Assembly: GCA_964650515.1 (NCBI GenBank)
Contig: CAZYUB010000007.1
Coordinates: forward strand, 20,837-84,836
DNA from: an uncultured Planctomycetia bacterium
GTDB lineage: Bacteria; Omnitrophota; Gorgyraeia; Pluralincolimonadales; Pluralincolimonadaceae
DNA length: 64,000 nucleotides
Reading direction: 5' to 3'
Program-made: the position numbers and the translations under genes
The notes under the pieces: generated by a model
Databases searched by the model: none
Seen by the model: the letters and a program-made list of their open reading frames with translations, nothing else
Told to the model about the DNA's origin: nothing
Shown: one piece after another, positions 1 to 64,000 of the stretch
How the letters are laid out: each line of letters opens with the position of its first letter
Position numbering within the stretch: the first letter of the stretch is position 1

Positions 1-2
1 CT

Positions 3-524
3 AAGGCAAAACAAAAAAAGAAAAATGGCATTGTTATTACGCGAGAATATATAACAGGCTTAGGAAAGACGCTTTATATCAAACTATCCGAAGTAGTTCA
101 AAATGAATTAGAGTCCATAACGGAAGAAGAATGTATCGATTATGCATACAATTTAGTTCTCAATAGAACATATGAAGGATACAAGACGGAAATCGAAACC
201 ATTTATGGGCAATTAGAGTCTGCGGTCAGGAAAAAGATTGAGGCAGCGCCAGATAAGTGGGATAGAACATATAACGTGGATTTCTTTATAAAAGTCGGTG
301 ATAAATTTATAGGCATCCAGATTAAGCCGATTGAATCAGGCCAGGCGTTAAATCAGTATCAATGGGTTGAGATGCATAAGAAGAATCATGAAAAATTTGA
401 AAAAGATTTTGGAGGAAAGGCATTCTTCGTCTACTCAATAAAAAGTTCTGGGAAGAAGAAAAAAATATATAATACTGAGGTAATTGAAGAAATTATTGGC
501 GAGATAAAAAGGTTGTCAAAGTAG
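3..524 (+). CDS. 5'-truncated ORF open to window start (no stop in frame from nt 3); AT-rich hypothetical protein, possible PD-(D/E)xK-like fold (NVDFF...GIQIKP)
   Basis: Frame of ATG 276 stays open back to nt 3, about 174 aa. GC about 32% versus about 58% for the rest. D-x(n)-QxK motif. The track lists only from M276. Confidence 0.4.
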   Translation, partial: KAKQKKKNGIVITREYITGLGKTLYIKLSEVVQNELESITEEECIDYAYNLVLNRTYEGYKTEIETIYGQLESAVRKKIEAAPDKWDRTYNVDFFIKVGDKFIGIQIKPIESGQALNQYQWVEMHKKNHEKFEKDFGGKAFFVYSIKSSGKKKKIYNTEVIEEIIGEIKRLSK

Positions 525-656
525 TGTTTTTTGCGGAATCTGACCCAAGATAGACAAAGCCGCGTCGACCATTGCGGATAGTCATTTTCACAAGTAGTTG
601 TATTTCTTGGAGTTGCAGGGTTCGCCTAGCGTCCACGACTACCCGCCAGTTAAAAT

Positions 657-683
657 GAGGGTGTCCCCTTAGAGGATGGCTCC
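657..683 (+). repeat. REP-like element copy (GAGGGTGTCCCCttaGAGGATGGCTCC); supplies the ATG of the downstream radical SAM gene
   Basis: 24/27 identity to GAGGGTGTCCCCCCGGAGGATGGCTCC at 53296-53323 and to the inverted pair at 41579-41639. An in-frame TAG at 670-672 is followed by ATG 676 inside the repeat. Confidence 0.6.
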
Positions 684-2169
684 TAAAAACTTCGCGTTTT
701 GCAATGAATGCAGACAGATAGTCCCCGCGACGCATGTCGAGCGAGACAACAAGGTATATCTCTCCAAGGAATGCCCGAAATGCGGGAAGACGGAATATCT
801 CGTATCCTCGGACGCGTCGCTTTATAACAAGAAGCGCGCTTTTATGCAGGAAGCGGTGGTATCGTCGGGCTGCGGGCTCTTATGCCCGAACTGCGCCTCC
901 CACAAGAAGCCCGACATAATCTTCATAGACGTCACTAACCGCTGCAATATGAACTGCCTCATCTGCCTGAACAACCTCGCCACGATGGGCTACAAGTTCG
1001 AGCCCCGCATGGAATACTTCGACAAGATATTCAAGCATTATTCGACGTACGAGACGAAGCCATACGTGCAGCTCTTCGGCGGCGAGCCGACGATGCGCGC
1101 GGACCTCTTCGACATAATAAAGCTCGGTAAGTCATACGGCCTTTCCATGCGCGTCATAACGAACGGCCTGAAGCTTGCGGATAAGAAATACTGTGACGAC
1201 CTCATGGAACTCGGCGTGATGATACACATAGCGTTCGACGGGCTCAACAAGGCGATGTACGAGAAACTCCGCGGCCGCGCCGACGCGCTCGATTTGAAAC
1301 TCAAGGCGCTCGAGAACCTCGCGGCGCGCAAGAGGGGCAAGGTCATACTGATGACCGTCGTCGACAAGGAGCAGAACGCTTCGGACATGGCCGAATTTTT
1401 CAGGTTCAGCCAGCAGAACCTGCATGTCGTGCGCGGGATATACTTTATGCCCTTGATACATACCTGGGACAAGAAGGTCCTTGATTATAACCCCGAGCGA
1501 ACCACGCTCGAGGACGTCGAGTATATGGTCAACGCGACGATAGAGGGAGGCAACGTCGAGTTCGTCCCGCTCGGCTCGTTATCCCTGAAGAACCTCTACA
1601 GGGCGCTCGGAATAAGGAACATGCCTTTCGTCGGCGTCCACCCGAACTGCGAGAGCATAACATACCTCGTCTCCGACGGCGCGAAGTTCGTCTCGGCGTC
1701 GAAATTCCTGAAGACGACACTCTACCGCTTTATAGGTGACCTGCGCGGGCTCGAGATAAAGATATCGAAAAAATACGCGGCCGGGAAAAAACCCGGGTTC
1801 ATCGGCAAAGCCTGCATATGCATGGGAGTCCTAGGTATAGCGGCGAAACACGTCAACTTCGGCGCGCTTGTCGGGGCCAAGGGTATTGACGCATACGGGA
1901 AGTGGCTCGGGATATTCGGGAAGATAATTATTGGCAGGAAGGCGAAGGATGTTTTGCGCGATGATACGCTTATAAAAGGCGCCCTTCAAATACTTATCCT
2001 GCCGCTCGAGGACCTCAAGACCGCCGAGGCCGAACGGCTCGTGATGTGCTCGTCATGCTTCGCCTATGTCGATCCGGACACCGACGAGATAAAGACACTT
2101 CCTACCTGCACGTGGGACAACTACAAGAAACCCATAATGAAGAAAGTCGCGGAGAAGTTCAATGTTTGA
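676..2169 (+). CDS. Radical SAM enzyme with N-terminal CxxC...CxxC zinc-ribbon/rubredoxin-like domain (possible Tes/GDGT-MAS-like tetraether synthase family)
   Basis: CNECRQ..CPKCGK N-terminus; CNMNCLIC = Cx3Cx2C; GGEPT SAM-binding motif; C-terminal Cys cluster. Family assignment beyond radical SAM is inference. Confidence 0.8.
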   Translation: MAPKNFAFCNECRQIVPATHVERDNKVYLSKECPKCGKTEYLVSSDASLYNKKRAFMQEAVVSSGCGLLCPNCASHKKPDIIFIDVTNRCNMNCLICLNNLATMGYKFEPRMEYFDKIFKHYSTYETKPYVQLFGGEPTMRADLFDIIKLGKSYGLSMRVITNGLKLADKKYCDDLMELGVMIHIAFDGLNKAMYEKLRGRADALDLKLKALENLAARKRGKVILMTVVDKEQNASDMAEFFRFSQQNLHVVRGIYFMPLIHTWDKKVLDYNPERTTLEDVEYMVNATIEGGNVEFVPLGSLSLKNLYRALGIRNMPFVGVHPNCESITYLVSDGAKFVSASKFLKTTLYRFIGDLRGLEIKISKKYAAGKKPGFIGKACICMGVLGIAAKHVNFGALVGAKGIDAYGKWLGIFGKIIIGRKAKDVLRDDTLIKGALQILILPLEDLKTAEAERLVMCSSCFAYVDPDTDEIKTLPTCTWDNYKKPIMKKVAEKFNV

Positions 2170-3628
2170 TAGGCAGGTCAAGACGATATGCCCCGCATGC
2201 AACAGGGACCTCGATGGCCGCTACTACGAGGAAGGCGGCAAGATCCTGCTCGAGAAGAAATGCAGCGAGCATGGCAAGGTAGTCGACCTCGTATCGTCCG
2301 ACGCGGAGCTTTTCAAGGAACGCCTCAGCTTATTCGACCATATCAAGGACTACGGCTGCGATATCCCGAAGTGCCGCGAAGGCATCTTCAAGTGCGCTGT
2401 CCACCACATGCGCAAATCCCCGATAACCTTTATAGAGATAACGACGCGCTGCAACATGAAGTGCCCGGTCTGCTACGCGGACGCGGACGCGACCGGAAAA
2501 GACGTCCCCTTCGAGGATGTCTGCCGTATGCTCGAGGCGATAGCGAAGGAGGATAAGGAGACGCATCTCGTGCTGACCGGCGGCGAGCCGACGATACACC
2601 CGGACTTTTTCAGGATAGTCAAGAAGGCCGAGGAGCTCGGCCTGCTGCGCAGGACGTTCATTGCGACGAACTGCATAACGATCGCCGACAGGGATTTCTG
2701 CAAGAAGGTATTCGACGCGGGCATCAGGAAATTCTATTTCGGTTTCGACGGCACCGACCCCGAGGCGTGCCGCAAGCTTCGTGGGAGCCTGGCCGCGTAT
2801 GAATCGGTGCGCAAGGCGCTCAAGAACATCCGCGAGCTCGGCAAGGCGTGGATAATCCTCTCGTTCACCGCGTCGAAACAGCTGAACCTCGATAATATCC
2901 CGGAAGCGATAAAGTTCGCGATGGATAACCAGGATATCGTCAAGCGGCTCATGATAACGACAGAGTGCTTCTCCGGCAGGATAACCGACGTAAACGACCT
3001 CGTCAACAAGCGCCTGACCGGCGACTGCGTCGAGGACTTCATCTGTAAGAAGATAGGCGCGCGGACGGTCACATTCCCGCTCGCGGCGTTCTATATATTA
3101 TTGAAACCCCTGAAATTCGCGAAGCTGATAGATGCCGACAAATGGGTGACATCTACTTTCAGCCCGATGTGCGGCCAGATGGGGATGGTGATCTCACAGG
3201 ACGGCGAATTGAAGTCGATGATAGACCTCGTTGTCAGGGACCCGCGCAAAAATATCTACAAATGCGGCCGCGAGATAGACATGCTCGCCAACAAAATGGA
3301 AAAAGCGCCGTGGATCGTGAATCATTTGTTCTATCTTCCGCTGTATTTCATAAAGTTGCTCTCTTACGTCAACGGAAGTTTCCTCCGGAAGGCGCTCGCG
3401 GTATCCATAAAGAGCGGATTCAACTCGAAGAGGATAAAGAAGGCGCTGCTCGGAGAAAAAAGAGTGGAGCTATACTATCTTTTGGGTTCCGACAAATATA
3501 ATTTCATCTGGGACAGGATGCCGCACTGTGCGACCCACCATTACCGCATTCACCCGACGACAAAACAGGTCATAAAGGTCCCCGGTTGCCTCGTCTTCGC
3601 GTTCAGGGAAGAGCTGAAAAATTATTGA
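2162..3628 (+). CDS. Radical SAM enzyme, tandem paralog of the upstream gene (zinc ribbon + Cx3Cx2C)
   Basis: CPACNRD..CSEHGK ribbon; TTRCNMKCPVC; LTGGEPT. Start overlaps the stop of the previous gene by 8 nt. Confidence 0.8.
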   Translation: MFDRQVKTICPACNRDLDGRYYEEGGKILLEKKCSEHGKVVDLVSSDAELFKERLSLFDHIKDYGCDIPKCREGIFKCAVHHMRKSPITFIEITTRCNMKCPVCYADADATGKDVPFEDVCRMLEAIAKEDKETHLVLTGGEPTIHPDFFRIVKKAEELGLLRRTFIATNCITIADRDFCKKVFDAGIRKFYFGFDGTDPEACRKLRGSLAAYESVRKALKNIRELGKAWIILSFTASKQLNLDNIPEAIKFAMDNQDIVKRLMITTECFSGRITDVNDLVNKRLTGDCVEDFICKKIGARTVTFPLAAFYILLKPLKFAKLIDADKWVTSTFSPMCGQMGMVISQDGELKSMIDLVVRDPRKNIYKCGREIDMLANKMEKAPWIVNHLFYLPLYFIKLLSYVNGSFLRKALAVSIKSGFNSKRIKKALLGEKRVELYYLLGSDKYNFIWDRMPHCATHHYRIHPTTKQVIKVPGCLVFAFREELKNY

Positions 3629-3692
3629 TTGACTTAATCTTTATTTAGGCATAGAATCGTTCCGTTGAACTCATAAAAGGATATAATACGTA

Positions 3693-5360
3693 ATGTCTTA
3701 TATAGTCTTCGCACGCAAATGGCGGCCGAAAGACTTCGACAGCGTCCTTGGTCAAGAGCACGTCACGACCACCCTCAGGAACGCGATCGCGAATAACAGA
3801 GTCGCCCATGCGTACATTTTTTCCGGCCCGCGCGGTGTAGGCAAGACCACTACAGCACGCATCTTCGCAATGGCCCTCAACTGCAAAGAAAACAGCGGAA
3901 AGGGCCCGAGCGGGTTGCGCCACCCCTGTGGCGCGTGTGACTCGTGCAAAGAGATCTCCGCGGGCACCAACCTCGATGTCATCGAGATAGACGGCGCCTC
4001 GAACCGCGGCATCGACGAGGTCCGCTCCCTCCGTGAGAACATAAAGTTCGCCCCCACCCGCGGGAAATACAAGGTATATATAATAGACGAAGTCCATATG
4101 CTCACCGAGGAGGCGTTCAACGCGCTGCTCAAGACCCTCGAGGAGCCGCCGGCCCACGCGATATTCATATTCGCCACGACGAGGCCGTATAAAGTGCCGT
4201 CAACGATAATCTCGCGCTGCCAGCGCTTCGATTTCAAGCGGCTGACCGTCAACGAGATAGCCGGGAAGCTGCGCGATATAGCCAAGAGCGAAAAACTCGA
4301 TATAGAGGAAGAGGCGCTTTATACCATAGCCCGCGCGGCCGAGGGCGCTATGCGCGACGCGGAGTCGATGCTAGACCAGCTCGTCTCTTTCTGCGGCAAG
4401 AAGATAGATGTTGAGAGCGCGGCGTCGGTATCGGGTACGGTCGGGCAGGAAGTCCTCTTCGGGTTCACCGAAAAAGTGATAAGCAAAGACACCCCGGGCA
4501 TATTAAAGCTCGTAGACGGCATGATAAGCGGCGGCAAGGACATACCCCAGTTCATAAATTCGCTCGTTACGCATTTCAGGAACCTGCTGATAACGAGGAC
4601 CGCCGAAGCCGGCGACCTCACGGGGCTCATAGACCTTCCGAAAGAGATGATATCCAGGTTATCCGAGCAGGCGAAGCCGTTCACGAACGAGACGCTCCTC
4701 TATATATTGACGGTGCTGATGAACGCGCAGGACGAAGTCCGCCGCGCGATATCGCAGAGGATACCGCTCGAGCTGGCCGCGATACGGCTCACGCGCCGCG
4801 ACGACATAATGTCGCTGACGACGATACTCGGCCGCATAGAAAAACTCGAGAAGAAACTTAGCGGCGCAGATGCTCCCGAGAAACATGAATCAAAACCCGC
4901 CAAAGCCGAGGTAAAAGAAAACAATATAGAGGTCGATATAGAAATCGTGCCGGCGGCCGCCGTAAGCAAAGCCCTTTCGTTCGAATTGATATGCGAGACA
5001 TGGCCGGACCTGCTGCGCGGCATATTATCGAAGAAGATGTCGGTGGCGCTATTCCTCCAGCCGGCCCAGCCGCTCAGGCTCGACGACAGGATACTCACGA
5101 TAGCTTTCGCGAAAGAGCACAAGTTCAACAAGGAAGCGCTCGAGAGCAACGGCAACAGGAAGATAATAGAGAACGCGCTGAATGATATATTGAAGCACGA
5201 GATAAAAGTGGACATGAAAGTGGTCGAGGCCCTAGAGAAGAAGGTATCGGTAGAGGACCTGCTGCAGGAAGAGCATGAAGAAGAAGCCCACGAAGTGGTA
5301 AGATCCGCCCTCGAGATATTCGGCGGCAATCTCAAGAAGACCGACAACGCATCCTACTAG
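3693..5360 (+). CDS. dnaX: DNA polymerase III subunit gamma/tau
   Basis: N-terminal RKWRPKDFDSVLGQEHV, Walker A GPRGVGKTT, zinc module CGACDSC, and typical domains III-V. Confidence 0.95.
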   Translation: MSYIVFARKWRPKDFDSVLGQEHVTTTLRNAIANNRVAHAYIFSGPRGVGKTTTARIFAMALNCKENSGKGPSGLRHPCGACDSCKEISAGTNLDVIEIDGASNRGIDEVRSLRENIKFAPTRGKYKVYIIDEVHMLTEEAFNALLKTLEEPPAHAIFIFATTRPYKVPSTIISRCQRFDFKRLTVNEIAGKLRDIAKSEKLDIEEEALYTIARAAEGAMRDAESMLDQLVSFCGKKIDVESAASVSGTVGQEVLFGFTEKVISKDTPGILKLVDGMISGGKDIPQFINSLVTHFRNLLITRTAEAGDLTGLIDLPKEMISRLSEQAKPFTNETLLYILTVLMNAQDEVRRAISQRIPLELAAIRLTRRDDIMSLTTILGRIEKLEKKLSGADAPEKHESKPAKAEVKENNIEVDIEIVPAAAVSKALSFELICETWPDLLRGILSKKMSVALFLQPAQPLRLDDRILTIAFAKEHKFNKEALESNGNRKIIENALNDILKHEIKVDMKVVEALEKKVSVEDLLQEEHEEEAHEVVRSALEIFGGNLKKTDNASY

Positions 5361-5372
5361 AAGGTAATACGC

Positions 5373-5975
5373 ATGCCCGGCTACACAAGGACAATGGAGA
5401 AGCTCATAGCGGAGTTCACGAAGCTTCCCGGCATCGGGCCGAAATCAGCCGAGCGCATAGTGATGCATATCCTGAAATCCCCGCGCGAACACGCCGCGTC
5501 ACTTTCCGAATCGATAATCAAGCTCAAGGACACGATAGGTTTCTGCAAAAACTGCTTCAACCTCAGCGAAGGCGAGGTCTGCCACATCTGCTCCGACCCG
5601 CAGAGGGACAAGACGACGGTCCTCGTGGTCGAAAGCCCGAAGGATATACTCGCAATAGAGAAGACGGGCTCCTACAGGGGGCTCTACCACGTCCTGCTGG
5701 GCTCGATATCGCCCCTGGACGGCGTAGGGCCGGACGAGCTCAAGATAAAGGAGCTCCTGCGCAGGATCAAGGCCGACAAGATAAAGGAAGTGATACTGGC
5801 CACCGACGCGGATACCGAAGGCGAGACGACAGCCCTGTATTTATCGCAACTCCTTAAAAGCCAAAGCGTTAAGACAAGCCGCATAGCTTACGGCCTGCCC
5901 GTCGGCTCCCACCTCGAATACGCCGACCAGGCGACCCTTTCGAGGGCCCTCGAAGGCCGGAATCAAATTTCTTGA
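5373..5975 (+). CDS. recR: Recombination protein RecR
   Basis: HhH motif LPGIGPKSAERI, C4 zinc finger CKNCFNLSEGEVCHIC, Toprim region. No ybaB lies between dnaX and recR. Confidence 0.95.
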   Translation: MPGYTRTMEKLIAEFTKLPGIGPKSAERIVMHILKSPREHAASLSESIIKLKDTIGFCKNCFNLSEGEVCHICSDPQRDKTTVLVVESPKDILAIEKTGSYRGLYHVLLGSISPLDGVGPDELKIKELLRRIKADKIKEVILATDADTEGETTALYLSQLLKSQSVKTSRIAYGLPVGSHLEYADQATLSRALEGRNQIS

Positions 5976-6000
5976 CACAACGGCCCTCCTCTGGTAAAAT
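5972..6000 (+). promoter_or_regulatory. Consensus sigma70-like promoter TTGACA-17-TAAAAT
   Basis: Perfect -35 hexamer overlapping the recR stop, a 17-nt spacer, and TAAAAT at 5995-6000. Lies upstream of the TTG-start membrane gene at 6042. Confidence 0.55.
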
Positions 6001-6041
6001 TTAACCCAATACCTACCGTTTTTATCCTGTAAGGAGGCCTT

Positions 6042-6842
6042 TTGAAGGTCACAAGGGCGGTCGGCCAGGGTTTTTCCGCTACCCATAAGGGATGGCCAAT
6101 TATAGCGGTAATTTTTGTCTTTTACGCGGTCATAAGGTTCTTTTCCGCCCCGAACGAAGAGATACCTCCTTACCTTAAGAGTTTGGGCGACTGGGGCATT
6201 GCCGCGCTGATATTCCTGGCCATGTGCTTGGGCATCAATTATATCATCGCGGGCGTCCAGGCATACGCAAGGGACGGGATAAAAGACGGGCGGTACGGTT
6301 TCAAAGGGTTCTTTCGCAACTGCAACAGGTATTTTTTCGTACAGCTTGGCATCAGTTTCCTGCTCAGCATCCCCATGTGGACTATCGCGTTTCTCGCGGT
6401 ATTCCTGCTCGGGGGCGCTATGTCGGTCGCGGATAAGTACCTGTTCACCGCGGCCGTGCTCGGGGTATCGGCGGCGGTCCTGTCGATGGTCCTCGCGGTG
6501 ATCTTCGCGCTCGCTTCGGAATCATGGTCAATAGCGGCCGCTGACAGCAGGGGGATAGTCAGGTCGATAGGCAGGAGCTTCGCGTTCTGCGGACAGAGGT
6601 TCTTCAGCGTCATCGGGCTGCTCATGCTGATATGCGTGTCATGGCTGCTGATATCGCTGGTTGTATGGATAGCTTACGCGTTCATTTTACAGGGCTTCAG
6701 GTACCTGGGCCTTGAAGGTTACGGGTTTATTTTACGTGAGGTCACGGGATGCGCGCTTTACGCGTATTTCATCCTTTTCACGGCCTCGTCGTTGATGGCG
6801 TATTATTTAAACAACAGGAAGGAAGATGAAAGGCATAACTGA
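6042..6842 (+). CDS. Polytopic membrane protein, hypothetical (TTG start after GGAGG)
   Basis: About 6 predicted TM helices; no recognisable motif. Confidence 0.5.
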   Translation: MKVTRAVGQGFSATHKGWPIIAVIFVFYAVIRFFSAPNEEIPPYLKSLGDWGIAALIFLAMCLGINYIIAGVQAYARDGIKDGRYGFKGFFRNCNRYFFVQLGISFLLSIPMWTIAFLAVFLLGGAMSVADKYLFTAAVLGVSAAVLSMVLAVIFALASESWSIAAADSRGIVRSIGRSFAFCGQRFFSVIGLLMLICVSWLLISLVVWIAYAFILQGFRYLGLEGYGFILREVTGCALYAYFILFTASSLMAYYLNNRKEDERHN

Positions 6843-7398
6843 AGTAGTATGGCACGGAAGGGGCGGGCAGGGCGCGGTAACCGCGGCAAAGTTGCTCGGC
6901 GAAGCGGCCCTCCGCGAAGGCAAGAATCTCCAGGCATTCCCGGAGTTCGGAGCTGAGCGTACGGGCGCGCCTGTAAGGAGCTTCACGAGGTTAAGCGACA
7001 AGCCCATCACGATCCACTGCTCGATAACGGCGGCGGATTGCATCGTGGTGCTCGACCCGACGCTCATTGACGTCGTCGACATCACCGAGGGCATGAAGGA
7101 CGACACCTCGATAGTCATCAACACGGTCTTCTCGCCGAAAGAGATACGCGAGAAGCTCGGCATCAAAGGCGGCAAGATATTCACGGTCGACGCGACGTCG
7201 ATATCCGTGGCGAAGGTCGGGCGCAACATCCCGAACATGCCCATGGTCGGCGCGCTGCTCAAGGCGACGGGCCTGATAAAGCTCGAGAGCCTGACCGATA
7301 CGTTCAAGGAGAGTTTCGCGGCAAAGTTCACGCCTGAGGTCATCAAGGGCAACCTTGAGGCGATAGAGCAGGCGTATAAAGAGGTAAAGGCGGAATAA
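6826..7398 (+). CDS. porG: 2-oxoacid:ferredoxin oxidoreductase gamma subunit (pyruvate/ketoisovalerate type)
   Basis: VWHGRGGQGAVTAAKLL motif; first gene of a four-subunit gamma-delta-alpha-beta arrangement. Confidence 0.8.
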   Translation: MKGITEVVWHGRGGQGAVTAAKLLGEAALREGKNLQAFPEFGAERTGAPVRSFTRLSDKPITIHCSITAADCIVVLDPTLIDVVDITEGMKDDTSIVINTVFSPKEIREKLGIKGGKIFTVDATSISVAKVGRNIPNMPMVGALLKATGLIKLESLTDTFKESFAAKFTPEVIKGNLEAIEQAYKEVKAE

Positions 7399-7399
7399 A

Positions 7400-7705
7400 A
7401 TGGCAAAAACGGAAAAGGTAAAATTACCGAGCTGGAAAGAAGTGGTGATAGGCGGAATAAATCCGGATGCCGGCAGCGCGATGAAGTATAACAGCGGCAC
7501 ATGGCGCACGTTCAAGCCGGTCTGGTCGAACGAAAAATGCATCCAGTGCAACGCGTGCTGGATACACTGCCCGGATTCCTCGATAATGATAAAGGACGGC
7601 AAGGTTTGCGGCATCGATTACGAGCACTGCAAGGGCTGCGGCATCTGCGCCGCGATGTGCCCGCCCAAGGCAGGCGCAGTTAAAATGGTCAAGGAAGAGA
7701 AATGA
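7400..7705 (+). CDS. porD: 2-oxoacid:ferredoxin oxidoreductase delta subunit (2x[4Fe-4S] ferredoxin)
   Basis: CIQCNACWIHCP and CKGCGICAAMCP. Confidence 0.8.
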   Translation: MAKTEKVKLPSWKEVVIGGINPDAGSAMKYNSGTWRTFKPVWSNEKCIQCNACWIHCPDSSIMIKDGKVCGIDYEHCKGCGICAAMCPPKAGAVKMVKEEK

Positions 7706-8883
7706 GCAAGAAACTATTAGCGTTAACTGGTAACGACGCGGCGGCTTACGCGATGAAACAGATCGATCCCGACGTAGTGGCGGCATATCCCATCACGCCG
7801 CAGACGTCGCTGATGGAGAAGTTCGCGCAGTTCGTCGCCGACGGCGAATCGAATACTGAGATCGTATTGGTAGAGTCCGAGCATTCCGCGATGTCGGCAT
7901 GCGTCGGCGCTTCATGCGCGGGAGCGCGCGTGATGACGGCTACATCGTCGCAGGGCCTGGCTCTCATGTGGGAGATAGTTTATATCGCCTCGAGCTACCG
8001 CCTGCCGATAGTGATGCCGCTGGTAAACAGGGCGCTCTCCGGGCCCATCAACATACATTGCGACCACGGCGACGCGATGGGCATACGCGACTCGGGCTGG
8101 ATACAGCTCTGGGCCGAGAACGCGCAGGAGGTCTACGACAACCTTTTGATGGCGATAAGGATAGCCGAGAACTCCGACGTGCTGCTGCCAGTCATCGTAA
8201 ATTACGACGGTTTCATCATCAGCCATGCCATCGAGAACATGTACCTCTACGATAGCGGGGAAGTGAAGAAGTTCGTCGGCGAATACAAGCCGAAATACAC
8301 GCTGCTCGACCCGAAGAAACCGACGACGTTCGGAAGCTTCGACCTGCCGGATTATTACTTCGAGCACAGGCGCCAGATGGCCGCGGCGATGACGGGTTCC
8401 TTCAAGGTCATAGCCGATGTCGCCAAGGAGTTCTCGAAGATATGCGGGCGCGAATACAAGAACCTCGAGGGATACAAGCTCGAGGACGCCGAGATAGCGA
8501 TCGTGGCACTCGGCTCGACGGTAGGCACCGCGCGCGCCGTAGTCGACGAGCTCCGCGAGAAGGGCATAAAGGCGGGTATCCTCAAGATACGCACCTTCAG
8601 GCCGTTCCCGGAGGATGAGATAGCCGACGCGCTCAAGCACCTCAAGGCGGTGGCTGTCCTCGACCGCGCGGACGCGCTTAACGCGGTAGGCGGGCCCCTC
8701 TTCGATGAGGTCAGGGCCGCGCTTTACAAGAAGTCGGTCATACCGGCTGTAAATTACGTATACGGCCTCGGCGGACGCGATATGGGCTTCCCCGAGATAA
8801 ATAAGGTATACGCCGATCTCGCAGAAATTGCGAGATCGGGCAGGGCCGCAAACCTTGTGACATACCTGGGGGTGAGGGACTAA
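7702..8883 (+). CDS. porA: 2-oxoacid:ferredoxin oxidoreductase alpha subunit
   Basis: N-terminal LTGNDAAAYAMKQIDPDVVAAYPITPQT; the ATGA overlap with porD implies translational coupling. Confidence 0.88.
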   Translation: MSKKLLALTGNDAAAYAMKQIDPDVVAAYPITPQTSLMEKFAQFVADGESNTEIVLVESEHSAMSACVGASCAGARVMTATSSQGLALMWEIVYIASSYRLPIVMPLVNRALSGPINIHCDHGDAMGIRDSGWIQLWAENAQEVYDNLLMAIRIAENSDVLLPVIVNYDGFIISHAIENMYLYDSGEVKKFVGEYKPKYTLLDPKKPTTFGSFDLPDYYFEHRRQMAAAMTGSFKVIADVAKEFSKICGREYKNLEGYKLEDAEIAIVALGSTVGTARAVVDELREKGIKAGILKIRTFRPFPEDEIADALKHLKAVAVLDRADALNAVGGPLFDEVRAALYKKSVIPAVNYVYGLGGRDMGFPEINKVYADLAEIARSGRAANLVTYLGVRD

Positions 8884-9812
8884 TGGCAAACTTAAAAGAA
8901 CTCAATAAGAGAAAAGAACTCCTCTCCGGCGGCCACAGGATGTGCGCGGGTTGCGCGTCGCCTATAATCATAAGGCAGATGGGCCTGTCGCAGGAGATAC
9001 CGCTGGTGGTAGGAAGTGCCACGGGCTGCCTCGAGGTCTCAACGACGCCGAATCCTTTCACGGCGTGGAACTCGAGCTTCGTCCATTGCGCTTTCGAGAA
9101 CTCCGCAGCCACCGTATCGGGTGCCGAAGCGGCATACAGGTCGCTGAAGCGCCGCGGCAAGGTGAAGGAAGAGCTCAGGTTCGTCGCGTTGGGCGGCGAC
9201 GGTGGCACGTACGATATAGGGTTACAGTCGCTTTCGGGCATGCTCGAGCGCGGCCAGAGGATCCTGTATCTCTGCTACAATAACGAAGCTTATATGAATA
9301 CTGGCGTCCAGCGCTCGGGCGCGACACCTATGGGCACACAGACGACAACGGCGCCCGTAGGCAAGGAATCCATAGGGAAGAAGCAGTTCCCGAAGGACTT
9401 GACAGCCATTGCGGTAGCGCATAGAATACCGTTTGTGGCGCAGGCGTCACCGAGCCACTGGAACGACCTTATAACGAAGTCGCAGAAGGCGCTCTCCGTC
9501 GAAGGCCCGGCGTTCATGAACGTCATTTCGCCGTGCCCTCTCGGGTGGGGATACTCCTCCGAGAAGACGATAGAGATAGCGAAGCTCGCGGTTGATACCT
9601 GTTTCTGGCCTCTCTTCGAGGTCGAGAACGGATTGACCTGGAAGCTCAGCTACAAGCCCGCGGCAAAGAAGCCGATAACCGACTACCTCAAGGCGCAGGT
9701 GCGTTTCCGCCATCTTTTAAGGCCGGAGAACGCCGCCGTGGTAGAAGCGATACAGAAGAGGGTAGACGACGATTGGGCCGCGCTTAAGAAACGCTGCGGC
9801 GTAGAAGAGTAG
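8883..9812 (+). CDS. porB: 2-oxoacid:ferredoxin oxidoreductase beta subunit (thiamine-pyrophosphate-binding)
   Basis: CAGC motif, GGDGG thiamine-pyrophosphate motif, TAATG overlap with porA. Confidence 0.88.
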   Translation: MANLKELNKRKELLSGGHRMCAGCASPIIIRQMGLSQEIPLVVGSATGCLEVSTTPNPFTAWNSSFVHCAFENSAATVSGAEAAYRSLKRRGKVKEELRFVALGGDGGTYDIGLQSLSGMLERGQRILYLCYNNEAYMNTGVQRSGATPMGTQTTTAPVGKESIGKKQFPKDLTAIAVAHRIPFVAQASPSHWNDLITKSQKALSVEGPAFMNVISPCPLGWGYSSEKTIEIAKLAVDTCFWPLFEVENGLTWKLSYKPAAKKPITDYLKAQVRFRHLLRPENAAVVEAIQKRVDDDWAALKKRCGVEE

Positions 9813-9838
9813 CATCGTTCTTTAGATAGAGTTTCCGC

Positions 9839-9914
9839 TCCCCTGTAGCTCAGTCGGTAGAGCAGTGGACTGTTAATCCACGTGTCCCTGGTTCGAGCCC
9901 AGGCGGGGGAGCCA
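9839..9914 (+). tRNA. tRNA-Asn (anticodon GTT), 76 nt, CCA encoded
   Basis: Hand-folded cloverleaf: acceptor TCCCCTG/CGGGGGA, D arm GCTC-AGTCGGTA-GAGC, anticodon stem GTGGA/TCCAC with loop CTGTTAA, T arm CCTGG-TTCGAGC-CCAGG. Confidence 0.9.
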
Positions 9915-9948
9915 GATTTTTCCTTTATTAGTAGCAGGAAAAATCTGG
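9912..9948 (+). repeat. Perfect 13-bp inverted repeat (CCAGATTTTTCCT ... AGGAAAAATCTGG) that includes the tRNA CCA end
   Basis: 13/13 complementary arms with an 11-nt loop; no U-run follows. Candidate processing or attachment structure at the tRNA 3' end. Confidence 0.5.
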
Positions 9949-10054
9949 CGTGTCCCCTGCGTATTGATTTACGAAGCAAATCAGCAGCGGGATAGCCAAA
10001 TAATGAGTATTGAATTCCGTGTTATTTATGGCATATTTATAGCAGAAAAAGGTA

Positions 10055-10084
10055 TTGACAAGAGATTGTGTGTGTGTTTAAATA
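10055..10084 (+). promoter_or_regulatory. Promoter-like TTGACA-17/18-TTAAAT/TAAATA upstream of a short leader
   Basis: Perfect -35 hexamer in the AT-rich island; the predicted transcript runs into the intrinsic terminator at 10120-10151. Confidence 0.4.
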
Positions 10085-10119
10085 AGCTATCATCCCAGTG
10101 AGATTAAAGTCTCATTGGC

Positions 10120-10151
10120 CCCGAACTCCTCGTGGGTTCGGGTTTTTCTTT
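10120..10151 (+). terminator. Intrinsic terminator (CCCGAAC-loop-GTTCGGG followed by TTTTTCTTT) in the leader just before the NYN gene ribosome-binding site
   Basis: 7-bp GC-rich stem and a 9-nt loop then a U-run; the ribosome-binding site AAGGAG starts 3 nt downstream. Possible attenuator or small RNA of about 60 nt (10090-10151). Confidence 0.55.
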
Positions 10152-10163
10152 ATAAGGAGCTAA

Positions 10164-10775
10164 ATGAAGCGAGTTGCTGTTTTTGTCGACGGTTTTAATC
10201 TCTACCATGCTTTGAACGAAAACGCCGCCTATCGAAAATACAAATGGTTAAATCTTGAAAAATTCTCAAAGTGTTTCGTCACCAAAAATGAAACAATAGT
10301 TGATATTTTATATTTTACATCTTATGTAACATGGGATGCCCAAAAGCTTGCAAGACACCAGATTTATGTGAAGGCGTTACAATTGGTTAACGTGAAGCCA
10401 GTATTCGGTGCTTTTAGAATGAAGGATGCAACTTGTCGCGTATGCCACGAAACATATAAGATACCGGAAGAAAAACAAACAGATGTTAATATTGCAATAA
10501 AACTATTCGAAACAGCAGTTAAGGATATATGGGATACGGCTTTAATCATATCAGGTGATAGCGACTTGATTCCTGCAATAGAGGCCATTAAAAAATTATT
10601 TCCCATCAAAAGAATAGGTGTTGCAATACCTATAGGAAGAAGCGCCGAAGAGTTAAAAAAAGTAGCAGATTTCCGGATAAAAATAAAACCAATACATCTT
10701 CAAACATGTCAATTTGACGACGTTATCATTATCGATAAGGATACTCAGTTAAAACGACCCGATACATGGATATGA
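10164..10775 (+). CDS. NYN-domain (LabA-like, PIN-fold) protein
   Basis: VAVFVDGFNLYHAL N-terminus and a GDSDLIPAI acidic cluster. About 35% GC, immediately downstream of tRNA-Asn. Confidence 0.75.
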   Translation: MKRVAVFVDGFNLYHALNENAAYRKYKWLNLEKFSKCFVTKNETIVDILYFTSYVTWDAQKLARHQIYVKALQLVNVKPVFGAFRMKDATCRVCHETYKIPEEKQTDVNIAIKLFETAVKDIWDTALIISGDSDLIPAIEAIKKLFPIKRIGVAIPIGRSAEELKKVADFRIKIKPIHLQTCQFDDVIIIDKDTQLKRPDTWI

Positions 10776-10799
10776 AATAAAACATTAGTTGCGTTCCGA

Positions 10800-10836
10800 C
10801 CCTTCGCAATAAATATTGCGGAGGGTTTTATTTTGG
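10800..10836 (+). terminator. Intrinsic terminator after the NYN gene
   Basis: CCCTTCGCA...TGCGGAGGG stem then TTTTATTTT. Confidence 0.6.
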
Positions 10837-10876
10837 AGTACAATTGGAAATTAAATAACCCACCAAGGAGGCCAGC

Positions 10877-11290
10877 ATGAAAATAGGAAAGCTACTCATT
10901 GCCGCAATAGCACTTTCAATCTTCGGTTTAATCATCGGCGCAGTCACCTGCGGAGGCGTGTTCAATTGGGTATACAAGCTCGAGCCGACAAACGTCTGGA
11001 AGCCGATGGACGGCCCGCCGGGTATGGTGTATCACGTAGTCGGATTCATACTCAACGTAATACTTGCGGCTGTTTACGCGTTATTCCGTAAAGGCCTTCC
11101 CTGCAAGAACAGGCTGGTCAAGGGCCTTATATTCGGGTTATGCGTCTGGGCCGTCGGCATGCTGCCGGGGATGTTCGCAACTTATTATTTCATGACGGTG
11201 GCTACCGAAGTCGTGATCTACTGGACCATCCTGGGCCTGGTTGAATACCCCATAATGGGGCTGATAATCGCCGCTATATACGGAGAATAG
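10877..11290 (+). CDS. Small polytopic membrane protein, hypothetical
   Basis: 4 predicted TM segments; strong ribosome-binding site AAGGAGG. Confidence 0.5.
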   Translation: MKIGKLLIAAIALSIFGLIIGAVTCGGVFNWVYKLEPTNVWKPMDGPPGMVYHVVGFILNVILAAVYALFRKGLPCKNRLVKGLIFGLCVWAVGMLPGMFATYYFMTVATEVVIYWTILGLVEYPIMGLIIAAIYGE

Positions 11291-11303
11291 GACGCGGGGG
11301 GTA

Positions 11304-11331
11304 TTGACATTCCCCCGCAATCTGCTAAAAT
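11304..11331 (+). promoter_or_regulatory. Consensus promoter TTGACA-16-TAAAAT with a GCGGGGG/CCCCCGC palindrome bracketing the -35
   Basis: Perfect hexamers; the inverted repeat 11293-11318 flanks the TTGACA (possible operator). Confidence 0.5.
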
Positions 11332-11358
11332 ATATACACAATTAGGGAGAAATAAAAA

Positions 11359-11390
11359 GCCAAAGACATAGCTCTTTGGTTTTTTATTTA
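11359..11390 (+). terminator. Intrinsic terminator-like hairpin (CCAAAGA-loop-TCTTTGG + TTTTTTATTT) between the promoter and the trkH start
   Basis: Could terminate the upstream membrane gene or form a short leader/attenuator. It overlaps the track's TTG start at 11376, so the true start is ATG 11397. Confidence 0.5.
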
Positions 11391-11396
11391 TGGCAA

Positions 11397-12728
11397 ATGA
11401 GAGACGTAATCTACTCGATACTCTACAGGTTCCGCAATTCCAACCCGATAAGGCTGGTGGCGCTGGGCTACCTTACCTATGTGATCGTGGGCTGGGCGCT
11501 CCTTTGCGCCCCGTTCTTCCAGAAGGTACCCGTTCCCGCGCTCGACAACCTGTTCATAGCCAGCTCAGCCGTATCGACCACGGGGCTGGCGACTATCACG
11601 GTCTCGGATTCCTATAACTTCCTCGGCCAGGTTGTCATATTGGTGCTCATCCAGCTCGGAGGCATAGGGTATATGACGTTCGGTTCCTTTGTCATCCTTT
11701 CGACGAAGAGGAATCTCGAGGAAAACCATAAGAACATAATGCGGACGGTATTCAGCATACCGAAGGATTTCAAGATAGAGAAGTTCATAAAGAGCGTCAT
11801 AGGGTTCACGCTCTTCTTCGAGCTGCTGGGGGCGGTGGCCCTTTTGCCGGTATTCCTGAAGGCGGGCACCGAAAACCCGTTATGGCAGGCGGTATTCCAC
11901 AGCATTTCCGCCTTCTGCACGGCGGGTTTCAGCCTCCTGCCGAACAGTTTCGAGAATTTCAAGGATAACGTATGGCTTAACGTCGTCATATCGGTATTGA
12001 GCATAGTAGGCGCGATGGGTTTCATCCTATGCGTAGACGCCTGGCGTGTCATCACCGGGAAGACGGGGAAGGTGACCTTCACGACAAAGATAATCGTCGT
12101 CGCCACGTTCTGGCTGCTTGTCATAGGCACGGTATTGTGCTTCCTTAACGAGCCCTTCGGTCCCGGGACGATGCCCGACCAAAAATGGCTTTATTCGTTC
12201 TTCCAGGTGATGACGTCCCTGACCACCGTGGGTTTCAACACCGTGCCGATAGGCGCGCTTTCCGAATCCGCGATACTCCTGCTCACGTTCATGATGATAA
12301 TAGGCGCGTCGCCTTCGGGAACAGGCGGCGGCCTCAAGACGACGACTTTTTCGGCCATTATAGGCCTCGTGCGCAGCACATGCCGCGGGGATACGGAGGT
12401 AAAATTCTGGGGCAAGACCATTCCCGAAGACAGGGTAAAGACATCCGTAGCTACGTTCGTATTTTATATGGGCGCGCTTGCCGCCGGAACTTACCTGCTT
12501 ACGCTGACTGAGAAATTCCAGTTCTCGCAGATACTCTTTGAAAGCGCATCGGCGCTGGGCACCGTGGGCCTCAGCCTGGGTATCACTTCGTCGCTGACGC
12601 ATATGGGCAAGCTTATAATAATCCTCATGATGTTCGTGGGCCGCGTGAGCCCGTTGAGCCTGGGGGTTGCGCTCTTCGTGAAGTCAGAGCTTATATTTGA
12701 TGACGAGAAGACCGATATTGCGGTATAA
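11397..12728 (+). CDS. trkH: Trk/Ktr-type potassium transporter membrane subunit (TrkH/KtrB family)
   Basis: Four pore-loop motifs (TTGLATI, GGIGYMT, CTAGFS, TTVGFNT, GGGLKTT). Start moved from the track's TTG 11376 to the in-frame ATG 11397. Confidence 0.88.
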   Translation: MRDVIYSILYRFRNSNPIRLVALGYLTYVIVGWALLCAPFFQKVPVPALDNLFIASSAVSTTGLATITVSDSYNFLGQVVILVLIQLGGIGYMTFGSFVILSTKRNLEENHKNIMRTVFSIPKDFKIEKFIKSVIGFTLFFELLGAVALLPVFLKAGTENPLWQAVFHSISAFCTAGFSLLPNSFENFKDNVWLNVVISVLSIVGAMGFILCVDAWRVITGKTGKVTFTTKIIVVATFWLLVIGTVLCFLNEPFGPGTMPDQKWLYSFFQVMTSLTTVGFNTVPIGALSESAILLLTFMMIIGASPSGTGGGLKTTTFSAIIGLVRSTCRGDTEVKFWGKTIPEDRVKTSVATFVFYMGALAAGTYLLTLTEKFQFSQILFESASALGTVGLSLGITSSLTHMGKLIIILMMFVGRVSPLSLGVALFVKSELIFDDEKTDIAV

Positions 12729-12749
12729 TCTTTTCAAACAGGAGGATTA

Positions 12750-13319
12750 ATGCGTAAAACAGCCCTATTGGCGATTTTTTTGGTAATGTCATTTGTTCCC
12801 GCTTCGGCCCGCGCCGAAGAAAAACCCTTCCAGCTCGCGGTGGTAAATCCTCTCCAGCTCGTGCCGGAGGACCAGTCGATTAAAGGCGTCGGTATTAACC
12901 TGCTCTACGGCTCCAATGAGAACTTCAGCGGCATAGACATCGGTCTCATAAACCACGTCAAGAGCCGCGCTATCGGCCTGCAGTGGGGCGCCGCGAACGT
13001 GACGGAAGGCGATCTCAGCGGCATCCAGCTCGGTTTCGTGAACTGGACGACGGGTTACATGCACGGCGTGCAGTTGGGCGGCCTGAACTTCTCGCAGGGC
13101 GACTCGCGCGGCATAGAGTGGGGCATAATGAACTACAGCAAGGACTCTTTCGGAGGCTTCCAGGGAGGTTTCTTCAACTACGCGGGCGAGATGCACGGCC
13201 TGCAGTTCGGCGTGATCAACGCGACGAAGAACCTCGACGGCCTTCAGATAGGCCTCGCGAACTACAACGGCAACAAGAAGCCGATGGAGTTCATGGTATT
13301 GGTCAACTGGTCGTTCTGA
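12750..13319 (+). CDS. Secreted protein built of about 9 tandem 15-residue repeats G-[ILVF]-x-[ILWF]-G-x-x-N-x7
   Basis: Signal peptide MRKTALLAIFLVMSFVPASARA; the repeats are visible by eye. The family is unassigned. Confidence 0.6.
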   Translation: MRKTALLAIFLVMSFVPASARAEEKPFQLAVVNPLQLVPEDQSIKGVGINLLYGSNENFSGIDIGLINHVKSRAIGLQWGAANVTEGDLSGIQLGFVNWTTGYMHGVQLGGLNFSQGDSRGIEWGIMNYSKDSFGGFQGGFFNYAGEMHGLQFGVINATKNLDGLQIGLANYNGNKKPMEFMVLVNWSF

Positions 13320-13320
13320 T

Positions 13321-13674
13321 ATGAAGCTGACGCACAACTCGCTCAAGGACCTCGTCTTAATAGCGGTTATTTTAGTCACAGTAAGCGTCCTTTCGTATTT
13401 TTTTAATTTATTCGCGTTCTTAGTGGAGCTGTTCGAGAAGAACCCGAAGGCGCTGACGTTCATAGACGAGATAATTACCGGTCTCGTGACGCTGAGCGTG
13501 TGTTTCGCCGTATTTTCGTGGCGCAGGTGGGTGGAATTGAAGAAAGAGACCGCCGAACGCATAAAACTCGAAGAGGAACTCATCGAGATAGCCACTACAA
13601 ACGTGGAAGTGGAGAGGATAATCAGCAAGCAGCTCCGCTGTGAGGTCGAACTGCGCAGGAAGACGCGCCTTTGA
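13321..13674 (+). CDS. Small membrane/coiled-coil protein, hypothetical
   Basis: TGATATG overlap with the upstream gene; 2 TM segments and a charged C-terminal helix. Confidence 0.45.
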   Translation: MKLTHNSLKDLVLIAVILVTVSVLSYFFNLFAFLVELFEKNPKALTFIDEIITGLVTLSVCFAVFSWRRWVELKKETAERIKLEEELIEIATTNVEVERIISKQLRCEVELRRKTRL

Positions 13675-13766
13675 GCAAAATAATAGTTATTGCAGTAGCC
13701 CCTAATTTGAGGTAAAATCTTTCCAATAGGGCGGCCGATCGTCGGCGCCTTAAAAAAGGAGGAAAC

Positions 13767-13937
13767 ATGGGGTACCAGGGTGGTGGCGGTGGTGGCGGAT
13801 TCGGTGGGCCGAGGGAAATGCACAAGGCGACATGCGCGGACTGCAAAAAAGAATGCGAAGTCCCGTTCAAGCCTAGGGATGACCGTCCCGTGTATTGCAA
13901 GGACTGCTTCTCGAAGCGCAAGAACGAAGGACGTTAA
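13767..13937 (+). CDS. 56-aa Gly-rich CxxC-x17-CxxC zinc-ribbon protein (not in the ORF track)
   Basis: AAGGAGG ribosome-binding site 7 nt upstream of the ATG. Product MGYQGGGGGGGFGGPREMHKATCADCKKECEVPFKPRDDRPVYCKDCFSKRKNEGR; an intrinsic terminator follows. Confidence 0.65.
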   Translation: MGYQGGGGGGGFGGPREMHKATCADCKKECEVPFKPRDDRPVYCKDCFSKRKNEGR

Positions 13938-13968
13938 CGATACGCTGTTAATCAGCGAATAATAGGAT

Positions 13969-14005
13969 CCCCCTGCAATTAAAAGTTGCAGGGGGATTTT
14001 GTTTG
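13969..14005 (+). terminator. Intrinsic terminator (CCCCCTGCAA-loop-TTGCAGGGGG + ATTTTGTTT)
   Basis: 10-bp perfect stem. It overlaps the track's TTG start at 13986, so the permease most likely starts at ATG 14022. Confidence 0.7.
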
Positions 14006-14021
14006 CGGTAAAATCAATACA

Positions 14022-15245
14022 ATGGAAAAAGGCAACGGTGTATCCCTTATCGACCGTATAACGGTCTCCCTGCTCGTGGTCGGAGGCATAATCGGCGCCG
14101 GGATACTCGCACTTCCCGTCAATACCGGCCTCGCGGGCTTCATCCCGTCACTGCTGAACCTGCTGCTCTTCGGTGCGGGCATGTTCTTTACCGCGAACGT
14201 GCTGGCGAGGGAAGCCGTGCTCGAGAAGACGGATAACTTCAACTACCCGAGCATGTACCGCAAATACCTCGGCGTGACCGGCAAGTGGGTGGCGACCGGC
14301 GCGAACCTCTTTTTGCTCTACGGACTGCTCGTCGCCTATATCACCGGCGGCTCCACGATAATATCGAACCTCTTCAATATCCCCGCGGAATACTACAGGC
14401 CGGTGACGATAGGATTCTTCTTCATCCTCGTGGGAATAATAGCGATGGGTTTGGGCGTTATCGTAAAGATAAACGCCGTATTCACGGTGCTGATGTTCAC
14501 GACGTTCATCGCGATAGTCGCGATGGGCATCCCGCACGTGAAGGCGCAGAACCTGACATACAAGGACCTGCAGTTCCTGCCGTGCACGGTGCCGATAATC
14601 GTGACCGCGTTCAATTTCCACAACGTGATACCTACCGTCTGCAAGTCGCTGAAATGGGACATCCTGCTTATCCTGAAGACGATACTCATCGGGATGGCCA
14701 TCGGCTGCGCCATGTACGCGCTGTGGATGTTCGTCGGGATAGGCGCGTTGCCGGTGGAGGGAGGGGACGCGAGCCTTATCTTTGCCTTCGATAACAACCT
14801 GCCCGCTACAATACCGCTGTCAAGGATGGTGGATAACGGGGCATTCCTCGTTATCGCGATGGTGTTTTCGCTGGTCGCGCTGAGCGCCTCGTGCATAGCC
14901 AACAGCACGGGCCTGCTGGCGTTCGTGGAAGACCTTATGTCGAATACGTTCGGCGTGCATAACAGGATGCTTTGCGTGGTCATCGCCTTTATCCCGCCGC
15001 TCATCATATCGCTGATATTCCACGGCATCTTCCTTAAGGCGCTCAATATCGTCGGCGGCTTCGGCATAATCCTGCTGTTCGGCATACTGCCGAGCGTCAT
15101 CGCGATATCGAAGACGAAGGGCTGGCGGCGGGAGGTCGCGTTCCTGATAATGCTGGTCTTCCTTGCGTCATTCGTCTTCGAGATATTCCAGGAGACGGGG
15201 CTCTTGAGGATCAGGCCCGAGGTGGAGTACTACAAGGGCAACTGA
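14022..15245 (+). CDS. Amino acid permease, aromatic/hydroxy amino acid (HAAAP, TnaB/Mtr/TyrP-like) family
   Basis: GIIGAGILALPV N-terminal motif; 11 predicted TM segments. Confidence 0.7.
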   Translation: MEKGNGVSLIDRITVSLLVVGGIIGAGILALPVNTGLAGFIPSLLNLLLFGAGMFFTANVLAREAVLEKTDNFNYPSMYRKYLGVTGKWVATGANLFLLYGLLVAYITGGSTIISNLFNIPAEYYRPVTIGFFFILVGIIAMGLGVIVKINAVFTVLMFTTFIAIVAMGIPHVKAQNLTYKDLQFLPCTVPIIVTAFNFHNVIPTVCKSLKWDILLILKTILIGMAIGCAMYALWMFVGIGALPVEGGDASLIFAFDNNLPATIPLSRMVDNGAFLVIAMVFSLVALSASCIANSTGLLAFVEDLMSNTFGVHNRMLCVVIAFIPPLIISLIFHGIFLKALNIVGGFGIILLFGILPSVIAISKTKGWRREVAFLIMLVFLASFVFEIFQETGLLRIRPEVEYYKGN

Positions 15246-15256
15246 GCGGCGAAGGC

Positions 15257-16558
15257 CTATGCGCGGCCGCTGCGCGAGGATTTTTCCTGCAGTATTTTTA
15301 CTACCATCGGGTCTACCCCGAACATCCCTTTAAGCGAGACCATGCTGAGGTTCGTTATCGTCTCTTCCGGCGACTTGCCTAATACGCCGTCCTCGACGGA
15401 TATCCCGTAACCCGCCAGCGCCATGAACGCAGAGCGCATCGCCGTCTCGGCGCCGGTGACTATCTTCATCGAGCAGCCGGGCTTCGCGCCGTCGCAGATC
15501 ATTCCGGTTAGGTCGCTGGCGACGTTATCCATCGCGAACGATATCTTCTTCATATCTATGCCGGCTTTCTGGTAGACGAGGGCTATCGCCGTCGAGATGC
15601 TGGCGGCTATCGCGCAGCCGCATATTACCGAGAGCTCGCCGAGGAAGCACTTTATATAGGAGTTTACCGCGTGGCTTATCGCGATGCTCTCCTCGATGCG
15701 CGCCGGGTCGATCTTTTGGTCCGTCCCGACGAGGTAGGGGACTAATATCGTTAGCGCGCCTTGGTTGCCCGAACCGCCGGAAGTCATTACCGGCTCAGGC
15801 ATGCCGCCCATCCGCGCGTCTACGGCGGAAGCGACGCGGATCTTGACCCTGTTGAAGAGGTCGTCGCCAAGCAGGCCGCCCTTGACCATCTGCTCTATCT
15901 GGTAGCCGGTCTTCTTCATGCCGATGCCCTTCGCGGATATCGCCATGTTCATCTCGATGCCGCGGCGGATATGCGCGCGCGTGCCCTCATCGAGCTTGAC
16001 CGCCTCGCGCAGGACTTCCTCGAGCTTCATCTTCCTCAGGATATCGTGGTGGTCCTTGGCCTTCTTGCCGGCGTGCGGGTGCGCGGCCAGTATCGACTTG
16101 CCGTCCTTCTCGAGGCAGGTGATGTTTGTGTGCCCCTCTGAGACGACGCAATGGACGCGGGAGCCGCCGCCTTCCGCGTAGACCTCGACGTGGAAGCTCT
16201 TCTCATCTTCCTTGCATGAGTATTTTATGGCGCCTTTGCTTATGAGCTCGCGCGCCTTTTTAAGCGTATCGTGCGGGACTTCCTTGAGTATCTCGAGCCG
16301 CAGCGAGGATTTCGCGATCACGGCGCCGAGTGCTGCCGCTATCACATTGCCTTTCTCGCCGCCGCTGTTCGGTATAGTGACCGCCGCGCCGTTCTTGAAC
16401 GTGCCGGCGTCGACAATGAGCTCGAGTTTTTCTACGGGAGCTTTCAGCTGTTCGACGGCCGCGGCCGCCGCGTAAGCGCAGGAGATCGGCTCGGTGCATC
16501 CGATGGCGGGGAATACCTCGTTCGCGAATATCTCTTTCAGCAGGCGTGCTTTGTCCAT
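15257..16558 (-). CDS. UPF0597/YhaM (CyuA)-family L-cysteine desulfidase-like protein (serine dehydratase-like fold)
   Basis: IGCTEPISCAYAAA motif and the overall YhaM-like pattern. Confidence 0.6.
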   Translation of the reverse strand: MDKARLLKEIFANEVFPAIGCTEPISCAYAAAAAVEQLKAPVEKLELIVDAGTFKNGAAVTIPNSGGEKGNVIAAALGAVIAKSSLRLEILKEVPHDTLKKARELISKGAIKYSCKEDEKSFHVEVYAEGGGSRVHCVVSEGHTNITCLEKDGKSILAAHPHAGKKAKDHHDILRKMKLEEVLREAVKLDEGTRAHIRRGIEMNMAISAKGIGMKKTGYQIEQMVKGGLLGDDLFNRVKIRVASAVDARMGGMPEPVMTSGGSGNQGALTILVPYLVGTDQKIDPARIEESIAISHAVNSYIKCFLGELSVICGCAIAASISTAIALVYQKAGIDMKKISFAMDNVASDLTGMICDGAKPGCSMKIVTGAETAMRSAFMALAGYGISVEDGVLGKSPEETITNLSMVSLKGMFGVDPMVVKILQEKSSRSGRA

Positions 16559-16605
16559 GGTTAAACTTTATCATGAGGAAAAAATTACGTCAAGAAAAAG
16601 AAAAA

Positions 16606-16614
16606 TGGTATAAT
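16606..16614 (+). promoter_or_regulatory. Extended -10 element TGGTATAAT, 12 nt before ATG 16626 (short or absent leader)
   Basis: The same extended -10 sequence recurs upstream of bioY (51956-51964). Confidence 0.4.
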
Positions 16615-16625
16615 TAAAAACTACG

Positions 16626-17198
16626 ATGGCAAAGAAAATACTCATCCTCAACGGAAGCCCGAAGAGGGGTGGCAATACCGAAATACTCTCCGGATGGTTC
16701 GCCGAAGGCGCGCGCAAGGCTGGCGCTGGGGTCGAGGCCGTCCGCGCCGCGCCGCTGAAGTATAAAGTATGCGGATGCACGTCCTGCAGGAAGTGCCAGA
16801 AGATAAAAGAATATGTATGCGTGATAAAAGACGGCGCGCACCCCATACTAAGAAAAATGGCCAAGGCGGATGTGATAGTGTTCGCGACGCCGCTTTATTT
16901 CTACGGGCCGAGCGCCCAGTTGAAAGTGCTGATAGACCGCATGTTCTCGCTGTACAAATGGGACAACACGACCGACACTTACGAATCCCCGCTGAGGGGC
17001 AAGACGATGGTCCTGCTGTTGAGCGCCTACGAGGATGTCGGCCTGAAGAACGTGGGAAAGATGTTCAGGATAATAGCGGACTACAGCGAGATGAAGTTCT
17101 ATTCCCTCCTCGTGCCGGATGCCCGCGAATCCGGGGATATCCTGAAGCTGAAAGGCGTCCGCGAAAAGGCCGTAGCCCTCGGGAAGAGGATCGTTTAG
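16626..17198 (+). CDS. NAD(P)H-dependent FMN reductase / iron-sulfur flavoprotein-like (flavodoxin fold)
   Basis: ILILNGSPKRGGNTE motif; cysteine cluster CGCTSCRKCQ. Confidence 0.7.
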   Translation: MAKKILILNGSPKRGGNTEILSGWFAEGARKAGAGVEAVRAAPLKYKVCGCTSCRKCQKIKEYVCVIKDGAHPILRKMAKADVIVFATPLYFYGPSAQLKVLIDRMFSLYKWDNTTDTYESPLRGKTMVLLLSAYEDVGLKNVGKMFRIIADYSEMKFYSLLVPDARESGDILKLKGVREKAVALGKRIV

Positions 17199-17210
17199 AC
17201 AGCTTACCGG

Positions 17211-18635
17211 ATGAAAAATAAAATAATAACCGCACATGAAAAGGGCAGTATAGGCGAGATGGTCGCCATCGCGCTGCCGATGGTCATTTCCGCGTCATGC
17301 GACACGATAATGATATTTACCGACCGCCTGTTCCTTGCGCGCCTGGGGCCGGAGCTCATGAACGCGGCGATGGGCGGCGGGCTTACCTCTTTCATGCTGA
17401 TGACGTTCTTCCTCGGCCTTACCGGGTATTCGACGGCGCTCACCGCGCAATATCTCGGCGCGGGAAGGAAGAAGGCCTGCGCCGTCGTCATATCCCAGGC
17501 GGCGATAATATCGCTGGCTGCCTACCCGATAGTGCTCGCATGCCGCCCGCTTGGCCATATGCTGTTCAGGTCATCGGGAATAACGCCCGCGCAGATCGGC
17601 CCGCAGATGCTGTATTTCGATATCCTGCTGTGGGCGTCAATATTCGGCCTGATCAGGAACTGCTTTACTTCGTTCTTCTCCGGGACGGGAAGGACCGCCG
17701 TCGTGATGGCGGCGTCGATGACGTCGATGATAGTCAATATCTGCCTGAATTACGTGCTGATATACGGCAAGTTCGGAGTGCCCGCGATGGGTATCCGCGG
17801 AGCGGCGTACGGGACCGTGATAGGGAGCGTCAGTGGGCTGGCCTTGCTTGCGATAGTATATTTCAGCAAAGAGAATATGGAAAAATTCCATATACCGGAC
17901 GCGCTGCGCTTCGACAGGATAGTGATGGGCAAGCTTTTGCGTTTCGGGTCGTCGGTGGGGGCGGAGCTCTTCCTTAATATCCTCGCTTTCAACCTTATGG
18001 TCTTCATCTTTTATTCGCGCGGCCCGGTGACCGCGACTGCCGCGACGATAATGTTCAACTGGGACCTGGTCTCGTTCGTGCCTCTAATAGGCGTCGAGAT
18101 AGGCGTGACAAGTTTAGTCGGGCGGTATATGGGCGCCGGCAATCCCGAAACCGCGCATCGTTGTGTCCAGTCGGGGCTTAAGCTGGGCTTGATGTATTCC
18201 GCGTTCATACTGGTCCTGTTCGCGGGATTCCCTTCGGCGCTCGTGAAGGTCTTCCGCCCGGAAGTCGCGGACAGCATATTCGCGTCGGCGTCGCCGACGG
18301 CCGTCTTCATGGTGCGTCTCGCGTCGCTGTATGTCCTCGTGGAGGCGCTTCTCGTCGTCTATATAGGCGCGCTCCGCGGCGCGGGAGATACTTTGTGGGC
18401 GATGGGGATATCCGTTACGCTGCACTGGCTTTCGGCCGGCATGCTCGCGCTGTTGCTGTTCGGGATGGGGGTCTCGGCGGAGACCGGATGGGCCGTGATG
18501 GTCGCGTTGTTCATATCGTTCTCGGTGGTGGTCCTGCTGAGGTACAACAGCGGCAAATGGAAGTCGATAAAGGTCGTGCATCCGGAGCCGGCAATGATGC
18601 CGAGCGACAGTTTTCACGAGACTACCGAGATATAA
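17211..18635 (+). CDS. MATE family efflux transporter
   Basis: 12 TM segments; MATE-like N-terminus (EMVAIALPMVISASCDTIMIFTDRLFLARLG). Confidence 0.85.
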   Translation: MKNKIITAHEKGSIGEMVAIALPMVISASCDTIMIFTDRLFLARLGPELMNAAMGGGLTSFMLMTFFLGLTGYSTALTAQYLGAGRKKACAVVISQAAIISLAAYPIVLACRPLGHMLFRSSGITPAQIGPQMLYFDILLWASIFGLIRNCFTSFFSGTGRTAVVMAASMTSMIVNICLNYVLIYGKFGVPAMGIRGAAYGTVIGSVSGLALLAIVYFSKENMEKFHIPDALRFDRIVMGKLLRFGSSVGAELFLNILAFNLMVFIFYSRGPVTATAATIMFNWDLVSFVPLIGVEIGVTSLVGRYMGAGNPETAHRCVQSGLKLGLMYSAFILVLFAGFPSALVKVFRPEVADSIFASASPTAVFMVRLASLYVLVEALLVVYIGALRGAGDTLWAMGISVTLHWLSAGMLALLLFGMGVSAETGWAVMVALFISFSVVVLLRYNSGKWKSIKVVHPEPAMMPSDSFHETTEI

Positions 18636-18670
18636 TGGTGTAAAATACAAAAAAAGGAGCGCTGCATAAG

Positions 18671-19219
18671 ATGAAAAGGTCACTGGCTGCGGCCGCGGTA
18701 ATGGCGGTTTTTTCATTGGTCAACTTCAACGGAGGGGTATTCGCGATGGAAGGAAAGACGGTTGTCCTCGAAACTACGCAGGGGAATATCGAGATAGAGC
18801 TTATGCCCGGGGTCGCGCCGAAGACGTGCGAAAACTTCACGAAACTGGTCGAGAAGGGCTATTATAACGGCATAACATTCCACAGGGTAATAAAGGGCTT
18901 CATGATACAGGGCGGAGACCCGACCGGCACGGGAAGGGGCGGCGAGTCGTGCTGGGGCAAGCCGTTCGAGGACGAGGTGAGCAAGGACGTCGTCTTCGAC
19001 AAGCCCGGGATACTCGCGATGGCGAACGCAGGGCCGTGCACGAACGGCAGCCAGTTCTTCATTACGACGATACCGACGCCGTGGCTCAACGGCAAGCACA
19101 CGATATTCGGGAAGGTGACGGCCGGATACGACGTCGTGCAGAAGATAGAGAATACGCCCACCGGAAAGTTCGACAAGCCGAAAACGGAGCAGAAGATAAT
19201 AAAGGCGTATATTAAATGA
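18671..19219 (+). CDS. ppiB: Cyclophilin-type peptidyl-prolyl cis-trans isomerase, secreted
   Basis: [15 protein letters not shown] and NGSQFFIT motifs; signal peptide. Confidence 0.9.
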
Positions 19220-20106
19220 ATCCCGACGAGAGCAGCCAGTCGTACGCGGCGGGCGTATCGTTCTGGGGCTCTATAACCCTTTTCGCCGTCTCGGCGGCGG
19301 CGGGCCTAGCGGTCGATTCCGTGACGCTCCTGCTGGATGCCTCGACAAGTTTGGTCATACTGGTCGTCGCGTTCATGATGAACTCGACGATAAAAAAGAT
19401 ACACAGCCCGCCGGATGAGATATTCAACTTCGGTTACGAGAAATACGAGCCATTTACGGTGGTCCTGCAGGGCGGCCTGATAATCGCCACATGCCTGGTA
19501 AGCATCAAGTTCGCGGTGCAGGACATCATCCACTTCGACGACATAAAGAATTACCAGATACCCCTGATCGCGTCCGGCATATCGGTGGTGGTGGGGACGT
19601 TCATAGCCGTATTCATAGGGATCACCGCGAAAAGGACCCGCTCCTCGATGATGCATGCCGCGAGCATGCACTGGTTCATAAACACCGGGATGTCGGTAGG
19701 CATGTTAGGCGGTTTCTACCTGGGCTCTATCCTTAAGCGGAGGGGTTATACCGAAATAACCCCGTTCATCGACCCCGCGATGGCGATAATGCTGGCGCTG
19801 GTCTTTATACTGCCGCCTTTGAAGGCCATGAGGAAGAACCTGTTTGAGCTCCTCGACGCGGTCCCGTCCAGGGAGATAAGGGACAGGGTAAGGAAGGTGG
19901 TCGACGAATACAAGCCGAAGATGTTCGGCGTCCACAGGGTCAGGACGAGGAAGGCGGGGGAGAAGGTGTTCGTGGAAGTGTGCTTCATAGTGAAGGAGAA
20001 CATGACCCTGAAGGAAGCCGAGGCGATCGCCGCGGACTTCGAAAGGGACTTAAAGACCCACCTGCACCACATCGACGTGGTAGTCTACTTCAAACCTACA
20101 AAATAG
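19216..20106 (+). CDS. Cation diffusion facilitator family transporter
   Basis: 6 TM segments plus a C-terminal cytoplasmic domain; CzcD/FieF-like. Confidence 0.75.
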
Positions 20107-20119
20107 CAAAAATTCACCC

Positions 20120-20177
20120 TTGACGGGGCATGCCTTAGGTGGTATACAATAGGTATGCATTGGTGTATACAGGTATA
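20120..20177 (+). promoter_or_regulatory. TTGACG-17-TATACA promoter followed by four 11-bp-phased GGTATA repeats (site A)
   Basis: GGTATA-like cores at 20141, 20152, 20162/5 and 20172. Same architecture as 23440 and 24332. Confidence 0.55.
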
Positions 20178-22620
20178 TAACAGGAACAGGCGCGGCGCAG
20201 CCCTGATCATGACGGTGGGGGTGCTCAGCATGCTCGTGCTCATAGGCGTCTCGTTCGCCGCTACTACGCAGGCCATATACAGGGAGGCAAGGAATTACTC
20301 CAATTCCGTGAAGGCGAGATACCTCGCCGAAGCGGGGATAGCGAGGGCGATAGCCGAACTCCGCTGCGGCGCGGAAGGCGCGGTATCGGACGCGGTAGAT
20401 ACGCAGGCGGAGGGCTGGTATGCCGGATATTCCGCCGTTCTCGGCGGCGGCAGGTACCAGGTGAGCGGCACGGATTGCGCGGCCAGGATATATATAAACG
20501 ATACCAACCCGAACCTCAGCGCCATGCTTGAAAACCTCACGGCGGCACTCATATCCATGGACGAGCCGCTTTCAGCCGGGGACGGCGCCGCGATAGTATC
20601 GAACCGGCCGGCCGAAGGTTATATGAGCGAGCAGGAGGTGGAAGAGCCGTTCAGGCCTTACGTTACCGTAAGGGCGTTCCGGGATACGGCCGTCTATTCG
20701 AACGCTTCGCCTTTTCCGGCAGTCCCGAGGGCGCCCGTAAACGTCAATACCGCTTCCAAGCCGGTACTTAAAGCCGTCCTGTCCGGAATAGAAGCGCTGC
20801 ATATGTGCCCGAGGTGCGGAGGCGACGGGACGATATTCGCCGCAAGCGCGTGCCCGGATTGCGGGGGGACCGGCGGCCTAAGGATCACCTCTGCGGAGGC
20901 GGATGGGCTCGCGGACTACATAATTGCGAACCGCCCGTATTCGACATGGGGCCAATTCTATAACTCGATAAAATCCTGCGCAAGTATAGGAGCGCAGGAC
21001 GCGGACCTCGTGATGGCGAACGCGAACCCGAACGCGGGATTCGCGCCCGGGGCGCGCAATTACGGCTGGGCAAGCGGCGCGGGGCGTATCGGCAAAGATA
21101 TCGACCCGGCGGACAGCGGACGCGGCCTTACAACTCACACGACGGAATTCTGTTTCAATTCGGGGGGATATTACGATATCGTCTCGACCGGGACGGTAGA
21201 GGCAGGCGCGGGGACGGTCGTGGCTTCAAGGAGCATAAGGTCTGTCGTGAAGATATTCGATATCTGGAGGCAGACAACGCAGTCGGAATTCCAGGCGGGC
21301 GCCATGAGCGGCCTGCAGAGCTATCCGGAGCCGATAGGCGCGGGCATAGCGCCGGCGGCGTTCGACGGGCAGCTGATGCTCGCGACGAACGAGGACCCGT
21401 CCACCGCCAATACGCTGCTGAGGGCAAGCTTCAACGACGGGCTCGACCTCGATTCGGCGGCGAACGCGAATATCGTCAGGGATCCGGCGAGCACCTGCTC
21501 CGTGGGGAGCGTGGCCGACGCGTCGGACCCGGGCAGCTTACTGCCGGACGGCGTCTTCGTCAACAAAAAGTCCAACGATTACATATCGTTCATGGAGAAC
21601 TGGAGCGGCACCTATAACATGGCGAAGGCGGACATGGGGACGCTTTCGCTCTGGGTCAAAGCCGTATCCGGCGGAGAGGTGTATTCGGGGATGAGCTTCT
21701 CCGGTTACGAGATAGACACGTACGGCAACGGGCATACTGACGGCGGCCCGCCGTGGGATTTTTCGCTCTTCGAGATACACCCGAGCGGCTTCATTCCCGG
21801 CTCTCCGTTCGGCGACTGGAACTGGTGGAGGCCGGGTTACGCGAACAGGACGGAGGTATGGTTCTACGAACAGTGGGACGCCGCCCTGCCCGAGAGGCCT
21901 ATCGGATTTATCGGGTTCCAGGAGGTCGGAAGCGGCATCGGCGGTGGCAACGTCTCGCAGATAATGAGCACAGGCCGCGCGAGGAAGAACTGGGCGCCGG
22001 GCACATGGCACCATGTCGTCTTCACGTATGAATTGAGCAATCCCGCCGACCCGAACTGCATGACGGGGACTAAGAAGATATACATAGACGGCGCCGAGCC
22101 CCCGCATTACGCCTATGACACGATATACCACCGGCTTAACGGCGATGTCCGCGACATTACCCTCGGCACGTCGGACATCAATAACAGCCATTCAGACGGC
22201 ACCTATATAATAGACGAGTTCAGGTCGGAGCACGCCTGCGCGACGGCCGCGCAGGTCATGGCGGAATTCGCGTCCGGCAGATATTACGATAACAGCGACG
22301 CGGAATTCACGTCGTCAGCGTTCGACGCTGGAGAAGCGCGCATCGGCACGGTATCGTGGACTGAACACATGCCCGCGAGTGTCGCCGGAGGCGATATACG
22401 ATTCGATATAGACAACGGCTCGGGATGGCTCGGCGGGTATGCCGCGCGCAACGACCCAGCGGGATCCCCCGTGGACGCGATGACCACCGGGACGAACCTT
22501 ATAAGGTATAAGGCGTATTTCGTGAATTCGGGTACGGGGCTTACCGATACGCCGGTCCTCGATGACGTGACCGTCACTTATTTGAGAAGGGCGGAAATAC
22601 TTTACTCAAGGGAGGAATGA
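20155..22620 (+). CDS. PilX/GspK-like N-terminus (RRGAALIMTVGVLSMLVLIGVSFA) fused to a large secreted domain with a Cys4 knot and a C-terminal LamG/ConA-like lectin domain
   Basis: Minor-pseudopilin-like N-terminus; CPRCGGDG..CPDCGG; WHHVVFTY..KKIYIDG LamG signature; C-terminal RYKAYF..TPVLDDVTVTY module shared with the giant ORF at 59871. Start uncertain (ATG 20155 lies inside the repeats; alternative ATG 20209). Confidence 0.6.
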   Translation: MHWCIQVYNRNRRGAALIMTVGVLSMLVLIGVSFAATTQAIYREARNYSNSVKARYLAEAGIARAIAELRCGAEGAVSDAVDTQAEGWYAGYSAVLGGGRYQVSGTDCAARIYINDTNPNLSAMLENLTAALISMDEPLSAGDGAAIVSNRPAEGYMSEQEVEEPFRPYVTVRAFRDTAVYSNASPFPAVPRAPVNVNTASKPVLKAVLSGIEALHMCPRCGGDGTIFAASACPDCGGTGGLRITSAEADGLADYIIANRPYSTWGQFYNSIKSCASIGAQDADLVMANANPNAGFAPGARNYGWASGAGRIGKDIDPADSGRGLTTHTTEFCFNSGGYYDIVSTGTVEAGAGTVVASRSIRSVVKIFDIWRQTTQSEFQAGAMSGLQSYPEPIGAGIAPAAFDGQLMLATNEDPSTANTLLRASFNDGLDLDSAANANIVRDPASTCSVGSVADASDPGSLLPDGVFVNKKSNDYISFMENWSGTYNMAKADMGTLSLWVKAVSGGEVYSGMSFSGYEIDTYGNGHTDGGPPWDFSLFEIHPSGFIPGSPFGDWNWWRPGYANRTEVWFYEQWDAALPERPIGFIGFQEVGSGIGGGNVSQIMSTGRARKNWAPGTWHHVVFTYELSNPADPNCMTGTKKIYIDGAEPPHYAYDTIYHRLNGDVRDITLGTSDINNSHSDGTYIIDEFRSEHACATAAQVMAEFASGRYYDNSDAEFTSSAFDAGEARIGTVSWTEHMPASVAGGDIRFDIDNGSGWLGGYAARNDPAGSPVDAMTTGTNLIRYKAYFVNSGTGLTDTPVLDDVTVTYLRRAEILYSREE

Positions 22621-22623
22621 CAG

Positions 22624-23469
22624 ATGAGATACTGGATGATATCGATTGCGCTGGCGCTCATGATCGTGAATACGGTATCGGCGGAGACGGGATCGGCCGT
22701 CGAGGGCTATAGCCCCGCGGTTCCGCTGCCTTCAAAAATGCCCGCGGAAGCCGGGATAAAGATATCGAAAGCCGCGATAGATTTTTCCGGCGGTGAATAC
22801 CGCGTAAAAGTCAGCGGCAGCACCGGCCTTCCCGACAAGGCGAGGATATACGTCTTCCTGAAGAAGGGGGAGTTTCCGCTGGACTGCAAGATCGCGCGCG
22901 CGGAAGGAGGCAGGTTCTCGGTAGAGCTCGGGCCGTTCCGGGTAAAACTGCCGATAGGCATATATAATGTGGAGGCGTCGCTGACGGCGGCGAGAGCATC
23001 CGGCGCGAAAGACATATACCGTCTCGTGGCCGGTAACCCCGAAGACGCGGTAAAAGAGGAAGAGTCCAGCAGGGCCGCGGTCTCGGCAAGCCTGGCTTCT
23101 GTCAGCGCGCTGTATGATGAGCTAGAGCAGAAGCGCGCGCAATACAAGGACAGTTTCGACCCGGCTGAATGGAGGAGATGGTCGGAAGGGTGGACTGCCC
23201 GCCTCAGGAACGAACAGCAGGCGGTCGATAACAACATAAAACCGCTGTTGGCCGGCGATTATTCGGGCCCCGGCCAGGCGCTTTCGCAGCTGATAAGGGA
23301 CCTTGACCAGCTCGGAAGGGTGTATTCGTCCGAACTGGACGGTGGCGGTATCAAGGATGCCTACCCTTATGCCTTCAGGGACCCCGCGCAGCTCAGGGCG
23401 GTCATCAACGAAGGCCTTAAAAATAGCAAAAAAGTCGTATTGACAAACTGTGGCCTAAATGGTATATGA
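22624..23469 (+). CDS. Secreted hypothetical protein
   Basis: Signal peptide; no recognisable motifs; 3 nt after the PilX-like gene. Confidence 0.5.
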   Translation: MRYWMISIALALMIVNTVSAETGSAVEGYSPAVPLPSKMPAEAGIKISKAAIDFSGGEYRVKVSGSTGLPDKARIYVFLKKGEFPLDCKIARAEGGRFSVELGPFRVKLPIGIYNVEASLTAARASGAKDIYRLVAGNPEDAVKEEESSRAAVSASLASVSALYDELEQKRAQYKDSFDPAEWRRWSEGWTARLRNEQQAVDNNIKPLLAGDYSGPGQALSQLIRDLDQLGRVYSSELDGGGIKDAYPYAFRDPAQLRAVINEGLKNSKKVVLTNCGLNGI

Positions 23470-23505
23470 ATGGTATACTAATGGTATTAATTGGTATAGT
23501 ATAAT
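23440..23505 (+). promoter_or_regulatory. TTGACA-17-TATATG promoter with four GGTATA repeats at 11/11/10-bp spacing plus TATAAT (site B)
   Basis: GGTATA at 23461, 23472, 23483 and 23493; TATAAT at 23500-23505. Confidence 0.55.
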
Positions 23506-23520
23506 CCCACACGAAAGGAG

Positions 23521-24276
23521 GTGAAAAGATTGAAATATCTGATCGCATTGTTGGCATGCATGTTCATATTCGCGGCTTCTCCCGAGGCCCACGCAGTCCT
23601 GAATTGGGCGGGAGAGGACACCGACGCGCCTTCAAACGCGTTGAACTGGAGCTACGGGTTCTCGCAGGGAGGCGACACGGTAGAGCTGGTCACGACGCTG
23701 GACGGCAACTGCGCGCCTTCGGTAACCACCGAAGCGCATTCGGGCGCCGAATCGGTCAAGTTCCACTGGACCCACACGAAGGACACGGTCAACTGGGGAA
23801 CAAGGACAGCCTTGCAGGTTGGAAGCGACGGCAACGGCGGAGACAGCCTAGGCACCTCGATGATGTTCCACGATATCTCAACGGCGAACAACCTGACCTT
23901 CTGGGTCAAGGGCGCGGTTGGCGGGGAACAGTTCAGGGTCGCCCTGAACAGCGGCTGGGAAGGATCGGCGTATCCGACCGACCAGACGAACCAGCTGCTC
24001 GTGAGCGGAGTAACAAGCTCATGGCAGCAGGTAGTGATGCCCCTGTCGGGATTCACGTATGATTTCCAGTATTCGGAGAATCCCGGCCCGATCGACCTGG
24101 CCCATTTGACGGGCGTCAGGTTTGTCATAGAGTCGGGCGAGCCGACCGGCGAAGGGACGGTGTATATCGATGACATCTCGTTCGATACGCAGACGGTCCC
24201 GGAACCCGCGAGCCTTCTTTTACTCGGCTCCGGCTTGAGCGGCATGTTGGTCTTTGTAAGGAAGCGTAAAGCATAA
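23521..24276 (+). CDS. PEP-CTERM-anchored secreted protein with a carbohydrate-binding-module-like beta-sandwich domain
   Basis: C-terminal VPEPASLLLLGSGLSGMLVFVRKRKA (PEP motif, TM segment and basic tail). FWVKGAVGGEQFRVAL motif shared with 5 other proteins in the window. Start may be TTG 23530. Confidence 0.75.
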   Translation: MKRLKYLIALLACMFIFAASPEAHAVLNWAGEDTDAPSNALNWSYGFSQGGDTVELVTTLDGNCAPSVTTEAHSGAESVKFHWTHTKDTVNWGTRTALQVGSDGNGGDSLGTSMMFHDISTANNLTFWVKGAVGGEQFRVALNSGWEGSAYPTDQTNQLLVSGVTSSWQQVVMPLSGFTYDFQYSENPGPIDLAHLTGVRFVIESGEPTGEGTVYIDDISFDTQTVPEPASLLLLGSGLSGMLVFVRKRKA

Positions 24277-24331
24277 GCTCTCGTCCCCCAACGAGAAGGA
24301 TCCGTCCGTCTCCCGAATCCTTTACGGCAGC

Positions 24332-24377
24332 TTGACAAATTCCCGCTATGTGGTATACATAAGGTATGGGTGGTATA
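24332..24377 (+). promoter_or_regulatory. TTGACA-16-TATACA promoter with three GGTATA repeats (site C)
   Basis: GGTATA at 24352, 24363 and 24372, upstream of the regulator gene. Confidence 0.5.
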
Positions 24378-24419
24378 TACCAATCCTAACCGAATATTGT
24401 ATCTAAGAGGAGGCGGGAG

Positions 24420-25529
24420 ATGGACGGTAAGTTTGACAAGAAGAGGCCGATGCTCTTTTACCAGCAGTTCGCGGATATGATCAGGGACCAGATCAACAGG
24501 AACCGGTATAAACCGGGCGAATACATCCCTTCCGAAAGGCAACTGAGCAAGGATTTCAAGCTCAACAGGATGACAGTGAGGAAGGGCATCGCGATGCTGG
24601 TGGAGGAAGGCCTGCTGCAGCCGTTCAGGGGGCGCGGGACTTTCGTTACGGGTTATCCCCAGCCCGGGAAGAAGACCCGGTCCAGGGATATCGGCTACGT
24701 CTTCATAAAGGATTTCAATTTTCCGCTTTCGAAGAATCCTTATTACACGGAGATCCTTGAAGGGGCGGAAGCCGAAGCTTCAAAACTGGATTATAAGTTC
24801 TTTCTAATGTCAGTAGATTACGATGAGAGCAAGCTAAGGGAGCTCGCGTCGCGCATAATCAGCGATAAGATAGGCGGGGCGGTCTTCGTAGGAAGGCTCG
24901 ACGAGAAGGTCGAGGAGATAATAACCTCCCTCGCGAAACGCAAGATACCCGTCGTCGTCATAGACAGGTACGTGCCCTATAACGGCGTCAGCGCGGTGCT
25001 GACCGACAATGCGAAGGGCGCGTATGACGCCGTGCAATACCTGGCTTCGCTCGGCCACCGGGACATAGGGTTCATTACGGGGCCGAAGTCGAACCAGGCG
25101 GTGCAGGAGAGGATCGGCGGATTCGAGAAGGCCGCCGGGGAACTCAAGCTCAAGGTGAAGGCGGAGCACACGGCCGAGAGCGACCTGCATATACACGGCG
25201 GATACCTCGCGATGAAGAAGATACTCGGGGCGCGCAAGTTCCCCACGGCGGTCTTCGCGATAAACGACGAGGCGGCGATAGGCGCGATGCGCGCGATACA
25301 CGAGAAGGGGTTGAAAATCCCGAAGGACATATCGCTCGTAGGGTTCGACGACATCGAATGGGCTTCGCACACGATGCCCGGGCTTACTACCATCAAGATC
25401 TACAAAAAAGAGATCGGCGCCGCTGCCGTGAAGAAACTCACGGAGCAGATCGAGGATAAGGCCGCTCTACCGGTCAAGAACGTGATGCCGGTAAAGCTTG
25501 TCCTCAGGGAGAGCGCCTCTCATGCCTAA
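24420..25529 (+). CDS. AraR-like transcriptional regulator (GntR-type winged HTH + LacI/GalR-type sugar-binding domain)
   Basis: PSERQLSKDFKLNRMTVRKGIAMLVEEGLL HTH, then a periplasmic-binding-protein-like fold. Confidence 0.8.
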   Translation: MDGKFDKKRPMLFYQQFADMIRDQINRNRYKPGEYIPSERQLSKDFKLNRMTVRKGIAMLVEEGLLQPFRGRGTFVTGYPQPGKKTRSRDIGYVFIKDFNFPLSKNPYYTEILEGAEAEASKLDYKFFLMSVDYDESKLRELASRIISDKIGGAVFVGRLDEKVEEIITSLAKRKIPVVVIDRYVPYNGVSAVLTDNAKGAYDAVQYLASLGHRDIGFITGPKSNQAVQERIGGFEKAAGELKLKVKAEHTAESDLHIHGGYLAMKKILGARKFPTAVFAINDEAAIGAMRAIHEKGLKIPKDISLVGFDDIEWASHTMPGLTTIKIYKKEIGAAAVKKLTEQIEDKAALPVKNVMPVKLVLRESASHA

Positions 25530-25547
25530 CATCTTGAGGAGATATAA

Positions 25548-27905
25548 ATGGGTAGTAAGCTGGATAAGTACGGTTATTTCGATAACGATAAGAAAGAATT
25601 CGTCATCGCGAGGCCCGACACGCCTCTTCCGTGGATCAATTACCTCGGCTGCGAGCAGTATTGCGGCCTCATGTCGAACACCGCGGGCGGCTACAGCTTC
25701 TGGATAGACCCGCTCGAGAACAGGATACTGCGTTACAGGTATAATAATATCCCTTCCGACAGGGGCGGCAGGTACATCTACCTGAGGGACAACAAGTCCC
25801 GCGATTTCTGGTCCGCCTCGTGGCAGCCCGTCCTTAAAAGCCCCGATAAATACAAATACGAGTGCCGCCACGGCCTCGGGTATACCGTCATATCATCGGA
25901 ATATTCCGGCATAAAGACGAAGACATCATATTTCGTCCCTCTCGGGGAGAACCTCGAGATATGGATGATGGAGGTCGAGAACGCCTCGAAGAAAGACAGA
26001 GACCTTGACGTCATTTCTTTCGTGGAGTTCTGCCTGCCGAACGCGCTCGAGGACATGACGAACTTCCAGGCGAACCTTAACACCGGCGAGACCGACTACG
26101 AGGACGGCACCGTCTACAACATCAGCAAACACCGCGTTACTAAGGCGCATTTCTCGTTCTTTACCGTCGCCAACCGGAAGGTCAATAGCTTCGACAGCAA
26201 GCGCGACGACTTCCTCGGGCCTTACGCCGACCTCAGCGCGCCGCGCGCCGTCGTGGAGGGCAAGGGCAAGAACGGCATCAGCTGCGGCTGGTCGCCGGTC
26301 GGGTCGCACAATATAGGCATGAAACTGAAGAAGGGCGAGTCGAAGACGGTGATATTCATCCTCGGCATCGCGCATTCGAGGAAAGAGGTCGACGGCTACA
26401 GGAAAAAATATTCCAACAGGGCCAAGGTCCTCGACGCATTGAAAAACCTCAACGGGCACTGGGAGGAGAACCTCGACAAATTCAAGGTCGAGACTCCGGA
26501 CGGCGACCTTGACCTGATGGCTAACATCTGGAACCAGTACCAGTGCCGCTCGACGTTCAACTGGTCGCGCTCGGCCTCATACTATGAATCCGGCATCGGC
26601 CGCGGCATGGGTTTCCGCGACTCGAACCAGGACACGCTCGGTTTCGTGCATATGGTCCCGGAGAAGGTGAAGCAGAGGATAATCGACCTCGCCTCCACGC
26701 AGTTCGAGGAGGGCGACGCGCACCACCAGTATTCCCCGCTCACGAAGAAGGGAAGGGAGCGCGGATATTCCGACGACCACCTCTGGCTCATATATTCCGT
26801 CGCGGAATATATCAAGGAGACGGGCGATACGAATTTCCTCTTAGAGAAGATCCCTTACAACAACGAAAAGACAGGCACACTGCTCGAGCATCTCGAAAGG
26901 GCGATAGATTATTCGGTCAAGAACACCGGGCCGCACGGCCTGCCGCTCTCCGGGTTCGCCGATTGGAACGACTGCCTTAACCTGCGCGGGCCTAACAACA
27001 AGGGCGAGTCGGTCTTAGTCGCGCAGATGCTCGTGCTGGCCGCGAAGGAGATGGCCGGCCTGCTGAGGTTCGTGAAGGAGCCGAACAAGGCGGCGCGTTT
27101 CGACGAGATAGCGGAGCGCATGACGGAGAGGATAAACGAGGTCGCCTGGGACGGCGCGTGGTATGTCAGGGCTTATGACGACAACTCGAACGTGGTCGGC
27201 TCAAAAAAGAACAAGGAAGGCAGGATATTCCTTGAGTCGCAGGGATGGGCGGTCATGTCGGGCGTGGCGCCGAAAGACAGGGCGATAAAGACGCTCGATT
27301 CGGTCGAAGAGCACCTCGCCACCGAGCACGGCGTCATCCTCCAGCAGCCGGCTTACAACGATTACCACAAGAGCCTGGGCGATGTCTCGTCATACCCGCC
27401 GGGGCTCAAGGAGAACGCCGGCATATTCTGCCATCCGAACCCGTGGGTCATGATAGCTGAATGCATAGCCGGGCGCGGCGACAGGGCGCTTTGGTATTAC
27501 AAGGCGATACTGCCGCCGTCGAAGGACCCGGATGTCCGCAGGGTCGAGCCGTATATCTATTGCCAGATGGTCGCCGGAAGGGACCATCCCGATTTCGGCG
27601 AGGGCAAGAACTCGTGGCTTACCGGGACTTCGGCGTGGAATTTCGTCGCGGTCTCGAAGTATATAATCGGGATAAGGCCGGATTACGACGGGCTTGTCGT
27701 CGACCCCTGCATACCGGAAAAATGGGCGGGGTTCAGGGCGGCGAGGAAGTTCCGCAACGCCGTCTACGACATCTCGGTGGATAATCCCGGGCATGTCAGC
27801 AAGGGCGTATCTTCGGTAAAGGTGGACGGGAAGTTCATAGAGGGGAACAAACTGCCCGTATTCAACGACGGCAAGAAACATTCCGTCGAGATAACTATGG
27901 GCTAA
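25548..27905 (+). CDS. GH94 cellobiose/cellodextrin phosphorylase
   Basis: Length (785 aa) and GH94-like motifs throughout; no signal peptide, so cytoplasmic. Confidence 0.85.
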   Translation: MGSKLDKYGYFDNDKKEFVIARPDTPLPWINYLGCEQYCGLMSNTAGGYSFWIDPLENRILRYRYNNIPSDRGGRYIYLRDNKSRDFWSASWQPVLKSPDKYKYECRHGLGYTVISSEYSGIKTKTSYFVPLGENLEIWMMEVENASKKDRDLDVISFVEFCLPNALEDMTNFQANLNTGETDYEDGTVYNISKHRVTKAHFSFFTVANRKVNSFDSKRDDFLGPYADLSAPRAVVEGKGKNGISCGWSPVGSHNIGMKLKKGESKTVIFILGIAHSRKEVDGYRKKYSNRAKVLDALKNLNGHWEENLDKFKVETPDGDLDLMANIWNQYQCRSTFNWSRSASYYESGIGRGMGFRDSNQDTLGFVHMVPEKVKQRIIDLASTQFEEGDAHHQYSPLTKKGRERGYSDDHLWLIYSVAEYIKETGDTNFLLEKIPYNNEKTGTLLEHLERAIDYSVKNTGPHGLPLSGFADWNDCLNLRGPNNKGESVLVAQMLVLAAKEMAGLLRFVKEPNKAARFDEIAERMTERINEVAWDGAWYVRAYDDNSNVVGSKKNKEGRIFLESQGWAVMSGVAPKDRAIKTLDSVEEHLATEHGVILQQPAYNDYHKSLGDVSSYPPGLKENAGIFCHPNPWVMIAECIAGRGDRALWYYKAILPPSKDPDVRRVEPYIYCQMVAGRDHPDFGEGKNSWLTGTSAWNFVAVSKYIIGIRPDYDGLVVDPCIPEKWAGFRAARKFRNAVYDISVDNPGHVSKGVSSVKVDGKFIEGNKLPVFNDGKKHSVEITMG

Positions 27906-27908
27906 CGC

Positions 27909-29033
27909 ATGAAGGAGACACAGATGAAGAAAGCGATGATCCTGGCAATGATGCTGGCGGTGCCGCAGTTGTGCATGGCCGCCGAATACGGGACCGTGTT
28001 CAAGGAGAATATGGGCAAGTACACATACGCATACCCGTCCACGAGCACGATCGAGATAGCCGAGCAGGGCGCGAAGGCCGGAAGGTCCTGCCTCCTGTTT
28101 GTCCTCGACCATAAGGAATACTCGGGCGGCGCGTTCGCGTTCAGCGATCCGATTGACGTTTCCCCGATAAAGGATACCGGCTCGCTCGAGTTCTGGATAA
28201 AGGGCGGCAACGGCGGGGAGAGGCTTGAGGTCGCGCTCGTGAACGAGCAGGCCGACGGTAAAAAAGCCGAAAGCTTTTTAAGCTTAAATTCCGTAAGCAG
28301 CGTCGACAACCGGTGGAAGAAGGTAGAGATACCGCTGAAGCTCTTCCCAAAGAACGGCATCTACTGGGACGCGGATAAGGGCAAGGAGCTCCCGCTCGCG
28401 TTCGACTGGAAGAACGTGACGGAATTCAAGGTCCGGACGAGGCCTACGCAGGGCCAGGATGACATAAAACTCTATTTCGACGATATCGTCTTCACGAAAG
28501 ACGCGGCTCCGGGCGTCAACGCGCTTGTCGTGTTCGACGGGGCGTTCCCGTCCTATACGTACGCGTATCCGGAGAGCGGAAGCAGGATAACCGTATCGGC
28601 CGGTGACGTGTTCGAGGGCAAGCCCTCGGCGAAGATATCGCTTAACGCGAAGGACTATTCGGGCGCCGCGTTCGCTTTCGGGCCCGTTGACCTCAGCGGA
28701 ATGCGCGAAGCGGGAGTCCTCGAGTTCATGATGAAGAGCGGCGCGGGCGGCGAGAAGGTGGAGATATGCCTCGTGCAGGCGGCAGAGCCGAAAGTAGAGA
28801 CCGGCGTGAGCCTGAGCGGCATAAAACCCCTGACTGCCGAATGGCAGAAATACGAGATACCGCTTAGCATGTTCCAGGACAGGGGCAAGTACTGGGACGA
28901 GGTCTCCAAGAAAGAGGTCGGCGCTGACGTGAAGAACTGGGACAAGATCGGCGAGCTCAAGTTCAAGATAAGGAAGGACGAGAACAAAGAATGCTCCCTA
29001 TACATAACGGACGTAAAGTTCAGATTGCAGTAA
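27909..29033 (+). CDS. Secreted protein with two tandem carbohydrate-binding-module-like beta-sandwich domains
   Basis: Signal peptide; internal duplication (EFWIKGGNGGERLEVALV and EFMMKSGAGGEKVEICLV). Confidence 0.6.
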   Translation: MKETQMKKAMILAMMLAVPQLCMAAEYGTVFKENMGKYTYAYPSTSTIEIAEQGAKAGRSCLLFVLDHKEYSGGAFAFSDPIDVSPIKDTGSLEFWIKGGNGGERLEVALVNEQADGKKAESFLSLNSVSSVDNRWKKVEIPLKLFPKNGIYWDADKGKELPLAFDWKNVTEFKVRTRPTQGQDDIKLYFDDIVFTKDAAPGVNALVVFDGAFPSYTYAYPESGSRITVSAGDVFEGKPSAKISLNAKDYSGAAFAFGPVDLSGMREAGVLEFMMKSGAGGEKVEICLVQAAEPKVETGVSLSGIKPLTAEWQKYEIPLSMFQDRGKYWDEVSKKEVGADVKNWDKIGELKFKIRKDENKECSLYITDVKFRLQ

Positions 29034-31288
29034 TTGCGGCGGCGGTATTGCTCTGTTCATGCGCGAAGAAACCCGAAGTCGAATTCAAATTGCGGGTTTT
29101 CGACGGTGATATGGCCGGCTGCAGGGAATATTGGGGCGACTCCTGGATAGGAAGCGGAAGCGGAAGCCGCGTCGACCGGGCCGACGACAAGATAAAACTG
29201 GCCGACCTTGGAAAAGAAGGGCCTGTCCCTGAGGGGCTTGCGCTCGATTTTTCCGGGGAGAACGTTAAGGGCGGCTGGTGGTCCGCTTGTCTGGCCCGGC
29301 CAATGTGGCAGGTGATGTCGCTCGATAATTACAGGGACAAGGGATGCCTCGAGATGTGCGTAAAGGGCGCCTCCGGAGGGGAGGAGTTCATCATAGGGCT
29401 TGCAGACAAGAGCAAGCTTAAGAGGGAGGCAATGCTGCCTTCCTCAAGGTTCTTCGCGGTCACTACGCAATGGCAGCGCGTAAGGATACCCCTGTCGGAA
29501 TTTGCCGCTGTAAAGCAAAGCCTCGATTTCGACAGGATATCGCACATCATAATCAGGAACGGGAACAAGCCGGGGAAATTCGCCTTTTATATAAAGGACG
29601 CGGCTTTCCGTTCGGAGCTCGTCGAGAAGTCCTATCCGCTCATCAAGGTGGACCAGGCGGGATACGCGCCTGCGGAAAAGAAGGTAGCCAAGGTATCCGG
29701 TATCGGGATAAAGGGCTACGGCGGCAGCGAATTCCATTTGATCGACGAGGATACAGGCAAGGAGGCCTTCTCCGGCAGGTTGAAGTACGTCTCGGGGCGC
29801 GATAGAGCGACGGGCGACGCGGTGTTCGACGCGGATTTTACCGCGTTCGACAGGCCCGGAAGGTACAGGGTGCGTATAGTGAGAATAGAGCACGATAGCC
29901 CCGTTTTTTGCGTCTCGGATTCCGCTTATGATACCGTGCTGCGCGATTCATTGAGGATGTATTTTTACCAGAGGTGCGGGACGGCCCTCGAGGCCGGATG
30001 CGCCGGCAAATGGACGCACGCTTCATGCCATAACGATGATGCGTACCTGTTCTCCGACGAGTCGAAAAAGATCGAGGCGACGGGCGGCTGGCATGACGCA
30101 GGTGATTACGGGAAATATGTGGTCAACGGCGGCATCGCCGCGGGAACGTTGCTGGCGATATACGAGCTCCGTCCGGGGAACTTTTCAGACGGCCAGCTCG
30201 GTATACCCGAGAGCGGGAACTCCGTCCCCGATATTCTCGACGAGGCGAGGCGGGAGGTCGAGTGGTTCCTGAAGATGCAGAGGGAAGACGGCGCGGCCTG
30301 CCATAAGCTGGCCGGGGAATATGCCCCCGTCGACAGGTCTCCGGACCGGGACCAGGTAAAAAGGTTCATAATGGACATATCGACCCCTGCAACCGCGAAC
30401 CTGGCCGCTGTCGCCGCGATAGCCTCGCGGACCTACGGCAAGCATGACCCGGTTTTCTCGAAGAGATGCCTGGATGCGGCGGAAAGGGCGTGGGCGTACC
30501 TGGAGTCCCACCCTTCGAATTATCCGCCGAGGGGCTACTCCGATCCTGTTTTGGATAAGGGCGAAATTGACGGAGGCGATTACGGCGACGACCCGCAGGG
30601 AAAATGGACTCAGGGCGACAGGGACGAAAGGTTCTGGGCCGCCTGCGAACTTTTCCGCGCTACGGGAAAAGGCGTATACCATGATTACATAAAAGCGAAT
30701 TACGGGATATTCAAGGCCGGCCACGCGATGAACTGGCAACAGGTGCAGAACCTGGGCCTCTATTCATATTGCATGTCCGCGCCAGCCGATACTTCGCTGA
30801 AGAAGGAGATAATGGAGTCCCTCGGCAAGTACGGCAAGGGAATATTGAAGGCCTCCCGCGCCAACGCTTATAGCAACGCAAACCGCGAATATGAATATTA
30901 CTGGGGCTCGAACACAGTCGCGCTGAATTACGGCGTCGACCTGATATACCTGTACGAGATGACCGGAGACCGCAGGTACAGGGACGCCGCGCTCGACCAG
31001 CTGCACTATATACTCGGCAGGAACGTCTTCGGGCTGTCGATGGTAAGCGGCATCGGAGAGAAAAGTATAGAAAAATATTATCACACATGGTTTAATAATA
31101 GCGATTACGACACATTGCCCCCGGGATTCATGGTCGGGGGGCCGAATGCCGATAATTTCAGGGTATCGCGGTATCCGGGGCGCTGCTACAAGAACGTCGG
31201 CTCCGACTTCACCGTCGACGAGATAGCGGTAAATTACAATGCGCCGCTGGTCTTCGTATCGGGTTATTTCAAGGAGGATAAGAGATGA
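28991..31288 (+). CDS. GH9 endoglucanase lipoprotein (carbohydrate-binding-module-like domain, CelD-type Ig-like domain, GH9 catalytic domain)
   Basis: ATGGWHDAGDYGKYVVNG and DEIAVNYNAPLVFV GH9 signatures; VDQAGYAPAEKKVAKV Ig-like N-terminal domain; LLCSC lipobox-like sequence. Confidence 0.85.
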   Translation: MLPIHNGRKVQIAVIAAAVLLCSCAKKPEVEFKLRVFDGDMAGCREYWGDSWIGSGSGSRVDRADDKIKLADLGKEGPVPEGLALDFSGENVKGGWWSACLARPMWQVMSLDNYRDKGCLEMCVKGASGGEEFIIGLADKSKLKREAMLPSSRFFAVTTQWQRVRIPLSEFAAVKQSLDFDRISHIIIRNGNKPGKFAFYIKDAAFRSELVEKSYPLIKVDQAGYAPAEKKVAKVSGIGIKGYGGSEFHLIDEDTGKEAFSGRLKYVSGRDRATGDAVFDADFTAFDRPGRYRVRIVRIEHDSPVFCVSDSAYDTVLRDSLRMYFYQRCGTALEAGCAGKWTHASCHNDDAYLFSDESKKIEATGGWHDAGDYGKYVVNGGIAAGTLLAIYELRPGNFSDGQLGIPESGNSVPDILDEARREVEWFLKMQREDGAACHKLAGEYAPVDRSPDRDQVKRFIMDISTPATANLAAVAAIASRTYGKHDPVFSKRCLDAAERAWAYLESHPSNYPPRGYSDPVLDKGEIDGGDYGDDPQGKWTQGDRDERFWAACELFRATGKGVYHDYIKANYGIFKAGHAMNWQQVQNLGLYSYCMSAPADTSLKKEIMESLGKYGKGILKASRANAYSNANREYEYYWGSNTVALNYGVDLIYLYEMTGDRRYRDAALDQLHYILGRNVFGLSMVSGIGEKSIEKYYHTWFNNSDYDTLPPGFMVGGPNADNFRVSRYPGRCYKNVGSDFTVDEIAVNYNAPLVFVSGYFKEDKR

Positions 31289-31881
31289 AAAAGGTTTTTT
31301 TGGCAGCCCTGATGATGCTGCAGGCAGCGGCCCTGTGCGCGGCGGTAGTTTACGGGATCTTCTCCGAGGAGATAGAGAAGGAAGGTACCTACCACTATTC
31401 CTACCCGACGGACGGTACGAGCGAGATAAGGACCACGAACATAGAGAAACATTCGGGGAATTATTCGATGAAGGTCACGCTTAACCCTTCCGGGTTTTCG
31501 GGCGCGGCTATAGGCAATTACCCGCCGATGGACCTGTCGAAATGCCGTGAGACTGGCGCGCTGGAATTCTGGATAAAAGGTGAGAACGGCGGCGAGAAGT
31601 GCGAGATACTCCTTCTCGACGACTCGAATAACGACGGCAACAAGACGGAAGTCGGGGTGGCAATAACGCCGAAATATGTGGCGATAACAAAGGACTGGCA
31701 GAAGGTCAGCGTCCCGCTGAAGGCGTTCCCGAACGACGGGCAGTACTGGGACGGCGAGAAGAACGTCAAGAATGCCGTCAATTGGAGCGAGATCGTGGAG
31801 TTCAAGGTCGCGAGCCGCCCCTATGACAAGAACGCCGGGTTCACGGTCTATATAGACGACGTGAACATAGTGATGCCATGA
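31285..31881 (+). CDS. Secreted single carbohydrate-binding-module-like domain protein
   Basis: Signal peptide; EFWIKGENGGEKCEILLL motif. Confidence 0.6.
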   Translation: MKKVFLAALMMLQAAALCAAVVYGIFSEEIEKEGTYHYSYPTDGTSEIRTTNIEKHSGNYSMKVTLNPSGFSGAAIGNYPPMDLSKCRETGALEFWIKGENGGEKCEILLLDDSNNDGNKTEVGVAITPKYVAITKDWQKVSVPLKAFPNDGQYWDGEKNVKNAVNWSEIVEFKVASRPYDKNAGFTVYIDDVNIVMP

Positions 31882-34760
31882 TAAAAAACATAAGATCGTT
31901 CCTCGCGATGGCCGTATGCGGCGCCTTCATTCTGCCGAACTCCGGGAGCTGGTATACGAAGGACGATTCGCCGGATAAGGGCGCCTCCGTGATAAGCTTT
32001 AGGGTCGACGAGAAAGCGGACGCAACAGGCGGCGACGGCTCGATATCGTTCGAATATTCCCTGGGTAAAGGTTTCCAGTGGCCGTATGTCCAGTTATTGT
32101 GCCCGCTTTCGCAGGATGGTGCCGCGGGCACCAAGGACCTCAGCGCGTATTCCGGCGTGTCGCTCTGGATCAAGACCGAAGGAAAGACGCAGGTGAGGAT
32201 CGTCATATTCACCTGCGAAGACGGCGTTACCGACATAAATAACAGCGGCACCTACAGGCACAACGAAGTATCGATAAAGACATCCGACAGGTTCGTCCAT
32301 TACAAGATACCTTTCGAGCAGTTCAAGACGCCGCAGTGGTGGTTGAGCCAGCATACCGGTGCCAAGAAACAGCCCGACTGGAGCAAGTCGATAGAATTCG
32401 CGGTAATGGAAGACGACAGCCTCTCTGCCGGCGCGGGTGAGAAGGGGTGGATAGACGGGATAACTTTTTACAGGGGCCCGCTCGAGATAAAGGCCGCGTC
32501 GCCCGCGGACAGGGAATCCGGGGTGAAAGCGGACGCGCCGGTAAAGATATCGTTCAGTTTTCCCGTGACGACCGAAGAACTCCAAAAAAATTTCCGGCTC
32601 ATAAAGACGGACCAGGGCGGAAAACCCGTCGAATGCGCCGTAACCGTGTCCGCTGACGGGCGGGAAGCGGTGTTTACTCCCTCGAAACCGCTCGATGCCA
32701 AGAGCCGTTATCTTTATAAGATATACAAGAGACTCGTGAACTTCACGACGGAATACGGTATCGGGAATATCTACGGTCGCGTGACCGGCGAGGATGGAAA
32801 GCCCGTCGCCGACGCGTCGGTAAGGACATATCCCGACGATAAGAGGACGAGGACCGACAAGGACGGCAGGTACTATTTCGAGGGAGTGAACCTCGACAGG
32901 ATATACCTCTACTGCGTGAAAGACGGCTATTATACGGGATTCGGAGTGTTGCCGCTCGTGCCGAAGGAGGATTTCTATGTCGATTTCAGGCTTTCGGAAA
33001 CCCCGAGACGGGACGGGAAAGTCCAGCCGTTCCTGTTCGGCGTGAATTTCAACGACTGGGAGACCGAAGGGTACCTTCTACCGGTAAAGGACAAGGTCAA
33101 GGCCGCGGGTTTCACGATAATGAGGTGGGGCGGCATCGGCAAGGACCTTATCGAGGTCGACGAGGCGAAGATAGACGAGTTCATCTCATACGCGAAAGCG
33201 GTAAGGGCTGAACCCGTCGTGCAGGTCAGGCTCATTAAAGGCAGTATCGAAGAGGCGGTCAAGGCGGTCAAATACTGCAATATCGCCAAGCGCTACAAGG
33301 TGAAATACTGGATAATCGGCAACGAGCCCGACTGGTATAACGAGAAGCAGTGGGGGCCTTACGGCGCGGAGGATTACTGCAGGGATTACCGCGCGTATTA
33401 CAACGCTATGAAGGCGGTGGACCCCTCGATAAAGATAATGGGCCCCGAGCTGACCGCGAAATACTATCTCGCCGCGCCGGACAACTGGATAGAGCCGTTC
33501 CTCAGGGAATGCGGCGATATAATAGATATCATATCGATACACCTCTACCCGTACAGCGGCAAGCAGCCGCCCCAGCAGACGCTTATGGGCCTCGGCAATT
33601 ACAGGCGCGTGATAGACAGCATCAGGCAGAAGGCGCGGGAGATCTCCGGGCGCGAGATACCCATTGCGGTCACCGAGTATAACCTGACATGGGACTGGCT
33701 CGCCGAGGGCGACGGCGCGAACAATTCGTTTTACGCGGGCCTCTACCTCGCCGACTTCCTCGGCGCAATGGCGGAGAAACAGGTGTTCATCGCGAACTTC
33801 TGGGACATCATGGAGAAGGGCACGATCGGGTTCCTCGAGCATGAGACGTTCAAGCCGTACCCGACCTATTACACGTTCATGATGTACAAGAATTTCCGCG
33901 GCGAGCTCATAGATACCGTGACGGACAAAAAAGAGCTGAAGGTCTACGGCGCGAAGGACAAAAGCGGCAATGTGGTATTGATGGTCATCAACAAGAGCGG
34001 CAGCAGGCAGGTCGAGGCGGAACTCGCCCCGGGGGCCCTGAAGAAAATACAGGACAGGTATTATTCCTTCCCGCCGTATTCGCTTACTTGCCTGAAGATC
34101 GGCTCCGGCGGCAGGTGCTCCGACGCGTGGCAGTATTCGAAGGAGCTATACGATAAAGGCGAAGGCATGCTGTCGGGCAGGGAGCTTGTAAAGAAGACCG
34201 TGCTGAAAGAGCTTGCCCCTGCGGCCGCGCAGGCCGGGCCCGGGGCAGGCAAAGGCCTGATGGATGATTTCGAAAGCAGGGACTTCGTATCACCGATGGG
34301 CGGCGCATGGATACCGGAAGACGACTCGGTAAACGGCGGCGATTCGACGGCGAAGATATCGCTTGCCGAAGGCAACGGCAGCGCCTCGGGCCTGAAGTTC
34401 GAATATACGCTTGGCGGGAAATTCAACAACAGGTATTCCATATGCGCGGCGGTATTCGACGGCCCCGTTGACCTTTCGAAGCACAGGAAAATGGTATTCT
34501 GGGCCAAAGGGTCGGCAAAGCCCTTCAAGATAAAGGTCTGCTCCGCCTCCGTAGGCGATTATGACTACCATGGCACCGCAATAACTCCCTCCGAAGATTG
34601 GAAAGAATATTCCGTTGACCTGCCCTCCCTCAAGCAGGAGGGTTGGGGCAGGAAAACAGATATTGACCTCACGCAGGTAAACAAGATACAATTTGAATCA
34701 GGCACGAAGACCGCCGGTGACGAAGGTTTCATTGTCGTTGACGATATCCGTTTCGAATAA
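31878..34760 (+). CDS. Multidomain secreted glycoside hydrolase: CBM-like domain, Ig-like domain, CarboxypepD_reg-like domain, clan GH-A TIM-barrel catalytic domain, C-terminal CBM-like domain
   Basis: GRVTGEDGKPVADASV..DKDGRYYF; YWIIGNEPDW (acid/base) and IAVTEYNL (nucleophile). Family not resolvable by eye (GH5/30/44-like). Confidence 0.65.
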   Translation: MIKNIRSFLAMAVCGAFILPNSGSWYTKDDSPDKGASVISFRVDEKADATGGDGSISFEYSLGKGFQWPYVQLLCPLSQDGAAGTKDLSAYSGVSLWIKTEGKTQVRIVIFTCEDGVTDINNSGTYRHNEVSIKTSDRFVHYKIPFEQFKTPQWWLSQHTGAKKQPDWSKSIEFAVMEDDSLSAGAGEKGWIDGITFYRGPLEIKAASPADRESGVKADAPVKISFSFPVTTEELQKNFRLIKTDQGGKPVECAVTVSADGREAVFTPSKPLDAKSRYLYKIYKRLVNFTTEYGIGNIYGRVTGEDGKPVADASVRTYPDDKRTRTDKDGRYYFEGVNLDRIYLYCVKDGYYTGFGVLPLVPKEDFYVDFRLSETPRRDGKVQPFLFGVNFNDWETEGYLLPVKDKVKAAGFTIMRWGGIGKDLIEVDEAKIDEFISYAKAVRAEPVVQVRLIKGSIEEAVKAVKYCNIAKRYKVKYWIIGNEPDWYNEKQWGPYGAEDYCRDYRAYYNAMKAVDPSIKIMGPELTAKYYLAAPDNWIEPFLRECGDIIDIISIHLYPYSGKQPPQQTLMGLGNYRRVIDSIRQKAREISGREIPIAVTEYNLTWDWLAEGDGANNSFYAGLYLADFLGAMAEKQVFIANFWDIMEKGTIGFLEHETFKPYPTYYTFMMYKNFRGELIDTVTDKKELKVYGAKDKSGNVVLMVINKSGSRQVEAELAPGALKKIQDRYYSFPPYSLTCLKIGSGGRCSDAWQYSKELYDKGEGMLSGRELVKKTVLKELAPAAAQAGPGAGKGLMDDFESRDFVSPMGGAWIPEDDSVNGGDSTAKISLAEGNGSASGLKFEYTLGGKFNNRYSICAAVFDGPVDLSKHRKMVFWAKGSAKPFKIKVCSASVGDYDYHGTAITPSEDWKEYSVDLPSLKQEGWGRKTDIDLTQVNKIQFESGTKTAGDEGFIVVDDIRFE

Positions 34761-34789
34761 CGGAACTTTCCAGGTCGAAAACTGTCTAA

Positions 34790-35332
34790 ATGGGTGAAGA
34801 GAGCATAAATTTCGATGAACTGGTCCTTGAGCATAAGGACAAGGTCTTCAATTTGTGCTACCGTTTCCTCGGCAATTACGAGGAAGCCGACGATTGCGCG
34901 CAGGAGACCTTCGTAAAGGTATACCGCTCTTTGAAGGGCTTCAGGCGGGAGTCGTCCGTCTCGACGTGGATCTACAGGATAGCGGTAAACACCTGCAAGA
35001 ACAGGATCGCTTCGGCGCAATACCGCCGCAGCAGGATAATGGTCCGGCTCGATGAGCCGAAGGAGACCGACGACGGCGCACGGCCCATTGAGATAGGCGA
35101 CGGGAAACTTTCCCCGGCGGCGGAAGCCGGCAGGAGGCAGATGGGCGAGTTGATACAGGAAGCGATAGATTCCCTGCCGCGCGACCAGAAGTCGGTGGTG
35201 ATATTGCGCGATGTGGAGGGGCTTTCATACGAAGATGTCGCCGCGGCCACGGGCCTGAATATCGGGACGGTGAAATCGAAGCTCGCGAGGGCCAGGCAGG
35301 AGTTGAGGGAAAAATTGAAGGGGCTGGTGTAA
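34790..35332 (+). CDS. ECF (sigma-24 type) RNA polymerase sigma factor
   Basis: Region 2 (FNLCYRFLGNYEEADDCAQETFVKVYR) and region 4 HTH (DQKSVVILRDVEGLSYEDVAAATGL). Confidence 0.9.
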   Translation: MGEESINFDELVLEHKDKVFNLCYRFLGNYEEADDCAQETFVKVYRSLKGFRRESSVSTWIYRIAVNTCKNRIASAQYRRSRIMVRLDEPKETDDGARPIEIGDGKLSPAAEAGRRQMGELIQEAIDSLPRDQKSVVILRDVEGLSYEDVAAATGLNIGTVKSKLARARQELREKLKGLV

Positions 35333-36115
35333 ATGGATAACAAAGACAAGAGGGAGATGCTGCCGGAGGACGAATACCTGAAGCAGATGAGTTCCCTGCC
35401 GAAGGTGAAGGCCCCGGATGATTTCCTGCAGAAGGTGCGCGCGCGCATAGAGAGGCGCCCGCTCCGCGAAAGGATAATCGACGCCCTTTTCGTCCCGTTC
35501 AGGATAAAGATACCGCTCGAGGTCGCGGCCGTAACAGCGACGCTCTTGCTCGTTATGTCCAGCCTCGACGTTGTCAAGCCGTCGAAGCAGCTCGCGTCCG
35601 TGCCGAAGTCCGACGTCGAGGAAGCGGTCGTCGGCAAGGCGGAAGCCGGGGGAGCCTCCCAGGATGAAAAAGATGCTTTCAAATACCAGGTATATGTAAA
35701 TAAGCCGAAAGAGGAAGAAAAAGCTGTTACTGAAACGCCCGTGACGACAGAGGGCCTCAAAATGAAGAAGGCGGAATATAAAGAGAGCCGGCTGTGCGAG
35801 AAAGAGGTCGATGCAGTATGCGCGGATGCGGCTGCGCCCGCACTCAGGTCATCAAAAGGATTTTTACGGGCGGATACGCTTCCGGCGATAAAAGGATATA
35901 TAGAATCGTCGCAGGGCGTCATAACCCACATCGAGACCGACAAGAATACCGGAAAGGCGCTGTATATTGACGCCGAGATACCCGCCGCGAACTATGAATC
36001 GTTCAAGAAGAAGCTGGAAGATCCCGCCATATCCCGCAATATAAAGATTGAGCCCATCCTGAAGGATTCCCCGCAGGGAAGCAATATAATCCAAATCCGC
36101 ATTTTTATGATATAA
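35333..36115 (+). CDS. Putative anti-sigma factor (single-pass membrane protein)
   Basis: Immediately downstream of the ECF sigma with a TAAATG overlap; one TM segment (VAAVTATLLLVMSSL). Confidence 0.55.
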   Translation: MDNKDKREMLPEDEYLKQMSSLPKVKAPDDFLQKVRARIERRPLRERIIDALFVPFRIKIPLEVAAVTATLLLVMSSLDVVKPSKQLASVPKSDVEEAVVGKAEAGGASQDEKDAFKYQVYVNKPKEEEKAVTETPVTTEGLKMKKAEYKESRLCEKEVDAVCADAAAPALRSSKGFLRADTLPAIKGYIESSQGVITHIETDKNTGKALYIDAEIPAANYESFKKKLEDPAISRNIKIEPILKDSPQGSNIIQIRIFMI

Positions 36116-36135
36116 TCTAGAAAACGGAGGTCTGC

Positions 36136-36717
36136 ATGAAAAAGCTGGCATTCGCGCTTTTAGCGCTGGCGGTCTGTTCTTATGCGTCGGACTTGTTTTC
36201 GCAGGAGTTCGAGGCGGACATGGTAAATACCACAAGGGGCGGAGTTTATAACGCCCATATCAACGTGGGTAAAGACAAGATGAGGATGCAGACCGACGAT
36301 AATATCGTCATATCGAGGATGGATAAGGGCGTGGCTTGGATGCTCGTCCCGGCGCAGAAGATATATATGGAAGAGACGATAGACCCGAAGAAGATGCAGG
36401 TCACTTCCGAGAAGGTCGACGGCGAAACCAACAGGGAGCGCCTCGGATCGGAGACGATCAACGGGATAAAAGCCGATAAATATAAGGTAACATATGACGT
36501 AAACGGCATGGAAGGCACGATGTACCAATGGATTGCTCCGTCGCTGAACATGCCGTTAAGAAGCGAGGCAGGGGACGGCAGCTGGACGGTCGAGTACACC
36601 AACATCAAAGCGGGCCCGCAGGACGCGTCGCTCTTCGAGATCCCCGCGGGTTACAATAAAATGGATGCGTATAACATAGGTGACCTAATGAAAGGGATGA
36701 CAAATGAAGAAGAATAG
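36136..36717 (+). CDS. Secreted hypothetical protein (DUF4412/LolA-like candidate)
   Basis: Signal peptide; no clear motifs. Confidence 0.4.
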   Translation: MKKLAFALLALAVCSYASDLFSQEFEADMVNTTRGGVYNAHINVGKDKMRMQTDDNIVISRMDKGVAWMLVPAQKIYMEETIDPKKMQVTSEKVDGETNRERLGSETINGIKADKYKVTYDVNGMEGTMYQWIAPSLNMPLRSEAGDGSWTVEYTNIKAGPQDASLFEIPAGYNKMDAYNIGDLMKGMTNEEE

Positions 36718-39226
36718 CCCGCTCGTTTATTTTCTCGCTTTTGTGTTAGCCGCATCTCCCGTCGCATGCAGCGCTGCCCCCGCGGGTAGTGTCAATGCCG
36801 CGACCGAAAAGAAGATAGACGATCTTATCGGCAAGATGACGATACAGGAGAAGGTAAAGCTTATCGCCGGCAACGAGATGGAGACCTACGCTATAAGCAG
36901 GGTAGGGATACCGCAGCTGAAGATGTGCGACGGCCCGCTCGGCGTCCGCCATGGGCAGGCGACCGCGTTCCCGTCATCCGTATCGCTCGCCGCGTCATGG
37001 AACCCCGAGACGGCCTACGAGGTATCCTCGGCGCTGGCCGACGAGGCGAAAGCCAAGGGCAGGAACATGTCGCTCGCTCCGTGCATAAACATACACAGGG
37101 TGCCGATGGGCGGAAGGAATTTCGAGAGTTTCGGGGAAGACCCTTACCTTACCTCGCGGATGGCGGTCGCGTACATAAAAGGCGTGCAGGACAAGGGAGT
37201 CGTCGCGACGGTCAAGCATTACGCGTGCAATAACCAGGAATGGGAGCGCGGCACGATAGACACGATAGTCGACGAGAGGGCGCTGCGCGAGATATACCTG
37301 CCCGGGTTCGAGGCCGCTATCAAAGAAGGCGGTTCGTGGTCGATAATGGCCGCCTATAACAAGGTGAACGGCTGGCACTGCACCGAGAACGATTACCTCA
37401 TCAACCAGATACTGAAGAAAGAGTGGGGTTTCAAGGGCTTCCTCGTCTCGGACTGGAACGCCACGCACAGCACGGTAAACTGCGCGAATAACGGCATGGA
37501 CCTCGAGATGCCGAAAGGGGATTTCTTTAACGATAAGCTCGTTGATGCAGTGAAGAAGGGCGAGGTCAAGGAATCCGTCATAGACGATAAAGTGCACAGG
37601 CTCCTGAGGGTCATGTACTGGCTCGGGCTCTTCGATACCGGCCGGCCGGAAGATAAAGGGTCCATAGACACGCCCCAGCACAGGCAGATAGTCCGCGAAG
37701 CCGGGCGCGAAGGCATAGTGCTGCTGAAGAACGAAGGCGGGATACTCCCAATCGACATCACCAAGGTCAAGTCGATCGCCGTGATAGGGCCGAATGCGGC
37801 CGTCTGCAGGTTCGGCGGCGGCGGAAGCTCGGAGATGAGCCCGTTCTATTCGGTGAGCCCCATCGACGGGCTTAAGAAGAAGACCGAAGGTAAGGTCACG
37901 ATAAATTACGCGCTGGGATGCAAGTTCGACGGCGAGATGTCGCCGATCGACCCGAAATACGTCTACACGATGTATGACGGGAAGAAACAGAACGGTTTCC
38001 TCGGGGAATATTACAATAACAGGGACCTGAACGGGACCCCCGTGGTCAGGAGGATCGACAAGCAGATAAACTTCACCTGGGGCGGGAACGCGCCGGACGG
38101 CAAGCTACCCGCGGATAATTTCTCCGTAAGGTGGACGGCGAAGATCGTCCCGCCGAAGACCGCCAGATACGACATAAGTTTGATGAGCGACGACGGCTCG
38201 CGGCTATTCCTCGACGGGAAAGAGATCATCAGCAACTGGCGCGACCACGGCGAAGAGACGAAGACCGCATCGGTCATGTTCGAGGCGGGTAAGGAATACG
38301 ACCTGAGGGTGGAATTTTACGAGAACGGCGGGATGGCTTCCGCAAGGATAGGGTGGGATACGCAGGAAGAGCTGATGAACGAGGCCGTGGAAGCCGCGAA
38401 GAAGTCCGATATAACGATAATATTCGCGGGGCTGTCGAAGCATTACGAGGGCGAAGGATGGGACAGGCCTTCGATGCAGCTTCCTGCGGGCCAGGATGAG
38501 ATGATAAGCAAGATAGCCGATGCCAACAAGAATACGATAGTGGTACTGAACTCGGGCGCCGCGGTCCTTGTCAGCGTCTGGATAGACAAGGTCCCCGCGC
38601 TGGTCGAGGCGTGGTATCCCGGCCAGGAGGGCGGCAATTCCATCGCGGACGTGCTTACCGGCGATTATAACCCGTCCGGCAAGCTGCCTACGTCGTTCCC
38701 GAAACGCTGGGAGGACTGTTCCGCGTACCCGACGTATCCCGGGAAGAACGGCAAGACGTTCTACTCGGACGGAATATTCGTCGGATACAGGCATTTCGAG
38801 AAGGAAGGCAAAGAGGTCGAGTTCCCGTTCGGCCACGGCCTTTCGTATACGACGTTTGAATATTCGAATTTGAAGGTGACGCCGGAGAGGATATCCGACG
38901 GGAATATCAGCGCGGAGGTCAGCTTTGACCTGAAGAACACCGGCCCGCGCGCGGGAGCGGAAGTGGCGCAGATGTATATTAAGGACGTGGACGCGAGTGT
39001 CGAGAGGCCCGTCAAGGAGCTGAAGGGTTTCAGGAGGGTATTCCTCGAGCCCGGCGAGACCGTGCGCGTCACGTTCAAGATAGACAAGAGGTCGCTCGCT
39101 TTTTATGACGTGAAGGGCAAGGACTGGCTCGCCGAACCGGGCGAATTCGAAGTTATGATAGGCAGCTCGTCGCGCGACATAAAGCTCAAGAAATCCCTTA
39201 CGCTCCAGAAGGGCAAGCTCATCTGA
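36704..39226 (+). CDS. bglX: GH3 beta-glucosidase with PA14 insertion
   Basis: GH3 N-terminal domain (CDGPLGVR, KHYACNNQEWER, nucleophile region LVSDWNA) and PA14 domain (GEYYNNRDLNGTPV). Confidence 0.9.
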   Translation: MKKNSPLVYFLAFVLAASPVACSAAPAGSVNAATEKKIDDLIGKMTIQEKVKLIAGNEMETYAISRVGIPQLKMCDGPLGVRHGQATAFPSSVSLAASWNPETAYEVSSALADEAKAKGRNMSLAPCINIHRVPMGGRNFESFGEDPYLTSRMAVAYIKGVQDKGVVATVKHYACNNQEWERGTIDTIVDERALREIYLPGFEAAIKEGGSWSIMAAYNKVNGWHCTENDYLINQILKKEWGFKGFLVSDWNATHSTVNCANNGMDLEMPKGDFFNDKLVDAVKKGEVKESVIDDKVHRLLRVMYWLGLFDTGRPEDKGSIDTPQHRQIVREAGREGIVLLKNEGGILPIDITKVKSIAVIGPNAAVCRFGGGGSSEMSPFYSVSPIDGLKKKTEGKVTINYALGCKFDGEMSPIDPKYVYTMYDGKKQNGFLGEYYNNRDLNGTPVVRRIDKQINFTWGGNAPDGKLPADNFSVRWTAKIVPPKTARYDISLMSDDGSRLFLDGKEIISNWRDHGEETKTASVMFEAGKEYDLRVEFYENGGMASARIGWDTQEELMNEAVEAAKKSDITIIFAGLSKHYEGEGWDRPSMQLPAGQDEMISKIADANKNTIVVLNSGAAVLVSVWIDKVPALVEAWYPGQEGGNSIADVLTGDYNPSGKLPTSFPKRWEDCSAYPTYPGKNGKTFYSDGIFVGYRHFEKEGKEVEFPFGHGLSYTTFEYSNLKVTPERISDGNISAEVSFDLKNTGPRAGAEVAQMYIKDVDASVERPVKELKGFRRVFLEPGETVRVTFKIDKRSLAFYDVKGKDWLAEPGEFEVMIGSSSRDIKLKKSLTLQKGKLI

Positions 39227-40176
39227 TGCTGATACGCGAATACGTATCGCTGACGCTCTTCCTTTGCGTAGTGCTCGCCGTATATATCAAGGAAGCGTCA
39301 CTTATACTGAAACTCGTATTCCATAAGATGGGCAGGCGGCAGGGGCCTTCCGGTTTCCTGTCCAAGCCGGCCGTCGCGGTGCACATCGTCTCCTTTATCG
39401 GCATATTATGCATCCTGTATGCCATCTTCATAGAGCCGCAATGGATAGAGGTCAAGAGAGTGGAACTGACGACGCCCAAACTGTCCAAAACGAGTATCAG
39501 GATAGTCCAGATATCCGACACGCATTGCGACCCCGGGGATAGCAGGGAGATGAAGGCCGTCGCTATAATCAATTCCCTCAAGCCCGACGTGGTCGTCTTT
39601 ACGGGCGATGCGCTGAATACCGAGAAAGCGATGCCGGTATTCAAGGCCGCGATGAAAGCGATAGATGCCCCGTGGAAATTCGCCGTCACGGGAAATTTCG
39701 ATTACTGGTTCATGCGCGGCAAGGACCTCTTTGGCGGCACTGGTTTCAGGGCACTGGACAGGGAGACCGTGAAGCTGGTAAAGGACGGCGAATCGGTATA
39801 TATTTCCGGGCTTGATTTCGGTGAATGGAGGAGATGGCCGGAGGCCCTTAGCAAGGTCCCGCGCGGCGGATACAGCGTGTTCTTGTACCACAAGCCAGAC
39901 CTCGTCGAGGATATAAAGGGAAAAGTGAACGTCGACCTCTATCTTTGCGGGCATACCCACGGCGGGCAGATAGCGCTGCCGGTCTACGGCGCGATAATAA
40001 CGTTCGCGAAATACGGGAAGAGGTATGAGGCGGGGGAGTATAAGGTAGGCGATACGGTCCTCTACGTTAACAGGGGGCTCGGGCTCGAAGGCAAGGCGCT
40101 GATCAAGGCGAGGTTCTTCGCCCGCCCGGAGATAACAGTGTTCGATATAAAGCCGCAAGTCGGCCGGAGGCCGTGA
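39226..40176 (+). CDS. Membrane-anchored metallophosphoesterase (calcineurin-like)
   Basis: QISDTHCD, GDAL and CGHTHGGQ motifs. Confidence 0.8.
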   Translation: MLIREYVSLTLFLCVVLAVYIKEASLILKLVFHKMGRRQGPSGFLSKPAVAVHIVSFIGILCILYAIFIEPQWIEVKRVELTTPKLSKTSIRIVQISDTHCDPGDSREMKAVAIINSLKPDVVVFTGDALNTEKAMPVFKAAMKAIDAPWKFAVTGNFDYWFMRGKDLFGGTGFRALDRETVKLVKDGESVYISGLDFGEWRRWPEALSKVPRGGYSVFLYHKPDLVEDIKGKVNVDLYLCGHTHGGQIALPVYGAIITFAKYGKRYEAGEYKVGDTVLYVNRGLGLEGKALIKARFFARPEITVFDIKPQVGRRP

Positions 40177-40177
40177 A

Positions 40178-40957
40178 ATGAAAGGCATCAAATTCATGCT
40201 GAGGACCGCGCTGATCTTCGGCATTATTTTGTTCGCGGCCTCATATATCCTGAAAGACGAACTGCCCCCGAAGGAGAGGATATTGAAAGAGCTCCTGAGG
40301 AAGCCGGTCCAGTCCGAGACGGACGCCGGGATGTTCGACAAGAAGATGGGGGATTATACCTATACGATAAAGCCGAAATACGGTTACGAGCTTTACGGCC
40401 TCGTCGTATCGTACCATCACAGCTCGGTCTTCTGGGACATGGAGCATAAAGAGTGGCAGGATTACCTTAATAACAAGGACATCGGCGTCATATGGGGCGA
40501 TAACATAAACACCGGCGTCTACCGCGACATGAAATTCACGAGCGGAAGCTGGACGCTGTATTGGGACGTGAAGCTCACGACGATGCCGTCTAAGCGGCAG
40601 GATGTGTATAATAACTTTAACGCGTCAAGCATATCGAACAACCATCTCCTCGCAGCGAACGACAGGATAGCGGCCCTGATAATGAGCGCCGGGAAAGGCG
40701 ACCAGGTATGGATGAAGGGCTACCTTGTCGATTACACGACGCCGAGCTGGCAGGGCTTCTGGCGCGAATCGAGCGTCACGAGGGACGATACCGGCTCGCA
40801 CGCGTGCGAGGTCGTATACGTTACGGATTTCAAGATACTCAGGAAAGCTGACCAGGGTTGGGACACGGCATACGGGATGTCGAAATTGTTGATGCTATCA
40901 TCGCTGGTTTTGTATATAATAGCGTTCAGCATAGAAGCGTTCATGACGGGCAGGTAA
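40178..40957 (+). CDS. Hypothetical protein with N- and C-terminal TM helices
   Basis: ORF with hydrophobic termini; no motif. Confidence 0.45.
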   Translation: MKGIKFMLRTALIFGIILFAASYILKDELPPKERILKELLRKPVQSETDAGMFDKKMGDYTYTIKPKYGYELYGLVVSYHHSSVFWDMEHKEWQDYLNNKDIGVIWGDNINTGVYRDMKFTSGSWTLYWDVKLTTMPSKRQDVYNNFNASSISNNHLLAANDRIAALIMSAGKGDQVWMKGYLVDYTTPSWQGFWRESSVTRDDTGSHACEVVYVTDFKILRKADQGWDTAYGMSKLLMLSSLVLYIIAFSIEAFMTGR

Positions 40958-40975
40958 ACCAAAAGGAGAAATAAG

Positions 40976-41554
40976 ATGGGAAAATCACTGAAGGGCACGC
41001 AGACGGAGAAGAATTTGTTGGCCGCATTCGCGGGAGAATCACAGGCGCGGAACAGGTATACATATTTCGCGAGCGCCGCCAAGAAGGAAGGGTTCGAGCA
41101 GATATCCGCGTTATTCCTCGAGACCGCCGAGAACGAGAAAGAGCACGCTAAGGTATTCTTCAAGTACCTCGAGGGAGGCGATGTCGAGATAACGGCGTCA
41201 TACCCGGCCGGCATTATCAGGGACACGAAAGCGAACCTTGAGCACGCCGCTGCCGGCGAGAACCTTGAATGGACGACGCTCTACGCCGATTTCGGCAAGA
41301 CGGCCGCCAATGAAGGGTTCCCCGAGGTCGCGCGCTCCTTTGAGCAGATAGCCAAAGTCGAGAAATTCCATGAGGCGAGATACAGGAAGCTCGCCGGCAA
41401 TATAGCCAACGGCGAGGTCTTCAAGAAGAAGGCGCCGGTCAAATGGCACTGCAGGAATTGCGGTTACGTATTCGAAGGGCCCGAAGCCCCGAAGGAATGC
41501 CCGGCCTGCAAGCACCCGCAGCCGTATTACGAAGTCCTGGCCGAAAACCTCTAA
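40976..41554 (+). CDS. rbr: Rubrerythrin
   Basis: Diiron EXXH motifs and C-terminal rubredoxin-like CRNCGY..CPACKHP. Confidence 0.92.
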
Positions 41555-41560
41555 AAATTC

Positions 41561-41668
41561 AGGAGCCATAAAAATTCAGGAGCCATCCTCCGGGGGGACA
41601 CCCATCTCAATGCAGCATGTCCCCCCGGAGGATGGCTCCTAGCTTTTTTTGGCTCCTAGCTTTTTTGA
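41561..41668. repeat. REP doublet (REPIN): inverted pair of the unit AAAAA-N3-AGGAGCCATCCTCCGGGGGGACAC with flanking partial direct duplications, between convergent genes
   Basis: Arms 41579-41601 and 41618-41639 are 22/22 complementary. aaaattcaggagccat x2 on the left and ggctcctagctttttt x2 on the right. Confidence 0.75.
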
Positions 41669-42652
41669 GAGGGAGCCGGCTGCGCAGGGGTCGAACATGA
41701 GCTCGTCATTGCGGAGTATCTCGGGGATGCCGCCTTTATTGCTCGCGAGGCAAGGGATCCCGAGCGCGAGCGCCTCGAGGAGGGCGAGCGGGCAATCGTC
41801 ATGTAGGGAAGGCAGGACGAAGAGGCCTGCCGACTTAACGATATCAAGCCGGTCTTCCCTCGCGCCGGCGAATATTACGCTGCCGCTTATCCCGAGCGAT
41901 ACCGCGAGTTCCTTGAGGCGGGCCATCTCACTGCCGTCTCCCACCAGTATGAGGTACCCTCCGGGAACGGAAGCCGCGCAAAACTCCCTCAATAAGAAAT
42001 CCACATTCTTCCTCGGTATCAAAGAACCGCAATACGTGATGACAAAGCTTCCTTTCGGGATTCCGAATTCCTTCCAAAGGTCGATTATCTTTGCGTTGTC
42101 GATATCATCCTGAGCCGGGCGGTTCGGGGATATGCCGATATCCTTTTTAAATCCGTAGTATTTGCGCGCCCTTTGCGCGAGGTCTTTTGATACGGCGAGT
42201 ACGCTCACCGCGCAGCGTATGCCGACAAAACCGTATAACCTTAGGGCCAGCGCGACAGGAGGAGAGAGGCGCCTGCTCCTGATAAGATGTTCCATGCTTC
42301 CTTCCATCAAAAGGGTGGTCTTCGCTCCGCAGAGGATGGCAGCGGGAGCGCAGAGCGCGGCGAATTCCTCGTTGTATACGACGAAGTGTTTTATCCCGTG
42401 TCTCACCGCTATGAAAAATATAAATAAAGGGCTCAGCGCGTAAAATACAGCGTAGAATAAAAGCTCGTTCCCGCAATAGAAGGGGAATTTGTGGAAGGTG
42501 ATCCCGCGGCGCTCTTCGCCGAAGAATGGCTTTGACGAAAGATAATGCGCCTCGACGCCTTTATCGGCAGCCGCTTTTACGGCAAGGGAGAGCTGGCGGA
42601 AGCATCCGCCCTGTTTCGGGTAAGGGTATAGTGTGAATATCGCTGGTTTCAT
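41639..42652 (-). CDS. Glycosyltransferase family 1/4
   Basis: GT-B C-terminal motifs (E-x7-E-like region, GIPCLASNKGGIPEIL). The last 6 codons are read through the REP flank. Confidence 0.7.
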   Translation of the reverse strand: MKPAIFTLYPYPKQGGCFRQLSLAVKAAADKGVEAHYLSSKPFFGEERRGITFHKFPFYCGNELLFYAVFYALSPLFIFFIAVRHGIKHFVVYNEEFAALCAPAAILCGAKTTLLMEGSMEHLIRSRRLSPPVALALRLYGFVGIRCAVSVLAVSKDLAQRARKYYGFKKDIGISPNRPAQDDIDNAKIIDLWKEFGIPKGSFVITYCGSLIPRKNVDFLLREFCAASVPGGYLILVGDGSEMARLKELAVSLGISGSVIFAGAREDRLDIVKSAGLFVLPSLHDDCPLALLEALALGIPCLASNKGGIPEILRNDELMFDPCAAGSLSKKLGAKKS

Positions 42653-43869
42653 CCGTTCCTTTTTGCGATCCGGTGCGCGAAATGCCTCAATTTTACCCTC
42701 GGCAACACCCTGAAAGCCGTTTTCATCGCGACGCCGGTGATCTCGTTATCCGGGAGGTAGTTTAAACTCCACCCTCCGGGCATATCGTACATATCCCCGT
42801 GCGCCCACGGCCCGGCGGCGGCTTCCGAACATTTATCCACGAGCCCCGTAAACGCGGAGACATTCCTGTTGATATCGAACCGGCTTTCTGCGGCCCTGCG
42901 CGCGGCGTCCCCGATGCCCGAGGCGCGCGCCTTATCCATCTTCGCGATATTCTCGAGTATCCGCGCCACTGCCCCGGTATCCCCGGTTTCCGCGGTAAAT
43001 CCGTTAACGCCGTCCTCGATGACACGCCATCCGCCGCCGGAGGACCGCGTTACGCAGGGGATAAGCCGCGCGGCCATTGCCTCGAGCATGCTTACCGACT
43101 GCCCCTCATATTTTGACACTTGCAGGAATACATCGTATCCGCTTAACCTTCCGAGGAGTTCCGCGCGCGGGATCTGCCCGAAGAAATTCACCTTTCCGCA
43201 TGATAGGCGCATCTTACGGGCGGCGCAAGCAAGCGCCCGTTTATCGGGGCCCGAACCTATGATATCGAGGGTGAACGAAGTCCCGCGCTTATCGAGCAGC
43301 TCAGCGGCCTTCAGCAGGCCGGAGGCATCTTTTTGTTTTTCGTCTATCCTGCCGAAATATACTATCTTCAACGGCCTGAGGGAATATACTTTATCTTCCC
43401 GCGCGGGAATCGTTATGCCGTAGGTTATGAGTTCGATATCATCTTTCCTGTGCGGGATATATCCTGCCAACGCCTGCGCGCAGCCGCCGCTAACAGCCAT
43501 GAATCCCGATATCGCGGACTCATACCAGGCGAGCGGTTTGTAATATTCATCCGAGCTGTCGGCATGGCACGCGCCTATGCACCTTAAACGAGCTCCTTCT
43601 TCGTTAAGCTTCGCGCAGATCCCGAATACCTTATGCCGCCAGTTCGGCATCACGACGGCGGGGGAGAGGCGCCTGAGCGTTTTTCCGAGCTGGTCCCATG
43701 AATGGATATAAATGTCCACCTTCTCGTCGCCCGCAAATGTGTAGCCGTCGCTTATCGTGATGAGGTTGTAACGGCTTCCGTCTAACCGGTGCCTGAGTTC
43801 CCTGATCCAGGCGTCGACACCGCCGATAAGGGTGTTGCCTGTCCAGATTATAAGGTTTATCTTTTCCAT
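42649..43869 (-). CDS. GT4-type glycosyltransferase (paralog 1)
   Basis: Shares N-terminal IIWTGNTLIGGVD..ITISDGYTFAGDEKVDIY with the adjacent gene; GT-B C-terminus. Confidence 0.7.
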   Translation of the reverse strand: MEKINLIIWTGNTLIGGVDAWIRELRHRLDGSRYNLITISDGYTFAGDEKVDIYIHSWDQLGKTLRRLSPAVVMPNWRHKVFGICAKLNEEGARLRCIGACHADSSDEYYKPLAWYESAISGFMAVSGGCAQALAGYIPHRKDDIELITYGITIPAREDKVYSLRPLKIVYFGRIDEKQKDASGLLKAAELLDKRGTSFTLDIIGSGPDKRALACAARKMRLSCGKVNFFGQIPRAELLGRLSGYDVFLQVSKYEGQSVSMLEAMAARLIPCVTRSSGGGWRVIEDGVNGFTAETGDTGAVARILENIAKMDKARASGIGDAARRAAESRFDINRNVSAFTGLVDKCSEAAAGPWAHGDMYDMPGGWSLNYLPDNEITGVAMKTAFRVLPRVKLRHFAHRIAKRNG

Positions 43870-45002
43870 GATCTTTTAAGTATGCTGAGGACCCCGCCTT
43901 TATTGAAATAGTCGGAGCTCCATCCTCCGGGCATTATATAGGTGCTGCGGGGCCATTCCCGCGCCGGGCTTTCCATGCAGGCGTCGAGCGCTTCCATGAA
44001 TTCGGCGCCCGTTTTCCTGATATCGCAGTTGTCCGCGGCGGTCTTGTACGCGCGGCCGCCCATTACGGAGGCCTCGTCCGGGCCCATGCGCGAGATGCGC
44101 TCAAGCGCCGAGGAGATGCTTTCTATATCGCCTATTCCGGCAGTAAACCCGTTAACGCCGCCGTCGATCAGGTACGACGCGCCGCCGCTTGCCCTCGTTA
44201 CGCAGGGTATGACCTTCCTTGCCATGGCCTCCATCATGCTGAGGCCGAAGCCCTCGTACTTCGAGACCTGCAGGAAGACGTCGTATTCGGGAAGCTTCGC
44301 GAGCATTTCGGAATGCGGCACCTGCTCAGAATACCTTATTTTTCCGGACTCCGGCAGCGCCTTTTTGAGCGCATCTTTGTCGGGCCCGGAACCGATGAGG
44401 TCCAGCGTATAATCGACGCCTTTACCGTCGAGTATCCGCGCGAGAGCTGCGAAACCGAGGACGCCCTTTTGTTTCTGCTCCATCCGCCCGAAATACGCGA
44501 GTTTTAACGGGCGCAGCGAATATCCTTTCGCGGGCGCTGCCGGTATTGTTATGCCGTAAGGGATGCGTGTTATGTCGGATACGCGCTCCGGCGGGATGCG
44601 CGCGGCGAGTTTATCCCTGCAATAAGGGCTTCCCGCGACGAACTTCGAGATGCCCGGCTCGTACCAGGCGAGGGGGGCGTAATATTCTTCGTCGCTGTCG
44701 GAATGCGGCATGCCGAGGCACCTTAAATGAGCGCCGTCCTTATTCAGTTTCGCGCAGATGCCGGTTATCGGGTGGGCCCAGTTCGGCATCACGACGGCGG
44801 GTGAAAAACGCTGAAGCGTTTTCCTAAGTTGTTTCCAGGAACTGACGTATATATCTACTTTCTCATCGCCCGCGAATGTGTAGCCGTCGCTTATCGTGAT
44901 GAGGTCATAGCGGCTGCCCTTAAAGAACGTTTTCAGTTCTTTAACCCAGGTATCCACGCCGCCTATGAGCGTATTGCCGGTCCAGATTATAAGGTTGGCC
45001 AT
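43857..45002 (-). CDS. GT4-type glycosyltransferase (paralog 2)
   Basis: Tandem duplicate of the previous gene. Confidence 0.7.
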   Translation of the reverse strand: MANLIIWTGNTLIGGVDTWVKELKTFFKGSRYDLITISDGYTFAGDEKVDIYVSSWKQLRKTLQRFSPAVVMPNWAHPITGICAKLNKDGAHLRCLGMPHSDSDEEYYAPLAWYEPGISKFVAGSPYCRDKLAARIPPERVSDITRIPYGITIPAAPAKGYSLRPLKLAYFGRMEQKQKGVLGFAALARILDGKGVDYTLDLIGSGPDKDALKKALPESGKIRYSEQVPHSEMLAKLPEYDVFLQVSKYEGFGLSMMEAMARKVIPCVTRASGGASYLIDGGVNGFTAGIGDIESISSALERISRMGPDEASVMGGRAYKTAADNCDIRKTGAEFMEALDACMESPAREWPRSTYIMPGGWSSDYFNKGGVLSILKRSWKR

Positions 45003-45005
45003 TTT

Positions 45006-46358
45006 TTAGAAGAAATAACTTTTCGCGGCATCGCCCGCGCAGGACTTGCCGCACTTTATGCCGTCTTCGGCGATGTTATTGAGCCACGCCATCCTGCACT
45101 TGTCTTCCGAACAGAATTCCCTGAGCTTGTTGAAGAAGAGGAAGGGGAGAAGGTTTATCTTTATAAGCTCTTCCGTCGAGGGGTCCTTGAAGTTCCCGAG
45201 GAGGTACTCGGGGTCGGAAACCCTGACAAAGCAAGGGTATACCTCGCCGGTCGGGCGGAATATCTTGAAGGACATGCAGTAGTAACATTTGTCAAAAGGT
45301 TTACCCGCGCGGAAATCGTTGCCTTCGGAGACCTTCTCCCAGTTGGTGTTGTTCAGGATGAATTTCGAGAGGCCGGTGTCGCCGCAAAGGTATTTTTCGA
45401 AGATCCTTACGGAATTTTCCACCTGTTCCTTTGTGCATATCATCTCCCGCGAAACATGGTTCTTGCGGACCTTTTCCGGGACATCCACGCCGGGCCGCAT
45501 AGGTCGGAATTGTATGTTTATCTTGCCTATTAACGAGGGGCATTTATCGGAAGCGATATCATATACCAGTTTCACAAGTTCATGTGTCTCGTGGATATTC
45601 CTGCTCCAAACGAGATATCCCAGCCCAACGTGGGGGATAGGGCCCCGAAGGTAATCAAAATAATTATCAAGCACCCTATGGAAAACGTCCCTCTTCTTTG
45701 ACATAAAGAACGTCTCCGGAGTCGCGGAATCTATAGATAACCTTATCCAGTCGATGTGGCGCTGCCAGTCGCCTTTGGGTATGTGCGTCCCTTTCGTGAC
45801 GACGCCTATTTGTATTCCCTCGTCGTATTCTTTTATCTTCGAGACGATATCGGCGAAGCCCTTGCCTTTATATTTATAGAGCGTAGGTTCGCCTCCGCCG
45901 ACGAGGACGACCGACTTCGGCCTGTATGTATTGAGTATCCTCCGGAAATATTCGAACGGCATGACGTCATTTCCGCGGTCCTTGTAGTAGCATCCCACGC
46001 ATTCGTGGTCGCAGAAATCGGTCGGGTGGAATTCGATATGCCCCGCTCCGACAAGCATTCCCAGGTAAGCGTCGAATCTCGCGCGGGAGAGCCTGACTTT
46101 GCTGGACTTATTGAGGGCGTAGATGCCGTCGACCGCCTGCGCGAAGCCGGACTTCCCGGATTGCAGTTCCGCGAGGATCGAATTAACTTTCCTGACGGCC
46201 TCGGAGGGATAGAACCTGCTTTCGACGGCTCCGATAAGGCGGCCTATCGCGATCTTCCTGCCTATCAGCGCGCTATGGTTGAGTATCCTGGAGTGGTTGC
46301 GGGCGACCAGGCTCAGGTAATTCAGGACGGGTTTTACCGATACGGTTGCGTTTATCAT
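45006..46358 (-). CDS. Radical SAM enzyme with C-terminal Cys-rich SPASM/twitch-like domain, embedded in a glycan locus
   Basis: CDHECVGC = Cx3Cx2C; VLVGGGEPTLY; the C-terminus holds about 8 Cys. Confidence 0.75.
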   Translation of the reverse strand: MINATVSVKPVLNYLSLVARNHSRILNHSALIGRKIAIGRLIGAVESRFYPSEAVRKVNSILAELQSGKSGFAQAVDGIYALNKSSKVRLSRARFDAYLGMLVGAGHIEFHPTDFCDHECVGCYYKDRGNDVMPFEYFRRILNTYRPKSVVLVGGGEPTLYKYKGKGFADIVSKIKEYDEGIQIGVVTKGTHIPKGDWQRHIDWIRLSIDSATPETFFMSKKRDVFHRVLDNYFDYLRGPIPHVGLGYLVWSRNIHETHELVKLVYDIASDKCPSLIGKINIQFRPMRPGVDVPEKVRKNHVSREMICTKEQVENSVRIFEKYLCGDTGLSKFILNNTNWEKVSEGNDFRAGKPFDKCYYCMSFKIFRPTGEVYPCFVRVSDPEYLLGNFKDPSTEELIKINLLPFLFFNKLREFCSEDKCRMAWLNNIAEDGIKCGKSCAGDAAKSYFF

Positions 46359-48457
46359 CTTATCCGTATCCTGTTATAGTATCTGTTCAGCGGGCTGTCA
46401 ATGTATTTCGTATTGTTCCAGACCATGTCCGCGTGGACGAGCGAATACGCCCCGGCTTCGATCCCCGACACGAACCTCGACGGGTCCCAGATCCCGAGCA
46501 TCCATAACCGGTCCATTATGTACGGTTCGAAGACCGGGCCCTTGCCGGCGATTATGGCTACGGAGGCGTCTTCGGCCATTACGTATTTATCGGTGCCTTC
46601 GGCGGCCCGCATTGCTTTATCTTTCGTCGTTTTTTCCGCCGCGAAATAATCTCCCGGGAACGCCGGGATATCCTTCCAGAAGAACGGGTTAGACCCGGGC
46701 ACCGGCAGGTTCATTAACGCGAAGATGCACAGGAGCGCGCCCACGGCCGCTTTCCTGCCTTTTGTGAGGCCGGCAACGGAAATGAGCGAACCGGACAGCA
46801 GAAGCAGCCATATATACGCCTCGATGAAATAATTCGTGTCGGAGCCGACCCTGGAACCCGCGACGAGGATATAGGCCATCGAGGCCGCGAGGCCGGCCGA
46901 CAGGAAGGCGGCCCTTATCCTTTCCGCCGGCGGCATGCCGCGTAAGCGAAAACATATCATTACGGCTATTAATAAGGGCCATGTTTCCGAAATGAAACGC
47001 TTCAGTAGCGCGATCCCGAGGCCCGGATCCAACTCGGTAAATTTCAGCATAATCCCGAAGGCCTGGGACGCGAATTGCCCCGCGGTCGCGGCCTGCCATA
47101 CGGAGAACATCGCCGCGGTCAATGCCGCGAACAAAAGGGCCGCCTTCAGCGCGGGCCGCCCGGTGTAAGCCCAATACGCGAACAGTACCGCGGCCGGTAC
47201 GGCTATCATCGATTTCGTGAAGAACGCCAGGCAAAGCAGGGCGGAGGACGCGGCCATTTTAGGCGCGCCGGCCCCGTTTTCGAGCCCTATATAAAGGGCG
47301 AGGCAGATGAAGAACGTCTCAAGCATATCCACGCGGTAGAGGTTCCCCCAGTAGGCGACCGCGTTTATAGAAAGGAATAAGAGGAAGAATACCGCCGCCC
47401 AGGGCCGCCCGCCGCACCGTTTCGAGGCATTCATCCCCAACAATACGGCGATGCCGCATGCCGAGAGCAGGCTTATGATGCGGCCGGCTTCCAGGCCGAG
47501 GCCGGATAACTTATGCACCCATCCCGCGGCGATATAGAAGACCGGCGCGTACGCCGTCGGCCAGTACGGCCATTGGTTATGATCGGGATAGTACCCGAGC
47601 GACTGCGACCAGAAGTTGGACGCCCACATCGCGCCCTCGACGATATTTATCGAATACGGGTAGCGCGAGGCCGCCAGGGAATAGTAAATGAAATACGCGA
47701 GGTTCAGCAGGAGCAGAAGGATGAGCGCCGTATGCCCGGGAGGAAGGGCCCTTCCCGCGATGCCGATAAGCCCCGCGAGGTTCCTGATATCCGACCTAAT
47801 TAGCGACGCCTTCGAGCCGGGAGTATACGACCATTCGATCGGGACTTCCTTAATATCCATTCCCGCGCGCCGCGCCTCATACAGGATCTCCGCGTCTATA
47901 AGGGAGCCGCTTGACCCGCACAACGGCATTATTTCCCTGAGCCGCGCTGTCCTGAAAACCTTGAGGCCGCAGAACGGGTCCGTTACGGGAAGGCCGGTGA
48001 AAGATCTCACTGCGCCCGCCGCGAGCGCGCTGTTTATCCTTCTCGATAAAGGGGCGGGGGATGTTATCTTCGAGCCCGGCATCCTCCTCGAGCCGGCGAC
48101 GATATCATGGCCTTGCGCGAGCTTCAGGAGCTTCTCCGTTTCCTCCGGGCAGACTGAGCCGTCGATATCCGCGAAAGCCATAAGCGGGGCCGTTACGCTC
48201 TTCAGGGCTTCGGCGAGCGCGCGGCCTTTGCCCTTCTGCGGTATTTCTATGTACCTGATGTTCGCTGAATCCCGCGCAATGCCCTCCAGGACGTCCGCGG
48301 TCCCGTCGGTGCTGCCGTTTACGACGACGAGTATCGAATATTCCCCGCGCCCGTAGCGTTCCGCGAAATACCTGTCGTATCTCTCGACCGTGCGGTATTC
48401 CGGGAGACGTTTCGCCTCGTTGTAAGCCGGGAAGACGATCTCGAATTTAGGCGCCAT
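46355..48457 (-). CDS. Fusion of a GT2 polyprenyl-phosphate sugar synthase-like domain with a 12-TM GT-C-like membrane domain
   Basis: N-terminal GT-A motifs (NEA, DGT, ADIDGS), then about 450 aa polytopic. Confidence 0.65.
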   Translation of the reverse strand: MAPKFEIVFPAYNEAKRLPEYRTVERYDRYFAERYGRGEYSILVVVNGSTDGTADVLEGIARDSANIRYIEIPQKGKGRALAEALKSVTAPLMAFADIDGSVCPEETEKLLKLAQGHDIVAGSRRMPGSKITSPAPLSRRINSALAAGAVRSFTGLPVTDPFCGLKVFRTARLREIMPLCGSSGSLIDAEILYEARRAGMDIKEVPIEWSYTPGSKASLIRSDIRNLAGLIGIAGRALPPGHTALILLLLLNLAYFIYYSLAASRYPYSINIVEGAMWASNFWSQSLGYYPDHNQWPYWPTAYAPVFYIAAGWVHKLSGLGLEAGRIISLLSACGIAVLLGMNASKRCGGRPWAAVFFLLFLSINAVAYWGNLYRVDMLETFFICLALYIGLENGAGAPKMAASSALLCLAFFTKSMIAVPAAVLFAYWAYTGRPALKAALLFAALTAAMFSVWQAATAGQFASQAFGIMLKFTELDPGLGIALLKRFISETWPLLIAVMICFRLRGMPPAERIRAAFLSAGLAASMAYILVAGSRVGSDTNYFIEAYIWLLLLSGSLISVAGLTKGRKAAVGALLCIFALMNLPVPGSNPFFWKDIPAFPGDYFAAEKTTKDKAMRAAEGTDKYVMAEDASVAIIAGKGPVFEPYIMDRLWMLGIWDPSRFVSGIEAGAYSLVHADMVWNNTKYIDSPLNRYYNRIRIR

Positions 48458-49097
48458 CGCTCGTTATCCTTCCGCCCTCCATCACGATAGTGCGGCCGCA
48501 TATCTTTTTTATGCTCCCGGTGTCGTTTGACACGAAGAATATCGTCTTGCCGGCCCTTTTCAGTTCGGAGAGTTTCTTGAAACACTGTTCCTGGAAACCG
48601 GTATCGCCGACAGCGAGGACCTCGTCTATAAGCAAAATACCGCCGTCAATATGGACAGCGACGGAGAAGGATACCCTGGATATCATGCCATGGGAGAGCT
48701 TGAGCACCTGCGCGTCGACCATCTCGCGTACGCCGGCGAAATCCACGATATCATCGAAGATCTTCTTCGCGTTCTTCCTCTTAATGCCGAATACGGCGGA
48801 AAGAAGGTATATGTTCTCCTTGACGCTCAGGTTGAAATTCAACGCGCCCTCGACCCTTATGAGCGGCACGACCCTGCCGTTTACCGCGGCCTTTCCGGAC
48901 GTCGGTTCCGTGATTCCGGCGATGAGCCGCATAAGCGTCGTCTTGCCGGAGCCGTTGGGCCCGGTGACGCCCACCGATTCGCCGCGGTCCACGGAAAAGG
49001 AGACGTCTTTCAGCGCCCAGAGGTAGTCATTCCTGCTGAAGTAATATTCGCCCTTATGGAACCTCTTGCTGACATTCCTGAATTCTACGGTTTTCAT
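48447..49097 (-). CDS. ABC transporter ATP-binding protein (Wzt/TagH-like polysaccharide export)
   Basis: Walker A GPNGSGKTT, signature LSHGM, Walker B LIDE. Confidence 0.85.
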   Translation of the reverse strand: MKTVEFRNVSKRFHKGEYYFSRNDYLWALKDVSFSVDRGESVGVTGPNGSGKTTLMRLIAGITEPTSGKAAVNGRVVPLIRVEGALNFNLSVKENIYLLSAVFGIKRKNAKKIFDDIVDFAGVREMVDAQVLKLSHGMISRVSFSVAVHIDGGILLIDEVLAVGDTGFQEQCFKKLSELKRAGKTIFFVSNDTGSIKKICGRTIVMEGGRITSDGA

Positions 49098-49933
49098 GGC
49101 GCTAGTATGTCCGCTATGTTCTTTTCGCTTGCTTTGAATATATAGTACCCGGCAACGAAGACCGTTATTGATATCACCGAAGCTATCGTGATGGAAAGCA
49201 GGTCCGGCGCGCAGTTATGCAACAGCGCCTTCCTGTAGCCGTCGAGGATCCCGGCCATCGGGTTAAGGAAATAATACGGCAGCAGCGCCTTGTCGACCAT
49301 GCCGACCGGGTATCCGACGGGCGAGGCGAGCATCCAGACCTGGAGCAGTATGGGCATCGCGCTTTGTATGTCGCGGAAATAGACGTTCAACACCGAGACG
49401 ATAAGGCACACGCCTATCGTGAACATCAAATGCACCGCAAATACCGGGACCACGTACAGGGCGTTTATCCCCACCGGATAGCCGTAAAGCGCGAATACCG
49501 CCGCAAGCAGCGCGGAAGATACCATGAAGTCCGCGAGCGTCGCGAGCACGGAGCCGAGCGGCACGGTTATCTTGGGGAAGTTGATCCTCGTTATCAGGTT
49601 GAAATTGGAGTTGAGGCAGTTGACCGCGAAACCCACCGAGGACGAGAAGAATATCCACGGGACTATCGCGGTGAAAGCGAAGACCGGATACGGCGCGCCT
49701 TCCGACTGCACGCCAGCGACCTTCGAGAATACGACGGTGAACACCGCCATCGTCATCAGCGGGTTGATTACGGCCCACGCGGCCCTGAGGTACCTTTGCT
49801 TGTACCTTTGCTTGAGGTTGACGAGGCCGAAGGCGATTATGAGCTCGTGCCAGTTCCTGATGCTTGATAAGAGAGAAAATGGGTTAGGCATTTTGATGTA
49901 ATTCATTATATTACAAATATATGCGGGGTTCAA
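49094..49933 (-). CDS. ABC-2 type transporter permease (Wzm/TagG-like)
   Basis: 6 TM segments; ABC-2 family pattern. Confidence 0.8.
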   Translation of the reverse strand: MNPAYICNIMNYIKMPNPFSLLSSIRNWHELIIAFGLVNLKQRYKQRYLRAAWAVINPLMTMAVFTVVFSKVAGVQSEGAPYPVFAFTAIVPWIFFSSSVGFAVNCLNSNFNLITRINFPKITVPLGSVLATLADFMVSSALLAAVFALYGYPVGINALYVVPVFAVHLMFTIGVCLIVSVLNVYFRDIQSAMPILLQVWMLASPVGYPVGMVDKALLPYYFLNPMAGILDGYRKALLHNCAPDLLSITIASVISITVFVAGYYIFKASEKNIADILAP

Positions 49934-49965
49934 TAGGGCTTGAAACGGCCGGCCTCAGGCAGGAG

Positions 49966-50748
49966 TCAGAACTTATAGCAGCTCTTTAACTGGAAGTACT
50001 GCCCCTTAGGCGCGTTCTCGGTATGGGTGTCGTAGAGGTACGTGAAAGAGAAGCTCATCCCCCTTATCCGCGTGTAGATATCCCCCCCGACGGAAAACGT
50101 CCTGCGCCCGCTGTTCTTTATCTTGACGCCGTCGCGCCTCTGCTCGCTGCTCATCATCCAGTTTACGGAAGGGCCCATCTTGAGGTTTTTTGCGACGTTA
50201 TACCCGAGGAGATACTGGAGATGGAGCTCATCGCCCGGCGCGATATCCTTGTCGTTCTCGAGCCGGAAATAGTATTTTGCCGCGGCGTCCATGCTGAAAT
50301 CATTTATCGTCTTACTGAAGAATACGACGGGCCTTATGTCGACCTGGTGCGTGCCGTAATTCGTGCTCTTGTCCGAGGCGTATTCGCCGGTAGGCATCTT
50401 TACAAACAGCATAGGCAGGACATCGACTTCCTTGATTGGCAGGAAGTAGCCCGCGCCGGCTGTAGCGTCGCCGAGGCCCCATGAACTCTTGTCCGTAGGA
50501 CGGACCCGTACGCCGCCCGCGGGAAGCAGGGCCGTCACGACGAAGTCCGGGGAATAATAACAGAATCGCAGCAGCTCCTCCGCTTTCAGGAGCTTGTCGG
50601 CCGCATAGACGGAGGAGTAGGTCAGGAAATAGAGGCCTTTCGGCGCACGGGCACCGTCATAGAAGTTTACGGCATGGGAGATATCTGGTATTATAATCAT
50701 CAGGGCGGCGGCGATTGCCGAAGCATAAGACAGGGCTTTAATGCGCAT
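49966..50748 (-). CDS. Outer membrane beta-barrel protein (MetA-pathway/transporter-like OMP family candidate)
   Basis: True start at ATG 50748 (MRIKALSYASAIAAALMII) with an AGGAGG ribosome-binding site. The track ORF is over-extended to 51189, across hemW. C-terminal aromatic residue F. Confidence 0.6.
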   Translation of the reverse strand: MRIKALSYASAIAAALMIIIPDISHAVNFYDGARAPKGLYFLTYSSVYAADKLLKAEELLRFCYYSPDFVVTALLPAGGVRVRPTDKSSWGLGDATAGAGYFLPIKEVDVLPMLFVKMPTGEYASDKSTNYGTHQVDIRPVVFFSKTINDFSMDAAAKYYFRLENDKDIAPGDELHLQYLLGYNVAKNLKMGPSVNWMMSSEQRRDGVKIKNSGRRTFSVGGDIYTRIRGMSFSFTYLYDTHTENAPKGQYFQLKSCYKF

Positions 50749-50802
50749 TGTAAACCTCCTGTATATTAAGTGGTTTACAATTATATAACAACCGGGTGAA
50801 AT

Positions 50803-51930
50803 ATGCAAAAGATATCGCTGTATATACACATCCCATTCTGCGCGAGGAAGTGCGCTTATTGCGATTTCTACAGCGTCGTGTATGATAAGTCCACCGCGGA
50901 TGCCTATATAGATGTCCTCTGCGCGCAAATAGGGAAGATAGACAGGCCGGTCTCGACGGTATTCATCGGCGGGGGGACGCCGACGGTGCTTGAGGTGCCG
51001 ATGATTAGGAAACTGCTGCGCTGCCTCGGGAAGCTTCCCGTGAGGGGCGCGGAGTTCACCGTTGAGGCGAACCCGGAGAGTTTGACCGCGGACAAGATAA
51101 ACCTGTTCCTCGACGAAGGCGTCAACCGGATCAGCATCGGCGTGCAGTCGTTCCGGGACGGCAAGCTCAGGAAGCTTGGCCGCATACATGATTCGAAGAA
51201 GGCAAGGAACGCTGTCCTCTCGGCGGCGAAGAAGGGATTCAGGAACATAAATGCGGACCTGATCTTTGGGGCCCCCGGCGAGGCATTCGAGGAATGCGCC
51301 GCGGAATTCGACGAGGCGGCGGGCCTGCCGTTAACGCACATATCGTGCTATTGCCTGTCGTATGAGAAGGGCACGCCGTTATACGAGGCGAAAAAGAAGG
51401 GCGATGTGGCACCGGTCGAAGATGAATACGCGGCGCAGATGTATTCCTACGCGATGGATTTTCTGCCTAAGAAAGGTTTCAGGCATTACGAGGTCTCGAA
51501 TTTCGCCAAGAAGGGGTATGCCTGCAGGCACAACATCAACTACTGGGAGAACAACGAATATATCGGCCTCGGAGCGTCGGCGGTCACCTATACCGGCGGC
51601 GACAGGATGAGGTACATCCCGGACGTAAAGGAGTATATGGAGAAGGCCTCTTCGGGCGGACGTGCGTTCGTTTCATCGGAGCACCTTATCGGCGAGCGCA
51701 AGGCGAGGGAGACCGCTGCAGTCAAGATCAGGACCGCGGAAGGGATAGATTTCCGCCGGTTCAGGGAGAAGACCGGTTGCGACCTTATGAAACTGGAATC
51801 CGCCGCCATACGCAAGCTCTGCGACGCGGGCCTTGTAAAATTCAGGATGTCCAAATGCAGGAAGGCGGGCATTGCGCTGACGAAGAAAGGGTTTCTTTTC
51901 TGCGACACGGTATCAAGCGAACTGTTGTAG
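50803..51930 (+). CDS. hemW: Radical SAM heme chaperone HemW (HemN-like oxygen-independent coproporphyrinogen oxidase family)
   Basis: LYIHIPFCARKCAYCDF motif. Confidence 0.9.
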   Translation: MQKISLYIHIPFCARKCAYCDFYSVVYDKSTADAYIDVLCAQIGKIDRPVSTVFIGGGTPTVLEVPMIRKLLRCLGKLPVRGAEFTVEANPESLTADKINLFLDEGVNRISIGVQSFRDGKLRKLGRIHDSKKARNAVLSAAKKGFRNINADLIFGAPGEAFEECAAEFDEAAGLPLTHISCYCLSYEKGTPLYEAKKKGDVAPVEDEYAAQMYSYAMDFLPKKGFRHYEVSNFAKKGYACRHNINYWENNEYIGLGASAVTYTGGDRMRYIPDVKEYMEKASSGGRAFVSSEHLIGERKARETAAVKIRTAEGIDFRRFREKTGCDLMKLESAAIRKLCDAGLVKFRMSKCRKAGIALTKKGFLFCDTVSSELL

Positions 51931-51935
51931 GGGCA

Positions 51936-51964
51936 TTGAATCTGCCCGGTTCCCATGGTATAAT
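51936..51964 (+). promoter_or_regulatory. Promoter TTGAAT-17-(TGG)TATAAT upstream of bioY
   Basis: Extended -10 TGGTATAAT at 51956-51964. Confidence 0.5.
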
Positions 51965-51994
51965 TGTAAACAATAAAAATAATGGAGGTAGACA

Positions 51995-52576
51995 ATGAAC
52001 ACGATAGCAATAAGCAGGAGCCGTTTCGCTGCGGAGAGGCTCGTACTGTCGTTCGTGATGGCGGGGATCGTTGCGCTTCTCGCGCAGATCAGGATACCGC
52101 TTCCGTGGACGCCCGTCCCGATAACCGGGTCTACGCTCGGCGCGATCTTCGCCGGTGTACTTCTCGGCGACGTCTGGGGCGGCGTCAGCATGTTGCTGTA
52201 CCTTACGCTCGGCGCGGCCGGGCTTCCGGTGTTTACGGGTTTTAAGGGCGGGCCGGAGGTATTCTACGGGCCGACCGCCGGATACCTGCTTGGTTATGTC
52301 GTGACAGCTTTTGCTATCGGGCATATAACGGACAATTACCCAAAGGCAAGGGGATTCCTGCCGCTGCTCGGAATAATGACGGCTTTCAGCGCGCTGATAT
52401 TACTGCTCGGGTCGGCATACCTGGGTGTCTGGCTTCGCGCCGTGACGGGCCGTGAAGCCGGGTTCACCGAACTGTTTACGATGGGTTTCCTGCCGTTCAT
52501 CCCGGGCGATATAATAAAATCGTTCGCAGCCGCCGCTATCGCGGGATTGATAACCCCCAAGGAGTCGTATAAGTAG
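51995..52576 (+). CDS. bioY: BioY family biotin transporter (ECF S-component)
   Basis: RIPLPWTPVPITGSTLGAIFAGVLLG motif. Confidence 0.9.
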   Translation: MNTIAISRSRFAAERLVLSFVMAGIVALLAQIRIPLPWTPVPITGSTLGAIFAGVLLGDVWGGVSMLLYLTLGAAGLPVFTGFKGGPEVFYGPTAGYLLGYVVTAFAIGHITDNYPKARGFLPLLGIMTAFSALILLLGSAYLGVWLRAVTGREAGFTELFTMGFLPFIPGDIIKSFAAAAIAGLITPKESYK

Positions 52577-52640
52577 CAAGCAAGGAGCCATCCTCCAGGG
52601 GGCTGCGAAGCGTCCCTCGCGCAAAATAATTTGAAAGAAA

Positions 52641-52686
52641 ATCACCTCCTTTTTCATCTATTAGGCATAGAGAAAAAGGAGGTTTT
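52641..52686 (+). promoter_or_regulatory. Stem-loop sequestering the ribosome-binding site of the transposase gene (CCTCCTTTTTC ... GAAAAAGGAGG)
   Basis: The right arm contains the GGAGG ribosome-binding site 6 nt before ATG 52689. IS200 is known to use an analogous structure. Confidence 0.5.
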
Positions 52687-52688
52687 TC

Positions 52689-53273
52689 ATGCCAAGAAAA
52701 CCCAGACATTTGGTTGATAACGGTTTTTATCATATCATGAGCAGGGGCCACAACAAGTGTGAGCTGTTTTATTCGCGAAAGGATTACGAGAAGTATAAGA
52801 ACTTAATCGTTGAATATAAACAAAAGTTTCCTTGCGATATCTACCACTATTGTTTTATGCCGAATCACGTCCATATTGTATTAAAAATAATACGCGGAGA
52901 TGATCTACCGGAACTCATGCAGCGGATTAATCAGGGTTATGCTCGGTATAACAAGAGACTGCGCGGAACAGTCGGAAATCTATTTCAGGGGAGATATAAG
53001 GGCCTTATCATCGAAACGGAGGGGTATTTACTGGAGTGCGGCAGATATATAGAAAGAAATCCATTAAAATCAGGATTAGAGAGCAACCTGCTGCGGTATC
53101 CTTTTTCCAGCTTCAGTTTCTATGTGAAAGGGGATAGAGATGAAATATTGACTCCAAACCCGCTGTATTTAGAGTTGTCCCGCTCCGAAGAGGAGAGGAG
53201 GAGGATTTATGCAGAGTATGTACTCAAGGAAAGGATGGAAGAGCATGTTAAGAGCATTAACTCAGGATCATAG
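52689..53273 (+). CDS. tnpA: IS200-like / REP-associated tyrosine transposase (HUH Y1)
   Basis: HUH motif PNHVHIV with upstream YHIMSRGH and catalytic Tyr region (RYIERNPLK). Confidence 0.85.
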   Translation: MPRKPRHLVDNGFYHIMSRGHNKCELFYSRKDYEKYKNLIVEYKQKFPCDIYHYCFMPNHVHIVLKIIRGDDLPELMQRINQGYARYNKRLRGTVGNLFQGRYKGLIIETEGYLLECGRYIERNPLKSGLESNLLRYPFSSFSFYVKGDRDEILTPNPLYLELSRSEEERRRIYAEYVLKERMEEHVKSINSGS

Positions 53274-53443
53274 CGCACCATTTAGGGGCAAGAGCTGAGG
53301 GTGTCCCCCCGGAGGATGGCTCCTTCGTATTTTTTTGTTGACAAGTTATTGTGATTATGATAACTATAATACAAAATATATAAATCATAAGAATGGCAGT
53401 TATGGTAATTACAATAACTCTGTGAGGGAAGAAGCTCTATAAT

Positions 53444-53713
53444 ATGGGCCTAAAGCAGAAGCTTATATCCGCGCAGGAGATCATCAAGAAGTACGGCATA
53501 ACCTACCAGACCGTCAACCACTACACGAATTTCGGGCTTATCAACGTAATCACCAAGAAATCGAACGTCCGGCTTTACGACGAGGAAGAGGTGGACCGCC
53601 GCCTCACGAAGATAATCCAGCTCGCCGGAGCGGGATTCCCGCTGCGCCTTATCAGGAAGACGCTCAACGACGAGCTCGCGGTGAAGGTCAACACAGGGAC
53701 GGGTGGCGCATGA
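53444..53713 (+). CDS. MerR-type HTH domain-only protein
   Basis: ISAQEIIKKYGITYQTVNHYTNFGLI; ATGA overlap with the downstream ATPase gene. Confidence 0.55.
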   Translation: MGLKQKLISAQEIIKKYGITYQTVNHYTNFGLINVITKKSNVRLYDEEEVDRRLTKIIQLAGAGFPLRLIRKTLNDELAVKVNTGTGGA

Positions 53714-54579
53714 GCTACTTCAAGATACTCGGATTGGAGAAAGAGCCGTTCTCGACAAGCCCCGACCCTGAGTTCTTCTACCAGTCGCCGGAGCATAAGT
53801 CGGCGCTTTACCGGCTGCGCATAGCCATAGAGCTCAGGAGAGGGCTGAGCTTAGTTCTCGGAGATGTCGGGACCGGCAAGACGACGTTGAGCAGGAAACT
53901 CTCGCAGCTTTTGGCCGAAGACCCGGGCCTCGTGATGGCGATGGTCCTTAATCCCGTATATGAATCTGAAAAACAATTTTTAGCGGACCTTTCGGAGCGC
54001 TTCCATATTGTGGTGGATTCGGGGAATGGGAGCGCTCCAACGTTATTGGACTACATGAAGTCGTTCGAGAAGTTCCTGTTCGAGAAGGGAGTGCAGGAGG
54101 ACAAGACGATAGTCCTGCTCATCGATGAATCCCAGAAGCTCAGCGACCCGTGCATGGAGATCCTGCGCGCGCTGCTGAACTACGAGACGAACGAGTACAA
54201 GATCCTGCAACTCGTGCTTATGGGCCAGATGGAGCTCCTGCCGCGGATAAGCAGGATAAACAACCTCTGGGACAGGATTGCGGTCAAGTATTTCATAAAC
54301 CCGCTCGAGGAAGACGAGGTCCGGGAGCTTATAAATTTCCGCCTGCATAAGGCGGGGTATGTCTCGAGAGAGCCGCTCTTCGATGATGCGGCCGTAAGGG
54401 CGGTCTTTAACCATACGCAGGGATATCCGCGCAAGATCGCGATGCTCTGCCACGACGCGCTCGAATATACCGTGATGTACAACAAGCACTGCGTCGACAG
54501 GCAGGTCATACATGACCTTATCCAACGCGAGATGAAAGCGGCGCAGGCATTCCGCTATGTCTCGCAGGCGGCGGGCTGA
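53710..54579 (+). CDS. ExeA/GspA-like AAA ATPase (AAA_22; resembles PEP-CTERM-locus secretion ATPase subfamily)
   Basis: Walker A GDVGTGKTT, Walker B LLIDESQ. About 290 aa, no peptidoglycan-binding tail. Confidence 0.6.
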   Translation: MSYFKILGLEKEPFSTSPDPEFFYQSPEHKSALYRLRIAIELRRGLSLVLGDVGTGKTTLSRKLSQLLAEDPGLVMAMVLNPVYESEKQFLADLSERFHIVVDSGNGSAPTLLDYMKSFEKFLFEKGVQEDKTIVLLIDESQKLSDPCMEILRALLNYETNEYKILQLVLMGQMELLPRISRINNLWDRIAVKYFINPLEEDEVRELINFRLHKAGYVSREPLFDDAAVRAVFNHTQGYPRKIAMLCHDALEYTVMYNKHCVDRQVIHDLIQREMKAAQAFRYVSQAAG

Positions 54580-55255
54580 TATGGCTGACACCGTATCTCC
54601 CGAAGAGAAGCTCTTTAATATGATCAAGGAAGGGAAGGATTCCGGCTCCGGCGGTGGAGTTTCAAAACCGAAGAATTCCTCGGCAGCACTCGGGGGGATA
54701 AAGAAATTCTTCGGATCTTTGAAACTTCACCCCGGCGCTAATAAGCAGGATGCCGCCTCCGCATCCGCGGCGCCCCGGATAGAGATAGACCCGGGGTCGG
54801 TGAACAGGGTGCTGTCGGTAGTCCTGCTGGCGGTCGCGAGCTTCTTCGTATATTACCTTTTCAGCACGCGGCCGGACGCGGAGAAGATAATAAAATCCGT
54901 CCCGAAAACGGATACGTCCCTGAAGGCCGAGGTCGAGAGGTTCGCGCCGCTCGAATCGTACCTCGCGGAGACGCGGAGGAGGAATATCTTCAAGCCGGCG
55001 CCGAAAGACGAGGCAAAAGGAGCGCCGACATCAAGAGAGGCGATGGAAAAACTGAAAGAAGCCGCCCGTGACCTGAAGGTTGTGGGGATCTCCTGGGGAG
55101 AGACCCCGAAGGCGCTGATCCGAAGCGAAAGGGACAAGACGACATATTTCCTGAAGCAGGGCCAGCAGGTCGGCACGACGGACGTGGATATAAGGTCTAT
55201 AACAAAGCAGAAGGTCACTATAGGATACAAGACGGAAGAATTTGAACTGCCTTAA
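54557..55255 (+). CDS. Single-pass membrane protein with C-terminal PilP/GspC homology-region-like beta domain
   Basis: TM segment VLSVVLLAVASFFVYYLF; C-terminal YFLKQGQQVGTTDVDIRSITKQKVTIGYKTEEFEL. Confidence 0.4.
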   Translation: MSRRRRADMADTVSPEEKLFNMIKEGKDSGSGGGVSKPKNSSAALGGIKKFFGSLKLHPGANKQDAASASAAPRIEIDPGSVNRVLSVVLLAVASFFVYYLFSTRPDAEKIIKSVPKTDTSLKAEVERFAPLESYLAETRRRNIFKPAPKDEAKGAPTSREAMEKLKEAARDLKVVGISWGETPKALIRSERDKTTYFLKQGQQVGTTDVDIRSITKQKVTIGYKTEEFELP

Positions 55256-56873
55256 AGGAGAAGCAAATATGAGAAGATACGCAGGGTACGCGCTAATGGC
55301 CGCAACGGTGCTGGTCGCCGCCGCGGCGATATGCCAGTGGCCGCTGCCGCTTTCGGCGCAGGACGTGTCGGGAGAGCCGCGGAAGACGCTTTCGCAGTAT
55401 GATTTCGAGGGGCTGTCGAAGAAGGTCTCGCTCGACCTGCGCGCGATGGATATAGTCGACGTCCTGAAATTCCTCGCGATAGAGGGCAACCTGAATATCG
55501 TCGCAGGCAAGGAGGTCGCCGGGCCGGTCAGCCTGCTCATAAACGACGTCGCCATAGGCGACGCGCTCGAGATGATACTGGCACTTAACAACTTCGCGTA
55601 TGAGGTGCAGGGCGGCATAATCAAGATCCTGCCGGCGAAGGACTACAAGGCGCTCTACGGCGTCGACTTCTACGACCAGAAGAAGACCGTAATACGCCGG
55701 CTGAAATATGCTTCGGCAAAGAACGTAGCCACGATGATGGGAAGCGTCAAGAGCGACATCGGCAAGATAATCTACGACGACTCGACCGGGACGATAGTTA
55801 TGATAGATACCCCCGCGAAGATAGCGGAGATGGAGGAGATAATAAACGCGTCCGAGATGCCGACCGTCACGAGGGTCCTGCCGACCGAGACGAGGGTCTT
55901 CGAGCTCAAGTACGCGCTCGCAGACAATATTAAGGAAGAGGTCAGCAAGTCCCTGACCACGGATATCGGCACGATGCGCCTCGATAAGCGGACGAACACA
56001 ATAGTCGTTACCGACCTGCCGCACCAGATGCAGAAGATAGAGACGGTCATAAAAGCGTTCGACAGGAAGACGCGCGAGGTCTTCATCGAGGCGAAGATCG
56101 TCGAGGTCACGCTCTCCGACATGTTCCAGTGGGGCATCGACTGGAGCTATATATCGCAGTATACGCGCAAAATAAACGGCGAGAACAGGAGTTACCGCAT
56201 AACTCCCGAGGCGAACCTGCCCATCGGGCTTACCGGCACATACGGCCAGCTGACGCTCGCCTCGATAAACACGGCGAACCTCGCGATGACCCTGCAGGCG
56301 CTCGACACTGTCGGCGAGACGAAGATACTTTCGAACCCGCACTTGACCGTCGAAGAGAACAGGGAAGCGACGATCAAGGTCATCGAGAAGCAGCCCTACC
56401 AGCTCGAGACGACGACCACCGCCTCCGGAGGCACCACGACGACATCGAAGAACTACGAGTTCGTCGACGTCGGTGTCACGCTAAACGTGAAGCCGCTCAT
56501 CAACGAGGACGGCTTCATCAGCATGGTCATAAAGCCGGAGGTCAGCTCGATCTCGACATGGTATGGCGGCGCGGCGCAGGCGGCGGGCTCGGTGCCGGTA
56601 GTCAAGTCGGCGAACGCCGAGACGACGGTCACGATAAAGGACGGCGTCAGCATAATCATCGCCGGCCTTATCAAGGATAATAAGACGAAGACGGTCAACA
56701 AGCTGCCGGTCCTCGGCGACCTGCCGCTCGTCGGCCTTCTCTTCAAGAATATAAGCGACGATATACGCAGGACGGAGACGGTCGTATTCCTCACGCCGAG
56801 GATAGTGCACGGCGACCAGCCGTTCCTGATGGAGAGAGACACCGCGAAACCGACAAGGGGCATAAGAGAATAA
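55242..56873 (+). CDS. Secretin (GspD/PilQ family)
   Basis: C-terminal secretin motif LPVLGDLPLVGLLFKN...TETVVFLTPRIV; N0/N1-like domains. Probable start at ATG 55269. Confidence 0.85.
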   Translation: MNCLKGEANMRRYAGYALMAATVLVAAAAICQWPLPLSAQDVSGEPRKTLSQYDFEGLSKKVSLDLRAMDIVDVLKFLAIEGNLNIVAGKEVAGPVSLLINDVAIGDALEMILALNNFAYEVQGGIIKILPAKDYKALYGVDFYDQKKTVIRRLKYASAKNVATMMGSVKSDIGKIIYDDSTGTIVMIDTPAKIAEMEEIINASEMPTVTRVLPTETRVFELKYALADNIKEEVSKSLTTDIGTMRLDKRTNTIVVTDLPHQMQKIETVIKAFDRKTREVFIEAKIVEVTLSDMFQWGIDWSYISQYTRKINGENRSYRITPEANLPIGLTGTYGQLTLASINTANLAMTLQALDTVGETKILSNPHLTVEENREATIKVIEKQPYQLETTTTASGGTTTTSKNYEFVDVGVTLNVKPLINEDGFISMVIKPEVSSISTWYGGAAQAAGSVPVVKSANAETTVTIKDGVSIIIAGLIKDNKTKTVNKLPVLGDLPLVGLLFKNISDDIRRTETVVFLTPRIVHGDQPFLMERDTAKPTRGIRE

Positions 56874-56874
56874 G

Positions 56875-57927
56875 GTGAAGGAGGTGTTGAAAATGAGGAA
56901 GTATTTCGCGCTTTTGCTGCTGTGTTTCATGACGGCAGCGCATGCCGCGGGGGCCGATGACATCGATGACGTCATAAACAGGAACCTAACAATGCGGCAG
57001 CAGGTGGACGCGCTCGAGACGAAATGTTCGTCGCTCGAGAACGAGAGGGATGTGCTTATCTCGAGGGTAAAGGAGCTGCAGAGGAAGAACGACCTGCTCG
57101 CGAGAGGCGAGGCCGCCAAGGGCATAACCGTGACCCCGGCGGAGCTCAACGAGCTCAAGAAGAAGCTCGACGACGCATCTAAGAGACTCTCTTCCGTCAT
57201 GAAGGAAAGGGAAGCGATGCAGAAAGACCTCGATAAGGCGAATAAGCAACTCTCAGACGTGGATAAGAAGATCGCCTCCGAGGTCCAGAAGAGGATGAAG
57301 GACATAAAGGCCGCGCCGGCGGTCTCCGACAGGTCCGAGGCGATCAGGGCTCTTCAAAAAGAGAATGCGGCCCTGCAGGACGAGATCAAAGGCCTGAAGG
57401 ACGCGTTGAAAAAACAGGGACAGCCGGAAGCCTCCGGGCAGAGGAGCGACGCGAAGCCGGTAAAGATAAGAGAGGCCCAGGGAGGGCCGGAGGATATCTT
57501 GCAGGCCGAGGTCCTGAGGGTCCAGCTTGACAAGCTCGAATCCGACCTGAAGAACGCGCAGAAGAACGCGGAAGACGCGAAGAAGGAGAAGCAGGCCGCG
57601 GCGGCGCAGGCGAAGAAGATGAAGATCAAGACAGATAAGGAGAGGCTCGACATGCATTTCAACCTCGCGGTCGTATATGAGAAGAACGGCATGTATGCCG
57701 ACGCGGAACGGGAGTATTACAAGTGCCTCCAGCTGGACCCGAACGACGCGGAAGTCCATTATAACCTCGCCATCCTCTATGACGACAGGATGAACAAGAC
57801 GAGCGCCGCGCTCGTGCATTACAAGAGGTACCTCGAGCTGAGGCCGAAAGGCGAGAGCTCGGAAGAAGTCAGGCAGTGGATATTCAACGCCGAACAGGAG
57901 GCAAGATTGGGAGTGGAAGCGAGATAG
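56875..57927 (+). CDS. Secreted coiled-coil + TPR protein (pilotin/PilF-like candidate)
   Basis: Signal peptide, long Ala/Lys/Glu coiled coil, C-terminal TPR repeats. Confidence 0.5.
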   Translation: MKEVLKMRKYFALLLLCFMTAAHAAGADDIDDVINRNLTMRQQVDALETKCSSLENERDVLISRVKELQRKNDLLARGEAAKGITVTPAELNELKKKLDDASKRLSSVMKEREAMQKDLDKANKQLSDVDKKIASEVQKRMKDIKAAPAVSDRSEAIRALQKENAALQDEIKGLKDALKKQGQPEASGQRSDAKPVKIREAQGGPEDILQAEVLRVQLDKLESDLKNAQKNAEDAKKEKQAAAAQAKKMKIKTDKERLDMHFNLAVVYEKNGMYADAEREYYKCLQLDPNDAEVHYNLAILYDDRMNKTSAALVHYKRYLELRPKGESSEEVRQWIFNAEQEARLGVEAR

Positions 57928-59115
57928 ATGAGGATAAGCTTCGCGGTATTATACGCGTTGGCCATAATAGTCCCGACGGCGCTCTTGGCGTATTTCGGCC
58001 TGCTGGCGGTGCGCAGCGAGAAGTCGATCGTCGAGAGGAACATGATGCAGAAATACGAGGCGATGGCAGGCCTCGTGGAAGGCGAGTTTAATAAGGCGCT
58101 CTCGGAGTCGCAGAAGGACCTGCTCGATAACCCGAAATACGTCGAGCATATGATAATAGAGCAGTCGGCTATATTCAAGGAGGACGTCGCGATACTCGAC
58201 CTGAACGGCAAGTCGCTCAGCGACGAAAAGGGATCGAAACCGGTCTTCGTAAAGCAGGTAAATGGATTTCCGTACCAGATCGCGGTATACGAGCGTTACC
58301 CGGTGGTCCTAAGCAAGATAAACGAAAGGCGGCAGAACCTATCCTTATATATCGGCATCATATACATATCAGCGTTCATGATATTAAGCGGGGCGTTCGT
58401 CACGCTCTGGGCGCTGTCGAGGCAATGGAACCTAGCGCACTTGAAGAACGAGTTCGTCTCGCACCTCGCGCATGACCTGCGCAGGCCGCTGACCTCGATA
58501 CGCATGTTCTCCGAGATGCTCAAGACCGGCCGTGTCGCGGACGACGGGAAGAGGGTGGAATATTACGGCATAATATCGAACGAGAGCGAGAAGCTCACGC
58601 TGCTCGCTAACAATATACTCGATTTCTCGCGCATAGAGATGGGGCGCAAGAATTACAGGATAAAGAAGGAAGACATCGCGCGCATAGTCAACGAGACGGT
58701 GGACAGGTTCAGGTCGTATATGGTCGACGTCCCCCGCCAGGTCTCGGTGGATATCGAGGAAGGCCTGCCGCCGGTCAACGCCGACGAGAGCGCTATATCG
58801 CAGGTCGTGATGAACCTGCTTACGAACGCGGCAAAATATTCCTCGCAGGACAGCATCATCAGCGTGAAAGTCGCGCGGACGGACAGGAACGTCGCGGTCA
58901 GCGTCGTCGACCACGGCATAGGCGTCCCGAAGAACGAGTTAAAGAGGATATTCAGGAAGTATTATCGCGTCGAGCAGGACAAGGTCTCAGCTACAGAAGG
59001 CAGCGGACTCGGGCTGACGCTTGTCAAATATATCGCGGAAGCCCACGGCGGGCAGATCCGCGCGGAGAGCGAGGAAGGGAAAGGCAGCAGGTTCACGCTG
59101 ATATTGCCTATATAA
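57928..59115 (+). CDS. Sensor histidine kinase (2 TM segments, periplasmic sensor, HisKA + HATPase_c)
   Basis: H-box LAHDLRRPLT; N, G1 and G2 boxes (NAAKYS, DHGIGV, GSGLGL). Confidence 0.88.
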   Translation: MRISFAVLYALAIIVPTALLAYFGLLAVRSEKSIVERNMMQKYEAMAGLVEGEFNKALSESQKDLLDNPKYVEHMIIEQSAIFKEDVAILDLNGKSLSDEKGSKPVFVKQVNGFPYQIAVYERYPVVLSKINERRQNLSLYIGIIYISAFMILSGAFVTLWALSRQWNLAHLKNEFVSHLAHDLRRPLTSIRMFSEMLKTGRVADDGKRVEYYGIISNESEKLTLLANNILDFSRIEMGRKNYRIKKEDIARIVNETVDRFRSYMVDVPRQVSVDIEEGLPPVNADESAISQVVMNLLTNAAKYSSQDSIISVKVARTDRNVAVSVVDHGIGVPKNELKRIFRKYYRVEQDKVSATEGSGLGLTLVKYIAEAHGGQIRAESEEGKGSRFTLILPI

Positions 59116-59116
59116 T

Positions 59117-59797
59117 ATGCATAAGATACTTGTAGTCGAAGATGACAAGAACATCCTGAAGGGGCTAGTCGACAACCTCGAGATGGAGGGCTATAAGGTC
59201 GTGACGGCTTCGGACGGCGAGGCCGCGCTCAGGAAAGCGAAGGAGGCCGCGCCGGACCTCGTCATACTGGATATCATGATGCCGAAGATGAACGGTTTCG
59301 ACGTATGCAGGCAGCTCAAGGCGAAGGGCAGCACGACGCCGATCATCATACTGAGCGCGAAGGCGCAGGAGGCCGACAAGGTGCTTGGCCTTGAGCTCGG
59401 CGCCGACGACTATGTGACCAAGCCCTTCAGCCCCAGGGAGCTGCTGGTGCGCGTTAAGGCGGTGTTGAGGAGGGCGGGCACGGCGGCGAAGGTCAAGGAC
59501 GTATATGACCTCGGCGGCATCAGGATAGATTTTAACAAATACCTTATATATAGAGGAAGCAAAGAAGAGAAGCTCACCGCGGCGGAATACAAGATATTGA
59601 AACTACTTATTGCCAACGAAGGTGAGCCGGTCAGCAGGCACACGATACTGGCGGAGATCTGGGGCGAGGATGTGACATCCCGCACGGTCGATACCCATAT
59701 CTGGAGCTTGCGAGAGAAGTTGGAAGAGGATCCGGGGAAGCCGAAGCATATCGTTACGGTGCACAGGATAGGGTATAAATTCTTGACAAGTTCTTGA
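59117..59797 (+). CDS. OmpR/PhoB-family response regulator
   Basis: Receiver domain (DD, D54 in LDIMMP, K) plus winged-helix domain (Trans_reg_C). Confidence 0.9.
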   Translation: MHKILVVEDDKNILKGLVDNLEMEGYKVVTASDGEAALRKAKEAAPDLVILDIMMPKMNGFDVCRQLKAKGSTTPIIILSAKAQEADKVLGLELGADDYVTKPFSPRELLVRVKAVLRRAGTAAKVKDVYDLGGIRIDFNKYLIYRGSKEEKLTAAEYKILKLLIANEGEPVSRHTILAEIWGEDVTSRTVDTHIWSLREKLEEDPGKPKHIVTVHRIGYKFLTSS

Positions 59798-59799
59798 CA
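59780..59799 (+). promoter_or_regulatory. Perfect direct repeat TTCTTGACA x2 with 11-bp periodicity (OmpR-family-type box candidate)
   Basis: 59780-59788 and 59791-59799, overlapping the response regulator stop codon and 72 nt upstream of the giant ORF. Confidence 0.45.
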
Positions 59800-59870
59800 G
59801 TATATTGAGATGGGGATGACAACAAAATACGAAGGATATGGCATGCTTGTAGCAGACAAAGGAGCTTACA

Positions 59871-62800
59871 ATGAATAAATCCGGTTACCGGTTTACTACG
59901 GTTGTATTGAGCTCGATACTTCTGCTTCTGAGCAGTGCCTATCTTTACATGGTATGGGCGGTGGAGACGAAGGCGTGGGATTTCGCGACGGCCTCGGATT
60001 ATACCGTCTATAAGGGCGACGGCACCGAAGATACCTCAAATACGGATATTATAATCGAGGGCGGGGTAGCCAAACTTGTATCGAGGACGACACAGATAAG
60101 CGACGATACCCAGGCCGAATATGATACCGGCGCGTATTCCTCGACATCTCCGCAGGGGCAGGACGTTTCGCTCATGCTTACGAAAAGCGGCTCGACCTAC
60201 AGCACCTCGGGTACATTCACATCCCGTGTTTTTAACGGCGCCGCAGGAAATACGTGGCAAAGGCTCTCCGCCTCACTGCAAAGCCGCGTTAATATGACAG
60301 GGCTTAACTGGACAAAGGTGGCAGGAAATCCGACCTATGCTAATGCGGTAATCTATTGGGTATATACGGGATGGTCGGACGATGGGCCAGGTATGCCTTG
60401 TGTAATCAAGGACGGCGCAGGCTATAAGGCCTACTGGACCGATTCCATCTATCGTGTTAACACCAGGTTAGGAGGTCCGGCAACATCAGATGACGGTATA
60501 ACCTTCACAAAAGTCCAGGATGTCTGCCTTGGGTTGGGCGCGGCGGGCAAATTTGACAATACCTATATCCAGTCACCCTGCGTCATTAAGGATGATACCG
60601 AGAGCGACCCGGCAAAAAGATATAAGATGTGGTATGGCGGATACGCGACCATAGGTGTCGCAGCCTGGAGGATAGGTTATGCCACTTCTGCCGACGGGAT
60701 AACATGGACGAGACAGACCGGCCCCAATACAGGCGGATCCGTGATCGACATAGGGGTAGCGGGAGACGCGGACAGCACGGGCGTTTATTTCCCGTGGGTC
60801 ATCAAGGACGGCTCGACCTACAAGATGTGGTATATGGGCACGAATGGTATAGGGTATCACCTGATGTATACCTGGTCGACAGACGGGGTAAACTGGTGCG
60901 ACGAATACGGCGCGTCCAATAAAAGAATAGCCATGTATAGCGGAGAAAACCGGTTCGACCTTTACCAGCATTATTATCCATGCGTGATCAAAGATGGTTC
61001 GCTTTATAAGATGTGGTATACAGGATACGCCGCCGGCGCATCCAGCAACGCGACCCTTGCCAGTTTCTACCAACGCATCGGTTATGCCATATCTTACGAC
61101 GGGATAAACTGGACGACGATAAACGGGGCACTGACTTCAGGATGCGTTATTGACCGCAGTACCGGATCTTGGTTTGACAGCAACTGGGCCGCGATGCCAT
61201 GCGTCATAAAGGAGGAAGACGGTTCTTATAAAATGTGGTATGCGGGTTATTATGGTTCCAATCGTCGGATAGGCCTTGCCACAAGCGCGGTAGATACCGC
61301 TGCCTCTACCGCGGTACGTTTCCAGGTCCGTTCAGGCGCCTCGGCCAGCTTGACCGGAGATTTCGTAGGCCCGGACGGCACAACATCGTCATATTATATT
61401 ATAGACAATGCTTTGCCTCCTCCCCATGGCCAAGGTTACAACACCTTGTATTGGAATACGGACAGCGTGTATTTCCCTAAGAGCGCGGCGCTTATCAACG
61501 TTCCCGGAAAGTTTAGCGTAACCGACCAGTATGTCCAGTACAGGGCATATTTTGACGGTGCCGCCGACGGCTCGCTCACTCCTACGGTAGATTGGGTCGC
61601 TTTTGAAGGAACAGGCGCCACAGGGTTTGATAACACGCTGGGAGATTTTAATAAAGGAACGCTTGCGGACGTAACCACGACTTATTCCGCGGACGGACAG
61701 GAGCCCTATATCGGCCTCGCGAAACAGCCGAACGGGCTGTATCATCCGTCCGGCACTTACACAAGCGCGGTATTCGACGGCGGCGCGGACGCCGATTGGG
61801 ATTCTGTATCATGGTCGGGCGGGAGCCAGGCGATAAGCCCGCCGGAACCCGGCCTGGTAGGACTGTACCATCTTGACGGGAATGCCGACGATTCATCCGG
61901 CAGGGGAAACCACGGGACAGCCAGCGGGACCGTTTCCTATGATACGACGGTAAAGAAATCGGGTTCGGCATGTTTTATAGGCAACGGGAACGGCTATATA
62001 ACCCTCCCGGCAACGCTCTATGAGTTTAAGGCGATGACGGTCTCGGCGTGGGTATTTTTTAACAGCACCGACACAAGCCCCGGGGGGCTTGTTGTATCAA
62101 GCTACCAGACGCCCACTTATGACAGCTTTTATTTATCTGCTTATCCGTATTACGTTTCCGCCGTAATAAAAGACCTAGGAAATGCGAGCCAAAGAAGTAA
62201 TACTATCTACTCCACACCGACGCCTTTTGGCGAATGGCATCATGTGGCGTTCACATGGGACGGCACGCCAAATGTCAATTCCCTTAAGATATATATGGAC
62301 GGCAGGGAGCAGATAAGCAAAAGCTATGACTCGCCCAGCATTGTTTTCAGGTGTATACGCAATTTTACTTCGATACCGATACATATAGGGCATTACTATT
62401 ATAGCGCTGCGCCGGCAACGCATTATTATTTTAAAGGCAAGATAGACGAAGTGGCTATCTACGACAGGGCGCTTTCGTCCGATGAGATAGACCTGCAGTA
62501 CAAGCGCGCCGCCGACATAAAATTCCAGTGCCGCTCAGGAGATGCGAATCCGCCCACAGGGAATTTCGTCGGCCCGGACGGGACGATATCAAGTTATTAT
62601 GCGACTTCAGGCGGCTCGACTTTCGGGAGCGAGATACCAACCGGCCGCTATTTCCAATACAGGGCATATTTTGAAGGGGCCGGCGCTAATACCCCCGCCC
62701 TGAAGGATGTGACGGTATCATACAATTCGGCCTCTTTCACGGATGACACAAGGACGGAATTCGACCTGGGCAGCTATGACAATTCTACCACCAGATGGTA

Positions 62801-64000
62801 TGGGGACCAGATAAGCCTTACATGTAAACCGCAACCGTTCCCCCTGGCAATAGATAGTGCGGAGACCGGCCTGCTCGCGCTCCTGCATATGGACGGAAAC
62901 TGGAACGACTCGTCAGGCAATGGAAACCACGCGACAGCACCAACCAACGTTCCGTACTTTACAACGTTTGCGAAAGTAGGGACTCAAGCCGGAGCGTTCT
63001 TTGGTGCCCACTACGCAACATTGCCTAATCTGGACCTTCCGGGATCGTCCACTATAGAATTCTGGGCCAATGACTCATACACCTTTAACTCCCATAATTC
63101 GTGTGAGCTTTACAGCGATTATAATAGCGTAACGGCAAAGGCCCAGCATCGCATATATACAACATCCTCCAACCAGCAGATAAGATTTAGCCAATACCAT
63201 ACGGACGGGTCTGCTTTGACCCTGGCTACTGTTCCAAGAAATCGCGGATTCGACACCGTATGGCACCATATAGCGGTCGTAAGGGATGACGCCGCGAAGA
63301 CGGTCGTCCTGTATGTAGACGGCAAACCCGAAAAGGCGGACAGTTATGCCGGTAAAGAAGTCGTCTCGGGCGCAACGGCCGGTAATGAAACCATAGGCAG
63401 GCTAGGAGACGTCGCGCAGAACTATGCGTACATGATCATGGACGAACTCGCCGTATATGACCGCGCGCTGACGCCTGAAGAGATCGCCCGGCACGCGGGT
63501 ATCGGCTACCCGCTACACGGCACTAATACCTTTACATCACGGACAATGGATGCCGGCCTGAGCGTAACATGGAATGATATACTTTGGAAAGAGAAAGTCC
63601 CGGGGTACGGTAACGAATTATCGGCTGAATCGACGCAGAGGGAGCTCACGTCCGAAGCGCCGGGCATAAAGGGTCTCTGGCATATGAACAACGTATGGGA
63701 TGATTCCTCGGGAAGCGGCCGCAACGGCCTTGCCCAGGGAGACGCTACTTTCGATGCCGCAGGAAAGAAGATAGGCAGCGCGTGCGGGATCTTTGACGGG
63801 ACAGGCGACTATGTCCAGGCGAGCTTAATAAACCTCGGTGACATAAAGACGGTGGAGTTCTGGGTAAATGTCACGACGAACACCCGTCCGATAATAGAGA
63901 TCCTTAACGATATGGTATATATATCGTCAGATTCCAGCAATAGGATAATAACGACAGGGTTCACGAGTCCGGTCGTATACATAAACGGAAACCAATATTC
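59871..64000 (+). CDS. Giant secreted/surface protein, 3'-partial (at least 1376 aa): N-terminal signal anchor, five PCVIKDG..YKMWY blade-like repeats (beta-propeller, GH-like fold), three LamG/ConA-like lectin domains, two FVGPDGT..YRAYF..TP.L.DVTV.Y modules
   Basis: Verified codon by codon that the frame has no stop from 59871 to the window end. The track omits it because it has no stop codon. AAAGGAG ribosome-binding site 7 nt upstream. Confidence 0.85.
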   Translation, partial: MNKSGYRFTTVVLSSILLLLSSAYLYMVWAVETKAWDFATASDYTVYKGDGTEDTSNTDIIIEGGVAKLVSRTTQISDDTQAEYDTGAYSSTSPQGQDVSLMLTKSGSTYSTSGTFTSRVFNGAAGNTWQRLSASLQSRVNMTGLNWTKVAGNPTYANAVIYWVYTGWSDDGPGMPCVIKDGAGYKAYWTDSIYRVNTRLGGPATSDDGITFTKVQDVCLGLGAAGKFDNTYIQSPCVIKDDTESDPAKRYKMWYGGYATIGVAAWRIGYATSADGITWTRQTGPNTGGSVIDIGVAGDADSTGVYFPWVIKDGSTYKMWYMGTNGIGYHLMYTWSTDGVNWCDEYGASNKRIAMYSGENRFDLYQHYYPCVIKDGSLYKMWYTGYAAGASSNATLASFYQRIGYAISYDGINWTTINGALTSGCVIDRSTGSWFDSNWAAMPCVIKEEDGSYKMWYAGYYGSNRRIGLATSAVDTAASTAVRFQVRSGASASLTGDFVGPDGTTSSYYIIDNALPPPHGQGYNTLYWNTDSVYFPKSAALINVPGKFSVTDQYVQYRAYFDGAADGSLTPTVDWVAFEGTGATGFDNTLGDFNKGTLADVTTTYSADGQEPYIGLAKQPNGLYHPSGTYTSAVFDGGADADWDSVSWSGGSQAISPPEPGLVGLYHLDGNADDSSGRGNHGTASGTVSYDTTVKKSGSACFIGNGNGYITLPATLYEFKAMTVSAWVFFNSTDTSPGGLVVSSYQTPTYDSFYLSAYPYYVSAVIKDLGNASQRSNTIYSTPTPFGEWHHVAFTWDGTPNVNSLKIYMDGREQISKSYDSPSIVFRCIRNFTSIPIHIGHYYYSAAPATHYYFKGKIDEVAIYDRALSSDEIDLQYKRAADIKFQCRSGDANPPTGNFVGPDGTISSYYATSGGSTFGSEIPTGRYFQYRAYFEGAGANTPALKDVTVSYNSASFTDDTRTEFDLGSYDNSTTRWYGDQISLTCKPQPFPLAIDSAETGLLALLHMDGNWNDSSGNGNHATAPTNVPYFTTFAKVGTQAGAFFGAHYATLPNLDLPGSSTIEFWANDSYTFNSHNSCELYSDYNSVTAKAQHRIYTTSSNQQIRFSQYHTDGSALTLATVPRNRGFDTVWHHIAVVRDDAAKTVVLYVDGKPEKADSYAGKEVVSGATAGNETIGRLGDVAQNYAYMIMDELAVYDRALTPEEIARHAGIGYPLHGTNTFTSRTMDAGLSVTWNDILWKEKVPGYGNELSAESTQRELTSEAPGIKGLWHMNNVWDDSSGSGRNGLAQGDATFDAAGKKIGSACGIFDGTGDYVQASLINLGDIKTVEFWVNVTTNTRPIIEILNDMVYISSDSSNRIITTGFTSPVVYINGNQY

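Follow-up and report, generated by a model that had tools for sequence, protein, structure and literature searches.

A secretin gene block beside a giant LamG-repeat gene in an uncultured Omnitrophota bacterium, a probable detached part of a type II secretion system

The window analysed here, a stretch of 64,000 nucleotides, carries seven consecutive plus-strand genes encoding a MerR-like helix-turn-helix (HTH) protein, an ATPase, a GspC/GspB-like protein, a secretin, a coiled-coil/TPR protein, a histidine kinase and a response regulator, all of which were confirmed as real from the sequence of the window. The families initially proposed for the core of this block (short ExeA-type ATPase, GspC/PilP-fold protein, secretin and TPR protein) held in profile searches and in a fold match. 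Homologues and Shine-Dalgarno sites moved the starts of the GspC/GspB-like, secretin and TPR genes to 54581, 55269 and 56893, the secretin ATG at 55269 being preceded by an AGGAG site, and the corrected spacers from the ATPase through the regulator gene are 1, 13, 19, 0 and 1 nt. The initial annotation had described overlapping junctions from the MerR-like to the PilP-like gene; the MerR/ATPase overlap, in which the stop codon of the former overlaps the start codon of the latter (ATGA), was retained as the sole true one, whereas the ATPase/GspC-like junction proved to be a 1-nt spacer. Because the spacing ranges from -4 to +19 nt and no convincing plus-strand terminator was found inside the seven-gene block, the genes look like a single tight operon. 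A giant LamG gene begins 74 nt after the regulator gene, and the window reaches 53 kb upstream of the module and 4.2 kb downstream, the latter occupied entirely by the giant gene.

The first gene of the operon codes for a small MerR-type HTH protein of 89 aa (53444..53713; PF13411, MerR_1, E 2.7e-9). A MerR-like ORF lies immediately 5' of the ATPase gene in about 31 of 69 related loci, and occupies the same position within complete type II secretion system (T2SS) operons of relatives. The ATPase itself (53710..54579, 289 aa; AAA_22, 62 bits) is a cytoplasmic AAA+ protein of the short ExeA/GspA type, sharing 34% identity (E 6e-40) with the segment spanning residues 26-293 of Aeromonas caviae ExeA. 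The latter, whose gene is followed by that of ExeB, additionally has GspA_C39-like and PG_binding_1 domains; a transmembrane (TM) segment, a C39-like domain and a peptidoglycan-binding domain are all absent from the protein of the window. Short GspA proteins lacking the periplasmic part occur in T2SS, and those of Alteromonas and Pseudoalteromonas are the only precedent for such a pared-down ATPase (PMC9239104).

The best NCBIfam match of the ATPase is TIGR03015, with 170.6 bits against a cutoff of 324.5. This match was the whole basis of the PEP-CTERM link suggested at first, which was not sustained, the ATPase being equally homologous to Aeromonas ExeA. An exopolysaccharide or PEP-CTERM/exosortase-type module, marked by the TIGR03015-like ATPase and the TPR protein and with a secretin exporting polysaccharide or PEP-CTERM proteins, would also agree with a PEP-CTERM protein encoded at 23521-24276, with glycosyltransferase genes 3.5 kb upstream of the module and with a GT2 gene immediately 5' of the ATPase gene in one clade. 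It nevertheless appears extremely improbable, given that the TIGR03015 score is about half of the cutoff, that the glycosyltransferase island is missing from close relatives retaining the module, that no exosortase, PrsT-length TPR lipoprotein or Wza-type exporter was found in the window, and that the available 5' part of the giant neighbour carries no PEP-CTERM motif.

The third gene (54581..55255) encodes a bitopic inner-membrane protein of 224 aa, counted from the ATG at 54581, that was classified as GspC/GspB-like from its family, fold and TM helix. Its longer-start form of 232 aa had no match of its own in Pfam or NCBIfam; the family to which it belongs comprises 114 members, nearly all from Omnitrophota and many with PF11356 (T2SSC), and homologues begin MAD... 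A cytoplasmic N-terminal motif, SPEEKLFxxIKEG, which is conserved in the family as mapped by its conserved columns, is followed by one TM helix (residues 72-96), an RRNIF linker and a C-terminal HR/PilP-fold domain. In the AF2 model this last domain (pLDDT around 90) is shown to adopt the GspC HR fold, its best PDB match being 3oss_C (TM 0.81, rmsd 1.3 A), the GspC HR domain bound to GspD, and the second best PilP. [quoted passage not shown]

The secretin (55269..56873, 534 aa; PF00263, 158 bits; PF03958, Secretin_N, twice) shows the order signal peptide, N0/STN-like domain, two Secretin_N domains and secretin domain, which identifies it as the pore component; the STN match, at 27.2, is slightly below its cutoff of 28.4. 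No AMIN domain, S domain or lipobox was found in it. GspD and PilQ models tie (238.9 and 238.5, both under their cutoffs), and a PDB sequence search matched PilQ and GspD about equally, the best matches being PilQ. These scores, together with PilP as second-best fold match of the 224-aa protein, agree with a reading in which the two proteins are the PilQ and PilP of a type IVa pilus encoded elsewhere and the module serves to extrude pili and not to secrete protein, the giant neighbour being unrelated or a pilus-associated adhesin; the secretin's lack of AMIN domains argues against it. Secretin, ATPase and GspC-like protein all fall below the NCBIfam equivalog cutoffs, so that their relation to the proteobacterial components is, at the level of sequence, best described as homology and not as established orthology.

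Downstream of the secretin gene lies that of a periplasmic protein of 344 aa (56893..57927, from the ATG at 56893; TPR families) that begins with a signal peptide, continues in long helices over about 220 aa and closes with 2.5 TPR repeats at its C-terminal end. Its AF2 model likewise has long helices followed by TPRs, for which Foldseek gives generic TPRs only. PilF/PilW/Tgl pilotins carry a lipobox. The weak matches of the TPR protein (Tgl, PilW and GltE) include two that favour the type IVa pilus, but it lacks a lipobox, unlike those pilotins. Of the 88 sequences searched (the window and 87 loci), 71 have a homologue of the TPR protein after the secretin; it is missing from the contiguous-operon clade containing L049, L065 and L081. 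The histidine kinase and OmpR-type regulator initially placed after this block were both borne out: the kinase (57928..59115; HisKA and HATPase_c) has two TM helices (1-30 and 137-164) enclosing a periplasmic loop of about 105 aa, and the regulator (59117..59797; Response_reg and Trans_reg_C) is the last gene of the operon. Of the same 88 sequences, 17 have a response-regulator gene close to the module, in most cases on its downstream side, and distant relatives have a two-component system of another type (HisKA_3/NarL) at the same position.

The giant secreted LamG-repeat protein adjoins the block downstream, as initially described, in an ORF that starts at 59871 and runs past the window end (59871..64000, plus strand, at least 1376 aa; Laminin_G_3 twice); its ortholog in L001 has 3549 aa. 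The N-terminal part of the protein in the window has a signal peptide and a conserved module, W-D-F...D-Y, ahead of a hypervariable body. The protein is 43-44% identical to its L001/L008 counterparts, against 92-97% for the module proteins; for one relative the values are 43% for the cargo and 91-100% for the module proteins. The giant surface protein is, as judged from sequence, fast-evolving. The suggested tie between block and giant protein gained support from relatives: a large ORF was found within 8 kb downstream of the module in 30 of 35 species, whereas 11 of 49 upstream flanks had one (Fisher p = 9e-9). These downstream ORFs have signal peptides and common N-terminal motifs, that of the LamG protein being shared with the downstream giants of distant loci, and the arrangement of block plus large secreted protein is kept across dozens of Omnitrophota species. 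In close relatives a Rotamase_2 gene stands between regulator and giant gene. The adjacent giant protein is probably cargo of the module, and the cellulases and CBM proteins encoded upstream in the window are plausible further substrates.

The 53 kb upstream yielded no GspE, GspF, GspO or pilin-type gene, either in Pfam searches of all long ORFs or in tblastn with E. coli and Omnitrophota T2SS probes, and a scan for prepilin motifs revealed no pilin-type (GFTLIE-type) gene there; three methods thus bear out, for the upstream side, the reported lack of motor, prepilin peptidase and pilin genes nearby. No gspE, gspF, gspG or gspO gene was met with on the contigs analysed from the 92%-identical relatives either. 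The sole pseudopilus component within the window, already singled out as a PilX-like LamG protein, is a GspK/PilX-type minor-pseudopilin-like protein of 821 aa fused to a LamG domain (20155..22620, plus strand; T2SSK, Laminin_G_3 weak). It was matched by an Omnitrophota GspK probe in tblastn, and its N-terminus, RGAALIMTVGVLSMLVL, aligns to the GspK-like protein of L081 (E 1e-6). Its presence implies that the genome codes for a pseudopilus system at another place.

A linkage of the MerR-ATPase-GspC-like-secretin genes with a gspE-F-G-H-I-J-K-L-M cluster was found in at least 24 related loci, in layouts that are contiguous, interrupted by insertions of 3-6 kb, inverted or fully dispersed. The order is GspE, GspF, GspG, H, I, J, K, a PilM_2+PilN fusion and a T2SSM-like gene, with MerR-ATPase-T2SSC-like-secretin in terminal position. 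Full clusters ending in the four-gene module were found in L049, L065, L081, L082, L093 and L095 and in 11 further metagenome loci. Insertions of 3-6.4 kb separate the M-like gene from MerR in L059, L094, L169, L171 and L173, three of which (L059, L169 and L171) have the TPR gene after the secretin, and an inverted copy is present in L139 and L141. No secretin closes the gspE-M operon of L090, and about 18 further loci showed no ATPase or secretin gene within 5-10 kb. In the sister-clade loci L033, L043 and L046, and also in L018, four to five prepilin-type genes lie immediately 5' of the ATPase gene and gspE/F were not found within 9 kb, so that a motor missing locally need not be missing from the genome. 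Of 49 related species with at least 8 kb of upstream flank, about 40 had no motor or pseudopilin genes near the module.

The PilM_2+PilN fusion in L-like position and the reported frequency of T4aP genes in Omnitrophota (PMC10066038) are further points in favour of a type IVa pilus. We consider that origin unlikely, however, as the linked clusters follow the T2SS order G-H-I-J-K, carry T2SSK, T2SSJ, T2SSG, T2SSM-like and T2SSC domains, and yielded no PilT-type retraction ATPase.

The initial annotation regarded the block as a stand-alone gate and not a T2SS/T4P locus, a view that was not borne out, as in many relatives the same four genes end complete gspEFGHIJKLM operons or lie a few kb from one; a complete T2SS set co-located with this secretin in relatives, named beforehand as evidence against a gate, is substantially what was observed. 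On that reading, ATPase, GspC/B-like protein, secretin and TPR protein would by themselves export the giant protein without pseudopilus or GspE/F. In its favour, an ATPase is among the module's own genes, no layout is commoner than that of the four-gene core with a large ORF downstream, TPR and giant genes accompany the split form and not the contiguous operons of the L049/L065/L081 clade, and motor genes were not found over the 53 kb upstream. Autonomy is still very unlikely in view of the linkage to full T2SS clusters, which spans several clades and includes TPR-bearing loci, of the pseudopilin genes abutting the module in the sister clade and of the GspK-like protein encoded in the window. 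No secretin is known to function in the absence of a partner machine in the inner membrane. ExeA-type ATPases serve as secretin assembly factors and not as translocation motors (PMC9239104, PMC4098917).

We favour, with a probability of roughly 0.7, the reading that the block is the outer sub-assembly of an Omnitrophota T2SS, physically split from the inner-membrane and pseudopilus genes (gspE, F, G-K, L-like and M-like); on this view the genes of a known machine are arranged in an unusual way, and the machine itself is not of a new type. The split modules may also be paralogues of a second, complete system, which is compatible with a secretin tree built by neighbour-joining without support values.

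[quoted passage not shown] By analogy we infer the roles of the ATPase, MerR-like and TPR proteins: as in ExeA-ExeB, the short ATPase may act from the cytoplasm, probably by way of the GspC/B-like protein's conserved N-terminal peptide, in helping the secretin to assemble or to gate, and the coiled-coil/TPR protein could be a periplasmic scaffold or cargo adaptor for the secretin. The kinase/regulator pair may control the adjacent giant gene. Conserved synteny suggests that the giant protein, bearing a signal peptide, would first be exported by Sec; a pseudopilus driven by GspE/F, whose genes would lie elsewhere, would then force it through the secretin.

The closest known counterpart is the T2SS GspC-GspD with GspA/GspB (ExeA/ExeB) of Aeromonas, Vibrio and Dickeya, with which the block shares a secretin with N0 and N domains, a bitopic HR/PilP-fold inner-membrane protein encoded beside it, an ExeA-family P-loop ATPase gene immediately 5' of the HR-domain protein gene and, in relatives, its place at the close of a gspE-M operon. 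It differs in that the ATPase has none of the TM, C39-like and peptidoglycan-binding parts, that one protein without PDZ or coiled-coil domain appears to replace both GspB and GspC, that the MerR-like HTH gene is an integral operon member, that a coiled-coil/TPR gene follows the secretin, and that the block is detached from gspE-M and has its own two-component system.

The MSHA pilus cluster MshL-MshM-MshN similarly combines a secretin, a short cytoplasmic ExeA-like ATPase (MshM) and a TPR protein (MshN). Its gene order is different, the MshL model, the only Msh model compared, scores 182 against a cutoff of 250.2, and the clusters linked in relatives are T2SS-like (G-H-I-J-K).

Within the same phylum, West-Roberts et al. 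(2023, bioRxiv 10.1101/2023.11.21.568195) reported a T2SS/Tad-like locus that precedes giant genes of Omnitrophota, with gspD/E/F and a Rotamase_2 PPIase ahead of very large surface-protein genes and more than 10 subunits, including gspE, gspF, rcpC and class III signal-peptide genes. Close relatives of the window likewise have a Rotamase_2 gene before the giant gene. The window, in contrast, holds the secretin sub-module only, plus a two-component system, and its giant neighbour is far smaller than the >30,000-aa class; ExeA-type ATPase, MerR-like, GspC-like and TPR proteins are not described in that study.

Secretin and motor genes also stand at separate loci in Legionella. Its lsp genes, spread over several loci, make up a functional T2SS. 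Unlike this system (PMC6617341), the detached Omnitrophota module recurrently gains a downstream TPR gene, regulators and giant cargo genes.

The block at 53444-59797 on the forward strand comprises a MerR-like helix-turn-helix (HTH) gene (53444-53713; PF13411, E 2.7e-9), a P-loop ATPase gene (53710-54579; AAA_22, 62 bits), a 232-aa open reading frame (ORF) without any Pfam or NCBIfam match (54557-55255), here called GspC-like, a secretin gene (55242-56873 as called), a coiled-coil/TPR protein gene (56875-57927 as called), and the genes of a histidine kinase (57928-59115) and an OmpR-type regulator (59117-59797). They are followed on the same strand by a giant LamG-repeat ORF of at least 1376 aa, which begins at 59871 and runs past the window end. 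Pfam and NCBIfam scans upheld the family assignments of the initial annotation, i.e. MerR HTH, short ExeA-type ATPase, secretin, TPR protein and kinase/regulator pair. On the evidence of homologue N-termini and Shine-Dalgarno sites, three starts were shifted to 54581 (giving a GspC-like protein of 224 aa), 55269 and 56893, leaving successive junctions of -4, +1, +13, +19, 0 and +1 nt; of the overlaps previously described among the first genes, the one between the MerR-like and ATPase genes was retained, while the others disappeared after start correction. The MerR-like protein, ATPase and regulator are predicted to be cytoplasmic, the secretin, TPR protein and giant protein to carry signal peptides, and the kinase to have two transmembrane (TM) helices. 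No convincing terminator was found on the forward strand inside the block. Promoter predictions were near chance level, and the only yield of the promoter and terminator scans was a plausible terminator just upstream of the block (hairpin at 53310-53327), behind a gene for a REP-associated tyrosine transposase (RAYT; NF047646, E 4e-17) that lies directly 5' of the operon at 52689-53273.

RAYT-like genes were also found downstream of the module in two homologous loci (L033, L046; L numbers denote loci fetched from related genomes). Secretins of filamentous phages exist, and together with the upstream RAYT gene they raised the question of a mobile-element or phage origin, which was rejected in view of the synteny of the block in dozens of species, where it lies in chromosomal type II secretion system (T2SS) contexts.

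The secretin assignment passed its HMM threshold comfortably (PF00263, 158 bits vs a cutoff of 27.5), with N-domains ahead of the secretin domain: Secretin_N was matched twice (72.9 bits), and the STN/N0 match (27.2) fell just below its cutoff (28.4). The protein remained below the cutoffs of the GspD equivalog TIGR02517 (238.9 bits vs a curated 351.35), of PilQ TIGR02515 (238.5 vs 284.35) and of the MshL model (182 vs 250.2), and solved PilQ and GspD structures were matched about equally. A minor, less probable alternative is that the secretin is the PilQ of a type IVa pilus (T4aP), as Seymour et al. (PMC10066038) report both T4aP and Tad genes to be common among Omnitrophota; the PilQ model itself is matched below its cutoff, and homologues of this secretin occur within T2SS clusters, as described below. 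An exact-sequence look-up of the window secretin with two start codons found no record. Two loci carry tandem secretin gene pairs (L017, 10710-13699; L045, 10750-13695).

The GspC-like protein belongs to a family of 114 members, the named ones nearly all from Candidatus Omnitrophota, which have in common a cytoplasmic PEE[KQ]LLxLIE motif, a single TM helix, the RRNIF motif and a beta domain at the C-terminus, and many of which contain PF11356 (T2SSC). The window protein itself matched neither PF11356 nor PF16537 (T2SSB), its HR domain is the last domain, without the PDZ or coiled-coil domain of GspC behind it, and an hhalign comparison of the family with Aeromonas ExeB was not significant (probability 0.5%). 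An AlphaFold (AF2) model built from 45 sequences was confident only in the C-terminal domain (pLDDT ~90), for which the best PDB match was 3oss_C, the HR domain of GspC in complex with GspD (TM 0.81, rmsd 1.3 A); PilP and then the PulC HR domain came next. The predicted bitopic topology, with one TM helix, and the modelled periplasmic HR beta-domain would place the protein in the GspC/GspB/PilP class, in agreement with its first description as a PilP/GspC-like membrane protein.

The ATPase (289 aa) belongs to the ExeA/GspA family by its N-terminal cytoplasmic P-loop domain, sharing 34% identity over 282 residues with residues 26-293 of Aeromonas caviae ExeA (E 6e-40); its Walker A and B motifs read GDVGTGKT and LLIDESQ. 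E. coli K-12 GspA was dropped as the reference in favour of Aeromonas ExeA, since it was too divergent, with only the Walker A region in common. Topology prediction and Pfam detected no TM segment, C39-like domain or peptidoglycan-binding domain (PF01471) in the window protein, whereas A. caviae ExeA has both the C39-like and the peptidoglycan-binding domain and is followed by ExeB. The label "short ExeA" is therefore correct, the ATPase domain being homologous and the periplasmic parts missing. A short GspA without periplasmic region is known from the T2SS of Alteromonas and Pseudoalteromonas (PMC9239104). The proposed link of this ATPase to PEP-CTERM loci was not supported: TIGR03015 is its best NCBIfam match, and the PEP-CTERM reading was rejected because the score (170.6 bits) is half of the cutoff (324.5) and an exosortase context is missing, neither exosortase nor PrsT being found among the window ORFs scanned. 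A search of the ATPase against PDB sequences gave no match. In its model the coiled-coil/TPR protein has long helices and then 2.5 TPRs. The protein falls outside the TPR-lipoprotein pilotin class (PilF/PilW/Tgl/TadD), scoring 41.6 vs 225 for Tgl and 29.5 vs 154 for PilW; it has no lipobox, its signal peptide ending AHA|AG, and a Foldseek search of its model returned only generic designed TPRs, with no functional lead. Roles of the ATPase, MerR-like and TPR proteins may be envisaged by analogy with ExeA/ExeB and GspB (PMC9239104, PMC4098917).

The genes around the ATPase vary among loci. In one clade (L012, L021, L025, L031, L069, L077, L087) a proline-rich protein of 556-617 aa is encoded directly before the module, and a second ExeA-like ATPase copy lies ~2.5 kb upstream. 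In one large clade (L006, L036, L041, L052, L053, L057, L058, L061, L063, L068, L070, L073, L075, L079, L080, L083) a ~330-aa GT2 glycosyltransferase gene replaces the MerR-like gene directly 5' of the ATPase, and in L006 more glycosyltransferase and methyltransferase genes precede it.

The window was screened for the remainder of a secretion system by Pfam searches of all long ORFs, by tblastn with E. coli K-12 Gsp/Hof and Omnitrophota T2SS proteins, and by a scan for GFTLIE-type prepilin motifs. The 53 kb upstream of the block yielded no gene for GspE/PilB, GspF/PilC, a prepilin peptidase or a pilin, so that the previously noted lack of motor genes holds over that distance upstream, the window reaching only 4.2 kb downstream. 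Of a complete co-localised T2SS the window thus holds only C-like, D and A-like genes and one distant K-like gene. The last, the only pseudopilin-like gene of the window as had been stated, encodes an 821-aa GspK/PilX-type protein fused to LamG (20155-22620; N-terminus RGAALIMTVGVLSMLVL) with a weak T2SSK match. Its neighbours are a cation-efflux gene and a 281-aa ORF without annotation, and no further pseudopilin gene lies close by.

The closest relatives, the Omnitrophota metagenome-assembled genomes GCA_022710515.1 and JBAZJG01, keep all seven module genes (protein identity 76-100%), followed by a gene for a Rotamase_2 peptidyl-prolyl isomerase (PPIase) and then by that of a 3549-aa LamG protein. 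In a relative with 26% identity (1.99-Mb contig), the MerR-like, ATPase, GspC-like, secretin and TPR genes are followed by a HisKA_3 kinase and a NarL-type regulator, and then by a DUF2341 protein and a 4674-aa protein; another relative has the four-gene core and then large genes. Taking one genome per species we obtained 80 loci, which with seven earlier ones and the window made 88 sequences, and in these the GspC-like gene was accompanied by the ATPase in 81, the secretin in 85 and the TPR protein gene in 71. The neighbourhood survey recommended in the initial annotation thus found the module conserved across dozens of species, frequently with a large downstream gene.

In L049, L065, L081 and L082 the MerR-like, ATPase, GspC-like and secretin genes close a full T2SS cluster, preceded by the inner half of the system in the order GspE, GspF, GspG, H, I, J, K, L-like and M-like, in which the GspL-like gene is a PilM_2+PilN fusion and the next gene T2SSM-like. 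Complete co-localised T2SS were present in L049, L081, L093, L095, L101, L103 and others. When the GspL-like protein was used as query, and loci with an informative downstream flank were counted, the inner half was contiguous with the module in 13 loci, separated from it by 3.6-6.4 kb inserted between the M-like and MerR genes in four (L094, L169, L171, L173), accompanied by an inverted module a few kb off in two (L139, L141), and without a module within 5-10 kb in ~18. The L094 insertion encodes Ig/fn3, PilZ and CARDB proteins. That of L169 and L171 contains an inverted kinase gene, and these two loci, like L059, have the TPR gene 3' of the secretin gene. The gspE-M operon of L090 ends without a secretin. 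In a neighbour-joining tree, the contiguous loci fall in at least two secretin clades. Since the MerR-like, ATPase, GspC-like and secretin genes lie in or near the gspE-M clusters of relatives, we read the block as a detached outer sub-assembly of a T2SS, as judged from gene content and order, and not as the stand-alone secretin gate first proposed, the same genes ending full T2SS clusters elsewhere.

Other loci show further arrangements. One other lineage (L123, L126, L130-L133, L139, L141) has the inner order gspE, L-like, M-like, gspF, G, H, I, J, K, and in L091, L098 and L118 the gspE, L-like and M-like genes stand together with nothing more of the inner half; from these rearranged and partial inner halves it follows that the T2SS has been fragmented in several different ways.

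Searches with GspE and GspL-like profiles for motors of the window genome or of its 92%-identical relatives found none, the only module-bearing contigs matched by length and locus-tag prefix being the already known L049, L059, L082 and L090, and a metagenome scan with the GspL-like protein returned none of the known module contigs. A sister clade (L033, L043, L046), as well as L018, has four or five prepilin-type genes directly 5' of the ATPase gene, with no gspE/F within 9 kb of them. To our knowledge, pseudopilin assembly is impossible without GspE/F; prepilin-type genes beside a module without nearby gspE/F therefore mean that a missing nearby motor is not the same as a missing motor.

The giant protein is the probable cargo. 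A large ORF was found downstream of the secretin in 30 of 35 species and upstream of the ATPase in 11 of 49 (Fisher p = 9e-9; species with an 8 kb flank, which are phylogenetically non-independent). These downstream ORFs begin with signal peptides and fall into few N-terminal motif classes, and the W-D-F...D-Y module of the window giant recurs in giants directly 3' of the TPR gene in distant loci. The window (59781-64000) was compared with the close relatives L001 (16084-20675) and L008 (16165-20675). DNA identity is 87-90% as far as the end of the regulator gene and ~82% over the first ~330 nt of the giant region, a stretch that takes in the upstream spacer, signal peptide and W-D-F module and beyond which similarity is lost. 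Between the giant proteins identity is 43-44%, whereas most module proteins share 92-97% (range 76-100%); past its conserved N-terminus the probable cargo is therefore hypervariable. The conserved synteny supports the suggested tie between the block and the adjacent giant protein, which may be exported through the module secretin. A precedent for T2SS substrate genes beside gsp genes is E. coli K-12, in which chiA adjoins the gsp cluster. In close relatives a Rotamase_2 (PpiC-type PPIase) gene lies between the regulator and the giant (15247-16083 in L001); it is missing from the window at 59797-59871. Conservation of this PPIase type beside giant genes of Omnitrophota has been reported before.

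Omnitrophota are uncultured, often ultra-small and suspected to be predatory or host-dependent, with giant surface proteins as the principal lead to their interaction with other cells. West-Roberts et al. (bioRxiv 10.1101/2023.11.21.568195) reported that giant genes of Omnitrophota are preceded by a T2SS/Tad-like locus with over 10 genes, among them gspD/E/F, rcpC, Rotamase_2 and class III signal-peptide genes. A 2026 preprint repeats this, so that the general association is already known. The word "secretin" occurs in neither text, and the relevant section of West-Roberts et al. describes no ExeA-type ATPase, MerR-like, GspC/B-like or TPR protein, and no splitting of the system.

Retention of the secretin half of a T2SS beside giant, fast-diverging genes and a sensor-regulator pair offers a testable export route and regulatory unit. 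The short ExeA-type ATPase, the MerR-like protein and the GspB/C hybrid would be conserved T2SS parts outside Proteobacteria, widening the known range of secretin-assembly factors, and callers that demand co-localised genes will miss or misclassify a split T2SS. A bolder and, in our judgement, unlikely extension is that the T2SS has been modularised, the MerR-like protein, short ExeA ATPase, GspB/C hybrid, secretin and coiled-coil/TPR protein forming a portable, separately regulated cargo dock. Such a dock would have been recruited repeatedly beside giant surface proteins of hypervariable sequence, the TPR/coiled-coil protein serving as cargo-specific adaptor, and in the extreme form would work without a pseudopilus motor.

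Elsewhere in the window, a cellulose/cellodextrin utilisation cluster at 23521-39226, unexpected in a phylum discussed mainly as host-dependent, encodes a GH94 cellobiose phosphorylase, a GH9 cellulase, a GH3/PA14 beta-glucosidase and a 960-aa GH39-like protein, together with CBM30 proteins, a CBM11-bearing PEP-CTERM protein, a LacI/GntR-type regulator and an ECF sigma factor; its enzymes are plausible T2SS substrates. An 8.3-kb island on the reverse strand (41639-49933), with genes for three GT4 glycosyltransferases, a radical SAM protein, a 700-aa GT2 protein and an ABC-2 transporter pair, is not present in L001 and L008, where a rubrerythrin gene is followed directly by that of a Phenol_MetA_deg-type outer-membrane protein; conversely, these loci have a xanthine/uracil permease gene missing from the window. 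Two adjoining radical SAM paralogues of 497 and 488 aa are encoded at 676-3628, both with a zinc ribbon of the HMPTM type at the N-terminus.

Follow-up and report, generated by a model that had tools for sequence, protein, structure and literature searches.

A conserved four-unit direct-repeat array in front of large secreted-protein genes of Omnitrophota, a probable operator for the adjacent OmpR/PhoB-family regulator

Introduction

Omnitrophota are uncultured, very small and probably host-dependent or predatory bacteria with some of the largest genes known, and their large and giant surface proteins are thought to mediate attachment or predation. How these genes are controlled is not addressed in the literature that we searched. 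We came upon the question through one locus in a stretch of 64,000 nucleotides (hereafter the window), in which two identical 9-mers, TTCTTGACA, lie at 59780-59788 and 59791-59799 with a start-to-start distance of 11 bp (...GGGTATAAA TTCTTGACA AG TTCTTGACA GTATATTGAG...). A sequence-only reading had noticed this pair at the junction between a response-regulator gene and a large LamG open reading frame, overlapping the stop codon of the former, and had proposed an OmpR/PhoB-family box that serves the adjacent regulator as an autoregulatory or target site. The two copies, the junction and the overlap with the stop codon are all confirmed in the sequence (Table 1). What kind of site is this repeat, which gene does it belong to, and which protein would bind it?

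Table 1. Features of the locus, in window coordinates
Feature	Coordinates	Strand	Remarks
Cognate membrane histidine kinase gene, 395 aa	57928..59115	+	HisKA and HATPase_c domains; no PAS or HAMP
OmpR/PhoB-family response regulator gene, 226 aa	59117..59797	+	acceptor Asp in motif VILDIMMP; C-terminal tail LTSS altered by deletion
Deletion junction, TTC microhomology	59780..59782	.	from gapped alignment with relatives
Array unit 1, ttcTTGACAag	59780..59790	+	hexamer 59783-59788; TTGACA in 11/12 lineages, CTGACA in 1
Array unit 2, ttcTTGACAgt	59791..59801	+	hexamer 59794-59799; TTGACA in 11/12 lineages, TTGACG in 1; holds the regulator stop TGA (59795-59797)
Array unit 3, ataTTGAGAtg	59802..59812	+	hexamer 59805-59810; weaker half-site
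Array unit 4, gggATGACAAC	59813..59823	+	hexamer 59816-59821 and conserved AC; promoter-proximal half-site
Predicted -10 hexamer CATGCT	59842..59847	+	exactly 20 bp past the unit-4 hexamer; position inferred by alignment
RBS AAAGGAG and start ATG of the large LamG gene	59858..59873	+	RBS 59858-64; ATG at 59871
Large secreted LamG-domain gene, 5' part; likely regulated target	59871..64000	+	Laminin_G_3 2.9e-37; runs past the window end

Results

The repeat belongs to a four-unit array

The two-copy repeat alone is not significant, because such pairs are frequent by chance: chance alone predicts 0.26 perfect 9-mer repeats at offset 11 per window, and 23% of 300 dinucleotide shuffles contained at least one. 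The window has one more exact TTCTTGACA, at 5969, and it is the -35 element of an ordinary promoter (TTGACA-17-TAAAAT at 5972). The two 9-mers are units 1 and 2 of a longer array at 59783-59823, in which four hexamers, TTGACA, TTGACA, TTGAGA and ATGACAAC (the fourth unit with its trailing AC), follow each other in 11-bp phase and match TTGACA at 22 of 24 positions. None of 100 shuffles reached 19/24 or better, and 18/24 was reached at a mean of 0.02 per shuffle. Both copies reported by the sequence-only reading are thus real, but the pair is not the whole site. Its comparison with OmpR/PhoB-family boxes holds: operators of this family are tandem direct repeats of at least two half-sites, each some 6-7 bp long, whose centres lie 10-11 bp apart on one helix face, the array has an exact 11-bp phase that is invariant in the 12 loci described below, and an OmpR-family regulator adjoins it.

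The array stands by itself in the window. On both strands of the 64 kb we found no other two-unit site (at least 11/12) or three-unit site (at least 15/18), and no array at periods of 7-10 or 12-15 in the window. The only dimer-like sites seen elsewhere are two weak ones (10/12), at 24321 and 53338. An nhmmer search of the window and of 267 kb of Omnitrophota loci returned no second strong copy, and the further copies of the repeat that the sequence-only reading had suggested looking for are not present in the 64-kb window.

The adjacent regulator is a complete member of the OmpR/PhoB family

Upstream of the array, the window carries genes in the order Y1 transposase-like, MerR-like, AAA_22 ATPase, hypothetical, secretin, TPR protein, kinase and regulator, and the operon has its own single-hexamer promoter at 53338, upstream of the MerR-like gene. 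The regulator combines a receiver domain with a winged-helix domain (Response_reg 1.3e-34; Trans_reg_C 3.4e-23), complete to residue 222 of 226, as a cognate regulator for such an array should. Its closest homologs all belong to Candidatus Omnitrophota, with identities between 94% and 65%. It reaches none of the NCBIfam equivalog cut-offs; the best score is with RpaB (232.3 bits, cut-off 330), and the PhoB models TIGR02154 and NF053854 give 209.9 bits (cut-off 296.2) and 191.7 bits (cut-off 270), respectively. The solved structures closest by sequence are RegX3, MtrA, RpaA, the B. subtilis PhoP receiver domain and KdpE. As read by eye from the sequence, the neighbouring kinase has two hydrophobic segments around a loop of ~110 aa. 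The LamG gene that follows the array is cut by the window end; its ortholog in locus L001 encodes 3547 aa.

The array is conserved in front of large genes in 12 Omnitrophota loci

A lack of conservation in relatives had been named beforehand as part of what would refute the site, but conservation in orthologous loci turned out to be strong. Twelve distinct Omnitrophota loci with regulators 66-94% identical contain one array each with the same gapless layout, on the coding strand, with a LamG, DUF2341 or giant gene directly after it. The common gene order is MerR, AAA_22, hypothetical, secretin, TPR, kinase, regulator, 0-5 variable genes, array and big gene, and array and two-component system are linked in 12/12 loci that have the big gene. 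The array sequence is kept without gaps in all 12 lineages although the intergenic surroundings have diverged.

In the close relatives (L001, L003, L005 and L009; 88-94% identity), an extra gene lies between the regulator and LamG genes, a Rotamase_2 PPIase gene of 274-290 aa where called (L001-L007), and the TTGACA array is intergenic, between the PPIase gene and the LamG gene. Synteny is also kept in the distant relatives (L088, L089/L011, L090, L091, L212, L213 and L214; 66-71% identity), whose big genes comprise a LamG gene of 2372 aa, a DUF2341 gene of ~850 aa followed by genes of 6327-6618 aa, and a gene of 9706 aa. The interval between regulator and array spans 0-5 genes and up to 2.4 kb in the relatives: nothing intervenes in L088, L091 and L214, one 23S_rRNA_IVP gene in L089, a small ORF and a Y1 transposase gene in L090, and five toxin-antitoxin-like genes over 2.4 kb in L213. 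The distance from the array start to the start codon of the big gene is 88-153 bp in the ten loci laid out. Because the intervening content varies in this way, the array is tied to the 5' end of the big gene and not to the 3' end of the regulator gene. We assign the site to the promoter of the large LamG gene and not to the regulator gene. One further locus departs from this pattern: L215 (72% identity) has a different gene order and, within 10 kb, neither a big gene nor an array.

The overlap with the regulator gene results from a deletion

The gapped alignment of the window with its relatives has a single clean break: the window up to 59781 corresponds to the end of the relatives' regulator gene, and from 59782 on to their array. 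Compared with L001, L005 and L003, the window lacks 934, 898 and 884 bp, respectively. What was lost comprised the last codons of the regulator itself, the Rotamase_2 PPIase gene and a GC-rich spacer, and no rotamase homolog occurs anywhere in the window. The window and L001 align at 95% nucleotide identity in the block that contains the array and the leader and takes in 11 bases at the start of the LamG gene. The relatives' regulators end in a short, variable tail (VE, MEGK, ...), which is replaced here by LTSS with the winged-helix domain intact, and unit 1 doubles in this genome as codons for the regulator's last residues F-L-T. Since close relatives keep the PPIase gene between regulator and array, the overlap of the repeat with the stop codon is a by-product of a lineage-specific deletion of ~0.9 kb. 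The PPIase gene of the locus thus appears to be dispensable in at least one lineage, which is relevant to annotation.

The array ends at a fixed distance from a -10-like hexamer

The 12 arrays align without gaps to the consensus [c]TTGACA-atTTc-TTGACA-attTa-TTGAgA-nGGnn-cTGACAAC-N18-TAT(g/a)cT. The hexamer positions of units 1 and 2 are conserved in 11-12 of the 12 loci, and the spacers are variable and A/T-rich. Unit 3 is looser, with TT invariant, G and A in 11/12 each, and the variants TTGAGA, TTGATA, TTGACA, TTGGCG and TTTACG. Unit 4 retains GACA and the next A in 12/12, the preceding T and the final C in 11/12 each, and an invariant phase.

Exactly 20 bp past the unit-4 hexamer, all 12 loci have a -10-like hexamer: TATACT (3), TATATT (2), TATAGT, TATGGT, TATGCT (2) or CATGCT (3). 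CATGCT, the form in this clade, is a poor -10 candidate, and TATGGC at 59837-42 is an alternative one. With the aligned hexamer as the -10 element, transcription is predicted to start near 59854, and the four array hexamers would occupy about -71/-66, -60/-55, -49/-44 and -38/-33. Ordinary promoters of these genomes read TTGACA-16/17-TATACT or TAAAAT. A scan of the window and of L001 found no sigma-70 -35/-10 pair at 16-18 bp at the array, where the sequences 17 bp past the hexamers are TGAGAT and TGACAA, and for want of a -10 at 16-18 bp we rejected a sigma-70 promoter reading of the array.

Several other readings of this interval were discarded as well. A sigma-54 promoter in TGGCAT-N5-TAGC (59839-59853) would lose its GG in L003, L004 and L009 (TGATAT), its start would fall inside the RBS, and the regulator has no sigma-54 activation domain. 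Reading unit 4 and the 20-bp spacer as a MerR-type long-spacer promoter fails because neither a dyad nor conservation is seen in the spacer; a MerR-type dyad is present at the separate promoter at the operon head. There is no Rfam match to a structured RNA in 59000-60500. Between the PPIase gene and the array of the relatives there are hairpins, strong in L003 (z = -4.3) and moderate in L009 (z = -2.5), and we rejected a terminator there, as they have no T-run and no terminator-scan match.

Related regulators are associated with arrays of the same geometry

As a comparison set we used 1.34 Mb around the 80 OmpR-family regulator loci listed, from many phyla, 4 of which (4/80) are orthologs and the rest paralogs in other phyla. 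In this set, TTGACA arrays of at least 19/24 occur only in the four orthologous Omnitrophota loci; the other array matches are in two Planctomycetia loci and of TTTACA type. Paralogous regulators, 49-50% identical, are encoded in pst loci of Omnitrophota (L016) and Planctomycetia (L024 and L015), and the kinases of L016 and L024 have HAMP and PAS domains like PhoR. Each of these three loci has an array of four TTTACA units at the same 11-bp phase; the array precedes pstS in L016 and L024 and a porin gene in L015. The geometry of the array thus recurs with relatives of this regulator. L016 also means that genuine Pho-type arrays exist elsewhere in Omnitrophota. Position 3 of the half-site is an invariant G in units 1 and 2, versus T, A or C in the Pho-type arrays. 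The recognition helix reads consistently TRTVDTHIW[S/N]LREK in this group and TRTVDVHI[T/Q/R]TLRKK in the Pho-type paralogs, a difference that fits the G versus T difference between the half-sites as judged from sequence.

A separate metagenome scan used a pattern with N10 before the unit-4 GACAA, which real arrays, having N11, could not match. It gave at least 120 unrelated matches; those listed were mostly tandem repeats and a recurrent TTGACAGAATGTTGACGCAAAT... element, none of them with the Omnitrophota regulator.

Discussion

A model of an activator-dependent promoter

We favor the explanation that the array belongs to an activator-dependent promoter to which the adjacent OmpR/PhoB-family regulator binds as two head-to-tail dimers, and we assign it a probability of roughly 0.6. 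The array itself would then probably be an operator of four units, cTTGACA-N5-TTGACA-N5-TTGAnA-N5-nTGACAAC, in which each helical turn carries one half-site. In this model, the histidine kinase would phosphorylate the neighbouring regulator, which would occupy the array as two head-to-tail dimers, with the consensus units 1-2 nucleating binding and the weaker units 3-4 being filled cooperatively. Because the promoter has a -10-like hexamer but no -35 element at 16-18 bp, the regulator on unit 4 may stand in for the -35 contact and recruit RNA polymerase, so that the large secreted-protein gene is switched on. Strong distal units and weaker proximal ones, the last of them over the missing -35, match an activator-dependent promoter by analogy. 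From the sequence we infer that the regulator binds the array, that binding activates, and where transcription would begin; the nature of the signal is likewise an assumption of the model. Of the two roles offered by the sequence-only reading, a target site of the adjacent regulator is accordingly the one that the sequences support best, probably though by no means certainly, and an autoregulatory site is disfavored, the array being downstream of the regulator gene.

How do other explanations compare? That the repeat arose by chance or by slippage duplication and has no function is scarcely credible. Chance pairs of 9-mers are common enough, as given above, but the four-unit array was never reached in shuffles, and gap-free conservation in 12 lineages with diverged intergenic surroundings effectively refutes this idea. 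Autoregulation of the kinase-regulator operon through the array also seems very improbable. It would account for the overlap with the 3' end of the regulator gene in the window, and in this clade a weak 10/12 dimer-like site, TTGACAagttaTTGTGA, does lie over the operon's own -35 at 53338. The overlap, however, stems from the deletion, the PPIase gene separates regulator and array in close relatives, as five genes do in L213, and the second half-site at 53338 is kept only in close relatives and absent in distant lineages.

The hexamers could instead be sigma-70 -35 elements that form tandem or alternative promoters, or a docking site or sink for RNA polymerase, and no response regulator would take part. 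The half-site does have the exact sequence of the -35 consensus, and TTGACA serves as the -35 of other promoters here, both at 5972 and in the MerR operon (TTGACA-16/17-TATACT). In the window and in L001, however, nothing resembling a -10 lies 16-18 bp past any array hexamer. The conserved -10 follows unit 4 at 20 bp in 12/12 loci, and units 1-3 are 31-53 bp away from it. Four units in strict 11-bp phase, separated by A/T-rich spacers, also bear the signature of tandem winged-helix binding rather than of promoters. We therefore consider this explanation improbable. A real, conserved operator bound by another factor, either a different OmpR/PhoB-family regulator, such as the Pho-type paralog that uses TTTACA, or an unrelated protein, is unlikely but deserves more weight. 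Omnitrophota encode at least one paralog with near-identical half-sites (four TTTACA units, L016), and L215 has the regulator with no array nearby. We assigned the adjacent regulator as the binder because the linkage is conserved; as both regulator and array are invariant, with no covariation within the 12 loci, the link between them is entirely one of synteny. Against another factor stand this very linkage to one two-component system in all big-gene loci, the invariant G at position 3 of units 1 and 2, where the Pho-type arrays vary, and the recognition helices, which differ by group.

Implications for the control of large genes in Omnitrophota

The activator-dependent promoter proposed above combines a conserved 44-bp operator, a fixed promoter geometry and one kinase-regulator pair, and it offers the first concrete testable hypothesis for the control of large and giant genes in Omnitrophota. 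Recombinant regulator and a short DNA would suffice for a test in vitro, so no cultivation is needed. In complete genomes, the array may also serve as a sequence tag by which co-regulated genes can be found. A bolder and quite speculative extension, for which we see only a small chance, is that across Omnitrophota one dedicated kinase-regulator pair in a secretin/type II secretion-like locus switches on large and giant surface-protein genes, and that the four phased -35 look-alikes are contested by sigma region 4 and the regulator, RNA polymerase being held or mis-positioned until the phosphorylated regulator displaces it or re-registers it by 3 bp. If true, such a contest would set this mode of control apart from ordinary class II activation.

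Comparison with known systems

The locus is of the same kind as the type II secretion-like locus, including a conserved Rotamase_2 PPIase, that precedes giant genes across Omnitrophota (West-Roberts et al. 2023, bioRxiv 10.1101/2023.11.21.568195). The terms 'response regulator', 'two-component' and 'promoter' are absent from the text of that preprint, as they are from a 2026 preprint on complete Omnitrophota genomes, and we found no regulatory link of this two-component system to the giant genes in the literature searched. The kinase-regulator pair and the operator array go beyond what West-Roberts et al. describe for the locus.

Among regulators with similar half-sites, cyanobacterial RpaB binds HLR1, whose half-site (G/T)TTACA(T/A)(T/A) resembles cTTGACAa. 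Unlike the four units at period 11 described here, HLR1 is one pair of octamers 2 nt apart with a 10-bp period (PMC6525291). We rejected RpaB/HLR1 membership, given the RpaB score below its cut-off and the lack of any array at period 10. OmpR/PhoB operators are built from 11-nt direct repeat units with six conserved and five variable positions, and the PHO boxes of S. coelicolor PhoP, like our array, use such units, usually two or four; there, core units nucleate binding and weaker adjacent ones are filled cooperatively, as the model supposes for our array (PMC2275107). Deletion of 1 nt from a unit nearly abolishes binding there (PMC2275107). The S. coelicolor unit is different, G(G/T)TCAYYYR(G/C)G, as are organism and regulon.

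The E. coli PhoB pho box shares the 11-bp period, and it replaces the -35 element in a class II activation geometry, as our array may do. Its core TGTCA is the reverse complement of the TGACA found here, and the orientation is opposite: in E. coli it is CTGTCAT that reads toward the -10, whereas in our array it is TTGACA.

The core binding site of B. subtilis PhoP is similar in layout, with four TTnACA direct repeats at an 11-bp period on the coding strand, extending to the -35 region of a promoter without a normal -35. Liu & Hulett reportedly gave the motif in 1998 as TT(A/T/C)ACA, located from -60 to -20. That site takes up two dimers of an OmpR/PhoB-family regulator, and by analogy we propose the same here. 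Our array differs in having G at position 3 of the half-site. The regulator falls outside the PhoB/PhoP equivalogs, the kinase has no PAS domain such as PhoR has, and in place of phosphate genes the likely target is a gene for a large secreted LamG protein, situated in a secretin locus. Because regulator scores, kinase architecture and target all fail to agree, we do not consider the array a Pho box or the locus a member of a Pho regulon. The kind of element, a tandem OmpR/PhoB-type operator, is already known, and the array in front of the large genes of Omnitrophota is a new case of it.

Phased arrays in the window and in related genomes

A de novo search of the window identified, besides the main array (59783-59823) upstream of the large LamG gene, only one other 3-unit array with 11-bp phasing. 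This second array is unrelated in sequence to the main array. It leads directly into a TATAAT hexamer (23501-06), which lies 15 bp 5' of the ribosome-binding site of an ORF (23521-24276) whose product is a PEP-CTERM protein that matches CBM_11 weakly. We consider the second array a candidate operator for some other winged-helix regulator.

Arrays resembling Pho boxes, each composed of four TTTACA/TTAACA/TTCACA units in 11-bp phase, were found in one genome of Omnitrophota and in two of Planctomycetia, where they precede pstS (PBP_like_2) or a porin gene and adjoin PhoB/PhoR-like pairs. This association of TTTACA-type arrays with such genes suggests that the PVC group employs B. subtilis-type Pho boxes.

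Features and their coordinates in the window and in related (L001, L003, L005, L009), pst (L016, L024, L015) and metagenome contig (L093 and others) loci
Feature	Location	Strand	Remarks
Second phased array, 11-bp units AAATGGTATAT GAATGGTATAC TAATGGTATTA ATTGGTATAGT	window 23458-23501 (region 23441-23510)	+	
Pho-box-like arrays	L016:12298-12345; L024:12877-12920; L015:17697-17740
821-aa protein	window 20155-22620		secretion-related; weak T2SSK and LamG matches
ATPase	window 53710-54579		XrtA/PEP-CTERM system-associated ATPase model, 170.6 bits, below 324.5 cut-off
Y1 (IS200-like) transposase gene and GC-rich palindromes	window 52689-53273 and 53297-53325; L001 about 11570-11595; L005 11537-11560; L009 2764-2790
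Operon-head promoter	window 53338-53370; L001 about 4196-4228; L003 about 3099; L005 about 4184	+	
TTGACAGAATGTTGACGCAAATTTTGAATTTGCAGACAATTTGCAGACAATTTTGAGGAAAGAAATAAGCCAAA element	L093, L094, L107, L111-L113, L120, L122 and about 25 more loci, among the matches listed

Repeats, a coding gap and secretion-related genes

A perfect 12-bp tandem duplication (two copies of GTACCTTTGCTT, 49790-49813) is spanned by long ORFs and is probably an in-frame duplication of four codons. Compared with its counterparts in the close relatives L001 and L005, the large LamG protein lacks four codons near its N terminus, and this 12-bp gap (59881/59882) is located immediately 5' of a signal-peptide-like hydrophobic stretch. 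Separately, the well-conserved element TTGACAGAATGTTGACGCAAATTTTGAATTTGCAGACAATTTGCAGACAATTTTGAGGAAAGAAATAAGCCAAA recurs on many metagenome contigs among the pattern-scan matches listed, at least one of which is labelled human gut.

The secretion-related genes, including the ATPase with its below-cut-off XrtA/PEP-CTERM score, hint that PEP-CTERM sorting may be connected with the secretin locus.

The head of the secretin/kinase/regulator operon

A Y1 (IS200-like) transposase gene precedes the MerR gene, and its position is shared by the window, L001, L003, L005 and the distant locus L088. Intergenic spots of these Omnitrophota loci contain repeated GC-rich palindromic elements, GGTGTCCCCCCGGAGGATGGCTCC and CGTGTCCCCAAGTGACACGTCCCC; one variant of the element was searched for in the 64-kb window and was not found. 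The transposase gene and the palindromes may constitute a REP/RAYT-like pair.

The operon-head promoter, upstream of the MerR-like gene (53444-53713), consists of TTGACA, a 21-bp spacer with the dyad GTTATtgtgattatgATAAC, and TATAAT. Distant lineages have a plain TTGACA-16/17-TATACT in place of the 21-bp dyad spacer. An over-long spacer between the -35 and -10 elements is a layout typical of MerR-type control, and the promoter in the window shares this feature with MerR-type controlled promoters.

Follow-up and report, generated by a model that had tools for sequence, protein, structure and literature searches.

The window analysed here, a 64,000-nucleotide stretch of a contig from an uncultured bacterium of the phylum Omnitrophota (all named relatives of its DnaX are Omnitrophota, and the annotation of P0001 is also Omnitrophota), ends inside a large gene. 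The part within the window encodes residues 1-1376, the N-terminal portion of a protein about 3,600 residues long. The reading that we favour, and regard as fairly probable, is that of an exported surface protein with a lectin-like, glycan-binding and non-enzymatic head, which has a split-module architecture and is regulated by an OmpR-type system. As read from the complete ortholog, the full plan would run from a Sec-type signal or anchor through a sugar-binding head, with a propeller and four LamG domains, to an Ig-like stalk of 11 Kre9/KNH-like repeats and a helical C-terminal region of ~460 residues. The features are listed in Table 1.

Table 1. Features of the large gene, its upstream region and the related pseudopilin gene (positions in the window; residues of the respective product).
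Feature	Position	Strand	Basis
Single contiguous module copy, C-terminus of GspK-like pseudopilin (gene 20155-22620), residues 717-809	22303..22581	+	module HMM
ExeA/GspA-like AAA_22 ATPase	53710-54579	+	domain search
Bitopic 232-aa protein	54557-55255	+	domain and TM search
Secretin	55242-56873	+	domain search
Periplasmic coiled-coil and TPR protein	56875-57927	+	domain search
Sensor histidine kinase, 2 TM segments	57928-59115	+	domain and TM search
OmpR/PhoB-family response regulator (OmpR/PhoB/RpaB type)	59117-59797	+	domain search
Four TTGACA-like hexamers, 11-bp phase (TTGACA 59783, TTGACA 59794, TTGAGA 59805, ATGACA 59816)	59783..59821	+	phased-match scan
5' leader with ribosome-binding site AAAGGAG (59858-59864)	59822..59870	+	comparison with ortholog
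N-terminal signal peptide or signal anchor, residues 1-31	59871..59963	+	sequence; TM prediction
Host module 1 hairpin and N-part, residues 77-138, FTSRVFNG..W	60099..60284	+	HMM positions 1-23; splice test
Five-bladed beta-propeller as guest of module 1, residues 140-478	60288..61304	+	AlphaFold, Foldseek, PDB profile
Host module 1 C-part, residues 479-582, VRFQVRSG..FVGPDGT..YVQYRAYF..TPTVDWVAF	61305..61616	+	module HMM
Host module 2 hairpin and N-part, residues 585-652, YTSAVFDGG..WDSVSW	61623..61826	+	HMM; splice test
LamG/ConA-like jelly roll 1 as guest of module 2, residues 656-878	61836..62504	+	PF13385, LamG profile, model meee5d86be4ab
Host module 2 C-part, residues 879-955, IKFQCRSG..FVGPDGT..YFQYRAYF..TPALKDVTVSY	62505..62735	+	HMM positions 28-96, E 3.6e-13
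LamG domain 2, residues 997-1210, between hairpin (956-985) and module 3 N-part	62859..63500	+	LamG profile E 1.1e-31, Pfam
Host module 3 N-part, residues 1217-1250, FTSRTMDAG..WNDILW	63519..63620	+	HMM; splice test
LamG domain 3 up to the window end (N-terminal half), residues 1260-1376	63648..63998	+	LamG profile

The open frame is a real gene. Translation of 59871-64000 gives a single stop-free frame of 1376 codons from ATG 59871 to 63998, as the preliminary description had stated, and the good ribosome-binding site mentioned there is AAAGGAG, separated from the ATG by 6 bases. The frame is indeed absent from the list of open reading frames, but this is merely an artefact, because the list leaves out frames that run off the window. 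There is no frameshift: residues 1-1376 are fully colinear, at 79.6% identity, with P0280, the complete 3599-residue product of the orthologous locus L132, and comparison with the 80%-identical relative at locus L001 reveals strong purifying selection (dN/dS 0.11, dS 1.16). The frame represents the first 38% of the full gene, taking the complete ortholog at ~3,600 residues.

The head is organized around a widespread domain of ~97 residues, with 9,574 cluster representatives and no Pfam-A family. An HMM built solely from homologs outside the window was searched against the 498 stop-to-stop ORFs of the window and matched two of them, namely this frame (E 3e-22) and the GspK-like ORF (E 1.6e-4). 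The earlier proposal that the frame shares a module with the PilX-like protein encoded at 20155-22620 thus stands, except that this PilX/GspK-like protein has one copy rather than two. Nor does the frame simply contain two tandem copies; judged by the profile coordinates, the module is a host domain split by inserted guests. Splicing the N- and C-parts of module 1, without a ~40-aa extra loop carried by the C-part, yields a match to HMM positions 1-93 with 31.6 bits compared to 15.9 for the C-part alone, and in a systematic splice test the score peaks at starts 106-112. For module 2, the spliced sequence matches positions 1-97 with 50.4 bits, compared to 34.3 for its C-part alone. The C-part of module 3 lies beyond the window, and its P0280 counterpart is found at residues 1694-1735, after two LamG domains. 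On these coordinates the head holds three copies of a beta-sandwich module, each broken at the same loop (profile positions 24-30), where copy 1 receives the propeller, copy 2 one LamG domain and copy 3 two, with one more LamG domain in the hairpin linker preceding copy 3. The host-module parts are modelled at low confidence (pLDDT 30-74), and the nested fold rests on the profile coordinates. A LamG guest splits the module in the same way in P0122 and P0123. The Woesearchaeota protein P0188 (PLW80806.1, 3754 aa, partial) shows this split two times, its periodic unit being LamG, module N-part, LamG, module C-part, with the break at the same profile positions; P0188, however, comes from an archaeal MAG, lacks a propeller and has eight LamG domains, and the similarity is confined to domain families.

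The three LamG domains that had been proposed are recovered by an independent profile, built without window sequences (matches at residues 656-958, 997-1210 and 1260-1342), and by Pfam Laminin_G_3 (PF13385, E 2.9e-37). The third, matched at profile positions 13-103 (E 2.3e-12), runs off the window; P0280 has it in full at residues 1270-1447. The best fold match of the first is domain 4 of AbnA (5hon, E 2.7e-11), a carbohydrate-binding domain of this arabinanase, with which it shares the jelly-roll fold (TM-score 0.74 on the target, 22% identity), followed by the HCN domains of clostridial neurotoxins, which are also LamG/ConA-like jelly rolls; the comparison is one of fold only and, unlike both of these, the window LamG is inserted inside another domain.

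The propeller had been described as five repeats of ~50 residues resembling GH32/43/130-type blades. The number of blades and the fold class are correct, but the spacing is 60-73 residues, the blades starting with P-[CW]-V-I-K-[DE] at residues 176, 236, 308, 370 and 443. In the AlphaFold model (m7639bb086647) the confident part covers roughly residues 172-475, Foldseek against the PDB retrieves BT_0996, GH117, GH43 and GH130 at E values of 1e-11 to 1e-9, and a profile search against the PDB gives GH117 at 4e-21 and GH130 at 4e-20. The propeller shares with GH130, GH117, GH43, GH32 and BT_0996 both the fold and the blade pattern WD...V..P.V...G.Y.M.Y.G ... IG.A.S.DG..W. It differs from GH130 and GH117 in that the Asp (or Glu) directly preceding the blade proline is missing from all five blades. 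The corresponding residues are M, S, F, Y and M in the window protein and T, T, H, W and T in P0280, so that none of the five is acidic in either; EDPR of the GH130 enzyme Teth514_1788 aligns to AMPC, and the Asp of the GH117 motif HDP, which we take to be catalytic, falls on the same position. In GH130 the Asp before the blade proline is the catalytic acid, invariant and essential (PMC4599007). Since the fold is that of GH43, GH117 and GH130 while the acidic residue is absent, we read the head as a binder, and on these alignments binding is a more likely function of the propeller than catalysis.

The propeller's clear similarity to GH117, GH130 and GH43, in fold as well as in profile, could also indicate an active carbohydrate-processing enzyme. 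The propeller would then be a divergent glycoside hydrolase or phosphorylase whose catalytic set is non-canonical, with the LamG domains as its carbohydrate-binding modules, the role they have in enzymes such as AbnA. Such an enzyme would act together with the cellulose and beta-glucan enzymes of the window, which holds GH94, GH9, GH3 and CBM30 genes, and atypical GH130 catalysis has a precedent in BT3780 (PMC4599007). There are also homologs above the Pfam GH130 threshold, which JGI annotates as a GH43/DUF377 family; ~15% of the homologs' blades do have D or E ahead of the proline, so that some of the relatives may have enzymatic activity. For the window protein itself we nevertheless consider catalysis unlikely: besides the five non-acidic positions, its Pfam GH130 score of 20.7 bits is below the 26-bit cutoff, its blades are near-identical repeats, of which relatives have up to 16 recognisable ones per protein, as is typical of repeat scaffolds rather than single active sites, and the remainder of the protein consists of the stalk and the helical region.

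The protein is most likely exported and surface-exposed or extracellular. Its N-terminus combines a basic n-region with a hydrophobic core of ~20 residues and a predicted candidate cleavage site, VWA/VE; consistent with the signal anchor first proposed, residues 8-26 are the sole TM-like segment, and the full-length ortholog also has just this one. The gene adjoins a secretin/two-component block, as had been observed, which spans 53710..59797 (+). The order bitopic protein, secretin, TPR protein, histidine kinase, response regulator, (PPIase), large gene is kept in L001 at protein identities of 62-86%; the PPIase gene is missing from the window and lies directly upstream of the large gene in L001 and L132. 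Conserved gene order, which is the sole basis for this proposal, makes passage through the outer membrane via the adjacent secretin plausible. No type II/IV inner-membrane platform or ATPase is found in the window, where only the secretin and accessory proteins are present.

The upstream secretin would also suit a pilin-like fibre subunit, with MNKSG/YRFTTVVLSS... as a class III prepilin-type signal and a pseudopilus-borne lectin tip that is pushed through it. Indeed, the LamG-plus-module cassette recurs with pilin-type N-termini, both in the GspK-like protein of the window and in P0131 (prepilin-type) and P0133 (annotated as pseudopilin PulG), and the Gly before the hydrophobic segment is kept in the window protein and P0280. 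However, the product of the frame has no N_methyl or pilin family match at E values up to 0.1, Arg is found at +2 and no Glu at +5, the VWA/VE sequence is a plausible and conserved signal peptidase I site, and the window has no gene for a prepilin peptidase, assembly ATPase or platform protein, all of which renders this option improbable.

The region upstream of the gene appears to be regulatory. The perfect direct repeat of TTCTTGACA at 59780 and 59791, with its 11-bp phase, ends 71-72 nt upstream of the ATG, in agreement with the 72 nt given originally. It overlaps the last codons and the stop of the response-regulator gene, and the perfect two-unit pattern is unique to this site within the window. 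The phasing extends beyond it into two further hexamers, TTGAGA and ATGACA. L001 and L132 keep all four hexamers, and there the PPIase gene, not the regulator gene, precedes them; because they are conserved although the upstream gene differs, they are probably the operator of the adjacent OmpR-type regulator. Operators of the PhoB/OmpR type consist of tandem direct repeats with 10-11 bp spacing. The window likewise has head-to-tail hexamers, spaced by exactly 11 bp, directly upstream of the large gene and adjoining an OmpR-family regulator gene, but its hexamer also equals the -35 consensus of sigma-70, and promoter elements could account for part of the signal. A consensus scan finds neither a sigma-70 promoter nor a -10 element at the consensus spacing. 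Over the 62 nt that precede the ATG, identity to the ortholog is 100%, compared to a 59% difference at synonymous sites of the coding region; the leader has no Rfam match and no stable fold (z +1.14). The hexamer region is most likely the promoter region of the large gene: transcription would start from it, and the OmpR/PhoB-family regulator, encoded immediately upstream together with a periplasm-sensing kinase, would bind the hexamers.

The gene was initially called giant. Omnitrophota proteins given that name exceed 30,000 aa (West-Roberts et al. 2023, bioRxiv 10.1101/2023.11.21.568195), and the lower limit of a long-protein catalogue is 10,000 aa (Nielsen and Lui 2026, bioRxiv 10.64898/2026.06.07.730766). 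L132 carries the complete gene with its stop codon, and with the ortholog ending at 3599 aa, the gene is large without being a giant by the standards of the phylum. It is highly improbable that the window holds the start of a true giant gene, with over 10,000-30,000 aa and either archaeovorin-like or a tandem-repeat scaffold, for prey attachment and wall digestion. The phylum is the same, and the locus resembles published giant-gene loci, which have secretion genes and a Rotamase_2 PPIase upstream (bioRxiv 10.1101/2023.11.21.568195), in that a very large exported protein follows secretion genes including a secretin (gspD type), with a Rotamase_2 PPIase in L001 and L132. The ortholog, however, matches the entire window part colinearly, is shorter than those giants by a factor of about ten to twenty and is followed by ordinary genes (a 189-aa gene and, as in the giant-gene loci, a GGDEF gene); it has one hydrophobic segment instead of many, and a domain search finds no SecA-DEAD, C39, S8, dockerin or glycosyltransferase content in it. 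The window itself has neither the PPIase gene nor gspE/gspF genes near the large gene. LamG-rich long proteins are reported in Omnitrophota in the Nielsen and Lui catalogue, whose tandem-repeat-scaffold proteins (many PF13385) share with the present one repeated ConA/LamG-like domains, a long exported chain and flanking secretion or pilus genes. Those proteins have at least 10,000 aa, whereas here four LamG domains are combined with a propeller, an Ig-like stalk and a helical tail, and the nesting of LamG in a host module is not among the features described in the consulted sections of that source (bioRxiv 10.64898/2026.06.07.730766).

The gene is an example of an already known kind, not a record-size giant. 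In the reading we favour, that of a non-enzymatic surface protein, its head would bind polysaccharide or cell-wall glycan in a multivalent, lectin-like manner.

The open frame that begins at position 59871 is stop-free on translation over 1376 codons, and the ribosome-binding site AAAGGAG lies six bases 5' of its ATG. The preliminary description had drawn attention to the absence of this gene from the ORF track, but it is missing only because the listing tool skips ORFs that run off their source. The closest database relative of the product, P0001, comes from an Omnitrophota metagenome-assembled genome and is 80% identical; codon comparison with L001, the contig that encodes this relative, gives a nucleotide identity of 77.6%, with dS 1.16, dN 0.125, and dN/dS 0.11. 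The large gene is real and under strongly purifying selection and is neither a chance frame nor a pseudogene, the latter being ruled out by the dN/dS ratio. Among the other genes of the window are dnaX, recR, and those for pyruvate:ferredoxin oxidoreductase. Its DnaX is 100% identical to the database protein P0283, and every named relative of this DnaX is from Candidatus Omnitrophota; the window is chromosomal DNA from this phylum.

Scanning genome and metagenome contigs for exact patterns gave no match by which the gene could be extended directly, and the scans for related loci yielded the L001 contig as the sole close relative. A full-length ortholog of 3599 residues, P0280, was reached via the 90% cluster of P0001, of which it is the second member. 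Its complete gene, with a stop codon at the end, lies on contig L132, preceded by a response-regulator fragment and a Rotamase_2 peptidyl-prolyl isomerase (PPIase) gene, and followed by genes for a 189-residue protein, a GGDEF protein, and ATP synthase. P0280 aligns with residues 1–1376 of the window protein as a single block at 79.6% identity. The frame is thus colinear with that of the ortholog, which rules out the assembly frameshift that might have undermined the preliminary description, and from the same alignment the window most likely holds about 38% of a gene encoding close to 3.6 thousand residues. The label "giant" does not survive this comparison: the ortholog stops at 3599 residues and is smaller by an order of magnitude than the Omnitrophota proteins so called, and a true giant gene is rejected on the strength of that stop. 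No nucleotide tandem repeats were found in the large gene, and its protein repeats must therefore be old.

Coordinates of the large gene, its domains, and other loci (nucleotides of the window, or of the contig named; residues of the large-gene product)
Feature	Position	Description
GspK-like pseudopilin gene	20155-22620	module copy at its residues 717-809 (profile 3-96)
PEP-CTERM sorting-signal protein	23521-24276	with CBM11/30-like domain
Cellulose/beta-glucan-use cluster	24420-39226
Glycan-synthesis cluster	41639-49933, minus strand	three GT4, radical SAM protein, large GT2 protein, ABC-2 exporter pair
MetA-pathway outer-membrane-like ORF	49966-51189 (-)	good Pfam match
HemN-like radical SAM ORF	50803-51930 (+)	good Pfam match
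Y1 transposase gene	52689-53273	IS200/IS605 type; directly upstream of secretin block
AT-rich region	53338	contains TTGACAAGTT; upstream of small ORF
Small ORF	53445-53712	89 aa (YGITYQTVNHYTNFGLI...); MerR/excisionase-type HTH-like
ExeA/GspA-like AAA_22 ATPase	53710	start overlapped by small ORF
Bitopic protein		232 aa
Secretin
Periplasmic protein		coiled coil + TPR
Histidine kinase		two TM segments, ~115-aa periplasmic loop
Response regulator	59117-59797	OmpR/PhoB/RpaB type
Regulator/large-gene junction	59776-59800	site of PPIase gene in L001 and L132
Phased hexamers	59783, 59794, 59805, 59816	TTGACA-like
Large gene	59871-64000	1376 codons, runs off window
Module copy 1, N-part	residues 113-134	profile 1-23; guest propeller follows
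Propeller	residues about 172-475	confident part of AlphaFold model
Module copy 1, C-part	residues 478-576	profile 29-92
Module copy 2, N-part	residues 627-649	profile 1-24; guest LamG 1 follows
LamG 1	residues 656-958	window-independent profile
Module copy 2, C-part	residues 878-951	profile 28-96
LamG 2	residues 997-1210	window-independent profile
Module copy 3, N-part	residues 1220-1248	profile 3-32; guest LamG 3; C-part beyond window
LamG 3	residues 1260-1342	window-independent profile; cut by window end
Compared region with PPIase gene, L001	4830-5760	Rotamase_2
Compared region with PPIase gene, L132	223-1212	Rotamase_2
Ortholog gene, L132	1213-12012	complete
Downstream genes, L132	12037-14479	189-aa protein without family matches; 629-aa GGDEF diguanylate cyclase

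The preliminary description had noted a motif shared by the large gene and the GspK-like pseudopilin gene. This motif proved to be part of a domain of about 97 residues, an uncurated beta-sandwich with the consensus G.[FL]tS.vfD.G..W..I.W ... R.G ... RY.QYRA.. ...TP.L..V.i.Y, which is contiguous in many homologs and typically stands directly after blade arrays. Of the 498 stop-to-stop ORFs that the window contains, 2 match a profile built only from proteins outside it, namely the large gene (E 3e-22) and the GspK-like gene (E 1.6e-4). The module is indeed common to both genes, but the latter has a single copy where two had been claimed. The module family comprises 9,574 cluster representatives at E values up to 0.001, a single protein containing as many as 12 copies, and has no match in Pfam-A (E up to 10) or in a profile search of the PDB.

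In the large-gene product the matches are fragments with complementary profile coordinates, separated by guest domains (see table). When the guests were removed in silico, module 2 scored 50.4 bits over profile positions 1–97, compared to 34.3 bits for its C-part alone, and module 1 scored 31.6 bits over positions 1–93, compared to 15.9 bits. With every 30-mer tried as the N-part, three sets of peaks fell at the N-part sites, and the other peaks were pieces of C-parts. In P0280 the third module closes at residues 1694–1735, after two LamG domains. A guest of 230–250 residues likewise splits the module at profile positions 24–30 in P0122 (Saganbacteria), P0123, and P0188 (twice); these split cases compare with 441 contiguous copies among the proteins at hand. 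P0188 (PLW80806.1, a partial protein of 3754 residues from an archaeal metagenome-assembled genome, Candidatus Woesearchaeota) repeats a unit of LamG, N-part, LamG, and C-part at least three times, and the nested architecture is therefore common to more than one domain of life. Because AlphaFold places the module strands at a pLDDT of only 30–74, the proposed nested fold rests on the profile evidence.

The first guest was modelled with AlphaFold over residues 95–600, and the confident part consists of five four-stranded blades, each starting P-[CW]-V-I-K-[DE]. Foldseek against the PDB returned five-bladed enzymes, namely BT_0996 and members of GH117, GH43, GH130, and GH32, at E values of 1e-11 to 1e-9, and the PDB entries 9fj8, 7fip, 5a7v, and 3qc2 were hit at 1e-9 to 1e-8; the sequence profile matched GH117 at 4e-21 and GH130 at 4e-20. 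The fold class proposed from the sequence is therefore right, being borne out by model, structural search, and profile. Against the Pfam GH130 family (PF04041) the propeller reaches 20.7 bits, compared to a cutoff of 26, and no stretch passes by itself; the relatives P0006 and P0029 do pass the threshold.

The catalytic acid of GH130 is the invariant Asp of an E/Y-D-P motif (BT3780 D142, UhgbMP D104, BfMGP D131; PMC4599007). When the GH130 enzyme Teth514_1788 is aligned with the large-gene product, its EDPR falls on AMPC (residues 441–444), and by this alignment the invariant Asp is absent from the propeller. The catalytic acidic residues of GH43 and GH117 lie where the innermost strands begin, at the D-P and E-G-P positions. 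Judged from motif alignment rather than side-chain superposition, the Asp of the BpGH117 HDP motif coincides with the residue that precedes the blade proline; none of the five blades has an acidic residue there (M, S, F, Y, and M in the window protein; T, T, H, W, and T in P0280), and the acidic positions of GH43 and GH117 are likewise lacking. Relatives have up to 16 recognisable blades per protein, with D or E at the pre-proline position in only 15% of these blades. Together, the non-acidic positions and these blade statistics suggest, with moderate confidence, that the propeller serves in binding rather than in catalysis.

Pfam recognised Laminin_G_3 (PF13385; E 2.9e-37, 128.6 bits, cutoff 27.6), and a LamG profile from which window sequences were excluded recovered the three domains of the preliminary description, although the third is incomplete in the window. 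AlphaFold predicts a jelly-roll fold with a pLDDT of 70–93 across the domain. Structurally it is closest to the carbohydrate-binding domain 4 of the arabinanase AbnA (5hon, Foldseek E 2.7e-11), and next to the HCN domains of clostridial neurotoxins, which are lectin-like.

The remaining architecture can be read from P0280, in which a fourth LamG domain is followed by 11 tandem Kre9/KNH-like Ig repeats (residues 1856–2952), a beta-rich stretch, and a helical region of about 460 residues rich in Ala, Thr, and Lys, for which a search of the PDB gave no significant match. The only hydrophobic segment in either protein is N-terminal; neither a PEP-CTERM nor a C-terminal anchor was found in P0280, and Pfam detected no SecA, C39, or S8 domain in it. 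The large-gene product matches no pilin family at E values up to 0.1, and its N-terminus (G/YRFTTVV, without Glu at +5) lacks a class III prepilin signal (G/F-T-L-I-E type) and an N_methyl domain.

The 11-bp direct repeat reported upstream of the gene is real, and forms part of a series of four phased hexamers. Similarity of the window to L001 and L132 starts exactly at the first hexamer, despite the different upstream gene (the regulator in the window, the PPIase in the other two). From there to the ATG, only 7 mismatches occur in about 94 nt, and the last 62 nt are identical; in contrast, the synonymous sites of the large gene differ at 59%. The only Rfam match in the window is a tRNA, the leader does not fold stably, and a consensus scan of the upstream region revealed neither a sigma-70 promoter nor a terminator. 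OmpR/PhoB-family regulators bind tandem direct repeats at a spacing of 10–11 bp. Given this match in geometry, the adjacent regulator is the obvious candidate for the predicted binding to the hexamers. The junction itself is exact: the regulator ends GYKF-LTSS-stop, with the first two TTGACA repeats supplying its four final codons and its stop, so that the regulator gene ends within its own putative operator.

The table lists in order the genes that lie upstream of the large gene. L001 keeps this order over the stretch that starts with the bitopic protein and ends with the large gene, with protein identities of 62–86%, except that L001 and L132 have the PPIase gene between regulator and large gene, of which the window junction shows neither a copy nor a remnant. 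The PPIase of the two contigs is EpsD-like. No gspE or gspF genes were seen in the window, where the secretin and accessory genes are present. The small ORF appears to head the secretin operon. For the AAA_22 ATPase, the nearest model is TIGR03015 (PEP-CTERM-system ATPase), at E 4e-50 but below the cutoff.

Published accounts of giant-gene loci in Omnitrophota list secretion genes of just this kind upstream, together with such a PPIase (West-Roberts et al. 2023, bioRxiv 10.1101/2023.11.21.568195), and a 2026 catalogue places secretion or pilus genes beside 13 of 14 giants (Nielsen and Lui 2026, bioRxiv 10.64898/2026.06.07.730766). The GGDEF gene downstream of the ortholog also recalls reports of c-di-GMP genes on the 3' side of giant genes in this phylum. 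However, the giants exceed 30,000 residues (or reach at least 10,000 in the 2026 catalogue), compared to 3599 for the ortholog, and have numerous transmembrane helices and a SecA-DEAD domain, whereas here there is one hydrophobic segment and no SecA domain.

Elsewhere in the window, the GspK-like pseudopilin gene is solitary, without a surrounding pilus or T2SS operon; its product carries a CxxCxGxG zinc-ribbon-like insert (residues 216–242), a degenerate LamG, and one contiguous copy of the 97-residue module. The combination of LamG and module on pilin-type N-termini recurs in P0131 and P0133. The cellulose/beta-glucan-use cluster comprises a GntR/LacI-type regulator, a GH94 cellobiose-phosphorylase-like gene, several CBM30/CBM11 proteins, a GH9 with CBM30, a GH39-like protein with a CIA30 domain, an ECF sigma factor with a putative anti-sigma factor, and a GH3 with a PA14 insert, and would be unexpected for a pure predator or episymbiont. 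No exosortase gene is present in the window to accompany the PEP-CTERM protein. The MetA-pathway outer-membrane-like and HemN-like ORFs overlap by ~390 nt on opposite strands, and one start codon of this pair is probably set too far upstream.

Taken together, the large gene is a real, truncated gene for a predicted surface protein of about 3.6 thousand residues with a lectin-type head, situated in a secretin/two-component locus. Large multi-domain exported proteins beside secretion genes are known in Omnitrophota, and this is one more such case. Three features are of some interest: the propeller that lacks the Asp, the widespread but uncurated module that is used in nested form, and the four-hexamer control region, which is sharply conserved. 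We tentatively propose that the module is a widespread host domain with a single fixed loop from which it displays its guests, be they a propeller, one LamG domain, or two. The full reading, to be taken as a whole and on balance doubtful, would make the protein a small, tractable cousin of the Omnitrophota giants in the same type of secretin/PPIase locus, possibly turned on by its own two-component system via a four-site operator and perhaps delivered to the surface by the neighbouring secretin.

Omnitrophota are uncultured, very small bacteria, whose huge surface proteins are thought to attach to hosts or prey. Their size and poor annotation put these proteins out of reach of study, and the large gene lies in the same type of locus. 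The architecture of its ortholog is complete and readable (signal, lectin head, Ig-like stalk, helical tail) and its control region is conserved, which makes the gene a practical model for questions of binding, regulation, and export through a secretin. A module of about 97 residues outside Pfam-A, with guests at a fixed loop, helps to annotate large metagenomic proteins in their thousands, and the proposed reading, if true, would provide a handle on how this type of locus exports very large proteins.
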